A stretch of DNA of 64,000 nucleotides from positions 1 through 64,000 of the forward strand of contig CDRNVI010000071.1 of NCBI GenBank assembly GCA_977017575.1, read 5' to 3'. The notes beneath the pieces were generated by a model that saw only the letters and a list, made by a program, of their open reading frames with translations, was not told the DNA's origin and made no database searches. Shown piece by piece: positions 1-64,000 of this stretch; position 1 is the stretch's first letter, and each line of letters begins with the position of its first letter. Source of the DNA: Paramoeba atlantica. Taxonomy: Eukaryota; Protista; Discosea. Made by a program: the position numbers and the translations under genes.

Positions 1-262
1 CTACGAAGGACAAGCTTAGGAGAGAGCGTAGTGAATCCACGGTGTGTGCTTTGTCCCAAGCAGTGGACGAGACATTTTGAGGTGTTAGGCTTGATAAGTA
101 GGGAAGAGAGCGCAGTTTCGAAGATTTCAGCGACTTCTTGTGCTTGCGTCGTGGTTTGCGTAAGGAATTTCACGTCGTCGGCAGACGCTTTGCATAAATG
201 AGTGTCCTGGCCGTCATGGTATCCGAAAGTGGGGCGTGCCTTGCGAACGTAACGTATTATGG
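1..262 (-). pseudogene. Non-LTR RT core fragment (degenerate YADD region), RLE-type
   Basis: Manual minus-strand translation gives ...HLCKASADDVKFLTQTTTQAQEVAEIFENCA..., followed after a frameshift by KPNTSKC. This resembles the xADD / LxxNPxKC part of R2/NeSL-type RTs. The frame is broken. Confidence 0.55.
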
Positions 263-269
263 TTATTGG

Positions 270-490
270 AGTGAGGCCGCCAGTAATATTGCGATGAGTG
301 GGTTTGAACTCGTGTTGAAACCGTGCTGACGTACAGTTCGTCGACGCAGCGTGTTGGTAACCGCACGTTGGTGCCGCCTTGGAAAAGCGGAAACTGGTAG
401 AGGACGTCGGCCTCGGAACCTCCAAATCTGTCTGTGAAGGGTCTGGCTTGCCAGTGACCATCCGGAGCGATCCGGAATGATTTGGATTTG
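270..490 (+). mobile_element. SINE-A partial copy: 3' half (+) with an inverted 5' head fragment
   Basis: 316-490 matches the 3' half of SINE-A and ends in GATTTGGATTTG. 270-312 is the reverse complement of the B-box/core segment (GAGTTCAAACCC...CTGGCGGCCTCACTC). Confidence 0.8.
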
Positions 491-714
491 ACAGCCCAAT
501 TATCATTTTTAGTGATTCTCAGAATTGTGACTTTTACTGTATGTGGATGTACTAAAATGCGGTGTTATCGAGAATGCGCTATCTTCTCAATGTACATGAC
601 GGGCTTACACTCAATCTCATCAAAAGACTACAGAAAACGTGCAGCCGCTTCCTGCGAAAATGGTTCAACCTTGCAGCATACGCACACCCCGACCAGCTCT
701 ATATCAAAAAGGAA
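491..714 (+). pseudogene. Non-LTR RT thumb-region fragment
   Basis: LSRMRYLLNVHDGLTLNLIKRLQKTCSRFLRKWFNLAAYAHPDQLY resembles the post-RT region of RLE-type LINEs. It is oriented opposite to the flanking fragments. Confidence 0.5.
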
Positions 715-1120
715 TGGAGGTGGCGGAGGGAGTGGAGGTGGCGGAGTGGAAAGAACTCAAAGTTTGAAGAACATGGTGCTCAGATGGCGAGTTCAAACCC
801 GCTCATCGCAATATTCCTGGCGGCCTCACTCTAAGAGGCTGGGCTGATAACCGACTAGGCCCAGTACTCGGAGGACCGTCCCGGACCCTCCCGTCAGGGA
901 ACCAGCTCCCTTACCCGGCTTACACCTCTTGGGCAAGCCGTGTTGACGTACAGTTCGTCGATGCAGCGTGTTGGCAACAGCACGTTGGTGCCGCCTTGGG
1001 CAAGCGGAAACTAGTAGAGGACGTCGGCCTCGGAACTTCCAAATCTGTCTGTGAAGGGTCTGGCTTGCCAGTGACCATCCGGAGCAATCCGGAGTGATTT
1101 GGATTTGGATATTGGATTTG
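715..1120 (+). mobile_element. SINE-A, full length (tRNA-derived head, (GATTTG)n tail)
   Basis: A-box TGGCGGAGTGG, B-box GAGTTCAAACC, a variable-arm-like hairpin, a ~300-bp body and a hexamer tail. Repeated at 3191, 11161, 24833 and 52183. Confidence 0.85.
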
Positions 1121-1124
1121 CTGC

Positions 1125-3170
1125 TTTCCACTCCTTTGGGCAGACATTCCAACGTAATAGGTCATTGAAGCATTTCGCAATTCGTTCGTGCAGTGACTTC
1201 AGCTTTTTCAGTGCTGTGTTTTGAATGGCGTCTCGTCCCGGAGCGGAGGATGATTTCGTCGCGCTAGAGAAGCGCTTGGCCTCTTTGGGGGTTATATCAT
1301 CCCAGGTTTGAGGGTTCACTTTTTGGCTGGTTAGTTGTGATTCGTCTGCTAGGTTAGCGGTAGAGAGAAGTGGTTGCACTATTTTTGAGAAGTGTTCTAC
1401 GACCTTAGATGTTTCGCACGTTGGGTACGTGTGTCTGGACGAATTCGGTCTTTTGTAATGCTTCCGTGGCTGCAGCCCATGCGTTTTCCGAGAAGCGCAG
1501 GGTTGCTTTCCCCTCTGCTCTCTCCGTATTTCTAGCAGTTCTGCTTCATTGGCGAATTTTGAGGCGAGAACCTCAGCGTTGCGAGCCTGTCGATGTAATT
1601 GTACACGGGTATCGCGTGGTGCGTGGCGTGCTTTTCCTCTGAGCAACTTCGCTTAGGTTCAGAGGCGCTTGCAAGCATTTTTATTCGATGTGGGTCGGCG
1701 GTGGGGTCGTTGAGGGGGTGCTGTAGAACGAATTGTGACACCGCGATCCCCATGTTCTCTGGTTTCTGCTACGGCGCAGCTAATCACTATACACGCCGTC
1801 AGCGTAGCGATGTTATCTTCCGCTGAGGTTGCGCTACAAATATTTTGTTCTTTGTATCATTGGAATAGTTCATTGCTGAGTTTAAGATTCATGCGGGACC
1901 ACAGCAAGACCTGAAGCCGCAGCCAATAGTGCACTCTTAGAGTCAGGAAGGTTGATATTTCTTTTACAGCAAGCGTGTTTGCACGTGAACCTGTTCGCGC
2001 AGTGGTGATTACAGCTTTGGGCGTTGTCGGAATCGACTTCGGTATTTCCTTGTGGTTTTGTACTTTCATTATGCCCTACGGTTTCCCCATGTTGAGCAGG
2101 CGCTATATCGGGTAATTCTTCATTTGGAGATTGTTGACTGTTTTCGGCATGTCCAGGGTTGTTGCTCCGATTTGTTGTGGCTGATGTCTGGTTCTGTTTC
2201 AGTCTGGCTCTGGGGTCGTAAATGTCGCTTGCAACAAGAGTGGAGACACTCTGTTTTGTTATGACATTTATGTCCGCATTCACCTTGCTGTGTTATGGGT
2301 GGTGGGGGAAGGGGGTACAGTTCCTGCGCTGCACGATATGTGGCCAATGCCAGAACTTACCGCGGATGAGAGGGATCTTCGCCGGGGCGTGTTGACAGGG
2401 TCCTGGCTGTGTCCTGTTCGGCTGGCCAGCCGTCGAGGGGGCATATTACCCAATGATTCACTTTCTGTCCGTTCAAATTGGGTCGAGGACGTTGTCTGGA
2501 AGGGTCTCTTACAGCACACGTGGGCGCACAGCAGTTTGTCTTTACATACGTGTTTGCATGGGGCAGGCGTTAGCTCCAGTGGAACTGGGAGAGGGGGTGG
2601 TAGCGAAGGAGGCACCGTGGGACTGCCCGTTTCCTGTGCAACGGGGTTCGGGTGTGATGTGGTCGTGGGCAGATGGCGTTTGCAGCAAGGATGTAAACAA
2701 TGAAGTTCATCTTTACAGGCGTGCCTGCACTCTTGTGTGAGAGGGTTCTGATTTGTGGTAGAGGAAGCTATGTCCGGAGGGTTAGAGCGTGGCCCAGGAG
2801 AGGAGCGTGACCGTGCAAGTGGGGGGGAAGCGGTGCGTAGTTTCCGACTTGCGTTGGGAGAAGTCTCAATCCGTGTTGGTTCGCTATCCAGAGGCTGCAA
2901 GTGCCGTTTGCAGCAGTCGTGGGCGCAATTACGTTTATCCCTACATATGTGTCCGCATTCCTGGCGGGGGTTTGAATCTAGCGTTTGTTGGGCTTCATTT
3001 GTGGCGTTGGACTCACCATATCCTGGGACATCGGTTCCGAGTTGTTGTACTTCGAACTCGTGCAGAGTGGCTCTTCCTGCGCTATCCCAACGTGCAGAAA
3101 GCGCGCGTTATAGGGTGTACGGGCGGGCATAAGTGGGGGCAAACAGGAGTTCGTGCATGTCGGCCGTGGT
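1125..3170 (-). pseudogene. 5' part of a non-LTR retrotransposon ORF: five C-x-H-x-C-x5-C-x-H-x-CC motifs followed by the RT N-terminus
   Basis: SAPGRDAIQNTALKKL...IAKCFNDLLRWNVCPKEWKA is the RT domain 0/1 region. Upstream lie five Cys/His motifs in Pro/Ser-rich spacers. The ORF is frameshifted. Confidence 0.7.
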
Positions 3171-3190
3171 CTGTGGGGGTCGGCCGTGGG

Positions 3191-3680
3191 GGGAGGTGGC
3201 GGAGGGTGGAGGTGGCGGAGTGGCAAGGGCGGACGTGGAGGAGTGGCAAGAAATCAAAGTTTGAAGCACAGCGGGAGCGAGCGTAGTTGGTAGACGGTGG
3301 GCCTTACAACCTGCAGGTTGTTGGTTCGATTCCCGCTATCGACAAAACTGGCAACCTGGCGGCCTCACTTCAAAGGGAAAGCGATCAGGAGTGCCTTCAA
3401 GGCCCACACCCAACCCCGCTCCACTGGAGGACCGACCCGGGACCGCCGAGCTGAACCAGGCTCCAGCGCAGCCGCTAATTTGCGTGCTGCTTACGCAAAG
3501 GAGGCTTGAGACACAGCCCACACGATGCAACGGGGTTGGACGCCCGAACTGGTAGCTACGGTTGGGTAGCCGTGCTCGGGCCGCAAGTCGTCGAGTGCCG
3601 TCTGGGAAGGGGGTAGCAAGACAATGAAGGTCGGTGACCTGAGACTCTACCCTAACGGTTGGGGCCCTCCGTGTTCTTCT

Positions 3681-3712
<32 letters not shown>

Positions 3713-4082
3713 TTCTTCTTCTTCTTCTTCTTCTTCTTCTTCTTCTTCTTGAAGCACATGGTGCTCAGACGGCGAGTTCAAACCCGCTCATCGCAATATT
3801 CCTGGCGGCCTCACTCTAAGAGGCTGGGCTGATAACCGACTAGGCCCAGTACTCGGAGGACCGTCCCGGACCCTCCCGTCAGGGAACCAGCTCCCTTACC
3901 CGGCTTACGCCTCTTGGGTAAGCCGTGTTGACGTACAGTTCGTCGACGAAGCGTGTTGGCAACATCACGTTGGTGCCGCCTTGGGCAAGCGGAAACTGGT
4001 AGAGGACGTCGGCCTCGGAACTTCCAAATCTGTCTGTGAAGGGTCTGGCTTGCCAGTGACCATCCGGAGAAATCCGGAATGA
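3191..4082 (+). mobile_element. SINE-A interrupted by SINE-B
   Basis: The SINE-A head runs to TTGAAGCACA (3261-3270) and resumes at 3749 with the same 10-mer, which is the TSD. Confidence 0.85.
3271..3750 (+). mobile_element. SINE-B, full length (tRNA-Val(TAC)-like head, (TTC)n tail)
   Basis: The head has a CTTACAA anticodon loop and a GGTTCGATTCC B-box. There is a long (TTC)n tail and a 10-bp TSD TTGAAGCACA. Confidence 0.88.
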
Positions 4083-4609
4083 TTATAATATATATATATT
4101 ATAATAATATATATATTGAGGGAGATACGGAGTATCTAACTCGCTTACTAAGGTTAATTCCAAAACTTGAAAATGCCCCTCAAAGAAGCGAGAGATCCAG
4201 TTTTTTCAAAATTTTAAAACGTAGCAGTAGCTCACTAGATGAACTCTTTAATACTCGAAAAATCATCTACAACGACCTCATTTCCCAAATTGTAGAACAC
4301 TTTTGGTAAAAAAAAGTGCGTCTGCAAAGGTCTGCGATACGACAAACTGGTTGACTAAGGAGAGTCCTTTGAGTACTCCAGTTGGTAAAGAGGTTCCATT
4401 TTGACGCTGGATGTCCGCGGTTCGGTTCCCAGCATCGACATTTTAGAACAAAAAAATTTATATGCTCAAAATCGCGAAAAAAACAAATTCGGAACGATTT
4501 TTTTTTTCAGATTTTTTTTTCTTGAAAAAAGTGGCCAGCTGGCCACCAAAAACACGGTTTGCATTTTGTATATATATAGAGAGAAAAATAATGTGCAGGT
4601 CCGAGTGGT

Positions 4610-5300
4610 ACAGTGTAGCTACAGTGGACCTTGAGAGAGTGAGAGCAGTGCCATGTGAGGCAGTGATTGCACAGTGATGCAGTGCAGCTGCAGTGGCACG
4701 TGCCAGAGTAAGTGCACTGCCATGTGAGGCAGTGACTGCAGTGATGCAGTGTAGCTGCAGTAGCACGTGAGAGAGTGAGAGTACTGCCACGTGAGGCAGT
4801 GACTGCATCGGCACTGTACCTACAGTGGCACGTGATAGAGTGAGAGCAGTGCCCCGTGAGGCAGTGATGCAGTGTAGCTGCAGTGGCACGTGCCAGAGTA
4901 AGAGTAGTGCCACGTGAGGCAGTGACTGCAGTGTAGCTGCAGTAGCACGTGAGAGAGTGAGAGTACTGCCACGTAAGGTAGTGACTGCATCGGCACTGTA
5001 CCTACAGTGGCACGTAAGAGAGTGAGAGCAGTGCCCCGTGAGGCAGTGATGCAGTGTAGCTGCAGTGGCACGTGCGAGAGTAAGAGTAGTGCCACGTGAG
5101 GCAGTGACTGCAGTGTAGCTGCAGTAGCACGTGAGAGAGTGAGAGGCAATGCCACGTGAGGCAGTGACTACAGTGATGCAGTGCAGCTGCAGTAGCACGT
5201 GAGAGAGTGAGAGTACTGCCACGTAAGGTAGTGACTGCATCGGCACTGTACTTACAGTGGCACGTAAGAGAGTCAGAGCACTGCCACGTGGGGCAGTGAC
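4610..5300. repeat. ~55-65-bp minisatellite with ~180-bp higher-order repeat
   Basis: Recurring GCAGTGTAGCTGCAGT(A/G)GCACGTG..AGAGTGAGAG..TGCCACGTGAGGCAGTGA units. Every third or so unit carries the variant CATCGGCACTGTAC. Confidence 0.95.
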
Positions 5301-5339
5301 TCACGTTGAGTGAGTCCACTGAGTGAGTCCCACGGGGGT

Positions 5340-5562
5340 GGGAGAGTGTTGTGGAAGAGTGGCCAGCTGGCCATGTTGTGGGAGTGACCATGTTTTGGAA
5401 GTGGCCATGTTGTGGAAGTGACCATGTTTTGGAAGTGGCCAATTTGTGGAAGGGTGGCCAGCTGGCCATGTTGTGGAAGGGTGGCCAGCTGGCCATGTTG
5501 TGGAAGGGTGGCCAGCTGGCCACCAAAAACACGGTTTGTGCTTCGTCGAAAAGTGGCCAGCT
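5340..5562. repeat. Tandem repeats built on the palindrome TGGCCAGCTGGCCA
   Basis: 27-bp units (GTGGCCAGCTGGCCATGTTGTGGAAGG). The block GTGGCCAGCTGGCCACCAAAAACACGGTTTG also occurs at ~4531, bracketing the minisatellite. Confidence 0.9.
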
Positions 5563-5579
5563 GGCCTTTCTGTTCCTGG

Positions 5580-6852
5580 GAAACCCGTGATGTGCCTAGT
5601 CAACCTATGCCCGCAGAGGCGACTAGTGAATGGTACGCTAATGATTGAAGATGAAATCATTGTAAAGAACGAGAAGACCAAAGAAGAATTAAGCTCATAC
5701 ATTAAAGAAAATGGAAGGCCTGGTAAAATTTTGGATTGCACAGCCTTCTCAATAGCTGGCATCTCGTCCTCAACAGTAGACGGAAATCTTTCGGCTGAAT
5801 TTCGAAAAAGTGATATTGATGATGAGCTTGAAATTGGGTGCGGCTTCTCTTACACCATTCACAAAGTACAGGGAGCTACTCTTACAGAAAATGTCTGCAT
5901 AGACTTGAACCGCAGACCAACATGCTATCACAGCAAGATGTTATGTCATGCCTCGGTGTACGTGGCCCTCTCAAGAGTAAAAAGTGTGAGTCAACTTTGG
6001 TTACTCCCTGAAAGAAGTGATGGAGGCTTTAGCTACTTGGAAAACTTGCGACCCAACGCCGACGTTTCGAAATTCGTGAAACGTATGACGCAGAAGGAAG
6101 GCAATGAAAAATACGTACCTGAAAAAACTCTGTACCGTTGCCCTCCGCCATCTAAGAAAAAGAAACTGCAAAGAAAGGGGGAATACCCTATGTCGCGCGA
6201 AAGTGAAACTTACACGCGACCCCAGTTAAAAGATCGGACGCAAGACAATCAGTGGACACAACCTGGACAATTTATACCGGACACAGTTATAAACACTTTA
6301 GGTTCAGTACTTTCAAGCCCGTCTGAAAGATATCAAGTATTGGATAGTTCTGTGGCAACTACGATTTTTAAGAGATATGCCACATCAGTAGGGGATTTAC
6401 CGGCAGAAATAAGAACAAGAATTTTCTTGGCTGACCGCACTGCCGTTCCATTCTTTTTCAATCAACACTTCGCTCTATGTGTTATCGTACCGCATGAAAA
6501 TAAAGAAGGCGGAAAGTTACTTTGGTTCGATTCCCTGCCTAACCACAATCCGAGGAGAAGAACTGAAGTGCTCTTAGATGTGCAAACTGTTGCGCAAAAT
6601 ATCTTTCACGGAGCACATGGCTGGGAGATTATACAGGGCTCAACCTTGGTGCAAGATGATGGCACCAATGACTGTGCTTTATTCGTTTGCCGTTGGATGA
6701 TTCAGTGCGCAACTCCAGGTCTCGAAACACCTCCTGAACTGTCTCGTACGGAACTTGCTCAGATCGTCAGCCGGGAATCGGTAGAAGCGGTATGGGCAAA
6801 AGAGCGAAGAACAAGAAATACAGTGGAACAAGAAATGTACAGTGGAAAATAG
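5580..6852 (+). CDS. PIF1-family helicase C-terminus fused to a Ulp1/C48-like cysteine protease (5'-truncated Helitron ORF)
   Basis: Helicase motifs PVMCLVNL...LVNGT, YTIHKVQGATL and HASVYVALSRV. Protease-like motifs QHFAL, WFDSL and QDDGTNDCALF (His/Asp/Cys). The ORF-track start at 5446 lies in repeats and is probably spurious. Confidence 0.85.
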
Positions 6853-7202
6853 AAAAGAAATTAGAGTAAATTGATACGAAAATCACATTCATTTTGAATA
6901 CCTTCTTCGTGAGAAGAGGGTCCTCAGACAATTATCTCTCGCCTTGACGTGGCGTCTGAGCTTAATGCCTGTTGGCTAACCAAGCAGAGATACATAAAGA
7001 ACTGTCAACGAACGAAATGTTCCGTATGCACGGCCTGGTGTAAGTGTTGGGGGAACCTCGGTTCCGTCTCACTGAGCCAGTGGACGTGCCTATAGGTGCA
7101 CTTTTGCATTATTAAAGTACAACATAAAGGGCTCAATGCTTAACATAAACAAGACGTAAGTAGAATCGAACATAGACCTCCCAGAGGCAAAATGTTAGCC
7201 GG

Positions 7203-7420
7203 GCGGGCCCCTCAAAAAAAAGATTTCAGAAGCTTGCTTTCTTCAAGATTACCTGCCACGAGGTAAAGCACTCCCCGCGCCAGCGGGTCTGCACCGCCTC
7301 GAAGGGCCCTCCCGGCGGGCCCTTCAAAAAAAAGATTTCAGAAGCTTGTTTCCTTCAAGATTACTTGTCACGAGGTAAAGCACCACCCGCGCCAGCGGGT
7401 CTGCGCCTCGAACGGCCCGC
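7203..7420. repeat. ~113-bp tandem duplication
   Basis: Two diverged copies of GCGGGCCCC(T)TCAAAAAAAAGATTTCAGAAGCTTG...GCGCCAGCGGGTCTGC. Confidence 0.9.
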
Positions 7421-7424
7421 CGTA

Positions 7425-7631
7425 TAACCCAGATTGAAAGGGGCGAGGGAGATACGAAGCAACAGGCGTGGCAGATTCCCACTGAAAAGAAATGGTATCT
7501 CCCGCACGAAGTTTGCCTCCGAGCTAGAAAGCACAAAGGCTTTTCTCGTGCGGGGAGATACCATTTCTTTTCAGTGGGAATCTGCCACGCCTGTTGCTTC
7601 GTATCTCCCTCGCCCCTTTCAATCTGGGTTA
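7425..7631. repeat. Long palindrome (~85-bp arms, one 1-nt bulge, 36-nt loop) forming the 3' end of H1
   Basis: TAACCCAGATTGAAAGGGGCGAGGGAGATAC...CCCGCACGA and its reverse complement were read directly. Confidence 0.95.
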
Positions 7632-7651
7632 ATATAATAGAACTCTTGACT

Positions 7652-8420
7652 CCGCGCACCACCACAGACCCGCTGTCTTCGCAGCCGACCGACTTCATGA
7701 CAGACAGAGCGCCAGAGCATGGGTCCGCCGATACACCGAAAAGGAGCTGATAGCTGAGTATCGCCGCCGCGCTCCCGTCGCCGCTAAATGGTTTAGTGAG
7801 GAGACAGATGCTGAGTTAGCTGAGGATTTTGCGCGAGCTCTGCACAATATACATGGAAAAGAACTCTCTCGGTTTACTTCGATCTTCGTCAGCTAACTCA
7901 CGTGCATGGTGGAATGTGCATGGGGAAATATTGTGTCGGTATGTGTAACGGCCTCTTACAAGGCCGTTATACACACCGACACAATATGATTCTGAAGGTC
8001 CTACTAGACACGCTTCGAAGTTGTGGCCACATACGAGAAATGTATTTTGATCTACCTGGCAACCCCTCCGAGGAGCACCCACCATCATGGCTAGCAAACT
8101 TTAGCACGCTACGACCAGATGGGTGGATTCTCATAGAACATGGCTCAGAAAACATCATTGAACTCACCTCCCCGTGGGAAGAAAATTTTGATAAAGCCCG
8201 CGAACGAAAGTGCGCAAAGTACGAGGAAATTTTGCGCTACCGACAGGCAACAAACGTACGCACGAGCCTCATAACATTTGAGGTCGGAGCTCGGGGCAAA
8301 CTTAGCGATAGTACGCTCGGTCTTTCCTGGGTATTCCCGAAAGATCATAAATACCACGTTCGCTTTTGTCATCGTAGAGGTGATGAAGAATACCAGTGAC
8401 GCCGAATGAGGATCGAATAC
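7652..8420 (+). pseudogene. 3' fragment of an RLE-type LINE (R2/NeSL/HERO-like restriction-like endonuclease)
   Basis: GRYTHRHNMILKVL...LRPDGW...IELTSPWEEN..KARERKCAKY...FEVGARG. ACTCTTGACT occurs on both sides and may be a TSD. Confidence 0.8.
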
Positions 8421-8464
8421 ACTCTTGACTTAGCGTACTGAAGGCCTGGGGCAAGAATCCATAC

Positions 8465-9655
8465 TTATTGGCTCGAAGAACTGGTATAGAAGATTTTGTT
8501 TGATGCCTCCAAAACGCTATCCGTTATTGAATATATCATTTGAATCCAATTGCGCCATGCAGTAGTGCTGTGCTTTTTTATGTTTGCAATTATGTACTGA
8601 TCACAAGGTTGGAACACATGAGTCATTTTCGCCGGGATATCTACGACACTGCAATTGTGATCTTGAAGAAGTTTTCGTACATCTCCATGTTGTTTGGCTT
8701 GGTCAATAATCAAAAGAGCTGTGGCGTGGATTTCCCCAATCTCCATTCGGATCTCCTTAAGATTACCTTGAAACCATTGAACCCATTTCTCAAAGGTCGT
8801 TGCGTCTTGAAAATGAGAAGAAGTCCGATGATCTTGCAAAATACGGTTGTCAAGCTCAGGAACTTTGGCGTGGACTGCATTGGTTGCACCTTTCCAGATA
8901 AATTGAGCACCATGAATTTTTCCATCACCAGAAACCAGGACGCTGCACGTGAACCCAAGACGTGAGGACCCTATTTGAATAGGCTTTCCTTTTTTTGCAC
9001 GTATCCATGTCCATCGATGGTTCTTCTCATCTAGATGACAAAAAAATTCATCCATATTGAACAGCTCGGGTTTCACAGTGCAGTGCTTTTGAAGATCATC
9101 TAAGAAGTTTTTTCCAGCATTTTTTTCCTCGGATGCTGTCACGCGTCGGTGCGACGTTGCAGCTCGAAAATTGAAACCATTAGAACGCAGAAACGAACTA
9201 GCCCACGAATCACTTACAATGAAAGGGCCACCATTCTCAGGCAAAACACTGGGGCGCATTTTGTCAATAAGACCGCGTGCAATGGAGGACACAAACGGAG
9301 CGTCTATAGCCTTGCTTTGGCCATTATAGCAAGTAATAGCTGTCAAAAGCTCCTCCTTCTCAGAGTCTGTAAGTAGAAACGGTCTTCCACGCTGTACGGT
9401 GGGATCTCGGTCCCGAAGAGAAAACACGGTGGTCATGGTCATTCGTTTCTCATGGGTTGAATTCCAGATGCGCACAGCATCTGATACTGTAGAATATTTG
9501 CAAAGAGAGTGAAACTTTTCCAATTCTTCCTTGCTCCACACCTTGCGACGCTTTAGATTGCCTTCTTTTCTTTCGCCATAGTCGTCCAACGCACGTTTGG
9601 GGGCACCGCTTACTGTGGTAGTCTCCAAGGACAACTGGTCGTATTCTCGAGACAT
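8465..9655 (-). mobile_element. pogo/Tigger-like DDE transposase ORF (near full length)
   Basis: N-terminal HTH/CENP-B-like region (GRP..L, SDSWASSF), followed by LFNMDE, LLIIDQAKQH and IPAKMTHVFQPCDQYII. TIRs were not identified. Confidence 0.85.
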
Positions 9656-9682
9656 CTTCTAGAAATTTACAAAAAGAAATTA

Positions 9683-11039
9683 TTGAGGGAGATACTACTC
9701 CCTCGCTACCGTAGGTTAATTCGTCGTGCCCGATTTGTGGACCGATTTGTGGCCCGATTTCGTGCCCGATATCGTGCCCGATATCGTTTCAGGTGATTTT
9801 TCGAAAAAATTATTTACAAAGACGTATGAATCGAATTTAGTGACAAGATTACTAGTTTTTCAACAATTCCGATGGGTACCCCCTGCCCCCCCTCCCACCA
9901 TGGTGATCATATCAATTTTTGAAATTTTGCAAAACAAAACTAAAAATTTGTGGGTGAAAGTGAAAAAATATATTTTTCCCAAATCAACTCTTAGACCGTT
10001 TTTTGAGAGTTTGGGGCCTGATATACGTGTATACGCTTTGGTTTCATTCGATATTTCTCCACCCTGTTCTGGTAATATACCTACAAAGTCCAAAATTTAC
10101 CTGGAAGTGTGTGACACGCAAGTCTGTAGAGGAAGGAGGAGGCGCAAGGCAAAACGGAAGAAGGCGGAGCCTTCTGTCTCTTTGCCGCGGCGACGACGAC
10201 TTCCTCGCGTGGGAAGCTGTAAGGGATCTTAGGGAGCATGTTCCGATAGCTATGTAATCCAGGGTAAAGTGGACGAGGGAGATACTAAAGGCACCTTTGG
10301 AAAACCACCTCGAAACTGGAACGGTATCCCCCGGTTTGTAGGGCATTCTGATGGTGGAGCATTATGATGATGTAGAGATTTCGTGCCCGATATCGTGCCC
10401 GATATCGTTTCAGGTGAGCTTTCGAAAAAAACGTTTATAAAGACGTATGAATCGAATTCAGTGACAATATTACTAGTTTTTCAAGAATTCAGATGGTTAC
10501 CCCCTGCCCCAACCACGTCCCCACCAGGGTGATCATAGCAATTTTTGAAATTTTCCAAAATAAAAAACTAAAAATTTGTGGGTGAAAGCGATTTTGTTTT
10601 TCCCAAATCAACTCCTAGACCGTTTTTTGAGAGTTTGGGGCCTGATATACCTGTATACGCTTTGGTTTCATTCGATATTTCTCCACCCTGTTCTGGTAAT
10701 ATACCTACAAAGTCCAAAATTTACCTGGAAGTGTGTGACACGCAAGTCTGTAGAGGAAGGAGGAGGCGCAAGGCAAAACGGAAGAAGGCGGAGCCTTCTG
10801 TCTCTTTGCCGCGGCGACGACGACTTCCTCGCGTGGGAAGCTGTAAGGGGTCTTAGGGAGCATGTTCCGATAGCTATGTAATCTAGGGTAAAGTGGACGA
10901 GGAAGATACTAAAGGCACCTTTGGAAAACCACCTCGAAACTGGAACGGTATCCCCCGGTTTGTAGACAATTCTGATGGTGTAAAAGTCAAAAAACATATT
11001 TTTCCCAAATCAACTCCTAGATCGTTTTTTGAGAGTTTA
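9683..11039 (+). mobile_element. Family P non-autonomous element, partial tandem dimer (H1-related ends)
   Basis: Begins A|TTGAGGGAG-ATACTA-CTCCCTC, followed by CCCGAT(T/A)TCGTG subterminal repeats. A second, 5'-truncated copy starts at ~10375. Only a homolog of the left arm of the H1 palindrome is present (~10255-10335 and ~10880-10960). Confidence 0.7.
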
Positions 11040-11051
11040 GCCTCCGCATGG

Positions 11052-11541
11052 CCTCTTAGAGTGAGGCCGCCAGGAATATTTGGATGAGCGGGTTTGAACT
11101 CGCCGTCTGAGCACCATGTGCTTCAAACTTTGAATTCTTGCCATTCCGCCACCTCCGCCCCAAATCCAATCCAAATCATTCCGGATTGCTCCGGATGGTC
11201 ACTGGCAAGCCAGACCCTTCACAGACAGATTTGGAGGTTCCGAGGCCGACGTCCTCTACCAGTTTCCGCTTGCCCAAGGCGGCACCAACGCGCTGTTACC
11301 AACACGCTGCGTCGACGAACTGTACGTCAACACGGCTTACCCAAGAGGCGTAAGCCGGGTAAGGGAGCTGGTTCCCTGACGGGAGGGTCCGGGACGGTCC
11401 TCCGAGTACTGGGCCTAGTCGGTTATCAGCCCAGCCTCTTAGAGTGAGGCCGCCAGGAATATTGCGATGAGCGGGTTTGAACTCGCCGTCTGAGCACCAT
11501 GTGCTTCAAACTTTGAATTCTTGCCACTCCGCCACCTCCAC
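11052..11541 (-). mobile_element. SINE-A tandem: full copy (11161-11541) followed by a head-only copy (11052-11160)
   Basis: Reverse complement of SINE-A. The tail TTTGGATTGGATTTG abuts the next GGCGGAGGTGGCGGA head. Confidence 0.85.
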
Positions 11542-11544
11542 CTC

Positions 11545-12650
11545 ATGGGGACACTGGAAGATGCTCCAATGTTATACGTGTTCGTCATGGAATACGTCGC
11601 TTCACCCTTGTTGTAAGGCATGCTTCGTGCTGTATTAGAGTCTTCTGAGGTACCCTGAAGAGTCTCAGCTACCTTTACGGATGCGCGGCGAGTGGAATCT
11701 ATGTACTCTTGGGCGGTCTTAGAGATCTGCCATTTAAAGAATTCCTGTATCTCACTTACGGTTCGACCACCTTCAGTAAGATGGCAAGCCGTTGTGCGTC
11801 GCAGCGCATGTCCTGTGAAGCTTTCCGCGTCATCCAGGTTAAGATGCGCAGCCATGAACTTCGGTATTCCTCTCATAGATTGTACCCCCATGGGCGCATT
11901 CTTGAATCCATTGGAGATACCAGATTTTTTATTCAACCACATTACGTTACGAAACAGAGGCATAAACTTTTTGTCGATCGTGGTTCTAGATAGATACTTT
12001 CGTAACGCGTCTCCCGGAACAAGAAACTTTGACTGCGTCGTGGAAGATCTGTGCTTTCCTCTAAAGAGACTCACCCACAATCTCTTTATTTCCCCTGAGT
12101 CTGCTTCTGAAATGCACTTCGTTGTTGGAGTTCGTGCTTCACCCATGCGGAGGCCTCCATAGTATCCACTGCAACGAGGGCAATGTTGCGAACGCACTCA
12201 TCATCTTCTCGATTTTCTGAGAAGAGGATTTCCATGTGATGGGCGGTGAATGTTTCAGTTTTTTTGATCGGATCTACATTCTTTTCACCAGCCCTCGAGC
12301 TGGTCGACCACCCTCGGCCAATCTTTTAGAGGTCTGATATCAAACTTAGCGCTGATAACTTTACCTATCATGGAGCATACGCTCCACATAGTTTTGGGTG
12401 CATAGCTGCGCTCTTCCTTCAGATGCTTTATATACAGACACAGGTCGCCCTCCGTCGGTTGAGGGTCAGCAGATCTAACCAACCAAATATGTCCCAGTTG
12501 AAAGCTTCACAAATTTCTCCTACCCATAAAACACTTTGGCGGTGTCCACAAAACTAACATATTCACCAGAAGCTTTTCAAAAACATCTTGCAACAACTTC
12601 CATGTATCCTAATCATTCGAGGTGAATGACGTTCCAGTACTTAGTCAAAG
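11545..12650 (-). pseudogene. Crypton-like tyrosine recombinase (disrupted)
   Basis: YYGGLR (Arg), FTGHALRRT (HxxR), FKW and AQEYI (Tyr) motifs. The N-terminal LYIKHLKEERSYAPKTMWSVCSMI resembles CryptonI-type proteins. There is an in-frame stop at ~12285 and at least one frameshift. Confidence 0.8.
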
Positions 12651-13162
12651 AATTGTGATATGAAATCGACTTTTCATTTTCAGCACAAACGGTTTACCTA
12701 ATAAAAAATATTTTCACGAGAAACAACAGCATATCACCTTATCACACTATCCCTCACAGAAAATGCGATCAAGGGGGGTATGAGGGGGGTATCATTTCTT
12801 TGGTGTTCGTAATACGTTCTTAGTGCGCGATCTATCGTCTTTCCCCTGACGCTTTTCTGTCTTTTTGACGCAGTTCTCTCTTTTACTGAGTGTTTTTTGA
12901 CGTGACCCCTTTGTGTCCAGACTTTCATGGCTTGGCTCATCATTCTCCTGGTATAACTGATTACTCCTCTTTCTTTGCGGAGCTCTAAATTTAACCCGAT
13001 CACTCATAACAATACGTGCTACATGAGGCAACTGTTGCTTTGACTCAATGCCTTTTAGCCTTTTTGTGTTGTTGGACTGTACGCGTTCTTGTGATCTTGT
13101 GCGTTTCGTTTCCGTTTCTATCTCTGTACGTTAGCAAACGCCTTTGCTAACTGTCCTACTTT

Positions 13163-13985
13163 TTGGCAATATTTTTACGTGCTCACCATGGGTGCATATT
13201 TGGCTCAGAATTATCACTCACAATAACAGCTGCGGAACTTTATGCTGTCTATGAGGCTCTGCAGATGTCAATGAAGCATGAGAAGGATATTATCATTCAC
13301 ACAGACTCTGCGTATGTATGGGAATTTTTCCATGTGATTCGGAACAGGTTTTCTCTATTCGGGTTTCACCAATTTGAAAATTCGGACCTCTTATCAAAGA
13401 TACATCGTGTCTGCTTTCAATTAGAAGCTGACCGACGCGTGTTCATCATCAAGGTTAGGGGGCATGAAGGGAACCCACATAATGACACATCGGGCTGGCT
13501 TGCGAAAAGAGCTTCTCAACAGTCTGACGAAAACGCCTCCTTTTGTTTCCGTGGTTTGGAAGAAAAATCCTGCTCCAAAAGACGAAACATGACCCCACTG
13601 AACACAGACAAAAAGATCAAATCGTTACAAAAACGGACTTTGCCAGTTTTTGCGTTTACACAGGTGAGGGCTGAAGAGGAAACACCCCATCCCCCCAAAT
13701 CTGAGGCTCTTTCTCAAAATGAAGTTGTTAGTAGAACCCCTTCATCAAAAACATTGAAACGCATCCGTTCGAAAGGAAAATCGACCAAAACCAATGAAAA
13801 AGTTGGTACAAAACTGCGCAAGAGTGCAGAAGACACATGCGTCAAGAATGAGATCCCAGTTTGCATATGAGTACTTACGGGAAGAACCCCTCAGAGGAAA
13901 CGCTCGCTTAGAGAGGATGAAAGCAAGATGCAAAAATCTACAAGGAGATCTCATTGAGCAAATGAGGAAAGCAAAACCATGCTAA
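13163..13985 (+). pseudogene. 3' fragment of an RTE-group LINE: RNase H plus basic tail
   Basis: AAELYAVYEAL, IIHTDSAYV and IKVRGHEGNPHNDTSGWLAK. Paralogous to the RNase H regions at ~14500, ~19700 and ~24050. Confidence 0.8.
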
Positions 13986-14299
13986 TGGAAGTCGTTAAAT
14001 ACACTATGCCATTAGTATTAATATACGTTTTATGAAGAAGAGAGATAGGATATTGATTTTGTCAATAAGATTTGGATTTATTAAGCTGTTTCGCTCTTTG
14101 CCCTAGGCAAAAACAGGAATATAGAGCCAACAGATAAGGAAGTCAAATGGTTATGAAAGCAAAGCGCCGGAAGCCGCATTCGCACCTAACGGGTTATTTA
14201 CCAAAGAAAGTAATGAGGAAGTCATGGTCGTAGAAGATGCTTCTACGCGTAAAAGCCAAGTGAGCTTGTACGTAGGTGGGTTCTATTTTATGGTGTAAA

Positions 14300-17172
14300 T
14301 TACAGACCCTTTAACTGATATTCAAATATCAGTGTCTTTGTAGTTGTTGTTGTTGTTGTTGTTGTGCGTATTTGGCTAGAGGTTACCGATTTAAGTTTGC
14401 GCTGCATTTTGCTGCCATTAGAATCACCATTGGTATGGTTTTTGCGCTTGTCTTCTGCATGAGGAATCTCGCCGTAGAATCTCAAAGCCTTTTCTCCCTT
14501 GCTTATTTTACTAGCCACCCAGTCTGCCATATAATTATGTGGATTCTCGTTATGCGCTTTAACTTTTACGCAGTAGAAGCGCTTTGTCCATCTTAGCGAA
14601 ATATATGTTTCTTGCAATTTCTGAAGTATAGCGCCTCCCTCAAATGATTTAAATCCTATGAATCTGAACCTATGGATAGCTCCATGAAAGAAATCCCAAA
14701 CATACTCAGAATCCGTGTGCAAAATGACATCTCCGTCGTAGGACAATGCGATGAGAAGAGCCTCGTGCGCGGCAAAGGATTCTATTTCCTGAATAGATTG
14801 AGAGAATTCATGAGGAGGTTTTAACCCAAGAGATATAGAGGGCCCGCGGCGGGGCAGACTACCCCACAACCTGTGTGAGTTTCATCCTTTTTAACGATTC
14901 GTGCTCCATCTGTATAAATGTGTGTTTCATTTGGCCCCATTGGAAATGGTTGCCGCCCTTCTTCAATGTATTGTAGGGTTTCGTAGCACCCCTTGTTTAC
15001 CCCCTTTACCAAAAGATTTTCCCATAGTTTTGAAGTTGTTTTAGTGTACGAGTGCCTGGGTTCAAGCTGATTTTGAAGATTTTCAAGTTTCTTGCACCAT
15101 TAAGACCGATTTTGACCAAGTTTTAGAATCTCAGATACGTCAGAATGTAACTCTTTTGCACATCTTTCTGATAGCGATGGCTTGGAACTCTCATCATTCG
15201 TTCTCCATAGTACGGCAGTTACGAATGGAGTAGGGTGACGAATAAGGTGGCCTACTAGCGAGGCACGTTGCAATTGTATCACAGTATTGGGCTTTAGGTC
15301 AGTGGGGTAAAGAGAGTCTACTCTGCAATGCGCCTCTTTCGAGCACTTGACTCCCAACATGACCCTCCTCATTCTGTTCATTTGGACTTCCACTTCATGT
15401 AGCTCTATCTTATTTAAATTCCAAGTCCCTGGATTATAATAGACCACTGATTGAACGAGAGACTTAAAGATGTGTAATTTGCTTTTTGGTGATATAGTAG
15501 AACTCCATATGGCTTTGAGTTTGTGCATTATTGCCCAACCTAATCGTACACTTTCTTGTGAGTTTGAGCTGCGATCCTCCTCGTTCTGAGTGCTACCCAA
15601 GTAGCGATAATATGTAACTTTTGGTATTTTTTTTTGTTTGACTTTTGGTATATCGCCGAGTGTCACTACTTGCAAAGGTCTTCCATCATCCTTAACTTTA
15701 CCTAGTGTCATCCGTGCCGTTTTGTTTGGTCCGACATTTATTTTCAAATTAGCTTTTTCTGCGGAAGTTTTAAGTTTGTGCAACATTGTGCTTAGCTCCT
15801 CCTTGGATTCGGAGAAGAAAACTATATCATCAGCATAATTTATATCAGATACACGCAGTTCCTTTAGGCCTCTGCTCCTAGTTTCTGAGCTATGTGTCAC
15901 AAGCCCTAAGCGATTTATGTCGATAGATTCAACTAAAATACGATCAAGAACCATAATAAGCAGGTATGGGGCCAGAACGTCACCTTGAAGAGTCCCCTGT
16001 AAAAGTGGAAATGAGTCTGTATTACCGTATGGTGTTTTCACGTGCGATTTGAGATTTTGATAAATACACATGACCGTAGAACTGAGATTTTCGGGAATAT
16101 CGAAAGCACGTAATGTCTCTTTTATCGCAGCGAATGATAATGAAGGAAAGGCTTGTTGAAAGTCGACAAAACAGACGAACACCCCAGCCCCTCGGCGTGA
16201 TTTTTCCATTATTTCTAAAAACGTTGCCTGAGCGCCAGCTGTTGAGCGGTTTGGTCGAAAGCCGAATTGATTCCCGCGAAGCAAACTTTCCACTGCTGGT
16301 TGTATTCTGTCTAAAATGATTTGATTCAAAATCTTCACTACATGATTCACAAGACAGATTGGTCTCCAATTTGTGAGTGAGCGCAAGTTACCTTTCTTTG
16401 GCAATGGGACCTGCAATATCGATTCCCAAGATTCATCCGCTTTTCCGGTTTTTCGTACTTCATTCATTATATCCAGGAGAGCATTATGCAAGTCTTGATC
16501 AGCTGAAATAGCACGTAGAGCTTCAACAGGGATATGATCATCGCCTGTAGCTTTTCCTGACTTAATCTTTACCATCGCAGCAGTTAGTTCCTCCACTCCA
16601 AATTCACCATCATCAATTTTTGCCAGTCGTTTTGGTGCAGCAGGTAAACTTATTGCTTCATGACCTTTGTAAGCACTACCCCCTACCATGCTGAAATGAT
16701 TCTTCACTATATTAAGGCTGCTGTTTACCGTAGTTGAAACTAGCGGAAAATCTTGCTTCTTGTCCCCTACAATTTTTCGAATTGTGCTGTACGCGGATTT
16801 TGGAGTTGATTTAAGCTCTTTTTCCATGGCGTCGCACTCATTTATAATAGAGGAGTCTAGCTTTTCAGAGAATTCTTTCCATGCAGTAGCAAACATAGTT
16901 TTATTGCCCACGATCTTCAGCAGAGACTTCATGTCAAATCCGGATAGATCTGTTTCAGCATCAATGCGAATTTCTTTTGCATTACTAGTTTTCTTGGGCA
17001 GACTAGATGCGGTCACTCTAACAGCAGAAGAGAGTTTTGTCCAAGATATTTCGCTGGCCTTATCTATTTCCATTTTTGGCGCGTTTTCGGACTTCTGATC
17101 CTCCGACCGAATTCTTTTTGGCACAATGTTTCTGCAACAGCTAACACATCTATCAAAGGTACCTTTGATCAA
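14300..17172 (-). mobile_element. RTE-group LINE, 5'-truncated: RT plus RNase H
   Basis: VPLPKKGNL..NWRPICL, QFGFRPNRST, GTLQGDVLAPYL, DINYADD, YRYLGS, then HIYTDG, LHTDSEYV and KVKAHNENPHN. Stops and frameshifts occur after the RT. Confidence 0.92.
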
Positions 17173-20100
17173 AATTTGTTCGATGTCTGGTATGATGATA
17201 AAAGCCCTGTGAAAATCATTTGCGGAGATTTAAATGCACCTCTTCTTACAGTACGAGGCTGGAAATGCCGCACTAAGCGGACTAAGGCGCTACGCAGTTT
17301 GTTGCATTCAATGGGCGCCCAGTCTGCACATGAAGGATGCTGTGCGCGGCGCAAGTGGACATATCGCTTTCCAAAGTCCAAAAAATATCCAGAAGGTTTG
17401 ACGAAACAACTAGATCATATAATCGTAAATCGTCGATTTTTCTCGTCGATACGTAAACAAAAGGTTTGCATCCCCCCTATTCCAACCAGACACTGCGTAC
17501 TATCTTCAAACTTTAATTTTCGTTGGAAAGAACAAGAAAAGAAACTACAGCCGCCCTTCTGGTCGGCTGTTGTTTGGTCCCTTCGGCTGTAGTTTGGACC
17601 GTTCTGGTCGGCTTAATGATGACATTAAGAGCAATTTTGCAACCGGAGTTAAGAAAGCCCTGAAACATGCTCCGAAAAGAATACGTTCAACAAACGAAAC
17701 TGAAACTGCAACTACTCCTCATCTTGAAGTCGAAAACATCAAAGTAAGTTGGGAAAAACTAGCCGAAGCAATCCATTCCACCTCAAATACTCTTCCAAAA
17801 AGGCTTCCAAAAAATGCGGACAATGCGGCTATTCGGGAAATTGACCCAGATGTGTTGAACTTAGAATGTTATGAAAGAAGTTGCCAGCAAAAGTGAATTT
17901 AAACATGCGACTAAGATATTTTCTGATCGAATTGAGACATCTATTTTAACTGAGTGTGAAATTTTGGAAAAGGAACTAAAATCGGCGCCTAAATCAGCGT
18001 ATAGAACCATACGAAATATTGTTGGGGATAATAGAAGTGAATTTGCAATATTTGGGAGAACTGCCAAAGAAAGTCTCGAAGCAGTTAGAAATCATTTTTC
18101 GAAAGTCGGACACGAGACAGTGGCTGAAAAAGGCACCATTCGATTTCCAACGGCACCGAAACGATTAGAACAGATTGACGACGGAAAATTTCGCCAATCT
18201 TGGAAGTCCATATTACAGGTACCGCTGCCAAAAAAGGGAAACTTGCAATCACTGGGAAATTGGAGACCAGTATGCCTTGTTAACCATGTGGTTAAAGTGT
18301 TGAACAGAATGATCCTAAACCGCATCCAACCGGCAGTAGAGAAGTCTCTCCGTGGGAACCAATTTGGTTTCCGCCCGAATCGATCTACAGCAGGCGCGCA
18401 GGCAACATTTATGGAGATTGCAAGCAAATCGCACAAAGGAACAGGCGCGTACGCATGTTTCGTAGACTTCAAGCAAGTCTTTCCATCAATATCGTTCGAC
18501 TCCATAAAAGAGGCTCTCCGAGCTTTTGATATACCTCCAAAGCTGAGTGCAGCTGTGATGTCAATTTACAAAAATCTTCGATCTCATGTACGGACCCCTT
18601 ACGGAACAACGGAAGATTTTCCTATTGTAAGCGGCACTCTTCAAGGAGATGTTCTAGCTCCTTACTTATTTGCTATGGTTCTGGACCGAATTTTGGTAGA
18701 GGCTATTGACATGAACAAGCTCGGGCTGGTAACGCACACATCCGGGACAAAAAGTCGAGGACTCAAAGAACTGAGAATTTCTGACATTGATTACGCTGAT
18801 GATATTGTATTGTTTGCTTCAACGAAACCTGAATTAAAAATCATGCTTACCAATTTATGTGCTTCAGCAGAAAAGGCAAACCTTAAAATCAATGTTGGTG
18901 CACAGAAAACGGCTTGGATGACACTTGGAAAGGTAAAGGATGATAATACCGCCCTAGAAATAGACGGATTAGGGGAAATTCCTAGAGTAAAAAAGTACAG
19001 ATATCTTGGCAGCACACAGAACACCGAGGATACCTGTACGTCCCCCAAGGAAAGACTGCGACTAGGATGGGGTGTAATGCACAAGCTTCGCGCCATATGG
19101 AAGTCCTCTATCTCCTCTCATTGCAAATTTCAAATTTTCAAAACACTCGTTCAATCCGTCGTGTACTACAACCCTGGCACATGGAATGTCAATCAGGCAG
19201 AACTTCACGATATTCAAGTTCAAGTAAATAGAATGCGCAGAATTGTATTTGGCGTAAAAAATGCTTGTGACTCTCGTCTCAGAACGGAATCGCTTTATCC
19301 TACTGACTTAAAACCTGAAACAGTAATTAAGACACAGAGAGATTCCTTAATAGGGCATCTTGTGCGCCATCCTACACCGTTTACTACAGCAGTACTATGG
19401 AGAATAAATGATGAGGCCTCTAAACCAACATTGTCCGAACGGTGTGCCCACGAACTACACTCTGATGTTACTGAAATCCTACAACTTGGACAAGATCGCC
19501 CCACATGGCGGAAGAAACTGGAAAAACTACAGGTGGAGCTGGAACCACAACCTTCTTACACAAAGTCTTGTTCTCCTGCTTGGGAAAAAAGTATTAAAAA
19601 GATATTGGAAAACAAGGACTATCAAACTCTACAGTACGTGGAAGAAAGTAGCAGGTGCATCGGTATCGGCTCATTGGGTTCCACTCATTCAAAGGGTGCG
19701 AAGCAATGCGATCCCTTCAAAACGCTTACTACAGTACAAAACATACTAAAAAATTCTACTGTATCAAGGTCAAACCACACAATGAAAATATGTACAACGA
19801 TACCGCAGATTATTGCGGTGGTTGTAAAACTACCGCTCTACACTCGATTATTGAAAAAAAAGTGAACACAAACAGTGAAAATATAAAGAGGAACACAGTA
19901 ATATAATAGAAGAAAAAAATATAAAAGGGGGCTCCGGTGGTCCAAAACTGAAAAAAAATTTTGAAAAAAATGGGGGGCCCATGGGGGGGGTCCAGGGGGG
20001 AGGTCCAGGGGGGGGGCATGAGCGGAGGGGGCGGAGTAATCCGTGGCGTACGCTACGTAGAATTTGCCGTTTGTACAGGGAAACTCTTTGCATCCAGACC

Positions 20101-21410
20101 TCGTCGACAAGGGAAACTCTTAACATTGTTAAAGATTTCTTTGGGGGGGGCATGGTCGAGCAAATTTTTTCGAAAAAATTAGTTTTCGAAAAAAAACCGC
20201 AGAAAGGGTAGCCGGGGTCTTGGCGCGCATTTTCCACCCCCCTACCCGGGGGTGACCCCCCCGCGTATCCGCAGGACGGGTCCGCCAATTTCGGATTTTT
20301 CGGAAAAAATTTTTTGAAAAAAAATTCAACTTGGCGAAAAAAATGACAAAAAAAATATTTTTCCAAAATGGTTTCCCCTATTGTATTTTGATAGTTTGGG
20401 ACCTACACTAGCTTTCTCCGCAGTTGTTTTCGCAAGGTATCCCTTCTTCAAACTGTGGTGCGCCCCTCAAAATGACCCACTTTTGACTAAAAATGGTGAA
20501 AAAGTATTTTTCGGACCTAAAGGGGCATTTTTGTGTCGAAAGAATGGTATGGTTGGAGTCGTATTCTCTACCCAATACGTTCGGTAGGCTTTCATTCATG
20601 CCTGCGAGTGATTTCCCACGCGCAAATGTCGGATTTAGTGCTCTGAGAGCAAAAATATGCGAAAATGACCCCATTTTTACCCGAAATTCGGCTATTTTTG
20701 GCTATAATCTTTCCGTTTTCCAGGCTAAATTTTCTTTTTTAGGCTCTTCGTTAAACGCGGCGGTAGTTTTCAACGCGAAGCGCGCAGCATGAGTGACTTC
20801 TAAGTTGAAAACAACCACCGCGTTTAACGAAGAGCCTAAAAAAGAAAATTTAGCCAAAAAGGCGTGCAAGCTGGAAGGAAATGAACTAGCTATAAAATAC
20901 TACGGGGATATATTGCACGGCAATGCAAAGAGGAAATCAGAGCAAAATAATACCTCAATATGTCTTAAAACTCAGAGAACTAGAAAAGGCACAAACCAAA
21001 GAACAGTGCCTGTATCTACGGGGCCCCCTTTGTCGGAAAACTCACACGATTCACGTTCAACGAAACAACCCAAACGGAGCATTCGAATAAATGAAAAGAG
21101 GACGAAATCTCCCATACGCAAAGCTTCTTTACATAAGAAGACAAAGGGTATCAACTTAATTTCCAGCCCCCCACAGATAACCAATTCGAACGTAAGCATT
21201 TAGGTGAAACGAAATAAACCGCAAATGAAGCGTCTAAAAGATACAAGTTTGGACTTATCATCATCCCAGACAAAGAGTGAACCAGAAAACGAAAAGGAGT
21301 CACAAAAGCGAGTGAAAAGGACATCAAAGAAAAAACCTTGTTTTACAGCTAAAGGGAAAGACAAGAGTATAATTGATGTAAAAAAGCATGGAAATAAGCG
21401 GGAGAATTAG
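17173..21410 (+). mobile_element. RTE-group LINE: partial APE, RT, partly deleted RNase H; interrupted by element M
   Basis: APE motifs ICGDLNA and QLDHIIV; RT motifs GTLQGDVLAPYLF and DIDYADD. The RNase H reading NDTADY|LAKKACK resumes after the M insertion. Confidence 0.92.
19813..20848 (+). mobile_element. Family M non-autonomous element (full length, with a 122-bp captured insert)
   Basis: Begins A|TTGCGGTGGTT-GTAA-AACTACCGC (hairpin) and ends with a 119-bp palindrome (20730-20848), GAAAA|T. Removing it restores the LINE codons GAT TAT TTA GCC. Confidence 0.85.
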
Positions 21411-21729
21411 CCTTACGACATTAACTTTCCGATTTGAGAGATGCTATTGGAGCCTATGCTTCTGTTATATTTAAGTTAATTGCCATCAGATTTGGTGAAT
21501 TAAAGAATTACGTTCGCTGACGTGATTGCAACGGTGAGTTGTCTTATAGTGTTCAAAAGCTAAGTACTAATGGTTCATAGAGATCGATTGATTAGGAGGC
21601 TTGAAATTGAAAGTCTGTTTTTTTTTTTTTAATTTTCTGTAAGTGTGTTCTGTGTTGATATTTTGAAGGTGGAAATTTTTAGGAGAAATTTTTGAATCCT
21701 TTAACTGAGATAACATCTCAGTGTTGGTT

Positions 21730-22095
21730 GGGATATCAAGCACCAAACTCTTAAAAAACGGTCTAGGAGTTGATTTGGGTAAAACATATTTTTTCACTTT
21801 CACCGATAAATTTTCAGTTTTTTTTTGAAAAATTCAAAAATTGCTATGATCACCTTGGTGGGGGGGGCAGGGGGTATCCATCGGAATTGTTGAAAAACTA
21901 GTGATCTTGTCATACAATTCGATTCACACGTCTTTGTATACATTTTTTTCGAAACCTCACCTGAAACGATATCGGGCACGAAATCGGGCCACAAATCGGG
22001 CCACAAATCGGGCACGACGAATCAACCTACGGTAGCGAGGTAGTAGTATCTCCCTCAATTAACCTACGGTATCGAGGGAGTAGTATCTCCCTCAA
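21730..22095 (-). mobile_element. Family P 5' half with a reiterated 5' terminus
   Basis: Reverse complement of the 9683 element. The terminal ~37 bp is present twice, ending at 22058 and 22095. Confidence 0.75.
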
Positions 22096-22356
22096 TAAGA
22101 CCGACTTAAAGTCGGTTGAAAAACATAACACTTTCACCTTGAAAGTGAATACCTCAAGGTATTCCAAGTTTAGAAAGATGCAATTCCATCAATTCTTTCC
22201 TTACATGGACGGTTTCCTATTACGTCCAGTTCTCGCAACCTTACCTCGAAGCACACTCCATGCCTCAGCTTCGCGCTTGAATGCAGGAATGTCTCGCGCT
22301 AGATCATTTCCAAGGGATTTCCTTTTGAGTAAGGCATTTAAGGACCTTTTGCCAAT

Positions 22357-22475
22357 TTTTCTTTTTTAGGCTCTTCGTTAAACGCGGTGATAGTTTTCAA
22401 CGCGAAGCGCGCAGCATGAGTGACTTCTAAGTTGAAAACAACCACTACGTTTAACGAAGAGCCTAAAAAAGAAAA
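22357..22475. repeat. Solo copy of the M 3'-terminal palindrome
   Basis: The same 45+29+45-bp structure, slightly diverged, with no M body on either side. Confidence 0.9.
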
Positions 22476-22719
22476 TATTCCATTTATTTCCAATGTGTGC
22501 CCTTACTTTGCACAAGTGTATGGTATAAGAATTAAAGGTGAAAGTCAAACATTATTTCACAAATTTTTTTTTGTTGATGTTCTCATTTGACCATATTTTA
22601 CTTACAAAATGTTTTTTAGGATATTTTTCGCATATTTCTGCACTATTCTCGATGGATTGCCCGTTTTACCACAATTTCCAATGTACAGACAGTATTAGCT
22701 ATATGATATTGTCTAGTGG

Positions 22720-23476
22720 TTGAAAGGCCACAAATTTGTTTTCCAGAGCGTCATCTTTAGCAAGCGGCATGAAACTCTCATTTGCGTGCGGAAAGGCGAT
22801 CACTGGGTCTGCCCCGATCGTTTGTGTCGGAGTCGTACATACCACATGGAGCCACTCTTAAGTTCCTTCGGTAGCCGAACACCAAGCCCAATTCTTCATG
22901 TTCTATATGGTATGGCGAACGGCAATTGTCGTGATCAATTGACTCTGGAAACACTTTAGTAGTCAAACTGTCACAGAATTGACAAAAAAGTTGGAACGTA
23001 TTGTTGCTTCCGTTCATGAAATGCGAACTTCGGCTGCACGAGGCACTGTTACTATCATGCAGAAGCACGAAACTTGCTTTTCTAAGGCAAAAAGGGGGGG
23101 TAATAACCGACCAGCCCGCATTCGACAGGGGGGATCAGCCTGGGCAAACTTCCTGACACAGACCTCTCGTTCTCGGAAAGATGAGCAGATATTTGTAAGC
23201 ACGCTGGAAGACCGCCGTAGTTCCTCGACTAATGACCCTGTGTTTGAACTGGCCGCAAGCGAACGTACCATTGTTCACACGGATGGATGGAGAGGAAGCA
23301 ATGCCTTGGACAACAGACTCAACCATGGAACAGTAAACCATCGCCGTCGCTGGGTTGATCCTGTCACCGGGGTGCACACTCAGACTGCTGACCGCATGAA
23401 CGGAATGTTGAAAAAAGAAGTCCGCATGCGTGGCAACGGCACACTTGGTAGTGGAGTACAAGCGCGATGCAAATAA
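22720..23476 (+). pseudogene. Merlin/ISXO2-like transposase (frameshifted)
   Basis: IVHTDGWRGSNAL...HGTVNHRRRWVDPVTGVHTQ is the IS1595/ISXO2-family motif. A possible 17-bp inverted repeat AAAGTCAA(A/G)CATTATTT lies at ~22542 and ~23471. Confidence 0.8.
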
Positions 23477-23553
23477 TGCTTGACTTTGATCGAATTAAAT
23501 TTTAGGAATCGGAGCTGCAGATCCACATCAAGTCACCATTTTTTATTCCATTT

Positions 23554-23972
23554 GGAGCGGTGCGGGCGTAGTTATTAGACGGTGGTCCTTACAACCTGCA
23601 GGTTGTTGGTTCGATTCCCGCTATCGACAAAACTCGCAACCTGGCGGCCTCACTTCAAAGGGAGAGCGATCAGGAGTGCCTTCAATGCCCACACCCAACA
23701 CCGCTCCACTGGAGGACCGACCCGGGACCGCCGAGCTGAACCAGGCTCCAGCGCAGCCGCTAAAATGCGAGCTGACTATGCAAAGGAGGCTTGAGACACA
23801 GCCTACACGATGCAACGGGGTGGACGCCCGTACTGGTAGCTACGGTTGGGTAGCCGTGCTCGGGCCGCAAGGCGTCGAGTGCCGTCTGGGAAGGGGGTAG
23901 CAAGACAATGACCTGAGACTCTACCCTAACGGTTGGCGATGCAGAGCCCTCCGTGTCTTCTTCTTCTTCTTC
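23554..23972 (+). mobile_element. SINE-B, full length
   Basis: Same head, body and (TTC)n tail as the 3271 copy. TSD TTTATTCCATT at 23542-23552 and 23973-23983. Confidence 0.9.
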
Positions 23973-24832
23973 TTTATTCCATTGTATCCCACTACACGCC
24001 GTTTATGGCGCAAATTGTGAAAAAACTCCCAGACATAATTCGAATCAGTGTGAAATAAACAAACGCAAGATTTTTCAGGTAATTTACCCAGAGCCAAATA
24101 AAAAGATTGAAGTTCTGCTCTCTCAATTGTCGTAACTTCTAGCGGTATTGAGCATCTAATTGGTTCTTTTTTCGGAGGTATGATCACAATCCCTGCACCA
24201 CTGCGAATTTCTTGAGATTGTATCATACTCTTTATAGAACCGTCAGTATATATTTGCATAGCTTTTAAAGTGGGGAAGGTTTCTTCTGATTCTTCAATAA
24301 ATTGAAAATCATGTAGGTCCTTAAGCTTTTTCGCTTTCGAAAATGCTGTTTTCCATTTTGGTGTCCCAGATTTTACGTAACTTATAGATGGTTCCAAGTT
24401 TTCCAGAAGTTGCTCTGTAAGTTTAAACCAATGCTCGCGGTCCGTGGCATAGATTAACGCCTGCTCTATTGTAATGCCCATATCTTTAATGCAAGCCTCG
24501 CTTGGAGAAGGTAATCTCGCATTACTACGTGCTTTCCACTGAATTAATTCGCGGAAGTAGGAGGAATGACGAATCATATGCCCCATGAGTTTTGCCCGTT
24601 GTACCTTATGTGTTGTAGAAAACTTTGCAGTATTAATATTGAGGGAGGCGTTGGGATAACAAACACCATATTCATCAACTTTGTTCGAGCGGGAAATAAT
24701 TCTTCGCATCGTGTTCACCTCAATATCAATTTTACGAAGCAACTTTTGTGAAATATGAAGTGCCCCCATACCAAAATTCAAAACTGGGTAAACTAAGGCG
24801 TTGTAAAGGCGAAGCTAAGTAAGGGCGGAGGT

Positions 24833-25224
24833 GGCGGAGTGGGCGGAGGTGGCGGAGTGGCAAGAATTCAAAGTTTGAAGCACATGGTGCTCAGATGGCG
24901 AGTTCAAACCCGCTCATCGCAATATTCCTGGCGGCCTCACTCTAAGAGGCTGGGCTGAGAACCGACTAGGCCCAGTACTCGGAGGACCGTCCCGGACCCT
25001 CCCCTCAGGGAACCAGCTCCTTTACCCGGCTTACACCTCTTGGGCAAGCCGTGTTGACGTACAATTCGTCGACGCAGCGTGTTGGCAACATCACGTTGGT
25101 GCCGCCTTGGACAAGCGGAAACTGGTAGAGGACGTCGGCCTCGGAACCTCCAAATCTGTCTGTGAAGGGTCTGTCTTGCCAGTGACCATCCGGAGCAATC
25201 CGGAGTGATTTGGATTGGATTTGG
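24833..25224 (+). mobile_element. SINE-A, full length
   Basis: Doubled GGCGGAGGTGGCGGAGTG head and GATTTGG tail. A ~12-bp TSD AAAG(G/A)CGAAGCT lies in the LINE coding sequence. Confidence 0.88.
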
Positions 25225-25754
25225 AAAGACGAAGCTTCATTTCAGCAGTAAGGGGAGAAGACAATATTCCATTCAAACGATGAAGTGACCCCCATGCAAG
25301 TTTTAAGCGACCCTTTACTGTAGAAGAAAAATCTTGGTCTTGTCGTTGCCCTAGATACCTATATGAATGCACTTTCGGTACTTCCAAGTTGCCGTTAATG
25401 ATGGTGTTGTTGTCGGAACGCGTAACTTTACCAAAAGACATCCAAGCTGTTTTGGATTGACCAACCGCAAGTCGTAGATTAGCTTTCTCTGCTTCTCGAG
25501 AAATGCTGGTTATCATTTTTTGCAACCTTTCTCGCGAATCACTGAAGAGTGCTACGTCGTCGGCATAATCGATATCACTTAACCATTTTTCGTGGAGGCC
25601 TCTCTTTCTTGTCCCACTAGAGTTCAGAAGAACGCCGTCCGATCCGTCATCGAGAGCCTTGTTTAGAATCCTGTCCATCACCATAACAAATAAATAGGGA
25701 GCTAGAACATCCCCTTGTAGGATCCCTGTGGTAATTGTGCCCTTCAAATCTCTA

Positions 25755-26658
25755 TTTTCTTTTTTAGGCTCTTCGTTAAACGCGGTGGTTGTTTTCAACT
25801 TAGAAGTCACTCATGCTGCGCGCTTCGCGTTGAAAACTACCGCCGCGTTTAACGAAGAGCCTAAAAAAGAAAATTTAGCCTGGAAAACGGAAAGATTATA
25901 GCCAAAAATTGCCGAATTTCGGGTAAAAATGGGGTAATTTTCGCGTATTTTTGCTCTCAGAGCACTAAATCCGACATTTGCGCGTGGGAAATCACTCGTA
26001 GGCATGAATGAAAGCCTACCGAACGTATTGGGTAGAGAATACGACTCCAACCATACCATTCTTTCGACACAAAAATGCCCCTTTAGGTCCGAAAAATACT
26101 TTTTCACCTTTTTTAGTCAAAAATGGGTCATTTTGGGGTGCGCACCACAGTTCGAAGAAGTGATACCTTGCGAAAACAACTGCGTAGAAAGCTAGTGTAG
26201 GCCCCAAACAATCAATATACAATAGGGGAAACGATTTTGGAATAATATTTTTTTTGTCATTTTTTTCGCCAAGTTGAAATTTTTTTCAAAAAAAATTTTC
26301 TGAAAAAATTCGAACTTGGCGGACCCGTCCTGCGGATACGCGGGGGGGTCACCCCCGGGTAGGGGGGTGGAAAATGCGCGCCAAGACCCCGGCTACCCTT
26401 TCTGCGGTTTTTTTTCGAAAACTAATTTTTTCGAAAAAATTTGCTCGACCATGCCCCCCCCCCTGGACCTCCCCCCTGGACCCCCCCCATGGACCCACCA
26501 TTTTTTTCAATTTTTTTTTTCAGTTTTGGACCACCGGAGCCCCCTTTTATATTTTTTTCTTCTATTATATTACTGTGTTCCCCTTTATATTTTCACTGTT
26601 TTTGTTCACTTTTTTTTCAATAATCGAGTGTAGAGCGGTAGTTTTACAACCACCGCAA
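25755..26658 (-). mobile_element. Family M, full length (second copy at 31082-31985)
   Basis: Reverse complement of the M consensus, with both the 5' hairpin and the 3' palindrome. Confidence 0.85.
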
Positions 26659-27000
26659 TCTATCGCCTACTCGGAAAGCAGTTAGTCAGGCTTTTATGGC
26701 GGCGAAAGATACAGAGGGGAAAGATTTAGAGAAATCTACAAAGGCTACCGTAATTCCATCCTTTCGAAAAGCCTTGGTTTTAATCTCATTCATAATAATT
26801 TGGGCGCCAGCTGTACATCTGTTTGGCCGAAAACCATACTGATTACCACGTAAGAAACCTTCTACGCTTGGCCGAATGCGTGATAGAATCATGTAATTCA
26901 TCACCTTGACAACGCTGTTCACGACGCATATTGGCCTACAGTTCGAAATATCAGTGAGATTTCCTTTCTTGGGTATGGGTATCTTTAGTATCACTCTCCA

Positions 27001-27661
27001 AGTGACACATTTTTGGTTTGCACGCTGTGACAACGCTTTTAAAAGGTGTTTCGTGTCGTTGTGTAACACACCGCAGTCTGTCACGGCAATGCAACGAAAA
27101 GAGTCACTGTCCACGCCTTTCTCTGTCACGTGCTTCTTGAACTTTCTATCTTGGGCTTGTTGCAACAAATAACTGGTTGTTTGCTGTGCATAACTGCTGC
27201 AACAGTGTGAACTACAGTAAAATCATAGAGGACTTCTCCCATGTGAGGCCACATGATGGCGATGTCTGGGCCGGGTCGAATTCGTCTAGCTTTGCATAGA
27301 TGTTGGTCGGCAACCTCCGCAGAGATCAAGCACTTGCATTTCGTACAATAGAAAGAAGAATGTATACGGGGTTCGATAACACACCATAGTCCTGCTTTTG
27401 AGCACAAATCTGCGAGGTAACGAACGATGTTGGAGTGCTTAAAAGTGAAATTCATATAGGAGCATCTGGAGCATCCCTCGATGTGTGGAATAATGCTGAA
27501 TGAAGTTTCCTGACCACAGAATCCCGGGCATACTATGTTTAACGGCGCCATCGGCAGACTTACCCCCAGTCGCATCATCATCGTGTAGCGAAAAAGATAT
27601 GGATTGACGTAGTTATTTGTGCTTTCTAAGTGTACATTTGCCTCTTTGCTTCGATTAATAA
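27001..27661 (-). pseudogene. CRE/SLACS-like LINE C-terminal fragment (zinc knuckle plus RLE); second copy at 32328-32988, short copies in each A unit
   Basis: MRLGVSLP...CPGFCG...HIEGC...KHSNIV..L...AG...EP...PGPDI...YDFTVVH. Confidence 0.8.
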
Positions 27662-28368
27662 TTTTCTTTTTTAGGCTCTTCGTTAAACGCGGTGGTTGTT
27701 TTCAACTTAGAAGTCACTCATGCTGCGCGCTTCGCGTTGAAAACTACCGCCGCGTTTAACGAAGAGCCTAAAAAAGAAAATTTAGCCTGGAAAACGGAAA
27801 GATTATAGCCAAAAATTGCCGAATTTCGGGTAAAAATGGGGTAATTTTCGCGTATTTTTGCTCTCAGAGCACTAAATCCGACATTTGCGCGTGGGAAATC
27901 ACTCGTAGGCATGAATGAAAGCCTACCGAACGTATTGGGTAGAGAATACGACTCCAACCATACCATTCTTTCGACCCAAAAATGCCCCTTTAGGTCCGAA
28001 AAATACTTTTTCACCATTTTTAGTCAAAAGTGGGTCATTTTGAGGGGCGCACCACAGTTTGAAGAAGGGATACCTTGCGAAAACAACTGCGGAGAAAGCT
28101 AGTGTAGGTCCCAAACTATCAAAATACAATAGGGGAAACGATTTTGGAAAAATATTTTTTTTGTCATTTTTTTCGCCAAGTTGAAATTTTTTGCAAAATT
28201 TTTTTTCCGAAAAAATCCCAACTTGGCGGACCCGTTCTGCGGATACGCGGGGGGGTCACCCCCGGGTAGGGGGGTGGAAAATGCGCGCCAAGACCCCGGC
28301 TACCCTTTCTGCGGTTTTTTTTCGAAAACTAATTTTTTCGAAAAAAATTGCTCGACCATGACCCCCCC

Positions 28369-30397
28369 AAAGAAATCTTTAACAATGTTAAGAGTTTCCC
28401 TTGTCGACGAGGTCTGGATGCAAAGAGTTTCCCTGTACAAACGGCAAATTCTACGTAGCGTACGCCACGGATTAGAACGGTTTCGCCGCAGACCTGCTTC
28501 AATTTCGGCGCTTTCTTGCCCAATCTGCGCCTCAATTTCTTCTCCGTGCTCTTTTAGCACTTCCTTGAAGTGGTCCGGTTTTCGACTCTGAAGAAATAAG
28601 TCGCGAAACCCTGAGATGCGCGGTGTTTCTGTACCCGGTGGTGCGGTTTCTGTCCCTGTAGGTGCGTTGGTCGTTTTTGGGGTTTGGTCCTTTTTTGAGA
28701 GTCTTTTCGCTGCGTGCACCATATTTTCCGATAAGTGTTCCCATGTGATCTCTTCCTCTTTCTTCGCCATTTCCCACACTGCTTGCTGGAAGGATGCCTT
28801 CTTCTCTTCATCTCCAAGTCTTGGGCAGGGTACCTTGCTTTGCCCCCCTGTACCTTTAGAACGCCACTTGATTTTCACATCAGCCATAACGACGCAGTGT
28901 ACTGTAGGCACTGGCGCCTTGAGTACTTTGTGCCTCCTAATGCTGGAGGCAAAGCGCTCACTAACCATGATGTGGTCAAGCTGTCTCCGCACCTTGTTGT
29001 CCCCACGCCTTTTGCTACCTCCCTTGTTGCCGATCTCTCCTTTTACATGTATGTACTCGCAGGCCTTGTCCCCATTTTCCTCACCTTCCCTGCCCCTCTT
29101 CACAATACCGTTGTTATCCGTCCCCTCTGGCTCTGATCCTTTCCTTCCCATTTCCACCTTTCCTTCTTCCCCCTTCTGCCCCAACTTCTCTGTTCCTACG
29201 TTGCGACGGTCCTTTGTCTCCGCCCCCCTGCCCGGCAACTCACATGTCCATTTCCTCTTGCTCGGGCAGAGGGTGTGTGCTTACTTGCAGCTAATGGAGC
29301 ACAAGAGGCCTTTCAGCTGAGAGACCGCTGGGGGATCCATGCTCGGATTTGTCACGAGCGTTATCGGTGCATTGAAATCCCCCATGAACAATAAAGGTCT
29401 GCGTTTCCGTTCAGCCTTGACCTCACGACACGCCTTGTCAAAGTCACCCATAAATGCCGCATGAACGGCTTCTGAGGAGTCCCTTATGGGGGCATAGGCA
29501 TTGAACAAAGTGCCAGTACCCTCCTCCAGGGGATACTCAGCTCCCATCACCCTGTTGCTCACCATCCAAACCTTCCGAAACGCATGCCGGCTCACTATGG
29601 CCATGCCATTATATGAATCGCGTGCGGCGGCCGACTGCAAATACAGGTGAAACCTATCCCCTAGGTTTTCAACCTGCCTGTAGAGGATTCCATCCTCATG
29701 TTCTTCCTTCGAGAAATTATATTTTGCCTCCTTTAGGCACATAACAACAACCCACCTTACCTGCATGAAAGCAAGCACCTCGTTCAAACGGGTGCATCTT
29801 CGAAGAGAGAATTCATCTTCCCCCTCGAGTTTTAACGTCGTAACGTTAAGCGTTGCAAAGGTTGTGTTCTCCTTCACAGCGGAACCTTTGAGGTTCTCCG
29901 AATCTCGTTGGGCGTGTGTGCCACGCGACGCCCAGTGTGACCGAGGGCGGTGACGGGAGCTCCTTCGTTTTGCCTTTTCCGGGTTACTCACCTGCACCGC
30001 GCAGAGCACGACACCTGTATTCGGTAAGGAGGGAAAGGGGAGAGTCGTGTGCGGCCTCTCCACGTACGGAACACGAAATGTACCGGCCAAAGGTTCCTCG
30101 AGTTACCGAGGATCCCCCCTGAGTATGCCAGCCTACGCTTTTAAGATAAGACGGCCCCTCACACACGACCTCGCCCTCCCAAACAAACAGAGTCTCGCAA
30201 CAGTTGTAGTGTCTCCACGCGACGCGAAGATGAGCCCCAACGCGGACAAACTTACAGAGCGCTCGCACCGCCCTCTGGCGGAGTTTAGCTGGCCCCTCTC
30301 GCTCGGGTGAACGAAAGATGACCCCCCGACTACGCTTGGTGCGTGTAAGGGTTTCAAAAGCCTCTGTCCCCTTACACGTGCCGGAAGCATCCGCCAT
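28369..30397 (-). pseudogene. 5' part of an APE-type LINE (5' UTR, endonuclease, linker); one copy per A unit (six copies)
   Basis: ATLNVTTL, CLKE, NAYAP, MGDFNA and QLDHIMV motifs. An in-frame TAA at 29281 is present in all copies, and there is a purine-rich insertion inside the APE domain. Truncated before the RT by fusion to M. Confidence 0.85.
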
Positions 30398-30412
30398 GTT
30401 TTTATAATTAGA

Positions 30413-30510
30413 TTACAAAAAACGATGGTCTTACAAAAAACGATGGTCTTACAAAAAACGATGGTCTTACAAAAGACGATGGTCTTACAAAAAACGAGGG
30501 TCTTACAAAA
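30413..30510. repeat. 18-bp tandem repeat (TTACAAAAAACGATGGTC) x~5.4; one per A unit
   Basis: Read directly. It lies between the LINE 5' end and the SINE-B tail. Confidence 0.95.
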
Positions 30511-30923
30511 GAAGAAGAAGAAGACACGGAGGGCTCTGCAGCGCCAACCGTTAGAGTCTCAGGTCACCGACCTTCATCGTCTTGCTTCCCCCTTCCCAGA
30601 CGGCACTCGACGCCTTGCGGCCCGAGCACGGCTACCCAACCGTAGCTACCAGTACGGGCGTCCACCCCGTTGCATCGTGTAGGCTGTGTCTCAAGCCTTC
30701 TTTGCGTAAGCGGCTCGCAATTTAGCGGCTGCGCTGGAGCCTGGTTCAGCTCGGCAGTTCTGGGTCGGGTACTCCAGGGGAGCGGGGTTGGGTGTGGGCC
30801 TTGAAGGCACTCCTGATCGCTTTCCCTTGTAGTGAGGCCGCCAGGTTGCGAGTTTTGTCGATAGCGGGAATCGAACCAACAACCTGCAGGTTGTAAGGCC
30901 CACCGTCTACCAACCACGCCCGC
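30511..30923 (-). mobile_element. SINE-B; one copy per A unit
   Basis: Reverse complement of SINE-B with a short (TTC)n tail. Confidence 0.88.
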
Positions 30924-33900
30924 AGTTTCCTGACCACAGAATCCCGGGCATACTATGTTTAACGGCGCCATCGGCAGACTTACCCCCAGTCGCATCATCA
31001 TCGTGTAGCGAAAAAGATATGGATTGACGTAGTTATTTGTGCTTTCTAAGTGTACATTTGCCTCTTTGCTTCGATTAATAATTTTCTTTTTTAGGCTCTT
31101 CGTTAAACGCGGTGGTTGTTTTCAACTTAGAAGTCACTCATGCTGCGCGCTTCGCGTTGAAAACTACCGCCGCGTTTAACGAAGAGCCTAAAAAAGAAAA
31201 TTTAGCCTGGAAAACGGAAAGATTATAGCCAAAAATTGCCGAATTTCGGGTAAAAATGGGGTAATTTTCGCGTATTTTTGCTCTCAGAGCACTAAATCCG
31301 ACATTTGCGCGTGGGAAATCACTCGTAGGCATGAATGAAAGCCTACCGAACGTATTGGGTAGAGAATACGACTCCAACCATACCATTCTTTCGACACAAA
31401 AATGCCCCTTTAGGTCCGAAAAATACTTTTTCACCTTTTTTAGTCAAAAATGGGTCATTTTGGGGTGCGCACCACAGTTCGAAGAAGTGATACCTTGCGA
31501 AAACAACTGCGTAGAAAGCTAGTGTAGGTCCCAAACTATCAAAATACAATAGGGGAAACGATTTTGGAAAAATATTTTTTTTGTCATTTTTTTCGCCAAG
31601 TTGAAATTTTTTTCAAAAAAAATTTTCTGAAAAAATTCGAACTTGGCGGACCCGTCCTGCGGATACGCGGGGGGGTCACCCCCGGGTAGGGGGGTGGAAA
31701 ATGCGCGCCAAGACCCCGGCTACCCTTTCTGCGGTTTTTTTTCGAAAACTAATTTTTTCGAAAAAATTTGCTCGACCATGCCCCCCCCCCTGGACCTCCC
31801 CCCTGGACCCCCCCCATGGACCCACCATTTTTTTCAATTTTTTTTTTCAGTTTTGGACCACCGGAGCCCCCTTTTATATTTTTTTCTTCTATTATATTAC
31901 TGTGTTCCCCTTTATATTTTCACTGTTTTTGTTCACTTTTTTTTCAATAATCGAGTGTAGAGCGGTAGTTTTACAACCACCGCAATCTATCGCCTACTCG
32001 GAAAGCAGTTAGTCAGGCTTTTATGGCGGCGAAAGATACAGAGGGGAAAGATTTAGAGAAATCTACAAAGGCTACCGTAATTCCATCCTTTCGAAAAGCC
32101 TTGGTTTTAATCTCATTCATAATAATTTGGGCGCCAGCTGTACATCTGTTTGGCCGAAAACCATACTGATTACCACGTAAGAAACCTTCTACGCTTGGCC
32201 GAATGCGTGATAGAATCATGTAATTCATCACCTTGACAACGCTGTTCACGACGCATATTGGCCTACAGTTCGAAATATCAGTGAGATTTCCTTTCTTGGG
32301 TATGGGTATCTTTAGTATCACTCTCCAAGTGACACATTTTTGGTTTGCACGCTGTGACAACGCTTTTAAAAGGTGTTTCGTGTCGTTGTGTAACACACCG
32401 CAGTCTGTCACGGCAATGCAACGAAAAGAGTCACTGTCCACGCCTTTCTCTGTCACGTGCTTCTTGAACTTTCTATCTTGGGCTTGTTGCAACAAATAAC
32501 TGGTTGTTTGCTGTGCATAACTGCTGCAACAGTGTGAACTACAGTAAAATCATAGAGGACTTCTCCCATGTGAGGCCACATGATGGCGATGTCTGGGCCG
32601 GGTCGAATTCGTCTAGCTTTGCATAGATGTTGGTCGGCAACCTCCGCAGAGATCAAGCACTTGCATTTCGTACAATAGAAAGAAGAATGTATACGGGGTT
32701 CGATAACACACCATAGTCCTGCTTTTGAGCACAAATCTGCGAGGTAACGAACGATGTTGGAGTGCTTAAAAGTGAAATTCATATAGGAGCATCTGGAGCA
32801 TCCCTCGATGTGTGGAATAATGCTGAATGAAGTTTCCTGACCACAGAATCCCGGGCATACTATGTTTAACGGCGCCATCGGCAGACTTACCCCCAGTCGC
32901 ATCATCATCGTGTAGCGAAAAAGATATGGATTGACGTAGTTATTTGTGCTTTCTAAGTGTACATTTGCCTCTTTGCTTCGATTAATAATTTTCTTTTTTA
33001 GGCTCTTCGTTAAACGCGGTGGTTGTTTTCAACTTAGAAGTCACTCATGCTGCGCGCTTCGCGTTGAAAACTACCGCCGCGTTTAACGAAGAGCCTAAAA
33101 AAGAAAATTTAGCCTGGAAAACGGAAAGATTATAGCCAAAAATTGCCGAATTTCGGGTAAAAATGGGGTAATTTTCGCGTATTTTTGCTCTCAGAGCACT
33201 AAATCCGACATTTGCGCGTGGGAAATCACTCGTAGGCATGAATGAAAGCCTACCGAACGTATTGGGTAGAGAATACGACTCCAACCATACCATTCTTTCG
33301 ACCCAAAAATGCCCCTTTAGGTCCGAAAAATACTTTTTCACCATTTTTAGTCAAAAGTGGGTCATTTTGAGGGGCGCACCACAGTTTGAAGAAGGGATAC
33401 CTTGCGAAAACAACTGCGGAGAAAGCTAGTGTAGGTCCCAAACTATCAAAATACAATAGGGGAAACGATTTTGGAAAAATATTTTTTTTGTCATTTTTTT
33501 CGCCAAGTTGAAATTTTTTGCAAAATTTTTTTTCCGAAAAAATCCCAACTTGGCGGACCCGTTCTGCGGATACGCGGGGGGGTCACCCCCGGGTAGGGGG
33601 GTGGAAAATGCGCGCCAAGACCCCGGCTACCCTTTCTGCGGTTTTTTTTCGAAAACTAATTTTTTCGAAAAAAATTGCTCGACCATGACCCCCCCAAAGA
33701 AATCTTTAACAATGTTAAGAGTTTCCCTTGTCGACGAGGTCTGGATGCAAAGAGTTTCCCTGTACAAACGGCAAATTCTACGTAGCGTACGCCACGGATT
33801 AGAACGGTTTCGCCGCAGACCTGCTTCAATTTCGGCGCTTTCTTGCCCAATCTGCGCCTCAATTTCTTCTCCGTGCTCTTTTAGCACTTCCTTGAAGTGG

Positions 33901-36900
33901 TCCGGTTTTCGACTCTGAAGAAATAAGTCGCGAAACCCTGAGATGCGCGGTGTTTCTGTACCCGGTGGTGCGGTTTCTGTCCCTGTAGGTGCGTTGGTCG
34001 TTTTTGGGGTTTGGTCCTTTTTTGAGAGTCTTTTCGCTGCGTGCACCATATTTTCCGATAAGTGTTCCCATGTGATCTCTTCCTCTTTCTTCGCCATTTC
34101 CCACACTGCTTGCTGGAAGGATGCCTTCTTCTCTTCATCTCCAAGTCTTGGGCAGGGTACCTTGCTTTGCCCCCCTGTACCTTTAGAACGCCACTTGATT
34201 TTCACATCCGCCATAACGACGCAGTGTACTGTAGGCACTGGCGCCTTGAGTACTTTGTTCCTCCTAATGCTGGAGGCAAAGCGCTCACTAACCATGATGT
34301 GGTCAAGCTGTCTCCGCACCTTGTTGTCCCCACGCCTTTTGCTACCTCCCTTGTTGCCGATCTCTCCTTTTACATGTATGTACCCGCAGGCCTTGTCCCC
34401 ATTTTCCTCACCTTCCCTGCCCCTCTTCACAATACCGTTGTTATCCGTCCCCTCTGGCTCTGATCCTTTCCTTCCCATTTCCACCTTTCCTTCTTCCCCC
34501 TTCTGCCCCAACTTCTCTGTTCCTACGTTGCGACGGTCCTTTGTCTCCGCCCCCCTGCCCGGCAACTCACATGTCCATTTCCTCTTGCTCGGGCAGAGGG
34601 TGTGTGCTTACTTGCAGCTAATGGAGCACAAGAGGCCTTTCAGCTGAGAGACCGCTGGGGGATCCATGCTCGGATTTGTCACGAGCGTTATCGGTGCATT
34701 GAAATCCCCCATGAACAATAAAGGTCTGCGTTTCCGTTCAGCCTTGACCTCACGACACGCCTTGTCAAAGTCACCCATAAATGCCGCATGAACGGCTTCT
34801 GAGGAGTCCCTTATGGGGGCATAGGCATTGAACAAAGTGCCAGTACCCTCCTCCAGGGGATACTCAGCTCCCATCACCCTGTTGCTCACCATCCAAACCT
34901 TCCGAAACGCATGCCGGCTCACTATGGCCATGCCATTATATGAATCGCGTGCGGCGGCCGACTGCAAATACAGGTGAAACCTATCCCCTAGGTTTTCAAC
35001 CTGCCTGTAGAGGATTCCATCCTCATGTTCTTCCTTCGAGAAATTATATCTTGCCTCCTTTAGGCACATGACAACAACCCACCTTACCTGCATGAAAGCA
35101 AGCACCTCGTTCAAACGGGTGCATCTTCGAATAGAGAATTCATCTTCCCCCTCGAGTTTTAACGTCGTAACGTTAAGCGTTGCAAAGGTTGTGTTCTCCT
35201 TCACAGCGGAACCTTTGAGGTTCTCCGAATCTCGTTGGGCGTGTGTGCCACGCGACGCCCAGTGTGACCGAGGGCGGTGACGGGAGCTCCTTCGTTTTGC
35301 CTTTTCCGGGTTACTCACCTGCACCGCGCAGAGCACGACACCTGTATTCGGTAAGGAGGGAAAGGGGAGAGTCGTGTGCGGCCTCTCCACGTACGGAACA
35401 CGAAATGTACCGGCCAAAGGTTCCTCGAGTTACCGAGGATCCCCCCTGAGTATGCCAGCCTACGCTTTTAAGATAAGACGGCCCCTCACACACGACCTCG
35501 CCCTCCCAAACAAACAGAGTCTCGCAACAGTTGTAGTGTCTCCACGCGACGCGAAGATGAGCCCCAACGCGGACAAACTTACAGAGCGCTCGCACCGCCC
35601 TCTGGCGGAGTTTAGCTGGCCCCTCTCGCTCGGGTGAACGAAAGATGACCCCCAGACTACGCTTGGTGCGCGTAAGGGTTTCAAAAGCCTCTGTCCCCTT
35701 ACACGTGCCGGAAGCATCCGCCATGTTTTTATAATTAGATTACAAAAAACGATGGTCTTACAAAAAACGATGGTCTTACAAAAAACGATGGTCTTACAAA
35801 AGACGATGGTCTTACAAAAAACGAGGGTCTTACAAAAGAAGAAGAAGAAGATACGGAGGGCTCTGCAGCGCCAACCGTTAGAGTCTCAGGTCACCGACCT
35901 TCATCGTCTTGCTTCCCCCTTCCCAGACGGCACTCGACGCCTTGCGGCCCGAGCACGGCTACCCAACCGTAGCTACCAGTACGGGCGTCCACCCCGTTGC
36001 ATCGTGTAGGCTGTGTCTCAAGCCTTCTTTGCGTAAGCGGCTCGCAATTTAGCGGCTGCGCTGGAGCCTGGTTCAGCTCGGCAGTTCTGGGTCGGGTACT
36101 CCAGGGGAGCGGGGTTGGGTGTGGGCCTTGAAGGCACTCCTGATCGCTTTCCCTTGTAGTGAGGCCGCCAGGTTGCGAGTTTTGTCGATAGCGGGAATCG
36201 AACCAACAACCTGCAGGTTGTAAGGCCCACCGTCTACCAACCACGCCCGCAGTTTCCTGACCACAGAATCCCGGGCATACTATGTTTAACGGCGCCATCG
36301 GCAGACTTACCCCCAGTCGCATCATCATCGTGTAGCGAAAAAGATATGGATTGACGTAGTTATTTGTGCTTTCTAAGTGTACATTTGCCTCTTTGCTTCG
36401 ATTAATAATTTTCTTTTTTAGGCTCTTCGTTAAACGAGGTGGTTGTTTTCAACTTAGAATTCACTCATGCTGCGCGCTTCGCGTTGAAAACTACAGCCGC
36501 GTTTAACGAAGAGCCTAAAAAAGAAAATTTAGCCTGGAAAACGGAAAGATTATAGCCAAAAATTGCCGAATTTCGGGTAAAAATGGGGTGATTTTCGCAT
36601 ATTTTTGCTCTCAGAGCACTAAATCCGACATTTGCGCGTGGGAAATCACTCGTAGGCATGAATGAAAGCCTACCGAACGTATTGGGTAGAGAATACGACT
36701 CCAACCATACCATTCTTTCGACCCAAAAATGCCCCTTTAGGTCCGAAAAATACTTTTTCACCATTTTTAGTCAAAAGTGGGTCATTTTGAGGGGCGCACC
36801 ACAGTTTGAAGAAGGGATACCTTGCGAAAACAACTGCGGAGAAAGCTAGTGTAGGTCCCAAACTATCAAAATACAATAGGGGAAACGATTTTGGAAAAAT

Positions 36901-39900
36901 ATTTTTTTTGTCATTTTTTTCGCCAAGTTGAAATTTTTTGCAAAATTTTTTTTCCGAAAAAATCCCAACTTGGCGGACCCGTTCTGCGGATACGCGGGGG
37001 GGTCACCCCCGGGTAGGGGGGTGGAAAATGCGCGCCAAGACCCCGGCTACCCTTTCTGCGGTTTTTTTTCGAAAACTAATTTTTTCGAAAAAAATTGCTC
37101 GACCATGACCCCCCCAAAGAAATCTTTAACAATGTTAAGAGTTTCCCTTGTCGACGAGGTCTGGATGCAAAGAGTTTCCCTGTACAAACGGCAAATTCTA
37201 CGTAGCGTACGCCACGGATTAGAACGGTTTCGCCGCAGACCTGCTTCAATTTCGGCGCTTTCTTGCCCAATCTGCGCCTCAATTTCTTCTCCGTTCTCTT
37301 TTAGCACTTCCTTGAAGTGGTCCGGTTTTCGACTCTGAAGAAATAAGTCGCGAAACCCTGAGATGCGCGGTGTTTCTGTACCCGGTGGTGCGGTTTCTGT
37401 CCCTGTAGGTGCGTTGGTCGTTTTTGGGGTTTGGTCCTTTTTTGAGAGTCTTTTCGCTGCGTGCACCATATTTTCCGATAAGTGTTCCCATGTGATCTCT
37501 TCCTCTTTCTTCGCCATTTCCCACACTGCTTGCTGGAAGGATGCCTTCTTCTCTTCATCTCCAAGTCTTGGGCAGGGTACCTTGCTTTGCCCCCCTGTAC
37601 CTTTAGAACGCCACTTGATTTTCACATCAGCCATAACGACGCAGTGTACTGTAGGCACTGGCGCCTTGAGTACTTTGTGCCTCCTAATGCTGGAGGCAAA
37701 GCGCTCACTAACCATGATGTGGTCAAGCTGTCTCCGCACCTTGTTGTCCCCACGCCTTTTGCTACCTCCCTTGTTGCCGATCTCTCCTTTTACATGTATG
37801 TACTCGCAGGCCTTGTCCCCATTTTCCTCACCTTCCCTGCCCCTCTTCACAATACCGTTGTTATCCGTCCCCTCTGGCTCTGATCCTTTCCTTCCCATTT
37901 CCACCTTTCCTTCTTCCCCCTTCTGCCCCAACTTCTCTGTTCCTACGTTGCGACGGTCCTTTGTCTCCGCCCCCCTGCCCGGCAACTCAAATGTCCATTT
38001 CCTCTTGCTCGGGCAGAGGGTGTGTGCTTACTTGCAGCTAATGGAGCACAAGAGGCCTTTCAGCTGAGAGACCGCTGGGGGATCCATGCTCGGATTTGTC
38101 ACGAGCGTTATCGGTGCATTGAAATCCCCCATGAACAATAAAGGTCTGCGTTTCCGTTCAGCCTTGACCTCACGACACGCCTTGTCAAAGTCACCCATAA
38201 ATGCCGCATGAACGGCTTCTGAGGAGTCCCTTATGGGGGCATAGGCATTGAACAAAGTGCCAGTACCCTCCTCCAGGGGATACTCAGCTCCCATCACCCT
38301 GTTGCTCACCATCCAAACCTTCCGAAACGCATGCCGGCTCACTATGGCCATGCCATTATATGAATCGCGTGCGGCGGCCGACTGCAAATACAGGTGAAAC
38401 CTATCCCCTAGGTTTTCAACCTGCCTGTAGAGGATTCCATCCTCATGTTCTTCCTTCGAGAAATTATATTTTGCCTCCTTTAGGCACATGACAACAACCC
38501 ACCTTACCTGCATGAAAGCGAGCACCTCGTTCAAACGGGTGCATCTTCGAAGAGAGAATTCATCTTCCCCCTCGAGTTTTAACGTCGTAACGTTAAGCGT
38601 TGCAAAGGTTGTGTTCTCCTTCACAGCGGAACCTTTGAGGTTCTCCGAATCTCGTTGGGCGTGTGTGCCACGCGACGCCCAGTGTGACCGAGGGCGGTGA
38701 CGGGAGCTCCTTCGTTTTGCCTTTTCCGGGTTACTCACCTGCACCGCGCAGAGCACGACACCTGTATTCGGTAAGGAGGGAAAGGGGAGAGTCGTGTGCG
38801 GCCTCTCCACGTACGGAACACGAAATGTACCGGCCAAAGGTTCCTCGAGTTACCGAGGATCCCCCCTGAGTATGCCAGCCTACGCTTTTAAGATAAGACG
38901 GCCCCTCACACACGACCTCGCCCTCCCAAACAAACAGAGTCTCGCAACAGTTGTAGTGTCTCCACGCGACGCGAAGATGAGCCCCAACGCGGACAAACTT
39001 ACAGAGCGCTCGCACCGCCCTCTGGCGGAGTTTAGCTGGCCCCTCTCGCTCGGGTGAACGAAAGATGACCCCCCGACTACGCTTGGTGCGTGTAAGGGTT
39101 TCAAAAGCCTCTGTCCCCTTACACGTGCCGGAAGCATCCGCCATGTTTTTATAATTAGATTACAAAAAACGATGGTCTTACAAAAAACGATGGTCTTACA
39201 AAAAACGATGGTCTTACAAAAGACGATGGTCTTACAAAAAACGATGGTCTTACAAAAGAAGAAGAAGAAGACACGGAGGGCTCTGCAGCGCCAACCGTTA
39301 GAGTCTCAGGTCACCGACCTTCATCGTCTTGCTTCCCCCTTCCCAGACGGCACTCGACGCCTTGCGGCCCGAGCACGGCTACCCAACCGTAGCTACCAGT
39401 ACGGGCGTCCACCCCGTTGCATCGTGTAGGCTGTGTCTCAAGCCTTCTTTGCGTAAGCGGCTCGCAATTTAGCGGCTGCGCTGGAGCCTGGTTCAGCTCG
39501 GCAGTTCTGGGTCGGGTACTCCAGGGGAGCGGGGTTGGGTGTGGGCCTTGAAGGCACTCCTGATCGCTTTCCCTTGTAGTGAGGCCGCCAGGTTGCGAGT
39601 TTTGTCGATAGCGGGAATCGAACCAACAACCTGCAGGTTGTAAGGCCCACCGTCTACCAACCACGCCCGCAGTTTCCTGACCACAGAATCCCGGGCATAC
39701 TATGTTTAACGGCGCCATCGGCAGACTTACCCCCAGTCGCATCATCATCGTGTAGCGAAAAAGATATGGATTGACGTAGTTATTTGTGCTTTCTAAGTGT
39801 ACATTTGCCTCTTTGCTTCGATTAATAATTTTCTTTTTTAGGCTCTTCGTTAAACGCGGTGGTTGTTTTCAACTTAGAAGTCACTCATGCTGCGCGCTTC

Positions 39901-42900
39901 GCGTTGAAAACTACCGCCGCGTTTAACGAAGAGCCTAAAAAAGAAAATTTAGCCTGGAAAACGGAAAGATTATAGCCAAAAATTGCCGAATTTCGGGTAA
40001 AAATGGGGTAATTTTCGCGTATTTTTGCTCTCAGAGCACTAAATCCGACATTTGCGCGTGGGAAATCACTCGTAGGCATGAATGAAAGCCTACCGAACGT
40101 ATTGGGTAGAGAATACGACTCCAACCATACCATTCTTTCGACACAAAAATGCCCCTTTAGGTCCGAAAAATACTTTTTCACCATTTTTAGTCAAAAGTGG
40201 GTCATTTTGAGGGGCGCACCACAGTTTGAAGAAGGGATACCTTGCGAAAACAACTGCGGAGAAAGCTAGTGTAGGTCCCAAACTATCAAAATACAATAGG
40301 GGAAACGATTTTGGAAAAATATTTTTTTTGTCATTTTTTTCGCCAAGTTGAAATTTTTTGCAAAATTTTTTTTCCGAAAAAATCCCAACTTGGCGGACCC
40401 GTTCTGCGGATACGCGGGGGGGTCACCCCCGGGTAGGGGGGTGGAAAATGCGCGCCAAGACCCCGGCTACCTTTTCTGCGGTTTTTTTTCGAAAACTAAT
40501 TTTTTCGAAAAAAATTGCTCGACCATGACCCCCCCAAAGAAATCTTTAACAATGTTAAGAGTTTCCCTTGTCGACGAGGTCTGGATGCAAAGAGTTTCCC
40601 TGTACAAACGGCAAATTCTACGTAGCGTACGCCACGGATTAGAACGGTTTCGCCGCAGACCTGCTTCAATTTCGGCGCTTTCTTGCCCAATCTGCGCCTC
40701 AATTTCTTCTCCGTGCTCTTTTAGCACTTCCTTGAAGTGGTCCGGTTTTCGACTCTGAAGAAATAAGTCGCGAAACCCTGAGATGCGCGGTGTTTCTGTA
40801 CCCGGTGGTGCGGTTTCTGTCCCTGTAGGTGCGTTGGTCGTTTTTGGGGTTTGGTCCTTTTTTGAGAGTCTTTTCGCTGCGTGCACCATATTTTCCGATA
40901 AGTGTTCCCATGTGATCTCTTCCTCTTTCTTCGCCATTTCCCACACTGCTTGCTGGAAGGATGCCTTCTTCTCTTCATCTCCAAGTCTTGGGCAGGGTAC
41001 CTTGCTTTGCCCCCCTGTACCTTTAGAACGCCACTTGATTTTCACATCAGCCATAACGACGCAGTGTACTGTAGGCACTGGCGCCTTGAGTACTTTGTGC
41101 CTCCTAATGCTGGAGGCAAAGCGCTCACTAACCATGATGTGGTCAAGCTGTCTCCGCACCTTGTTGTCCCCACGCCTTTTGCTACCTCCCTTGTTGCCGA
41201 TCTCTCCTTTTACATGTATGTACTCGCAGGCCTTGTCCCCATTTTCCTCACCTTCCCTGCCCCTCTTCACAATACCGTTGTTATCCGTCCCCTCTGGCTC
41301 TGATCCTTTCCTTCCCATTTCCACCTTTCCTTCTTCCCCCTTCTGCCCCAACTTCTCTGTTCCTACGTTGCGACGGTCCTTTGTCTCCGCCCCCCTGCCC
41401 GGCAACTCAAATGTCCATTTCCTCTTGCTCGGGCAGAGGGTGTGTGCTTACTTGCAGCTAATGGAGCACAAGAGGCCTTTCAGCTGAGAGACCGCTGGGG
41501 GATCCATGCTCGGATTTGTCACGAGCGTTATCGGTGCATTGAAATCCCCCATGAACAATAAAGGTCTGCGTTTCCGTTCAGCCTTGACCTCACGACACGC
41601 CTTGTCAAAGTCACCCATAAATGCCGCATGAACGGCTTCTGAGGAGTCCCTTATGGGGGCATAGGCATTGAACAAAGTGCCAGTACCCTCCTCCAGGGGA
41701 TACTCAGCTCCCATCACCCTGTTGCTCACCATCCAAACCTTCCGAAACGCATGCCGGCTCACTATGGCCATGCCATTATATGAATCGCGTGCGGCGGCCG
41801 ACTGCAAATACAGGTGAAACCTATCCCCTAGGTTTTCAACCTGCCTGTAGAGGATTCCATCCTCATGTTCTTCCTTCGAGAAATTATATTTTGCCTCCTT
41901 TAGGCACATGACAACAACCCACCTTACCTGCATGAAAGCGAGCACCTCGTTCAAACGGGTGCATCTTCGAAGAGAGAATTCATCTTCCCCCTCGAGTTTT
42001 AACGTCGTAACGTTAAGCGTTGCAAAGGTTGTGTTCTCCTTCACAGCGGAACCTTTGAGGTTCTCCGAATCTCGTTGGGCGTGTGTGCCACGCGACGCCC
42101 AGTGTGACCGAGGGCGGTGACGGGAGCTCCTTCGTTTTGCCTTTTCCGGGTTACTCACCTGCACCGCGCAGAGCACGACACCTGTATTCGGTAAGGAGGG
42201 AAAGGGGAGAGTCGTGTGCGGCCTCTCCACGTACGGAACACGAAATGTACCGGCCAAAGGTTCCTCGAGTTACCGAGGATCCCCCCTGAGTATGCCAGCC
42301 TACGCTTTTAAGATAAGACGGCCCCTCACACACGACCTCGCCCTCCCAAACAAACAGAGTCTCGCAACAGTTGTAGTGTCTCCACGCGACGCGAAGATGA
42401 GCCCCAACGCGGACAAACTTACAGAGCGCTCGCACCGCCCTCTGGCGGAGTTTAGCTGGCCCCTCTCGCTCGGGTGAACGAAAGATGACCCCCCGACTAC
42501 GCTTGGTGCGTGTAAGGGTTTCAAAAGCCTCTGTCCCCTTACACGTGCCGGAAGCATCCGCCATGTTTTTATAATTAGATTACAAAAAACGATGGTCTTA
42601 CAAAAAACGATGGTCTTACAAAAAACGATGGTCTTACAAAAGACGATGGTCTTACAAAAAACGAGGGTCTTACAAAAGAAGAAGAAGAAGACACGGAGGG
42701 CTCTGCAGCGCCAACCGTTAGAGTCTCAGGTCACCGACCTTCATCGTCTTGCTTCCCCCTTCCCAGACGGCACTCGACGCCTTGCGGCCCGAGCACGGCT
42801 ACCCAACCGTAGCTACCAGTACGGGCGTCCACCCCGTTGCATCGTGTAGGCTGTGTCTCAAGCCTTATTTGCGTAAGCGGCTCGCAATTTAGCGGCTGCG

Positions 42901-45900
42901 CTGGAGCCTGGTTCAGCTCGGCAGTTCTGGGTCGGGTACTCCAGGGGAGCGGGGTTGGGTGTGGGCCTTGAAGGCACTCCTGATCGCTTTCCCTTGTAGT
43001 GAGGCCGCCAGGTTGCGAGTTTTGTCGATAGCGGGAATCGAACCAACAACCTGCAGGTTGTAAGGCCCACCGTCTACCAACCACGCCCGCAGTTTCCTGA
43101 CCACAGAATCCCGGGCATACTATGTTTAACGGCGCCATCGGCAGACTTACCCCCAGTCGCATCATCATCGTGTAGCGAAAAAGATATGGATTGACGTAGT
43201 TATTTGTGCTTTCTAAGTGTACATTTGCCTCTTTGCTTCGATTAATAATTTTCTTTTTTAGGCTCTTCGTTAAACGCGGTGGTTGTTTTCAACTTAGAAG
43301 TCACTCATGCTGCGCGCTTCGCGTTGAAAACTACCGCCGCGTTTAACGAAGAGCCTAAAAAAGAAAATTTAGCCTGGAAAACGGAAAGATTATAGCCAAA
43401 AATTGCCGAATTTCGGGTAAAAATGGGGTAATTTTCGCGTATTTTTGCTCTCAGAGCACTAAATCCGACATTTGCGCGTGGGAAATCACTCGTAGGCATG
43501 AATGAAAGCCTACCGAACGTATTGGGTAGAGAATACGACTCCAACCATACCATTCTTTCGACACAAAAATGCCCCTTTAGGTCCGAAAAATACTTTTTCA
43601 CCATTTTTAGTCAAAAGTGGGTCATTTTGAGGGGCGCACCACAGTTTGAAGAAGGGATACCTTGCGAAAACAACTGCGGAGAAAGCTAGTGTAGGTCCCA
43701 AACTATCAAAATACAATAGGGGAAACGATTTTGGAAAAATATTTTTTTTGTCATTTTTTTCGCCAAGTTGAAATTTTTTGCAAAATTTTTTTTCCGAAAA
43801 AATCCCAACTTGGCGGACCCGTTCTGCGGATACGCGGGGGGGTCACCCCCGGGTAGGGGGGTGGAAAATGCGCGCCAAGACCCCGGCTACCTTTTCTGCG
43901 GTTTTTTTTCGAAAACTAATTTTTTCGAAAAAAATTGCTCGACCATGACCCCCCCAAAGAAATCTTTAACAATGTTAAGAGTTTCCCTTGTCGACGAGGT
44001 CTGGATGCAAAGAGTTTCCCTGTACAAACGGCAAATTCTACGTAGCGTACGCCACGGATTAGAACGGTTTCGCCGCAGACCTGCTTCAATTTCGGCGCTT
44101 TCTTGCCCAATCTGCGCCTCAATTTCTTCTCCGTGCTCTTTTAGCACTTCCTTGAAGTGGTCCGGTTTTCGACTCTGAAGAAATAAGTCGCGAAACCCTG
44201 AGATGCGCGGTGTTTCTGTACCCGGTGGTGCGGTTTCTGTCCCTGTAGGTGCGTTGGTCGTTTTTGGGGTTTGGTCCTTTTTTGAGAGTCTTTTCGCTGC
44301 GTGCACCATATTTTCCGATAAGTGTTCCCATGTGATCTCTTCCTCTTTCTTCGCCATTTCCCACACTGCTTGCTGGAAGGATGCCTTCTTCTCTTCATCT
44401 CCAAGTCTTGGGCAGGGTACCTTGCTTTGCCCCCCTGTACCTTTAGAACGCCACTTGATTTTCACATCAGCCATAACGACGCAGTGTACTGTAGGCACTG
44501 GCGCCTTGAGTACTTTGTGCCTCCTAATGCTGGAGGCAAAGCGCTCACTAACCATGATGTGGTCAAGCTGTCTCCGCACCTTGTTGTCCCCACGCCTTTT
44601 GCTACCTCCCTTGTTGCCGATCTCTCCTTTTACATGTATGTACTCGCAGGCCTTGTCCCCATTTTCCTCACCTTCCCTGCCCCTCTTCACAATACCGTTG
44701 TTATCCGTCCCCTCTGGCTCTGATCCTTTCCTTCCCATTTCCACCTTTCCTTCTTCCCCCTTCTGCCCCAACTTCTCTGTTCCTACGTTGCGACGGTCCT
44801 TTGTCTCCGCCCCCCTGCCCGGCAACTCAAATGTCCATTTCCTCTTGCTCGGGCAGAGGGTGTGTGCTTACTTGCAGCTAATGGAGCACAAGAGGCCTTT
44901 CAGCTGAGAGACCGCTGGGGGATCCATGCTCGGATTTGTCACGAGCGTTATCGGTGCATTGAAATCCCCCATGAACAATAAAGGTCTGCGTTTCCGTTCA
45001 GCCTTGACCTCACGACACGCCTTGTCAAAGTCACCCATAAATGCCGCATGAACGGCTTCTGAGGAGTCCCTTATGGGGGCATAGGCATTGAACAAAGTGC
45101 CAGTACCCTCCTCCAGGGGATACTCAGCTCCCATCACCCTGTTGCTCACCATCCAAACCTTCCGAAACGCATGCCGGCTCACTATGGCCATGCCATTATA
45201 TGAATCGCGTGCGGCGGCCGACTGCAAATACAGGTGAAACCTATCCCCTAGGTTTTCAACCTGCCTGTAGAGGATTCCATCCTCATGTTCTTCCTTCGAG
45301 AAATTATATTTTGCCTCCTTTAGGCACATAACAACAACCCACCTTACCTGCATGAAAGCAAGCACCTCGTTCAAACGGGTGCATCTTCGAAGAGAGAATT
45401 CATCTTCCCCCTCGAGTTTTAACGTCGTAACGTTAAGCGTTGCAAAGGTTGTGTTCTCCTTCACAGCGGAACCTTTGAGGTTCTCCGAATCTCGTTGGGC
45501 GTGTGTGCCACGCGACGCCCAGTGTGACCGAGGGCGGTGACGGGAGCTCCTTCGTTTTGCCTTTTCCGGGTTACTCACCTGCACCGCGCAGAGCACGACA
45601 CCTGTATTCGGTAAGGAGGGAAAGGGGAGAGTCGTGTGCGGCCTCTCCACGTACGGAACACGAAATGTACCGGCCAAAGGTTCCTCGAGTTACCGAGGAT
45701 CCCCCCTGAGTATGCCAGCCTACGCTTTTAAGATAAGACGGCCCCTCACACACGACCTCGCCCTCCCAAACAAACAGAGTCTCGCAACAGTTGTAGTGTC
45801 TCCACGCGACGCGAAGATGAGCCCCAACGCGGACAAACTTACAGAGCGCTCGCACCGCCCTCTGGCGGAGTTTAGCTGGCCCCTCTCGCTCGGGTGAACG

Positions 45901-48900
45901 AAAGATGACCCCCCGACTACGCTTGGTGCGTGTAAGGGTTTCAAAAGCCTCTGTCCCCTTACACGTGCCGGAAGCATCCGCCATGTTTTTATAATTAGAT
46001 TACAAAAAACGATGGTCTTACAAAAAACGATGGTCTTACAAAAAACGATGGTCTTACAAAAGACGATGGTCTTACAAAAAACGAGGGTCTTACAAAAGAA
46101 GAAGAAGAAGATACGGAGGGCTCTGCAGCGCCAACCGTTAGAGTCTCAGGTCACCGACCTTCATCGTCTTGCTTCCCCCTTCCCAGACGGCACTCGACGC
46201 CTTGCGGCCCGAGCACGGCTACCCAACCGTAGCTACCAGTACGGGCGTCCACCCCGTTGCATCGTGTAGGCTGTGTCTCAAGCCTTCTTTGCGTAAGCGG
46301 CTCGCAATTTAGCGGCTGCGCTGGAGCCTGGTTCAGCTCGGCAGTTCTGGGTCGGGTACTCCAGGGGAGCGGTGTTGGGTGTGGGCCTTGAAGGCACTCC
46401 TGATCGCTTTCCCTTGTAGTGAGGCCGCCAGGTTGCGAGTTTTGTCGATAGCGGGAATCGAACCAACAACCTGCAGGTTGTAAGGCCCACCGTCTACCAA
46501 CCACGCCCGCAGTTTCCTGACCACAGAATCCCGGGCATACTATGTTTAACGGCGCCATCGGCAGACTTACCCCCAGTCGCATCATCATCGTGTAGCGAAA
46601 AAGATATGGATTGACGTAGTTATTTGTGCTTTCTAAGTGTACATTTGCCTCTTTGCTTCGATTAATAATTTTCTTTTTTAGGCTCTTCGTTAAACGCGGT
46701 GGTTGTTTTCAACTTAGAAGTCACTCATGCTGCGCGCTTCGCGTTGAAAACTACCGCCGCGTTTAACGAAGAGCCTAAAAAAGAAAATTTAGCCTGGAAA
46801 ACGGAAAGATTATAGCCAAAAATTGCCGAATTTCGGGTAAAAATGGGGTAATTTTCGCGTATTTTTGCTCTCAGAGCACTAAATCCGACATTTGCGCGTG
46901 GGAAATCACTCGTAGGCATGAATGAAAGCCTACCGAACGTATTGGGTAGAGAATACGACTCCAACCATACCATTCTTTCGACACAAAAATGCCCCTTTAG
47001 GTCCGAAAAATACTTTTTCACCATTTTTAGTCAAAAGTGGGTCATTTTGAGGGGCGCACCACAGTTTGAAGAAGGGATACCTTGCGAAAACAACTGCGGA
47101 GAAAGCTAGTGTAGGTCCCAAACTATCAAAATACAATAGGGGAAACGATTTTGGAAAAATATTTTTTTTGTCATTTTTTTCGCCAAGTTGAAATTTTTTG
47201 CAAAATTTTTTTTCCGAAAAAATCCCAACTTGGCGGACCCGTTCTGCGGATACGCGGGGGGGTCACCCCCGGGTAGGGGGGTGGAAAATGCGCGCCAAGA
47301 CCCCGGCTACCTTTTCTGCGGTTTTTTTTCGAAAACTAATTTTTTCGAAAAAAATTGCTCGACCATGACCCCCCCAAAGAAATCTTTAACAATGTTAAGA
47401 GTTTCCCTTGTCGACGAGGTCTGGATGCAAAGAGTTTCCCTGTACAAACGGCAAATTCTACGTAGCGTACGCCACGGATTAGAACGGTTTCGCCGCAGAC
47501 ATGCTTCAATTTCGGCGCTTTCTTGCCCAATCTGCGCCTCAATTTCTTCTCCGTGCTCTTTTAGCACTTCCTTGAAGTGGTCCGGTTTTCGACTCTGAAG
47601 AAATAAGTCGCGAAACCCTGAGATGCGCGGTGTTTCTGTACCCGGTGGTGCGGTTTCTGTCCCTGTAGATGCGTTGGTCGTTTTTGGGGTTTGGTCCTTT
47701 TTTGAGAGTCTTTTCGCTGCGTGCACCATATTTTCCGATAAGTGTTCCCATGTGATCTCTTCCTCTTTCTTCGCCATTTCCCACACTGCTTGCTGGAAGG
47801 ATGCCTTCTTCTCTTCATCTCCAAGTCTTGGGCAGGGTACCTTGCTTTGCCCCCCTGTACCTTTAGAACGCCACTTGATTTTCACATCAGCCATAACGAC
47901 GCAGTGTACTGTAGGCACTGGCGCCTTGAGTACTTTGTGCCTCCTAATGCTGGAGGCAAAGCGCTCACTAACCATGATGTGGTCAAGCTGTCTCCGCACC
48001 TTGTTGTCCCCACGCCTTTTGCTACCTCCCTTGTTGCCGATCTCTCCTTTTACATGTATGTACTCGCAGGCCTTGTCCCCATTTTCCTCACCTTCCCTGC
48101 CCCTCTTCACAATACCGTTGTTATCCGTCCCCTCTGGCTCTGATCCTTTCCTTCCCATTTCCACCTTTCCTTCTTCCCCCTTCTGCCCCAACTTCTCTGT
48201 TCCTACGTTGCGACGGTCCTTTGTCTCCGCCCCCCTGCCCGGCAACTCAAATGTCCATTTCCTCTTGCTCGGGCAGAGGGTGTGTGCTTACTTGCAGCTA
48301 ATGGAGCACAAGAGGCCTTTCAGCTGAGAGACCGCTGGGGGATCCATGCTCGGATTTGTCACGAGCGTTATCGGTGCATTGAAATCCCCCATGAACAATA
48401 AAGGTCTGCGTTTCCGTTCAGCCTTGACCTCACGACACGCCTTGTCAAAGTCACCCATAAATGCCGCATGAACGGCTTCTGAGGAGTCCCTTATGGGGGA
48501 ATAGGCATTGAACAAAGTGCCAGTACCCTCCTCCAGGGGATACTCAGCTCCCATCACCCTGTTGCTCACCATCCAAACCTTCCGAAACGCATGCCGGCTC
48601 ACTATGGCCATGCCATTATATGAATCGCGTGCGGCGGCCGACTGCAAATACAGGTGAAACCTATCCCCTAGGTTTTCAACCTGCCTGTAGAGGATTCCAT
48701 CCTCATGTTCTTCCTTCGAGAAATTATATTTTGCCTCCTTTAGGCACATGACAACAACCCACCTTACCTGCATGAAAGCGAGCACCTCGTTCAAACGGGT
48801 GCATCTTCGAAGAGAGAATTCATCTTCCCCCTCGAGTTTTAACGTCGTAACGTTAAGCGTTGCAAAGGTTGTGTTCTCCTTCACAGCGGAACCTTTGAGG

Positions 48901-50088
48901 TTCTCCGAATCTCGTTGGGCGTGTGTGCCACGCGACGCCCAGTGTGACCGAGGGCGGTGACGGGAGCTCCTTCGTTTTGCCTTTTCCGGGTTACTCACCT
49001 GCACCGCGCAGAGCACGACACCTGTATTCGGTAAGGAGGGAAAGGGGAGAGTCGTGTGCGGCCTCTCCACGTACGGAACACGAAATGTACCGGCCAAAGG
49101 TTCCTCGAGTTACCGAGGATCCCCCCTGAGTATGCCAGCCTACGCTTTTAAGATAAGACGGCCCCTCACACACGACCTCGCCCTCCCAAACAAACAGAGT
49201 CTCGCAACAGTTGTAGTGTCTCCACGCGACGCGAAGATGAGCCCCAACGCGGACAAACTTACAGAGCGCTCGCACCGCCCTCTGGCGGAGTTTAGCTGGC
49301 CCCTCTCGCTCGGGTGAACGAAAGATGACCCCCCGACTACGCTTGGTGCGTGTAAGGGTTTCAAAAGCCTCTGTCCCCTTACACGTGCCGGAAGCATCCG
49401 CCATGTTTTTATAATTAGATTACAAAAAACGATGGTCTTACAAAAAACGATGGTCTTACAAAAAACGATGGTCTTACAAAAGACGATGGTCTTACAAAAA
49501 ACGATGGTCTTACAAAAGAAGAAGAAGAAGACACGGAGGGCTCTGCAGCGCCAACCGTTAGAGTCTCAGGTCACCGACCTTCATCGTCTTGCTTCCCCCT
49601 TCCCAGACGGCACTCGACGCCTTGCGGCCCGAGCACGGCTACCCAACCGTAGCTACCAGTACGGGCGTCCACCCCGTTGCATCGTGTAGGCTGTGTCTCA
49701 AGCCTTCTTTGCGTAAGCGGCTCGCAATTTAGCGGCTGCGCTGGAGCCTGGTTCAGCTCGGCAGTTCTGGGTCGGGTACTCCAGGGGAGCGGGGTTGGGT
49801 GTGGGCCTTGAAGGCACTCCTGATCGCTTTCCCTTGTAGTGAGGCCGCCAGGTTGCGAGTTTTGTCGATAGCGGGAATCGAACCAACAACCTGCAGGTTG
49901 TAAGGCCCACCGTCTACCAACCACGCCCGCAGTTTCCTGACCACAGAATCCCGGGCATACTATGTTTAACGGCGCCATCGGCAGACTTACCCCCAGTCGC
50001 ATCATCATCGTGTAGCGAAAAAGATATGGATTGACGTAGTTATTTGTGCTTTCTAAGTGTACATTTGCCTCTTTGCTTCGATTAATAA

Positions 50089-50785
50089 TTTTCTTTTTTA
50101 GGCTCTTCGTTAAACGCGGTGGTTGTTTTCAACTTAGAAGTCACTCATGCTGCGCGCTTCGCGTTGAAAACTACCGCCGCGTTTAACGAAGAGCCTAAAA
50201 AAGAAAATTTAGCTTGGAAAACGGAAAGATCTGCGGAAAGATTCTGCGTTTTTTTTTCGAAAACTAATTTGCTCGACCGTGACCCCCCCCCCTGGACCCC
50301 TGAGTCGTCGCCGCGGCAAAAAGACAGAAGGCTCCGCCTTCTTCCTTTTTGCCTTGCGCCCCCTCCTTCCTCTACGGCCTTGCGTGTCACACACTTCCAG
50401 GTAAATTTTGGCCTTTGTAGGTGTATTACCTGCACAGGGTGGAGAAGCATCGAATGAAATCAAAGCGTACATGGCTATATCAGGCCCCAAACTCTCAAAA
50501 AAAGGTCTAGGAGTTGATTTCGGAAAAATGTATTTTTTTGACTTTCACCCATAAATTTTCAGTTTTTCAAAATTTCAAAAATTGCTATGATCACCCTGGT
50601 AGGGAGGGGGGGGGGCATGGGGTACCCATCGGAATTGTTGAAAAACTAGTAATCTTGTAACTGAATTCGATTCACACGTCTTTGTAAACATTCTTTTCGA
50701 AAACGCACCTGAAACGAAATCGGGCCACAAATCGGGCACGAAATCGGGCCACAAATCGTTAGCGAGGGAATATTATCTCCCTCAA
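50089..50785 (-). mobile_element. Chimeric element: family P 5' end plus family M 3' end
   Basis: The minus strand reads TTGAGGGAGATAATATTCCCTC and the P body, switches at ~50300 to a deleted M body, and ends in the M palindrome. Confidence 0.75.
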
Positions 50786-50882
50786 CTAGCTAAAGGTAAA
50801 ATGCGTAGCTACAGGTACAATAAAAATTCCGAAAAATAACGAAAATAGTGCAAAAAAGAATATGGCGCCGCTTCGCGGCGCT

Positions 50883-52182
50883 CTATGCAAAAAGGCATGA
50901 TTCGTGTTTGTGGCTGATGCTCGAAATGTGATCTCGAGTTTTCAAGATAGGACGTTGTCCTTGCATACCCGCAAAAAAGGAGCACGCTTCACATATGGTA
51001 TGGTCCCCGCGCCCATGTTCGAAAACATGTTTGCGCATGCAGTCGTACATAACCGTGTACGACGAAGGGTATAAATCCCGTGATTCTGCACATTTCGTGC
51101 ACCGAAAGCCTGCAGACATGGTACCTTGCACCTCAAGGTCCATCCACATGTCGTACAGCTCCTTCTCGGTCTTGTGATTCGCACTCGAGAGATGCTCTCG
51201 AGTACGTCTTTTTTTTTTTAGTTGCATAGAGAAATCTTTGCCATAGTCGCTCTGACCGCCACCCGGTGTCCGACCAGCAGGCTTTTCTTGGTCGGATGAA
51301 CCAGCCACCTTCCAGTGGCAAGATACGTGACTCGCATCACGTACCTCAGGGGAGACACCGCATTACAGGGTAGTGCTGGACTTGCTAGGTGTGGCTCTGT
51401 CAATTACGAGAAGTCCTATTCCTACCGCTCGCCCGCTAAAACTCTACGGCCCCGGAATGTTAGTCCGGGAAGGTCCTGGCTGGAGAAATGAAGGCTTTTA
51501 CACCTCCACTCCTCCGGAGATGGGGTGGGATAAAACCATAGCTAGCACCAATGCCGTTCCATCTCCACCAGGGGGGCAAGGTTAACGCGCCCTCTAGCGT
51601 CATGTATGCCTCGGCGACGGATCTTGCCACGCCGTCTTTGCCCCGGAACGCGGTTAACGACGCCGCGAACAAGGGGGAACAGGAATAAGAGTGGAAAGCT
51701 CCCTCCTGCTAGCTCGGGGTCCTTACTTCGGAAGGCTGGGGTCGCCACGCCCCATCACCGACAACGGTCCAATTCCGGGTTCCTGACCTTATCTTCCCCT
51801 CTTGAGATGTTCAGGGTTTTGCTCGACCTGTGTTGTGGCACATTTCGTGCACCGAAAGCCATTGACAATGTCACCTTCAATTTGAAGGTTTTTCCACGCG
51901 TCAAAAATCTCTTTTTCACGCTTGTGGTCCACGCACTAGCCGTGATACTGTACGCTCAATCCGGGAAGTTTTCCCATGAGCTCTTGAAAAAAGGGACAAG
52001 GTTCACAAATGGCGTGTAGTCCTTTCGAGTGTTCCATTATGTGCCGCTTCATCAGGGGAACTGTCAGTTCCACCCGAATATTCGCTTTTGCACACTCGTT
52101 GCAGGTGTATAATTCACCTTCTTCAGCAGCACAATGTTGCCATTGCTCGTAAATCTGAGCTTCGCGTTTGTGCTTCTTGCTA
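50883..52182 (-). pseudogene. Disrupted ORF with ~78-aa zinc-finger-like repeats, interrupted by a ~560-bp unrelated segment
   Basis: Units such as CNEC..MKRHIMEH..LHAICEPC and CTKC..MRKHVFEH..DHTICEAC, linked by HKxExxxxxxW. There is an internal stop. Partial duplicates occur at 52410-52590. Confidence 0.55.
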
Positions 52183-52382
52183 GGCGGAGGTGGCGGAGTG
52201 GCAAGAATTCAAAGTTTGAAGCACGTGGTGCTCAGACGGCGAGTTAAAACCCGCTCATCGCATTATTCCTGGCGGCCTCACTCTAAGAGGCTGGGCTGAG
52301 AACCGACTAGGCCCTGTACTTGGAGGGCCGTCCCGGACCCCCCTCATGGAACCAGCTCCCTTACCCGGTTCACACCTCTTGG
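52183..52382 (+). mobile_element. SINE-A, 5' half
   Basis: Head and core match SINE-A. The 3' part is replaced after CACCTCTTGG. Confidence 0.8.
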
Positions 52383-52740
52383 CGTCAACACCATTGCAAT
52401 GGGGATGATCGCCGCGCCCATGTTCGAAATTTGAAGGTTTTTCCACGCGTCAAAAATCTCTTTTTCACGCTTGTGGTTCACGCACTGGTCGTGATACTGT
52501 ACTTTTTCACCACGCTTGTGGTTCACGCACTGGTCGTGATACTGTACGCTCAATACGGGAAGTTTTCCCATGAGCTCTTGAAAAAAGGAACAAGGTAGTT
52601 TTACAAAACAAGGTAGTTCTACAACCACCGCAATAATCGAGGGTAGAGCGGTAGTTTTACAACCACCGCAATACGTATTAACATGATTGTACATGGCTGC
52701 ACCTTGTTGATCTGTATTTCGATTCTTTTAAGAAAAAGTA

Positions 52741-53247
52741 ATGGTACACACCCGCTCACAAACGCAGGCTCAATTAGAACGAAGTGGGGAATCGTCTGAA
52801 AGCGACAATGAACCTATATACAGCACTCCTTTTGGTGGAAACCGTCCACAGGACGAATCTCACATCACAAAAAGCCAAGCTCAACCAAATAGTATCATCG
52901 CGGATCAGGTAAGCTCTGTCGTGGATAAGTTAACGCACGCACTCGCAAAGCTCACCACTCAAGTGGATGCACTGGAACGGCGTGATAAACAGCGTGAAAG
53001 AGGTAATGCCATGCGTGCGTCACCACCGGAGCTATCCATTGAAGCTATTCCACCGAAGAATTCGCCGAAGAAAAGGTGTAGCGTGACTGAAGACCAAAAT
53101 AAAAAATATGCTTCTCAAAATGCCATGCTTCCGGAAGAAGTAGATCGCATTGTCGAAGAAATTAGCTCTGCCATGCAGAAAAATGAAATCGAAATTGAAG
53201 CGACATGGTTTCCCGTCGGTGGCAAACAGAACCTAGCGACGACATGA
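52741..53247 (+). CDS. Hypothetical protein, possibly TE-derived (gag-like N-terminus plus coiled coil)
   Basis: ATG-initiated 168-aa ORF starting MVHTRSQ with a predicted coiled-coil stretch. No catalytic motif was seen. Confidence 0.3.
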   Translation: MVHTRSQTQAQLERSGESSESDNEPIYSTPFGGNRPQDESHITKSQAQPNSIIADQVSSVVDKLTHALAKLTTQVDALERRDKQRERGNAMRASPPELSIEAIPPKNSPKKRCSVTEDQNKKYASQNAMLPEEVDRIVEEISSAMQKNEIEIEATWFPVGGKQNLATT

Positions 53248-53910
53248 CGAGGCATCGCGGAGGACACAGGTGATCAAGAAAACCCTATCATTGTAAGCTA
53301 TCCGTGGGGTAAGTATCCGTTGCCAAACAACGTTCTTGTGCCGGTGACAATTACCGTCAAGGTACTTATTAACAATAATAATTAACGTAATTTTTTTTTG
53401 GGAGGAAATTATTCCGTTAATTATTATTCCAATGATTTTTACGAAATTCGTAACAAAATTTAAGCGTCAAGAGACAACATTAATGAGAAGGTTTTCAAAA
53501 AATCTTCAAAACATATTAAAAAATCCGATTACTTATGTTTACATGAGGGAAAAACAATGCCAACCTTAAGAATGAGCGGAAAAAACCTAAGTAAACATGA
53601 TATGAAAACATACTAAACGTTCTTAATGATATCAAAACCTTAGTCAATATCAGTAACGTGATTCGGTTGGATAAAACGGTGAAACTGAAGCAAAATTCGG
53701 CCTTTTTCAGCTTTTGTCTATCAAATTCTCTGATTGTAGAAAATACTTCTCCAGAGATCGTATTCATATTTTCTTGAGTTTTTCGCTATTCTGTTCGCCA
53801 TTTTCAGTTACTTGGTCTATCTTTCCATGCCTTGAACGGGGTGTGTTGGGTTTTCTTGTCGGCGAAAGCTGACAATAAATAAGATTGCAACTTGGACTGA
53901 AAAGCAGTGC

Positions 53911-54783
53911 GTGGAGTGGCTACAAGATCATAAGTTGGTGGCACAAAAGGTCATATGTTGCAAGCGAAATCACACGAGTGACCACACTATGGAAATAAAT
54001 GGTGAAAAATGGAAGTGCACGAAGTCTTGCAAAGGGATATACGAGAAGACGGGTCCACTGTTGCCGGGCAGGGCGCAGCGAAGCGCTAAACAAACACTGT
54101 ACATTGTAATTTACGTTCGGGGGAATAGACATGAGGTGTCTGTCGCAGAGACGGAGCTCAGTGAGAAAACAATTATATCACTACGTCAGTGGATTGATTC
54201 CATCATGGCAACTTGTCATGTGCGTCGACGCGCCCGACAAAGAGGGAGCGTCCACTCGATGCAGTGTGATGAAACTTTTTTCTCGGTTCGGAAACGTCAC
54301 CGAGGTAGTCACGGTTCGAGGCGCGTGCGCGCAGAGGGTAAGCAAGTAGCCCAAACGGTTGCGGTGACGACTCGAAACAAGTTATCCGAAATTTTAACGC
54401 AAGTCGTACCAGATCGCACTGCTGGTTCTCTTTTCCCCGGAATTACAGAACTAGCCGCAGGAGAACGTACCAGAATTTGGACAGACGGCGCTCGTCACAA
54501 TATTCGTCTCGGGCAGAACTACAAGTGGGAAAGCGTCAACCACCGTCGACAGTGGGTCACAGAGGAAGGTGTGCACACAAACACTGTGGAGTGTGCGAAC
54601 TCAATCGTCAAGAAGCGTTCAAAGCGTGAAGGTGGTGTGTTGGGCCGGAAAGCTGCCCGGAGAGATGATCGGGTGCAGGCCTACGCAGAGCAGGGAAGCG
54701 GAAGTTTGAAGTGTAATGGGGGGGATGCTTTGTTGCGCGTGCTTGAAAATTTAAAAGAGCATTGCGCTTGCGTATACGTATAG
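53911..54783 (+). mobile_element. Merlin/ISXO2-like transposase, apparently open
   Basis: N-terminal Cys motifs, MQCDETFF, IWTDG and ESVNHRRQWVTEEGVHTNTVEC. The ORF-track start is GTG, so the true start is uncertain. Confidence 0.85.
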
Positions 54784-55049
54784 TGTCCGCTCTTTAATTC
54801 TAAAGTTGTGAGTTTAAGTTTTTCAACATTTTTTGAGCAATTTTTGAACAGATTTATGAAAAAAACGAAAAAATCGAATTTTGCTTCGATAGCCGATAAA
54901 ACCTTTCAATACATCTATCTTGTAACTTATGCGGATACATCGTAATCGATTCGTCCCTTCGCGGTGACGTCGTATTTTTTCTTCCGGAGAGAAATATTTG
55001 GAAATTTGTTGATGAACAGACCGACAACCGACTAAAATATTTGGGAAGA

Positions 55050-57740
55050 TTGCGGTGGTTGTAAAATTACCGCTCTACCCTCGATTGCGGTGGTTGTAAA
55101 ACTACCGCTATACACTCGATTATTGAAAAAAAAGTGAACAAAAACAGTGAAAATATAAAGAGGAACACAGTAATATAATAGAAGAAAAAAATATAAAAGT
55201 GGGCTCCGGTGGTCCAAACCTGAAAAAAAAAGTTGAAAAAAATGGGGGGTCCATGGGGGGGTCCAGGGGGGAACTTAGAAGTCACTCATGCTCAGCGCTT
55301 CGCGTTGAAAACTACCGCCGCGTTTAACGAAGAGCCTAAAAAAGAAAATTTAGCCTGGAAAACGGAAAGATCATAGCCAAAAATTGCCGAATTTAGGGTA
55401 AAAATGGGGTGATTTTCGCGTATTTTTGCTCTCAGAGCACTAAATCCGACATTTGCGCGTGGGAAATCACTCGTAGGCATGAATGGAAGCCTACCGAACG
55501 TATTGGGTAGAGAATGCGACTCCAACCATATCATTCTTTCGACCCAAAAATGCCCCTTTAGGTCCGAAAAATACTTTTTCACCATTTTTAGTCAAAAGTG
55601 GGTCATTTTGAGGGGCGCACCACAGTTTGAAGAAGGGATACCTTGCGAAAACAACTGCGGAGAAAGCTAGTGTAGGTCCCAAACTATCAAAATACAATAG
55701 GGGAAACGATTTTAGAAAAATATTTTTTTTGCCATTTTTTTCGCCAAGTAGAAATTTTTTTCAATTTTTTTTTTCCGAAAAAATCCCAACTTGGCGGACC
55801 CGTCCTGCGGATACGCGGGGGGGTCACCCCCGGGTAGGGGGGTGGAATATGCGCGCCAAGACCCCGGCTACCCTTTCTGCGGGTTTTTTTCGAAAAAATT
55901 TGCTCGAACCCCCCTGGACCCCCCCCTGGACCCCCCATTTTTTTCAATTTTTTTTTCAGTTTTGGACCACCGGAGCCCCCTTTTATATTTTTTTCTTCTA
56001 TTATATTACTGTGTTCCTCTTTATATTTTCACTGTTTTTGTTCACTTTTTTTTCAATAATCAAGTGCAGAGCGGTAGTTTTACAACCACCGCAATTTTTT
56101 TCTTCTATTATATTACTGTGTTCCCCTTTATATTTTCACTGTTTTTGTTCACTTTTTTTTTCAATAATCGAGTGTAGAGCGGTAGTTTTACAACCACCGC
56201 AATTGTTTATAATTCCCCCTCCCGGGGGGTGACCCCCCCCGCGTACCCGCAGGACGGGTCCGCCAAGTTGGGATTTTTTCGGAAAAAAAAAATTGAAAAA
56301 AATTTCAACTTGGCGAAAAAAATGGCAAAAAAAATATTTTTCCAAAATCGTTTCCCCTATTTTGATAGTTTGGGACCTACACTAGCTTTCTCCGAAGTTG
56401 TTTTCGCAAGGTATCCCTTCTTCGAACCTTGGTGCGCCCCTCAAAATGACCCATTTTTGACTAAAAATGGTGAAAAAGTATTTTTCGGACCTAAAGGGGC
56501 ATTTTTGCGTCGAAAGAATGATATGGTTGGAGTCGCATTCTCTACCCAATACGTTCGGTAGGCTTCCATTCATGCCTACGAGTGATTTCCCACGCGCAAA
56601 TGTCGGATTTAGTGCTCTGAGAGCAAAAATACGCGAAAATTACCCCATTTTTACCCGAAATTCGGCAATTTTTTGGCTATAATCTTTCCGTTTTCCAGGC
56701 TAAATTTTCTTTTTTAGGCTCTTCGTTAAACGCGGCGGTAGTTTTCAACGCGAAGCGCGCAGCATGAGTGACTTCTAAGTTGAAAACAACCACCGCGTTT
56801 AACGAAGAGCCTAAAAAAGAATTGCGGTGGTTGTAAAACTACCGCTCTACACTCGATTATTGAAAAAAAAGTGAACAAAAACAGTGAAAATATAAAGAGG
56901 AACACAGTAATATAATAGAAGAAAAAAATATAAAAGGGGGCTCCGGTGGTCCAAAACTGAAAATTTTTTTTGAAAAAAATGGGGGGTCCATGGGGGGGGT
57001 CCAGGGGGGGGGGTCCAGGGGGGGGGTCCAGGGGGGGGGGGCATGGTCGATCAAATTTTTTCGAAAAAATTAGTTTTCGAAAAAAAACCGCAGAAAGGGT
57101 AGCCGGGGTCTTGGCGCGCATTTTCCACCCCCCTACCCGGGGGTGACCCCCCCGCGTATCCGCAGGACGGGTCCGCCAAGTTCGGATTTTTTCGGAAAAA
57201 AAAATTTGAAAAAAATTTCAACTTGGCGAAACAAATGACAAAAAAAATATTTTTCCAAAATCGTTTCCCCTATTGTATTTTGATAGTTTGGGACCTACAC
57301 TAGCTTTCTACGCAGTTGTTTTCGCAAGGTATCACTTCTTCGAACTGTGGTGCGCCCCCCAAAATGACCCATTTTTGACTAAAAAAGGTGAAAAAGTATT
57401 TTTCGGACCTAAAGGGGCATTTTTGTGTCGAAAGAATGGTATGGTTGGAGTCGCATTCTCTACCCAATACGTTCGGTAGGCTTTCATTCATGCCTGCGAG
57501 TGATTTCCCACGCGCAAATGTCGGATTTAGTGCTCTGAGAGCAAAAATATGCGAAAATGACCCCATTTTTACCCGAAATTCGGCTATTTTTGGCTATAAT
57601 CTTTCCGTTTTCCAGGCTAAATTTTCTTTTTTAGGCTCTTCGTTAAACGCGGCGGGAGTTTTCAACGCGAAGCGCGCAGCATGAGTGACTTCTAAGTTGA
57701 AAACAACCACCGCGTTTAACGAAGAGCCTAAAAAAGAAAA
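55050..57740. mobile_element. Cluster of family M copies in inverted and head-to-tail arrangement
   Basis: 55050-55271 (+, 5' part), 55272-56202 (-), 56215-56821 (+, 3' part) and 56822-57740 (+, full length). Confidence 0.85.
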
Positions 57741-58111
57741 TTTTATTAATGAGATTCGAAAAATGAATTTTTCTTATTATGGACTTCAAATTCTTGACTT
57801 TCGAGACAATTCATTCAACTTGGAAGAAGTTTTTAGTGCAAAGCATGTGGTACAGGTGTCTTTCTAGATAAAAAATAAAGAATTTGAGGTTAATGATTTT
57901 TGGAGGCTTGTAATTATTAATGAGAGGGGGAGTATTAAGCTGAGAATTTTGATATTAAAGAGACTTTGATAAACCGGGGTGCATATTTTTATCAAAGTGT
58001 GATAGGCTTATCACACGTTGATAGCGTTATCACACTGCGCTTTATTGGGGTGACCCCCGGTTTATCTGATTCACTTTTTAATCACCTTATCTTTTCAGCC
58101 TTCCTCCCTAT

Positions 58112-58456
58112 ATGCCTACTCTTCCGGAGAACGTCCCCACCGAAGAATGCGATATATCGCGGAAGATTAGTGATGTTAAGCGGAAGCGGGATGACTCGCA
58201 CGAATCAGAGATGAACTTGAGTTCAGCTCTGGGCGAGCGTGACGAGCGCTCGATCACTGTGGAGCAAATTCCGTCGGAAATAACAAAGAAAAACTTAAGT
58301 GAGTATTATGCATTCTTTGGTGACGTAAAGTTCGTCACAATAATTAAAAAGTTCAAACGTGCGTATGTTTGGTTTGCTACGACAGAACAAGCAAAACATG
58401 CATGCAGCACGCATCGCAAGAGAAAGGGAACCCGAAAGGATCAGCCAACAAAGTAA
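58112..58456 (+). CDS. RRM-like small ORF (possibly degenerate)
   Basis: SITVEQIPSEITKKNLSEYYAFFGDVKFVTII...AYVWF..EQAKHA follows the RNP2/RNP1 pattern. Confidence 0.6.
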   Translation: MPTLPENVPTEECDISRKISDVKRKRDDSHESEMNLSSALGERDERSITVEQIPSEITKKNLSEYYAFFGDVKFVTIIKKFKRAYVWFATTEQAKHACSTHRKRKGTRKDQPTK

Positions 58457-58747
58457 GCGAGGAACAAGAAGTTTTGAAAGGCAAAGATTTACTGACAAGG
58501 AAAAGTGATTACATGACAAAGAAAGTTTTTTTGCTTGTCGAAGTTAATTTCTAAAACGTAGTTTTCCGGTTTTTTTTCAGTGCACGTTTTCATGCTTTGT
58601 TTCTCCACTTTTTACCCTCTAAAAACCCATACTATTCTGTGGAGGGAGATACTACTCTCTAGCTATCCTATATTAATAAATTTGGCCCGAAAATTGGTCC
58701 GATTTTTATAAGAATATTTAAATATTTTAGATATTTCAAAATTGTAG

Positions 58748-59107
58748 ATGGCGTCCTCGGAGATCGTTTCAAATTCCAAGGCGAGCATCACCGAGCAGGA
58801 ACGAGATTCGAAACAAAAAAAGGATGCTTACCTTGAATCGCGCAAGGTATTGCGCTCAGCCCTTGAGGAATGCGACGAACGTTCCATCACGGTACAAAAC
58901 CTTCCCCCCGACATGAAAGAAGAAAGTCTTCGGAGCCAATACGCTTCGTATGATCCGATTGACTCCATCACGGTTGTTCAGCAAAAGGGGAATATGTACG
59001 CGCACGTTTGCTTCAGCACCGCTGATGTAGCAATGTCGGTGTCTGCAGAATGTAGGAACACTATACCTATGGATAATGCCATTGCGCAAAATATGACCCA
59101 GTTGTAA
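58748..59107 (+). CDS. RRM-like small ORF, paralog of 58112
   Basis: SAL.E.DERSITV.. is shared with the first ORF, followed by NLPPDMKEESLRSQYASY...AHVCFST. Confidence 0.6.
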   Translation: MASSEIVSNSKASITEQERDSKQKKDAYLESRKVLRSALEECDERSITVQNLPPDMKEESLRSQYASYDPIDSITVVQQKGNMYAHVCFSTADVAMSVSAECRNTIPMDNAIAQNMTQL

Positions 59108-59478
59108 AAGATTGCGACGGGTATAGGGAAGGGGTGTTTGCGAATTGTAAAAAAAATTATAAAAAATTAGATACTCCTCCTCTTATTAATTTCTATAAAT
59201 ATAAATTATAACGAAAAAGAAAATTTATATTAAATTTATAGAAATTAATGAGAATGATTAGGCAAAAAGTCCTGATTAATGATCCTGCCTGATGGAAAAA
59301 CGCTATTTTTCTGCGATAAGCTATCGCAGAACGTGAGATCCAAGGCCCTTGTCGGAAGTGAGGGTCAATTTTTTCTGCGGTGTCCTCCCCTCTATCCTAG
59401 CTTTTCCTGTTTTTTTCTTCAAAAACATAGTTTTTTGAAAATCTATATTTTTTTTCTGAAAAATTAGGAATGGCGTTA

Positions 59479-60376
59479 TAAAGCCCTCCGCATCAAAAAG
59501 ACACCCGCCCTTATTTTTTGCGCGAGGGGGGCTAGGGTTATCGCACCACTTTGTCGTGCAAAATTTTGAGATCTGTTCGTTCCCGTTGTCTTTAGGTCAT
59601 TTCGAAAAATAAAAAAAAGTTGAATTTTAATTTTTAAAAAAATCACTTTTCATGCCAAGAAATACGTATCGACTTCCCAGGGGTGGTCTTACAGAAAGTG
59701 GAAAAGTGTTATTGCGCATGAGGCTTGGCCAAGGGGTTGCGATAAGGCAAGTAGCCCGCGAGTTTAATGTCAATGTGAAACATATTCGAAAATATTTGAA
59801 AAACAATTCGCCTGAATAAAAAGACACCTTGTTGTTCTCCCACCCATCTCAATTACATGTGTTTCGTACATTAAAACATTAAAAAAAGTACCATTCCCCT
59901 CAAACTGTATTTTTCAACAAGATGGGGCAACACCTTAGGCTGCCAAGGAAACAAAAGCGTACCTTGAGGACGGCAACATGAAATTATTGAAAAATTGTCC
60001 GCTCAACTCCCACGATCTCTCACCAATAAAAAACGTGTGGAGCATGGTACAAAATCTTGTAGATGAATACAATCCTGCAACTAAAGAAGATCTCATAAAA
60101 AGCGTACGCAAAGCTTGGCGTAAATTGCCTCAAGAATATATTGATGATTCGGTTTAGAGCTTCGATGCTTGCCTCAAAGCTTGTGTGGCGAGTAACGGAG
60201 AAAAAGTGAGAAAATGGTAATCTCTACCTAAAATATACGTATTCGTTTCTTTTTGTCTCATTTCTTCACGCGCAAAGTCTTTGTGTTGAGATCTGCAAAA
60301 TGCAACAAAAATCAGCCCAAACGGACAATTGGCTGAAAAGTTAAGGGTGGGTGCCTTATTGGTGCGGAGGGGTTTA
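59479..60376 (+). mobile_element. Tc1/mariner-like element, internally deleted, with TIRs and TA TSD
   Basis: ~33-bp imperfect TIRs (TAAAGCCCTCCGCATCAAAAAGACACCCGCCC / GGGTGGGTGCCTTATTGGTGCGGAGGGGTTTA) flanked by TA. Translation gives an HTH fragment and FQQDGATP*...NSHDLSPIKNVW with stops. Confidence 0.85.
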
Positions 60377-60501
60377 TAAATTAATGAGAAGAGGAGTATT
60401 GCACAGACTAATGTCTCCCCTGTATTCGTTCTATCCCACCGCGAAAGGTGAATACTTTGTGATCATCAGAAAGGCCCTTTTGCCGACTCCACATTGTCAC
60501 A

Positions 60502-62328
60502 TCAATCCAATACACTTTTACACAAGGGACAGCGACCGTGTCTGCGCAGCCAAGGATCAACACAGTTTGTGTGGTAAATATGAAAACAGGGAAGAGTGCG
60601 AGTACCATCGCCGTTCTGAATGATATCCATACAGACCGTACAACATAGACGTTCAGGCATATTCTCCACTTTTACGTCTTTGTGAATGTTTGCATTCGAT
60701 AAAATCATTTTTTCGCTGTTTACGCCATAATTTAGAGTGTCCGGTTCGGTATTCTTAGAAAAAAAGATCCCTCGAACGGTGAGAGATTCGATCTGGTCCA
60801 TTTCTAGTCCATTCTCCGCATCTGTAGTATTTTCCTCTTCATCTGACGTTGAAACGTCTTGCAAATTGGAATCGAAAATTCCCTCTTCATCGCTATCAGA
60901 AAACTCTGAATTCCGAACGTCATACCCGTATGAACCTTCTTGATTACTATCATCATCTGACACGTTCATGACGTTTTCTGAAGCTAAGGACACCTGATCA
61001 ATAGATAGTTCATAAGAAGGTTCGGAGAACTCAGAGTTTGCTAAATCTTCTGCCGACATGGCGCCCGAATGTATCATTAAGGTTCGCTCCCAGGACGTGA
61101 GAGAGGGTTGAGAGCTGCGAACATGTGACACGGAGAGCTGACCAATATGGGATTCACGAGCGTTCATTCCACCTCTACCGTGACTCGTATGCATATTTCG
61201 GTTCGTGCGTGCGCTACGCTTCGATTGCACTTCACGAGGACTATCCGGTTGAGGAGAATTGTGTGCAGAGTTTGCGTTCCCTCGTGAAACTTTCGAGACC
61301 GTGGAGGCGGAGTTAAGTCTATTGTCCGAGCTCCGATGCAGGTTAATATTTTTCGTGCTCTCTTGCACTGACTTGTTTTTTAATTTCGAACGTGTACGAT
61401 GGGCGATACACTCTTCTCCCTCTTTTTCTATGTTCAGAGGTGCTTCCGAATTAGACTTTAGAGAATTACAAGGAACTGAAGAATGCGACAAATACTCCAA
61501 AATTGATTTCGGACGATGGTTCTTTTCGTTCTTCGCCGGGTTGCAAACACCGGACGAACTCGCACCTTTTCTTTCTTCCGTTTCTAGAATCAATGTATTC
61601 TCTCTTTCCTTCTCGCGTGCATTCATGAATCTATTAACCGGCGTTAGTGGCTCTGTTTCCGTGGGACCTTCAACCGCGGGGCGAGATCCTGTACCACGAA
61701 CATGCCGATTGCCCCCTCTTCCCCGACCTCTTTCGTAATTCCCCACCGCACTCCAATGACGCAACACGTCCCGTAACGAAATACGGTGGTCGTGTTCCTC
61801 CCTGGGGGAGGAGAGAGAAGAGGAGGTAAGAACCTCCGGGGTCTCGTACTCGTGCGCTCGGGTACGTCGTCCCGCGTATCGGGTACTCCCCCCACATGAG
61901 GGATTATCTAGCCGCATCATCCCGGCACGTACCAAAGCTTCCGTGGCAAAGTCCCCGATCGACGGGGAAGAGGCCGGGTGATGGGTGGGAGAACGCCCCC
62001 TGGAGTTGGCCACTCTCGAAGAGGGCTCGAGAACAGAAGGAGGGCTAGAATTTGCGAAAGATGAAGACGGAGGTAGGTGGGATGAGGATGTAGGGTTGTG
62101 TGAAGAATTTATTCGCTTTCGGGAACGTGGCGAGTTGTGGAGGGAATCCCTACGAATCTGCTCCGCCTCTAACACGCGAGGGTCGGGTCTTTCCAGGCGG
62201 GCGTAGTATGCAGTTATTTGTGTGATGAGCAACTCACGGGGACCGATGGAGGGGAGACCAAGAGATTTAGCTATGACTTGTAAATCCTCGTGGGAAATGG
62301 TTTCCAGATGAAAGAGGATGGAAGGCAT
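60502..62328 (-). CDS. RING-H2 E3 ubiquitin ligase with an N-terminal SAP-like motif
   Basis: C-terminal CTVC..LPCFHIYHTNCVDPWL..CPLC and N-terminal LETISHEDLQVIAKSLGLPSIGPRELLITQI. The ATG at 62328 is the likely start; the ORF is intronless. Confidence 0.9.
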   Translation of the reverse strand: MPSILFHLETISHEDLQVIAKSLGLPSIGPRELLITQITAYYARLERPDPRVLEAEQIRRDSLHNSPRSRKRINSSHNPTSSSHLPPSSSFANSSPPSVLEPSSRVANSRGRSPTHHPASSPSIGDFATEALVRAGMMRLDNPSCGGSTRYAGRRTRAHEYETPEVLTSSSLSSPREEHDHRISLRDVLRHWSAVGNYERGRGRGGNRHVRGTGSRPAVEGPTETEPLTPVNRFMNAREKERENTLILETEERKGASSSGVCNPAKNEKNHRPKSILEYLSHSSVPCNSLKSNSEAPLNIEKEGEECIAHRTRSKLKNKSVQESTKNINLHRSSDNRLNSASTVSKVSRGNANSAHNSPQPDSPREVQSKRSARTNRNMHTSHGRGGMNARESHIGQLSVSHVRSSQPSLTSWERTLMIHSGAMSAEDLANSEFSEPSYELSIDQVSLASENVMNVSDDDSNQEGSYGYDVRNSEFSDSDEEGIFDSNLQDVSTSDEEENTTDAENGLEMDQIESLTVRGIFFSKNTEPDTLNYGVNSEKMILSNANIHKDVKVENMPERLCCTVCMDIIQNGDGTRTLPCFHIYHTNCVDPWLRRHGRCPLCKSVLD

Positions 62329-62565
62329 GAAACAAGAAAGTATGTGTGTTCGTGTGTAGAACCGGAAGACAAGAAGCGTGAAATGAGTCAACAAAACGTA
62401 GATAATACCTGTTCTTTTAGAAGACGTACAATTCTACTACTTTTCTGAGTGTCACATATTAAAGCAAGTTCGCGACAGACTCAAGTCAAACAGCCGTTTC
62501 CTAGAATCCGAAAACACGTTTTGAGAAACACATGCCTAGACACCCCATCTCACCCCATCTCTCCT

Positions 62566-64000
62566 TTACCTTAACCCACACCCCGTCTCACGCAACCGAA
62601 ACGATCGAGACCCCTCCATCCCCGTCACCTCCCCCCCTCCCTCCTCCTTCCCCCCTCCCCACAACCTCCAAAACCGCAACGACTCATCACTTGATACCGC
62701 ACACACCGTTGTCCCATCCGGAGACAACCCCAACCCCAACACATCCACCCCCACCATCCCCCCGCCTCCTCGTCCATACTCCCTCCCCCCTCCCCCTCCC
62801 CCCACCGGTCGAACCCCCAACCCCGTTATCGCACACAACGACTGTACCCCCCAAAGGTACAATCCTCCACCACTGCACCCACCACCACCACCACCACCAC
62901 CCCCTCTCCCTTCCCCTCCACTCCCCCCGGTTCCTCCCCCCCCTGCCCCCCTCCCCCCATAGTGCCCCGTCAGCACCTCCCCCCCATACCCCGTCCCCTT
63001 GCTGTACCCCCTCGGGGCGACCACCACCGCGCTCAGGGGTCGCCCCGTGGACACCGTACGCAGGGGGACGGCAGCCGTGGCCGTAGTCGTCGCGACGTGG
63101 GTGTTCCAGGCCGCGAGCCTGCCGTGGGCGTCCCCGGTGAGCAGACGACTGGGGTGGGAGGGGAGCCAGCAGAGGGCGGTGACGGGGGAGGGGGTGGGAA
63201 GGGCGAGGAGGGCGTGGGGGGGAGTAGTGGTGGTAGTAGAGGTGCAATGCGAGTGAGCGTGGGAAGACAGAGCGGGAGGAGGAGTAGACGTAGTAGTAGT
63301 AGTAGAGGTGCAATGCGAGTGCGCGTGGGAAGACAGAGCGGGAGGAGGAGTAGACGTAGTGGTAGTAGAGGTGCAATGCGAGTGAGCGTGGGAAGACAGA
63401 GCGGGAGGAGGAGTAGGGGTGGTCGTGGTGGTGGTGGTAGCGGTGCGGGAAGAGGGAAGACGACGAAGGTCATAGAGGAGGGCACAGGGGGTGGGGGTTG
63501 TGTGTGGCGTAGGGGTAGGGAAGAGGCCTGTGTGGGGGTGGGGGTTACGGGGGGAGGGTAGGCCGTGGGGATGGGTGCTGTGGGGGGTACGGGAGGTAGA
63601 GGTAGGGGGAGGGAAAAGAGGGGTGGAGGGGGGGAGAGAGGGAGGGTGAGGGGTGGGGGAGAGGGGTGTGGGATGGATTCCGGTGGCAAGGTAGGGAGGG
63701 TCAGGTCCGGGGGAGTAGGCGAGGGAGAGGACAGGTCCACGGTAGGGTGTGGGGAGAGTGTGGATCCAGCGGTGACGGCGGGTGTCGAGGAGGTGGAGGG
63801 CGCCGGTGCTGCTGCCACAGGTGAGGACGTCGCTGTTGAAGGTGAGTTTGGAGAGGAAACAAGGATGAGTCGTGCCGGAGTCCATGTTCCCTGATTCGTG
63901 TGGGGTCCAGCCGGGGGCATGAAACTGTCGCACGACTTTTCCCTCCTCCACATTGACCAAAAATACCTCACCTTGTTTGGTGGAGAGTGCAAGCTGTGGA
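62566..64000 (-). CDS. Cdc20/Fizzy-family WD40 protein (5' end beyond the window)
   Basis: WD repeats, C-terminal SPDGTTVCAVSSDESLRFW and a terminal LR (IR-tail-like). The frame is open to position 64000 and contains low-complexity and tandem insertions. Confidence 0.7.
   Translation of the reverse strand, partial: PQLALSTKQGEVFLVNVEEGKVVRQFHAPGWTPHESGNMDSGTTHPCFLSKLTFNSDVLTCGSSTGALHLLDTRRHRWIHTLPTPYRGPVLSLAYSPGPDPPYLATGIHPTPLSPTPHPPSLPPSTPLFPPPTSTSRTPHSTHPHGLPSPRNPHPHTGLFPTPTPHTTPTPCALLYDLRRLPSSRTATTTTTTTPTPPPALSSHAHSHCTSTTTTSTPPPALSSHAHSHCTSTTTTTSTPPPALSSHAHSHCTSTTTTTPPHALLALPTPSPVTALCWLPSHPSRLLTGDAHGRLAAWNTHVATTTATAAVPLRTVSTGRPLSAVVVAPRGYSKGTGYGGEVLTGHYGGRGAGGGGTGGSGGEGRGGGGGGGGGCSGGGLYLWGVQSLCAITGLGVRPVGGGGGGREYGRGGGGMVGVDVLGLGLSPDGTTVCAVSSDESLRFWRLWGGGKEEGGGEVTGMEGSRSFRLRETGCGLR

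Follow-up and report, generated by a model that had tools for sequence, protein, structure and literature searches.

An element with matching ends at positions 4116 to 7630

The window analysed here, a 64,000-nt stretch of Paramoeba atlantica DNA (contig CDRNVI010000071.1), contains at 4116–7630 a single mobile element, both ends of which recur jointly at three further loci (L003, L007, and L008) between unrelated flanks. All features described below lie on the + strand; for sequences beyond the window, a single ENA assembly of this organism was used together with Logan contigs. An earlier note, made from the window alone, had placed a Helitron-like element at 4116–7632, and these coordinates proved correct to within 2 nt; its 5′ motif, helicase ORF, and terminal palindrome were found to co-occur at other loci, as expected of the single element it had proposed. 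The same first and last bases and the same order of modules are present at at least five loci with unrelated flanks, the ends being common to L003, L004, L007, L008, and L011, whose flanks are unrelated among them.

The 5′ boundary is a T-run, TT (4116–4117), at which homology with L003, L004, L007, and L008 begins and upstream of which the flanks differ. TA precedes this TT in all five copies that have a 5′ junction, giving TA-TT-GAGGG (n=5), and each of the six 3′ junctions has A or T after CTGGGTT, without duplication; T-runs were observed at both boundaries and a target duplication at no copy. Directly after the TT lies the hairpin already seen in the earlier note (4118–4142), which is formed by the subterminal inverted repeat GAGGGAGATAC (4118–4128), a GGA loop, and the internal partner GTATCTAACTC (4132–4142), with 9 of 11 bases paired and a fold of -4.2 kcal/mol (z -2.45). 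Over the 5′-most 62 nt, L003, L007, and L008 show 100% identity to this copy. The inverse of this motif, previously placed about 20 nt from the end, corresponds to the 3′ subterminal inverted repeat GTATCTCCCTC at 7601–7611, which leaves 19 nt up to the final base of the element, 7630. The two 11-nt repeats are asymmetric in their distance to the nearest end (2 nt for the 5′ repeat, 19 nt for the 3′ one), and the 12-mer GAGGGAGATACG occurs eight times in the window at ≤1 mismatch vs. 0.18 expected. When 200 bp of each flank of four copies were joined and searched against the available DNA, no junction was spanned and no empty site of this family was found, and for this reason we only infer the nick positions and the T/T target; HLE2 elements in general insert between T and T, or T and C, with no target duplication.

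Between these ends, the 5′ leader (4143–4589) carries a degenerate tRNA-like stretch (about 4340–4440) and the first copy of a 31-bp direct repeat (4531–4561), and the first ~455 nt of the copy are 97.6–98.2% identical to L003, L007, and L008. ARAGORN and Rfam found no tRNA in the leader, and its reading as a tRNA or another RNA was discarded, the searches being negative save for sub-threshold miRNA-like matches on hairpins. Tandem Repeats Finder (TRF) delimited satellite array A (4590–5301; units of about 65, 123, and 182 bp), the repeats of which are also present in L003, L004, and L007, and satellite array B (5368–5538; 17/27/34-bp units with the palindrome TGGCCAGCTGGCCA), which contains the second copy of the 31-bp direct repeat (5508–5538); satellite matches in L005, L008, and L009 were not separated by array. 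An internal deletion breakpoint follows at 5566/5567. Window 5347–5566 aligns with L008 5553–5758 and window 5567–7421 with L008 11589–13445, and the missing L008 5759–11588 (5.8 kb) holds the 5′ UTR, DUF6570, Rep, and most of the helicase. L003 is contiguous across this breakpoint, i.e. it carries the same deletion at a different locus. Downstream of the remaining coding sequence, the 3′ untranslated region (6853–7197) is colinear with L003, L004, L008, L009, and L011, and a 112-bp tandem repeat detected by TRF (7198–7424), of two copies in the window, several more in L003, and about 18 in L008, leads into the terminal fold-back.

Coding remnant, master copy, and probable affiliation with Helitron2

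The ORF at 5446–6852, previously described as a PIF1/C48 ORF, does exist, but it is a remnant, because the window copy is a dead deletion derivative. Its true coding part is 5567–6852 only, which comprises the last 428 codons and the stop of the RepHel gene and is about 99% identical to the C-terminus of P0101, the corresponding product of L008; the first ~40 codons are read-through of the satellite array. The remnant retains the C-terminal part of the helicase (the 2B domain and the last helicase motifs) and a C48-like, cysteine-protease-like domain (about 6230–6852), and both Pfam signals are weak in this ORF, with E 0.007 for the PIF1 2B domain, and E 0.06 (0.063) for C48 and E 0.0095 for an ElaD/SseL-like match, the last two below the curated cut-offs. 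The full-length copies securely identify it as a helicase.

L008 is a 12.5-kb master copy with the same ends as the window element, and the full Rep(HUH)-helicase ORF that the earlier note had suggested looking for between these ends is present in it. P0101 is encoded by one intact gene of 2124 codons and combines DUF6570 (E 7e-16), a HUH Rep (Helitron_like_N, E 1.7e-18; motifs HMHIV and YLFKY), a PIF1 helicase (E 1.3e-15; Walker A and B motifs GGPGCGKS and VLIDEAS), and the C48-like C-terminus, while no endonuclease, neither Exo_endo_phos nor any other, was found in it. DUF6570 was also detected in the L002 family (E 1e-19), and the nearest helicase relatives carry DUF6570 or UCH, with DUF6570 in P0012 and P0024. 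The designation of the C-terminal domain of the L008 gene as C48-like is weakly supported and draws on weak profile matches and motifs, because the AlphaFold model, built from a 6-row alignment, was poor (pLDDT 44.6). The best PDB profile match of this domain was SENP1 (E 0.11), and candidate catalytic His (HFALC), Asp (WFDSL), and Cys (NDCALFVC) residues follow one another as expected of peptidase C48 (Ulp1/SENP, clan CE). The L002 family, which has the same domain at 45% identity, conserves all three.

Several distinct deletion derivatives keep both ends, and joints matching several of them were recovered in Logan contigs from four runs of the same organism, where the depth over both ends is few-fold above that over the ORF part; L010 was found to contain SINE copies only. 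The occurrence of the window-type derivative at at least two loci with unrelated flanks (the window and L003) shows that it was mobilised in trans, and the same deletion in L003 indicates that the deletion derivative itself moved. Pairwise identity among the copies is 97.6–99.6%, which marks the family as young. We read window 4116–7630, with a probability of roughly 85%, as an internally deleted, non-autonomous derivative of a young rolling-circle transposon of the Helitron2 type (HLE2).

The earlier note had envisaged a separate Helitron-like group with an inverted 3′ terminus. The duplicated terminus is real, but the element would belong in Helitron2/HLE2 and not in a new group, because DUF6570 and satellite arrays are combined in it with asymmetric inverted repeats, a hairpin at each end, and boundaries in T-runs that lack a target duplication; this placement relies on a domain marker and end structure. 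Canonical Helitrons (HLE1) have a 5′ TC, a 3′ CTRR, and a 16–20-nt hairpin about 11 nt from the end, and insert at A/T; a reading as HLE1 was rejected, since the element starts (T)TGAGGG, ends CTGGGTT, and carries inverted repeats. A Helentron in the strict sense was likewise rejected, as P0101 has the C48-like C-terminus in place of an AP endonuclease after the helicase.

DUF6570 upstream of Rep is reported to be specific to HLE2 (PMC11417382), and asymmetric inverted repeats with end hairpins have been described for the group (PMC4067079, PMC5148889, PMC13085455). The element resembles Helitron2 as represented by FoHeli1 and FoHeli2 of Fusarium oxysporum (PMC5148889) and HELIANO HLE2 (PMC11417382) in its RepHel with an N-terminal DUF6570 and no endonuclease, in the asymmetric terminal inverted repeats (11–12 nt), in a 5′ hairpin formed from the repeat and a nearby partner, and in insertion beside T, between ..AT and T, without target duplication, the target here being a probable one. 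A 3′ repeat that itself lies within a hairpin, a few tens of nt from the end, is also already described for FoHeli1/2 (PMC5148889). The 3′ hairpin differs, however, in having arms of 79–87 bp vs. a short stem, in running to the last nucleotide so that the terminal tail is duplicated in inverted orientation as well, and in being followed by no separate small stem-loop after the right repeat, a canonical HLE2 feature; furthermore, the C48-like domain is in-frame at the helicase C-terminus, whereas related HLE2 proteins carry UCH there, or OTU in separate ORFs. With HINE/DINE-1, the non-autonomous Helentron derivatives (PMC4067079, PMC7492417), the element shares a 5′ subTIR with a nearby complementary IR, a 3′ subTIR, central tandem-repeat or satellite arrays (up to half of the element), T-runs at the boundaries, and deletion derivatives >95% identical to the autonomous partner. 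It differs from them in that its autonomous partners lack the AP endonuclease that defines Helentrons, and in that its right flank is a ~200-bp fold-back vs. a ~60-bp segment with a 5–10-bp palindrome.

The terminal fold-back and its counterparts in two further families

The 3′ palindrome, for which ~85-bp arms had been noted, consists of two arms of 79 nt each (7425–7503 and 7553–7631) that are 100% complementary and spaced by 49 nt, a 207-base hairpin in all, and its stem extends to about 87 bp if a 1-nt bulge is allowed. Folded as single-stranded DNA, it reaches -118 kcal/mol (z -26.8). The left arm contains a direct copy of the 5′ repeat (7445–7455) and the inner partner GTATCTCCC (7495–7503), the centre (7504–7552) is partly paired, and the right arm is the right terminal sequence itself, with the inner GGGAGATAC (7553–7561), the 3′ repeat, and the 19-nt tail to CTGGGTT at 7630. 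The flank starts with base 7631, whose pairing with 7425 is fortuitous; homology of the right end with L003, L007, L008, and L011 stops at CTGGGTT, after which the flanks differ. The fold-back encloses the 3′ repeat and extends to the last element base, and no separate small hairpin was found after the repeat, the last 38 nt failing to fold (-0.8 kcal/mol, z 0.17). An ORF search of the palindrome matched three called proteins.

The possibility that the palindrome is a MITE with its own target duplication had been raised earlier. No such duplication was found, and in every full copy its left flank is constant element sequence and its right flank is that of the element, which makes the palindrome the element terminus and led us to reject an independent fold-back MITE. 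L006 was rejected as such a MITE as well, since one of its arms is truncated and, reversed, it equals an ordinary 5′-truncated copy. Among the Logan contigs, apparent solo palindromes with loose ends at 7426, and joints from 5490/5519 to 7424, first resembled a functional left boundary; this reading was abandoned because the identical arms let the right arm and its flank map reversed on the left; in addition, the satellite unit is a palindrome of its own, and the sides in support span no more than 28 nt.

Two further families of the genome have a fold-back end. P, a related non-coding family outside the element (9683–10997), shares the 5′-terminal ~45 nt with it and keeps the 5′ hairpin in a different pairing register. 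In the window P is a partial tandem, the units of which retain the left-arm half of the fold-back only, and complete P fold-backs, with ~78-nt arms, a 38-nt centre, and a terminal CTGGGTT, are found in L009. At 22 arm positions the fold-backs are symmetric within each family yet different between the window element's family and P. M (19815–20847) is related by geometry and unrelated in sequence, with a 5′ hairpin and a 3′ fold-back whose ~40-nt arms enclose the 3′ inverted repeat; its empty site, in another copy of the host retrotransposon, reads CAGATTATT and then, across the insertion point, TAGCC, with T-run boundaries and no duplication. P and M share the fold-back design in sequences of their own, and the proposed tie of their architecture to the helicase holds for P (5′ 45 nt, CTGGGTT, and fold-back) but for M does not go beyond geometry. 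Its presence in both families makes the fold-back appear a selected trait of the Helitron2 lineage in this genome, although it could be tolerated rather than used in transposition. What stands out is a fold-back end far larger than the short hairpins described for the Helitron2 group and recurring in two more families of the genome; a search of the available literature for long palindromic or fold-back Helitron2 ends gave no match, which by itself does not prove their absence.

Function and origin of the fold-back

Our reading of the fold-back is that of an enlarged termination and recognition hairpin. By extension from Helitrons and HUH nucleases, Rep would nick the top strand at the T-run beside the 5′ hairpin and the helicase would peel the strand 5′ to 3′. 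The displaced strand would then fold at the right end into the 79–87-bp hairpin, because the right terminal sequence (the repeat plus its 19-nt tail) is mirrored just upstream, and this hairpin would present the repeat as a short duplex, GAGGGAGATAC:GTATCTCCCTC, identical to that of the 5′ hairpin. Rep may cut 19 nt beyond the 3′ repeat, after CTGGGT(T), and the strand would be inserted at a T/T site. IS200/IS605 and IS91-type HUH transposons offer a working analogy, in that an HUH nuclease would read the hairpins that single-stranded ends form and cut a set distance away from them, and in that target duplications are absent; these systems differ in that they belong to prokaryotes, use other enzymes that are not fused to a helicase, and have hairpins that are small and imperfect.

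Alternatively, a short fold-back or 5′-truncated copy could have inserted tail-to-tail at the ancestral 3′ end, its outer end being adopted by the transposase as the new terminus, but we regard such a co-opted passenger, in place of a duplicate of the element's own end, as unlikely. End-bypass capture is known for Helitrons, and CTGGGTT recurs in exact reverse complement at the outer end of the left arm, where a T follows on the bottom strand as at true 3′ junctions. In addition, the palindrome depth in Logan contigs is few-fold above that of the ORF part, L006 has the palindrome but neither the 112-bp repeats upstream of it nor any further part of the element, and self-insertion composites are known for Helitron2 elements (PMC5148889). 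L006, however, is more simply a 5′-truncated copy in opposite orientation, with one arm cut and a loop variant as in L004 and L005; no older 3′ repeat was found upstream of 7425, no target duplication flanks the palindrome, and the design of P and M would need three independent captures, or one capture before their divergence with concerted arm evolution.

The orientation of the hairpin bears on a further explanation. The fold-back centre is "flip" in the window, L003, and L007 and inverted ("flop") in L004, L005, L008, L009, and L011 (3 flip, 5 flop). The entire asymmetric part of the hairpin, including the 1-nt arm asymmetry, is inverted between copies 98–99% identical, and the centres of L007 and L008 are identical save for the inversion. 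Flop is the state of every copy in which Rep sequence is left (L004, L008, L009) and of the derivative L011. Flip is confined to derivatives whose ORF is deleted or missing and which could share one ancestor, and the P copies seen (n=3) have one orientation. A phylogeny to count inversions was set aside, since copies 97.6–99.6% identical are too close to resolve. It is quite unlikely that the fold-back is the hairpin telomere of a replicative intermediate, in which the 3′ end snaps back and primes the second strand and Rep, like parvoviral Rep, nicks the mirrored site, generating flip/flop and identical arms. The inverted asymmetric part would fit such a process, as would the HUH nuclease in the transposase, the primer-template junction that a paired 3′ end would supply, and arms that show no mismatch in young copies and are symmetric in each of the two families despite the 22 differing positions. 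In rolling-hairpin replicons, however, flip and flop arise at each replication and are mixed irrespective of lineage, whereas here one recombination event suffices, because orientation follows sub-lineage; recombination or template switching is enough to invert a spacer that lies between 79-nt inverted repeats, with no hairpin replication involved, the three P copies agree in orientation, the 5′ end has a small hairpin only, and older copies (L005 and P) gather arm mismatches as ordinary DNA does. The earlier note's comparison with rolling-hairpin ends accordingly retains the inverted hairpin as its sole evidence. Parvovirus/AAV hairpins are similar in their long terminal palindrome with small inner palindromes, their HUH Rep, and the presence of flip and flop among copies; they differ from the present case, which has the long palindrome at one end only, orientation by lineage and not mixed, and an integrated transposon without capsid genes. 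That the right end of this genome's Helitron2 lineage evolved into a self-complementary terminus used in replication, a transposon counterpart of parvoviral rolling-hairpin ends, would by this analogy be improbable to the same degree; if true, it would account for the perfect arms, the concerted arm change between families, and the whole-hairpin inversion.

Finally, it is scarcely conceivable that the region, visibly modular as it is with its ORF fragment, its 112-bp tandem repeat, and its two arrays of satellites, is a segmental duplication or a chance juxtaposition of SINE tail, satellites, helicase pseudogene, and MITE, as module order and first and last bases repeat at those five or more sites with unrelated flanks, with the gene intact in one.

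To our knowledge, almost no experimental work addresses how Helitron2 and Helentron ends are recognised and cut. For an enlarged termination and recognition hairpin, this genome provides a natural test system, with an intact 2124-codon transposase, several deletion derivatives, and the non-coding P and M families built on the same plan from different sequences. The 79-bp-arm hairpin, which shows the 3′ repeat as the 5′-hairpin duplex, suggests that both ends may be read as one hairpin motif, and hairpin orientation in sibling copies is a strand marker that could tell hairpin processing from plain recombination at such ends. HLE2 finders that expect 11–18-nt TIRs and a short stem-loop may misplace the ends of such elements.

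Terminal structure and interior of the element

The element occupies 4116–7630 of the window, where a SINE copy ending at 4084 is followed by an AT-rich stretch, 32 nt, and then by TT (4116–4117). Directly 3′ of this TT lies a hairpin, GAGGGAGATAC-GGA-GTATCTAACTC (4118–4142), with 9 of 11 bases paired and a folding energy of −4.2 kcal/mol (z −2.45). The 3′ end is a fold-back of two 79 nt arms (7425–7503 and 7553–7631) that are 100% complementary at a spacing of 49 nt, and that fold as single-stranded DNA at −118 kcal/mol (z −26.8). The right arm carries the 3′ repeat GTATCTCCCTC (7601–7611), which complements the 5′ motif exactly and lies 19 nt short of the final element base, 7630. The motif GAGGGAGATACG was found 8 times in the window at ≤1 mismatch against 0.18 expected. 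Within each arm, GGGAGATAC and GTATCTCCC form a further, inner inverted repeat with a spacing of 39 nt, and the right arm by itself was predicted to fold at −13.3 kcal/mol (z −3.0) into a hairpin that includes the 3′ repeat. Folding of the 3′ end of the window element gave no small stem-loop beyond the right repeat. The 5′ hairpin, the 3′ palindrome and the inverse motif in its right arm, all described in the earlier note, thus match the window sequence.

Between the ends, a 5′ leader is followed by two satellite arrays (4590–5301 and 5368–5522), an ORF (5446–6852), a 3′ untranslated part and a 112-bp tandem repeat (7198–7424). The leader contains a degenerate tRNA-like stretch (4340–4440) with D-loop-like and T-arm-like motifs, which is kept in other copies but received no ARAGORN or Rfam call. 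Because a perfect 31-bp direct repeat (4531–4561 and 5508–5538) flanks both satellite arrays, insertion or expansion of the arrays may have taken place between duplicate copies of a single leader segment. In the neighbourhood, a 27-nt inverted repeat (7928–7987; 93% complementary, 6-nt loop) was observed 300 bp downstream of the element within an ORF at 7902–8399, and a 396-codon ORF on the minus strand (8465–9655) separates the element from an array of the non-coding P family; its counterpart in L001, a contig that covers the window locus, carries a DDE_1 (pogo-like) transposase domain. Farther along, the ORF list and BLAST matches, the only sources for it, showed a long tandem array (25000–50300) with the same three overlapping ORFs in every unit, repeating at 3420 bp in its later stretch (~35–50 kb).

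Further copies and the intact RepHel gene

In a protein search with the window ORF, every match came from a single ENA assembly, made from the same organism, and the encoding contigs were retrieved. Among them, L001 corresponds to the window locus itself (99.95% identity). At L003 the same element was found from TATTGAGGG to CTGGGTT, 96–98% identical and in unrelated flanks; L007, a shorter derivative, has no ORF but retains both ends of the window element, and L011 represents a further, third type of deletion derivative that shares the 3′ end. L004 and L009, although full-length, are broken, and L008 is a complete copy of 12.5 kb (2928–15446) whose first and last bases are those of the window element. 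Homology begins at the identical base in five copies and stops at CTGGGTT in each of the five whose 3′ junction is clean (window, L003, L007, L008 and L011), and no target duplication was detected at the compared copy junctions, whose flanks differ; the palindrome is therefore the terminus of the element. A MITE with its own duplication is excluded on the same grounds, and the common start and end bases in differing flanks rule out a chance juxtaposition of repeats and mark the region as one mobile element. Neither outcome that the earlier note named as refuting its reading, a failure of 5′ motif, helicase ORF and palindrome to co-occur at other loci or a palindrome with a target duplication to itself, was observed. 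Two copies carry insertions of their own: in L003, a Tc1/mariner-type element (7217–8776; DDE_3 transposase, 373 codons) interrupts the 5′ leader, and in L009 the left arm of that copy's fold-back holds a 379-bp insertion (15591–15969), which includes a ~185-bp copy of the window 3900–4084 SINE and has element bases 7431–7443 (13 bp) apparently duplicated at its two sides.

The element is also covered by Logan contigs from four runs of the same organism, in which the summed contig depth, a quantity that does not equal copy number, was ~2–5 times the flank over the ORF part and a few-fold higher still at both ends. Joints in these contigs fit several deletion derivatives (4150 to 5919, 4588 to 7322 and 5380 to 7284). 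Matches in a run of a second organism were limited to SINE, satellite-like and 112-bp-repeat sequence, and a search of the available DNA with the joined flanks of four copies recovered no empty site of the present family.

The complete copy L008 contains one intact ORF of 2124 codons, encoding the RepHel protein P0101 with DUF6570 (residues 237–371), Helitron_like_N (496–723; HUH motif HMHIV and two-tyrosine motif YLFKY), a PIF1 helicase (1428–1589; Walker A GGPGCGKS, Walker B VLIDEAS) and a C-terminal domain of ~220 residues; no endonuclease domain was found in this protein. Since the window copy lacks L008 5759–11588, with its breakpoint at window 5566/5567, its ORF retains only the final 428 codons of the RepHel gene, and the first ~40 ORF codons are read-through of satellite B. 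The identical breakpoint at L003, a different locus, indicates from the sequences compared that the deletion came first and that the derivative was then mobilised in trans. The link to a helicase proposed in the earlier note is therefore borne out by the intact gene between the same ends in L008, with the correction that the window copy itself is a deletion derivative.

The C-terminal domain appears only weakly C48-like (Pfam C48, E 0.063; ElaD/SseL-like, E 0.0095), and its best PDB profile match was SENP1 (E 0.11). His, Asp and Cys motifs occur in the expected order and are kept at 45% identity in a second Helitron2-type family; the predicted structure of the domain was of too poor quality to use. 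Among 1.8 billion representative proteins, its relatives were confined to this sample, and P0006, a related protein of the Helitron2/Helentron group (HLE2), carries a UCH domain after the helicase instead.

Placement within Helitron2/HLE2

HLE2 elements carry short asymmetric or subterminal inverted repeats with a hairpin at each end, insert at T/T or T/C without duplication and with boundary T-runs, often contain central tandem repeats, and include an endonuclease in Helentrons only (PMC4067079, PMC5148889, PMC7492417, PMC11417382, PMC13085455); DUF6570 marks the clade (PMC11417382). All testable features were found in the present family bar one, a small stem-loop 3′ of the right repeat; a T/T target is probable from the copy junctions. 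FoHeli1/2 have their 3′ repeat inside a hairpin and insert at TNAT|T (PMC5148889), similar to the TA-T|T junctions of the present element. The canonical Helitron features (5′ TC, 3′ CTRR and an A/T target) are absent from the element. By its domain marker and end structure, the family is placed inside Helitron2/HLE2, so that the Helitron-type element with a mirrored 3′ terminus stands, but not the distinct Helitron-like group that had been suggested for it.

The fold-back and its orientation among families

The centre of the fold-back occurs in two orientations, one in the window, L003 and L007 and the inverse in L004, L005, L008, L009 and L011. The inversion takes in a 1-nt arm asymmetry, the window left arm being 100% the reverse complement of the L008 right arm and vice versa, and is the sole difference between the centres of L007 and L008. 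Such inversion between copies is the expected product of hairpin transfer, as in the rolling-hairpin replicons to which these ends had been likened; however, orientation tracks sub-lineage, with one orientation in all Rep-keeping copies (L004, L008 and L009, which are full-length, and L011, a deletion derivative), the other in derivatives without Rep (window, L003 and L007), and three of three P copies seen alike. A single inversion through recombination or template switching between the 79-nt arms would suffice, and the copies, 97.6–99.6% identical, are too similar for tree resolution. Rolling-hairpin processing of the right end is accordingly improbable: the inversion speaks weakly for it and is confounded with lineage.

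The fold-back itself extends beyond this family. The P family has its first ~45 nt in common with the element (77% identity), and its complete copies (L009) end in their own fold-back with ~78-nt arms, a 38-nt centre and terminal CTGGGTT. The P array of the window, which has only the left-arm half, is a partial tandem (9683–10997) of a ~620-bp unit, each lacking the first 73 nt, and resembles the outcome of aberrant rolling-circle replication or recombination. The M family, also non-coding, follows the same plan with ~40-nt arms of unrelated sequence; the tie drawn earlier to both families hence holds for P in its 5′ end, heptamer and fold-back, and for M in plan. An M empty site was identified at L002 2290–2310, with the sequence CAGATTATT|TAGCC at the position that a 1033-bp M element (19815–20847) occupies in the window; the insertion made no duplication, its boundaries lie in T-runs, and it is polymorphic between two 97%-identical copies of a host retrotransposon. 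M 5′ junctions read A-TT-GCGG in 11 of 11 independent (non-nested) cases seen, and M–M head-to-tail junctions are present, for example at window 56824. The second Helitron2-type family (L002 3190–10984; ~70% nucleotide identity) has the order DUF6570, Rep, PIF1 and C48-like domain, with its ORF in pieces and the contig stopping short of the 3′ end, and is a possible partner for either P or M.

Arm-by-arm alignment of the element and P families showed 48 identical positions, 22 that differ with each family still symmetric, and 9 asymmetric ones; conservation falls in three blocks, namely the terminal heptamer, the inner partner, and the repeat together with the 5 bases before it. As a lineage trait, the fold-back is either older than the family splits, with concerted evolution of the arms, or has been made repeatedly, and both point to function. 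It may serve as an enlarged termination and recognition hairpin, in which the 3′ repeat would be displayed in the very duplex that the 5′ hairpin forms.
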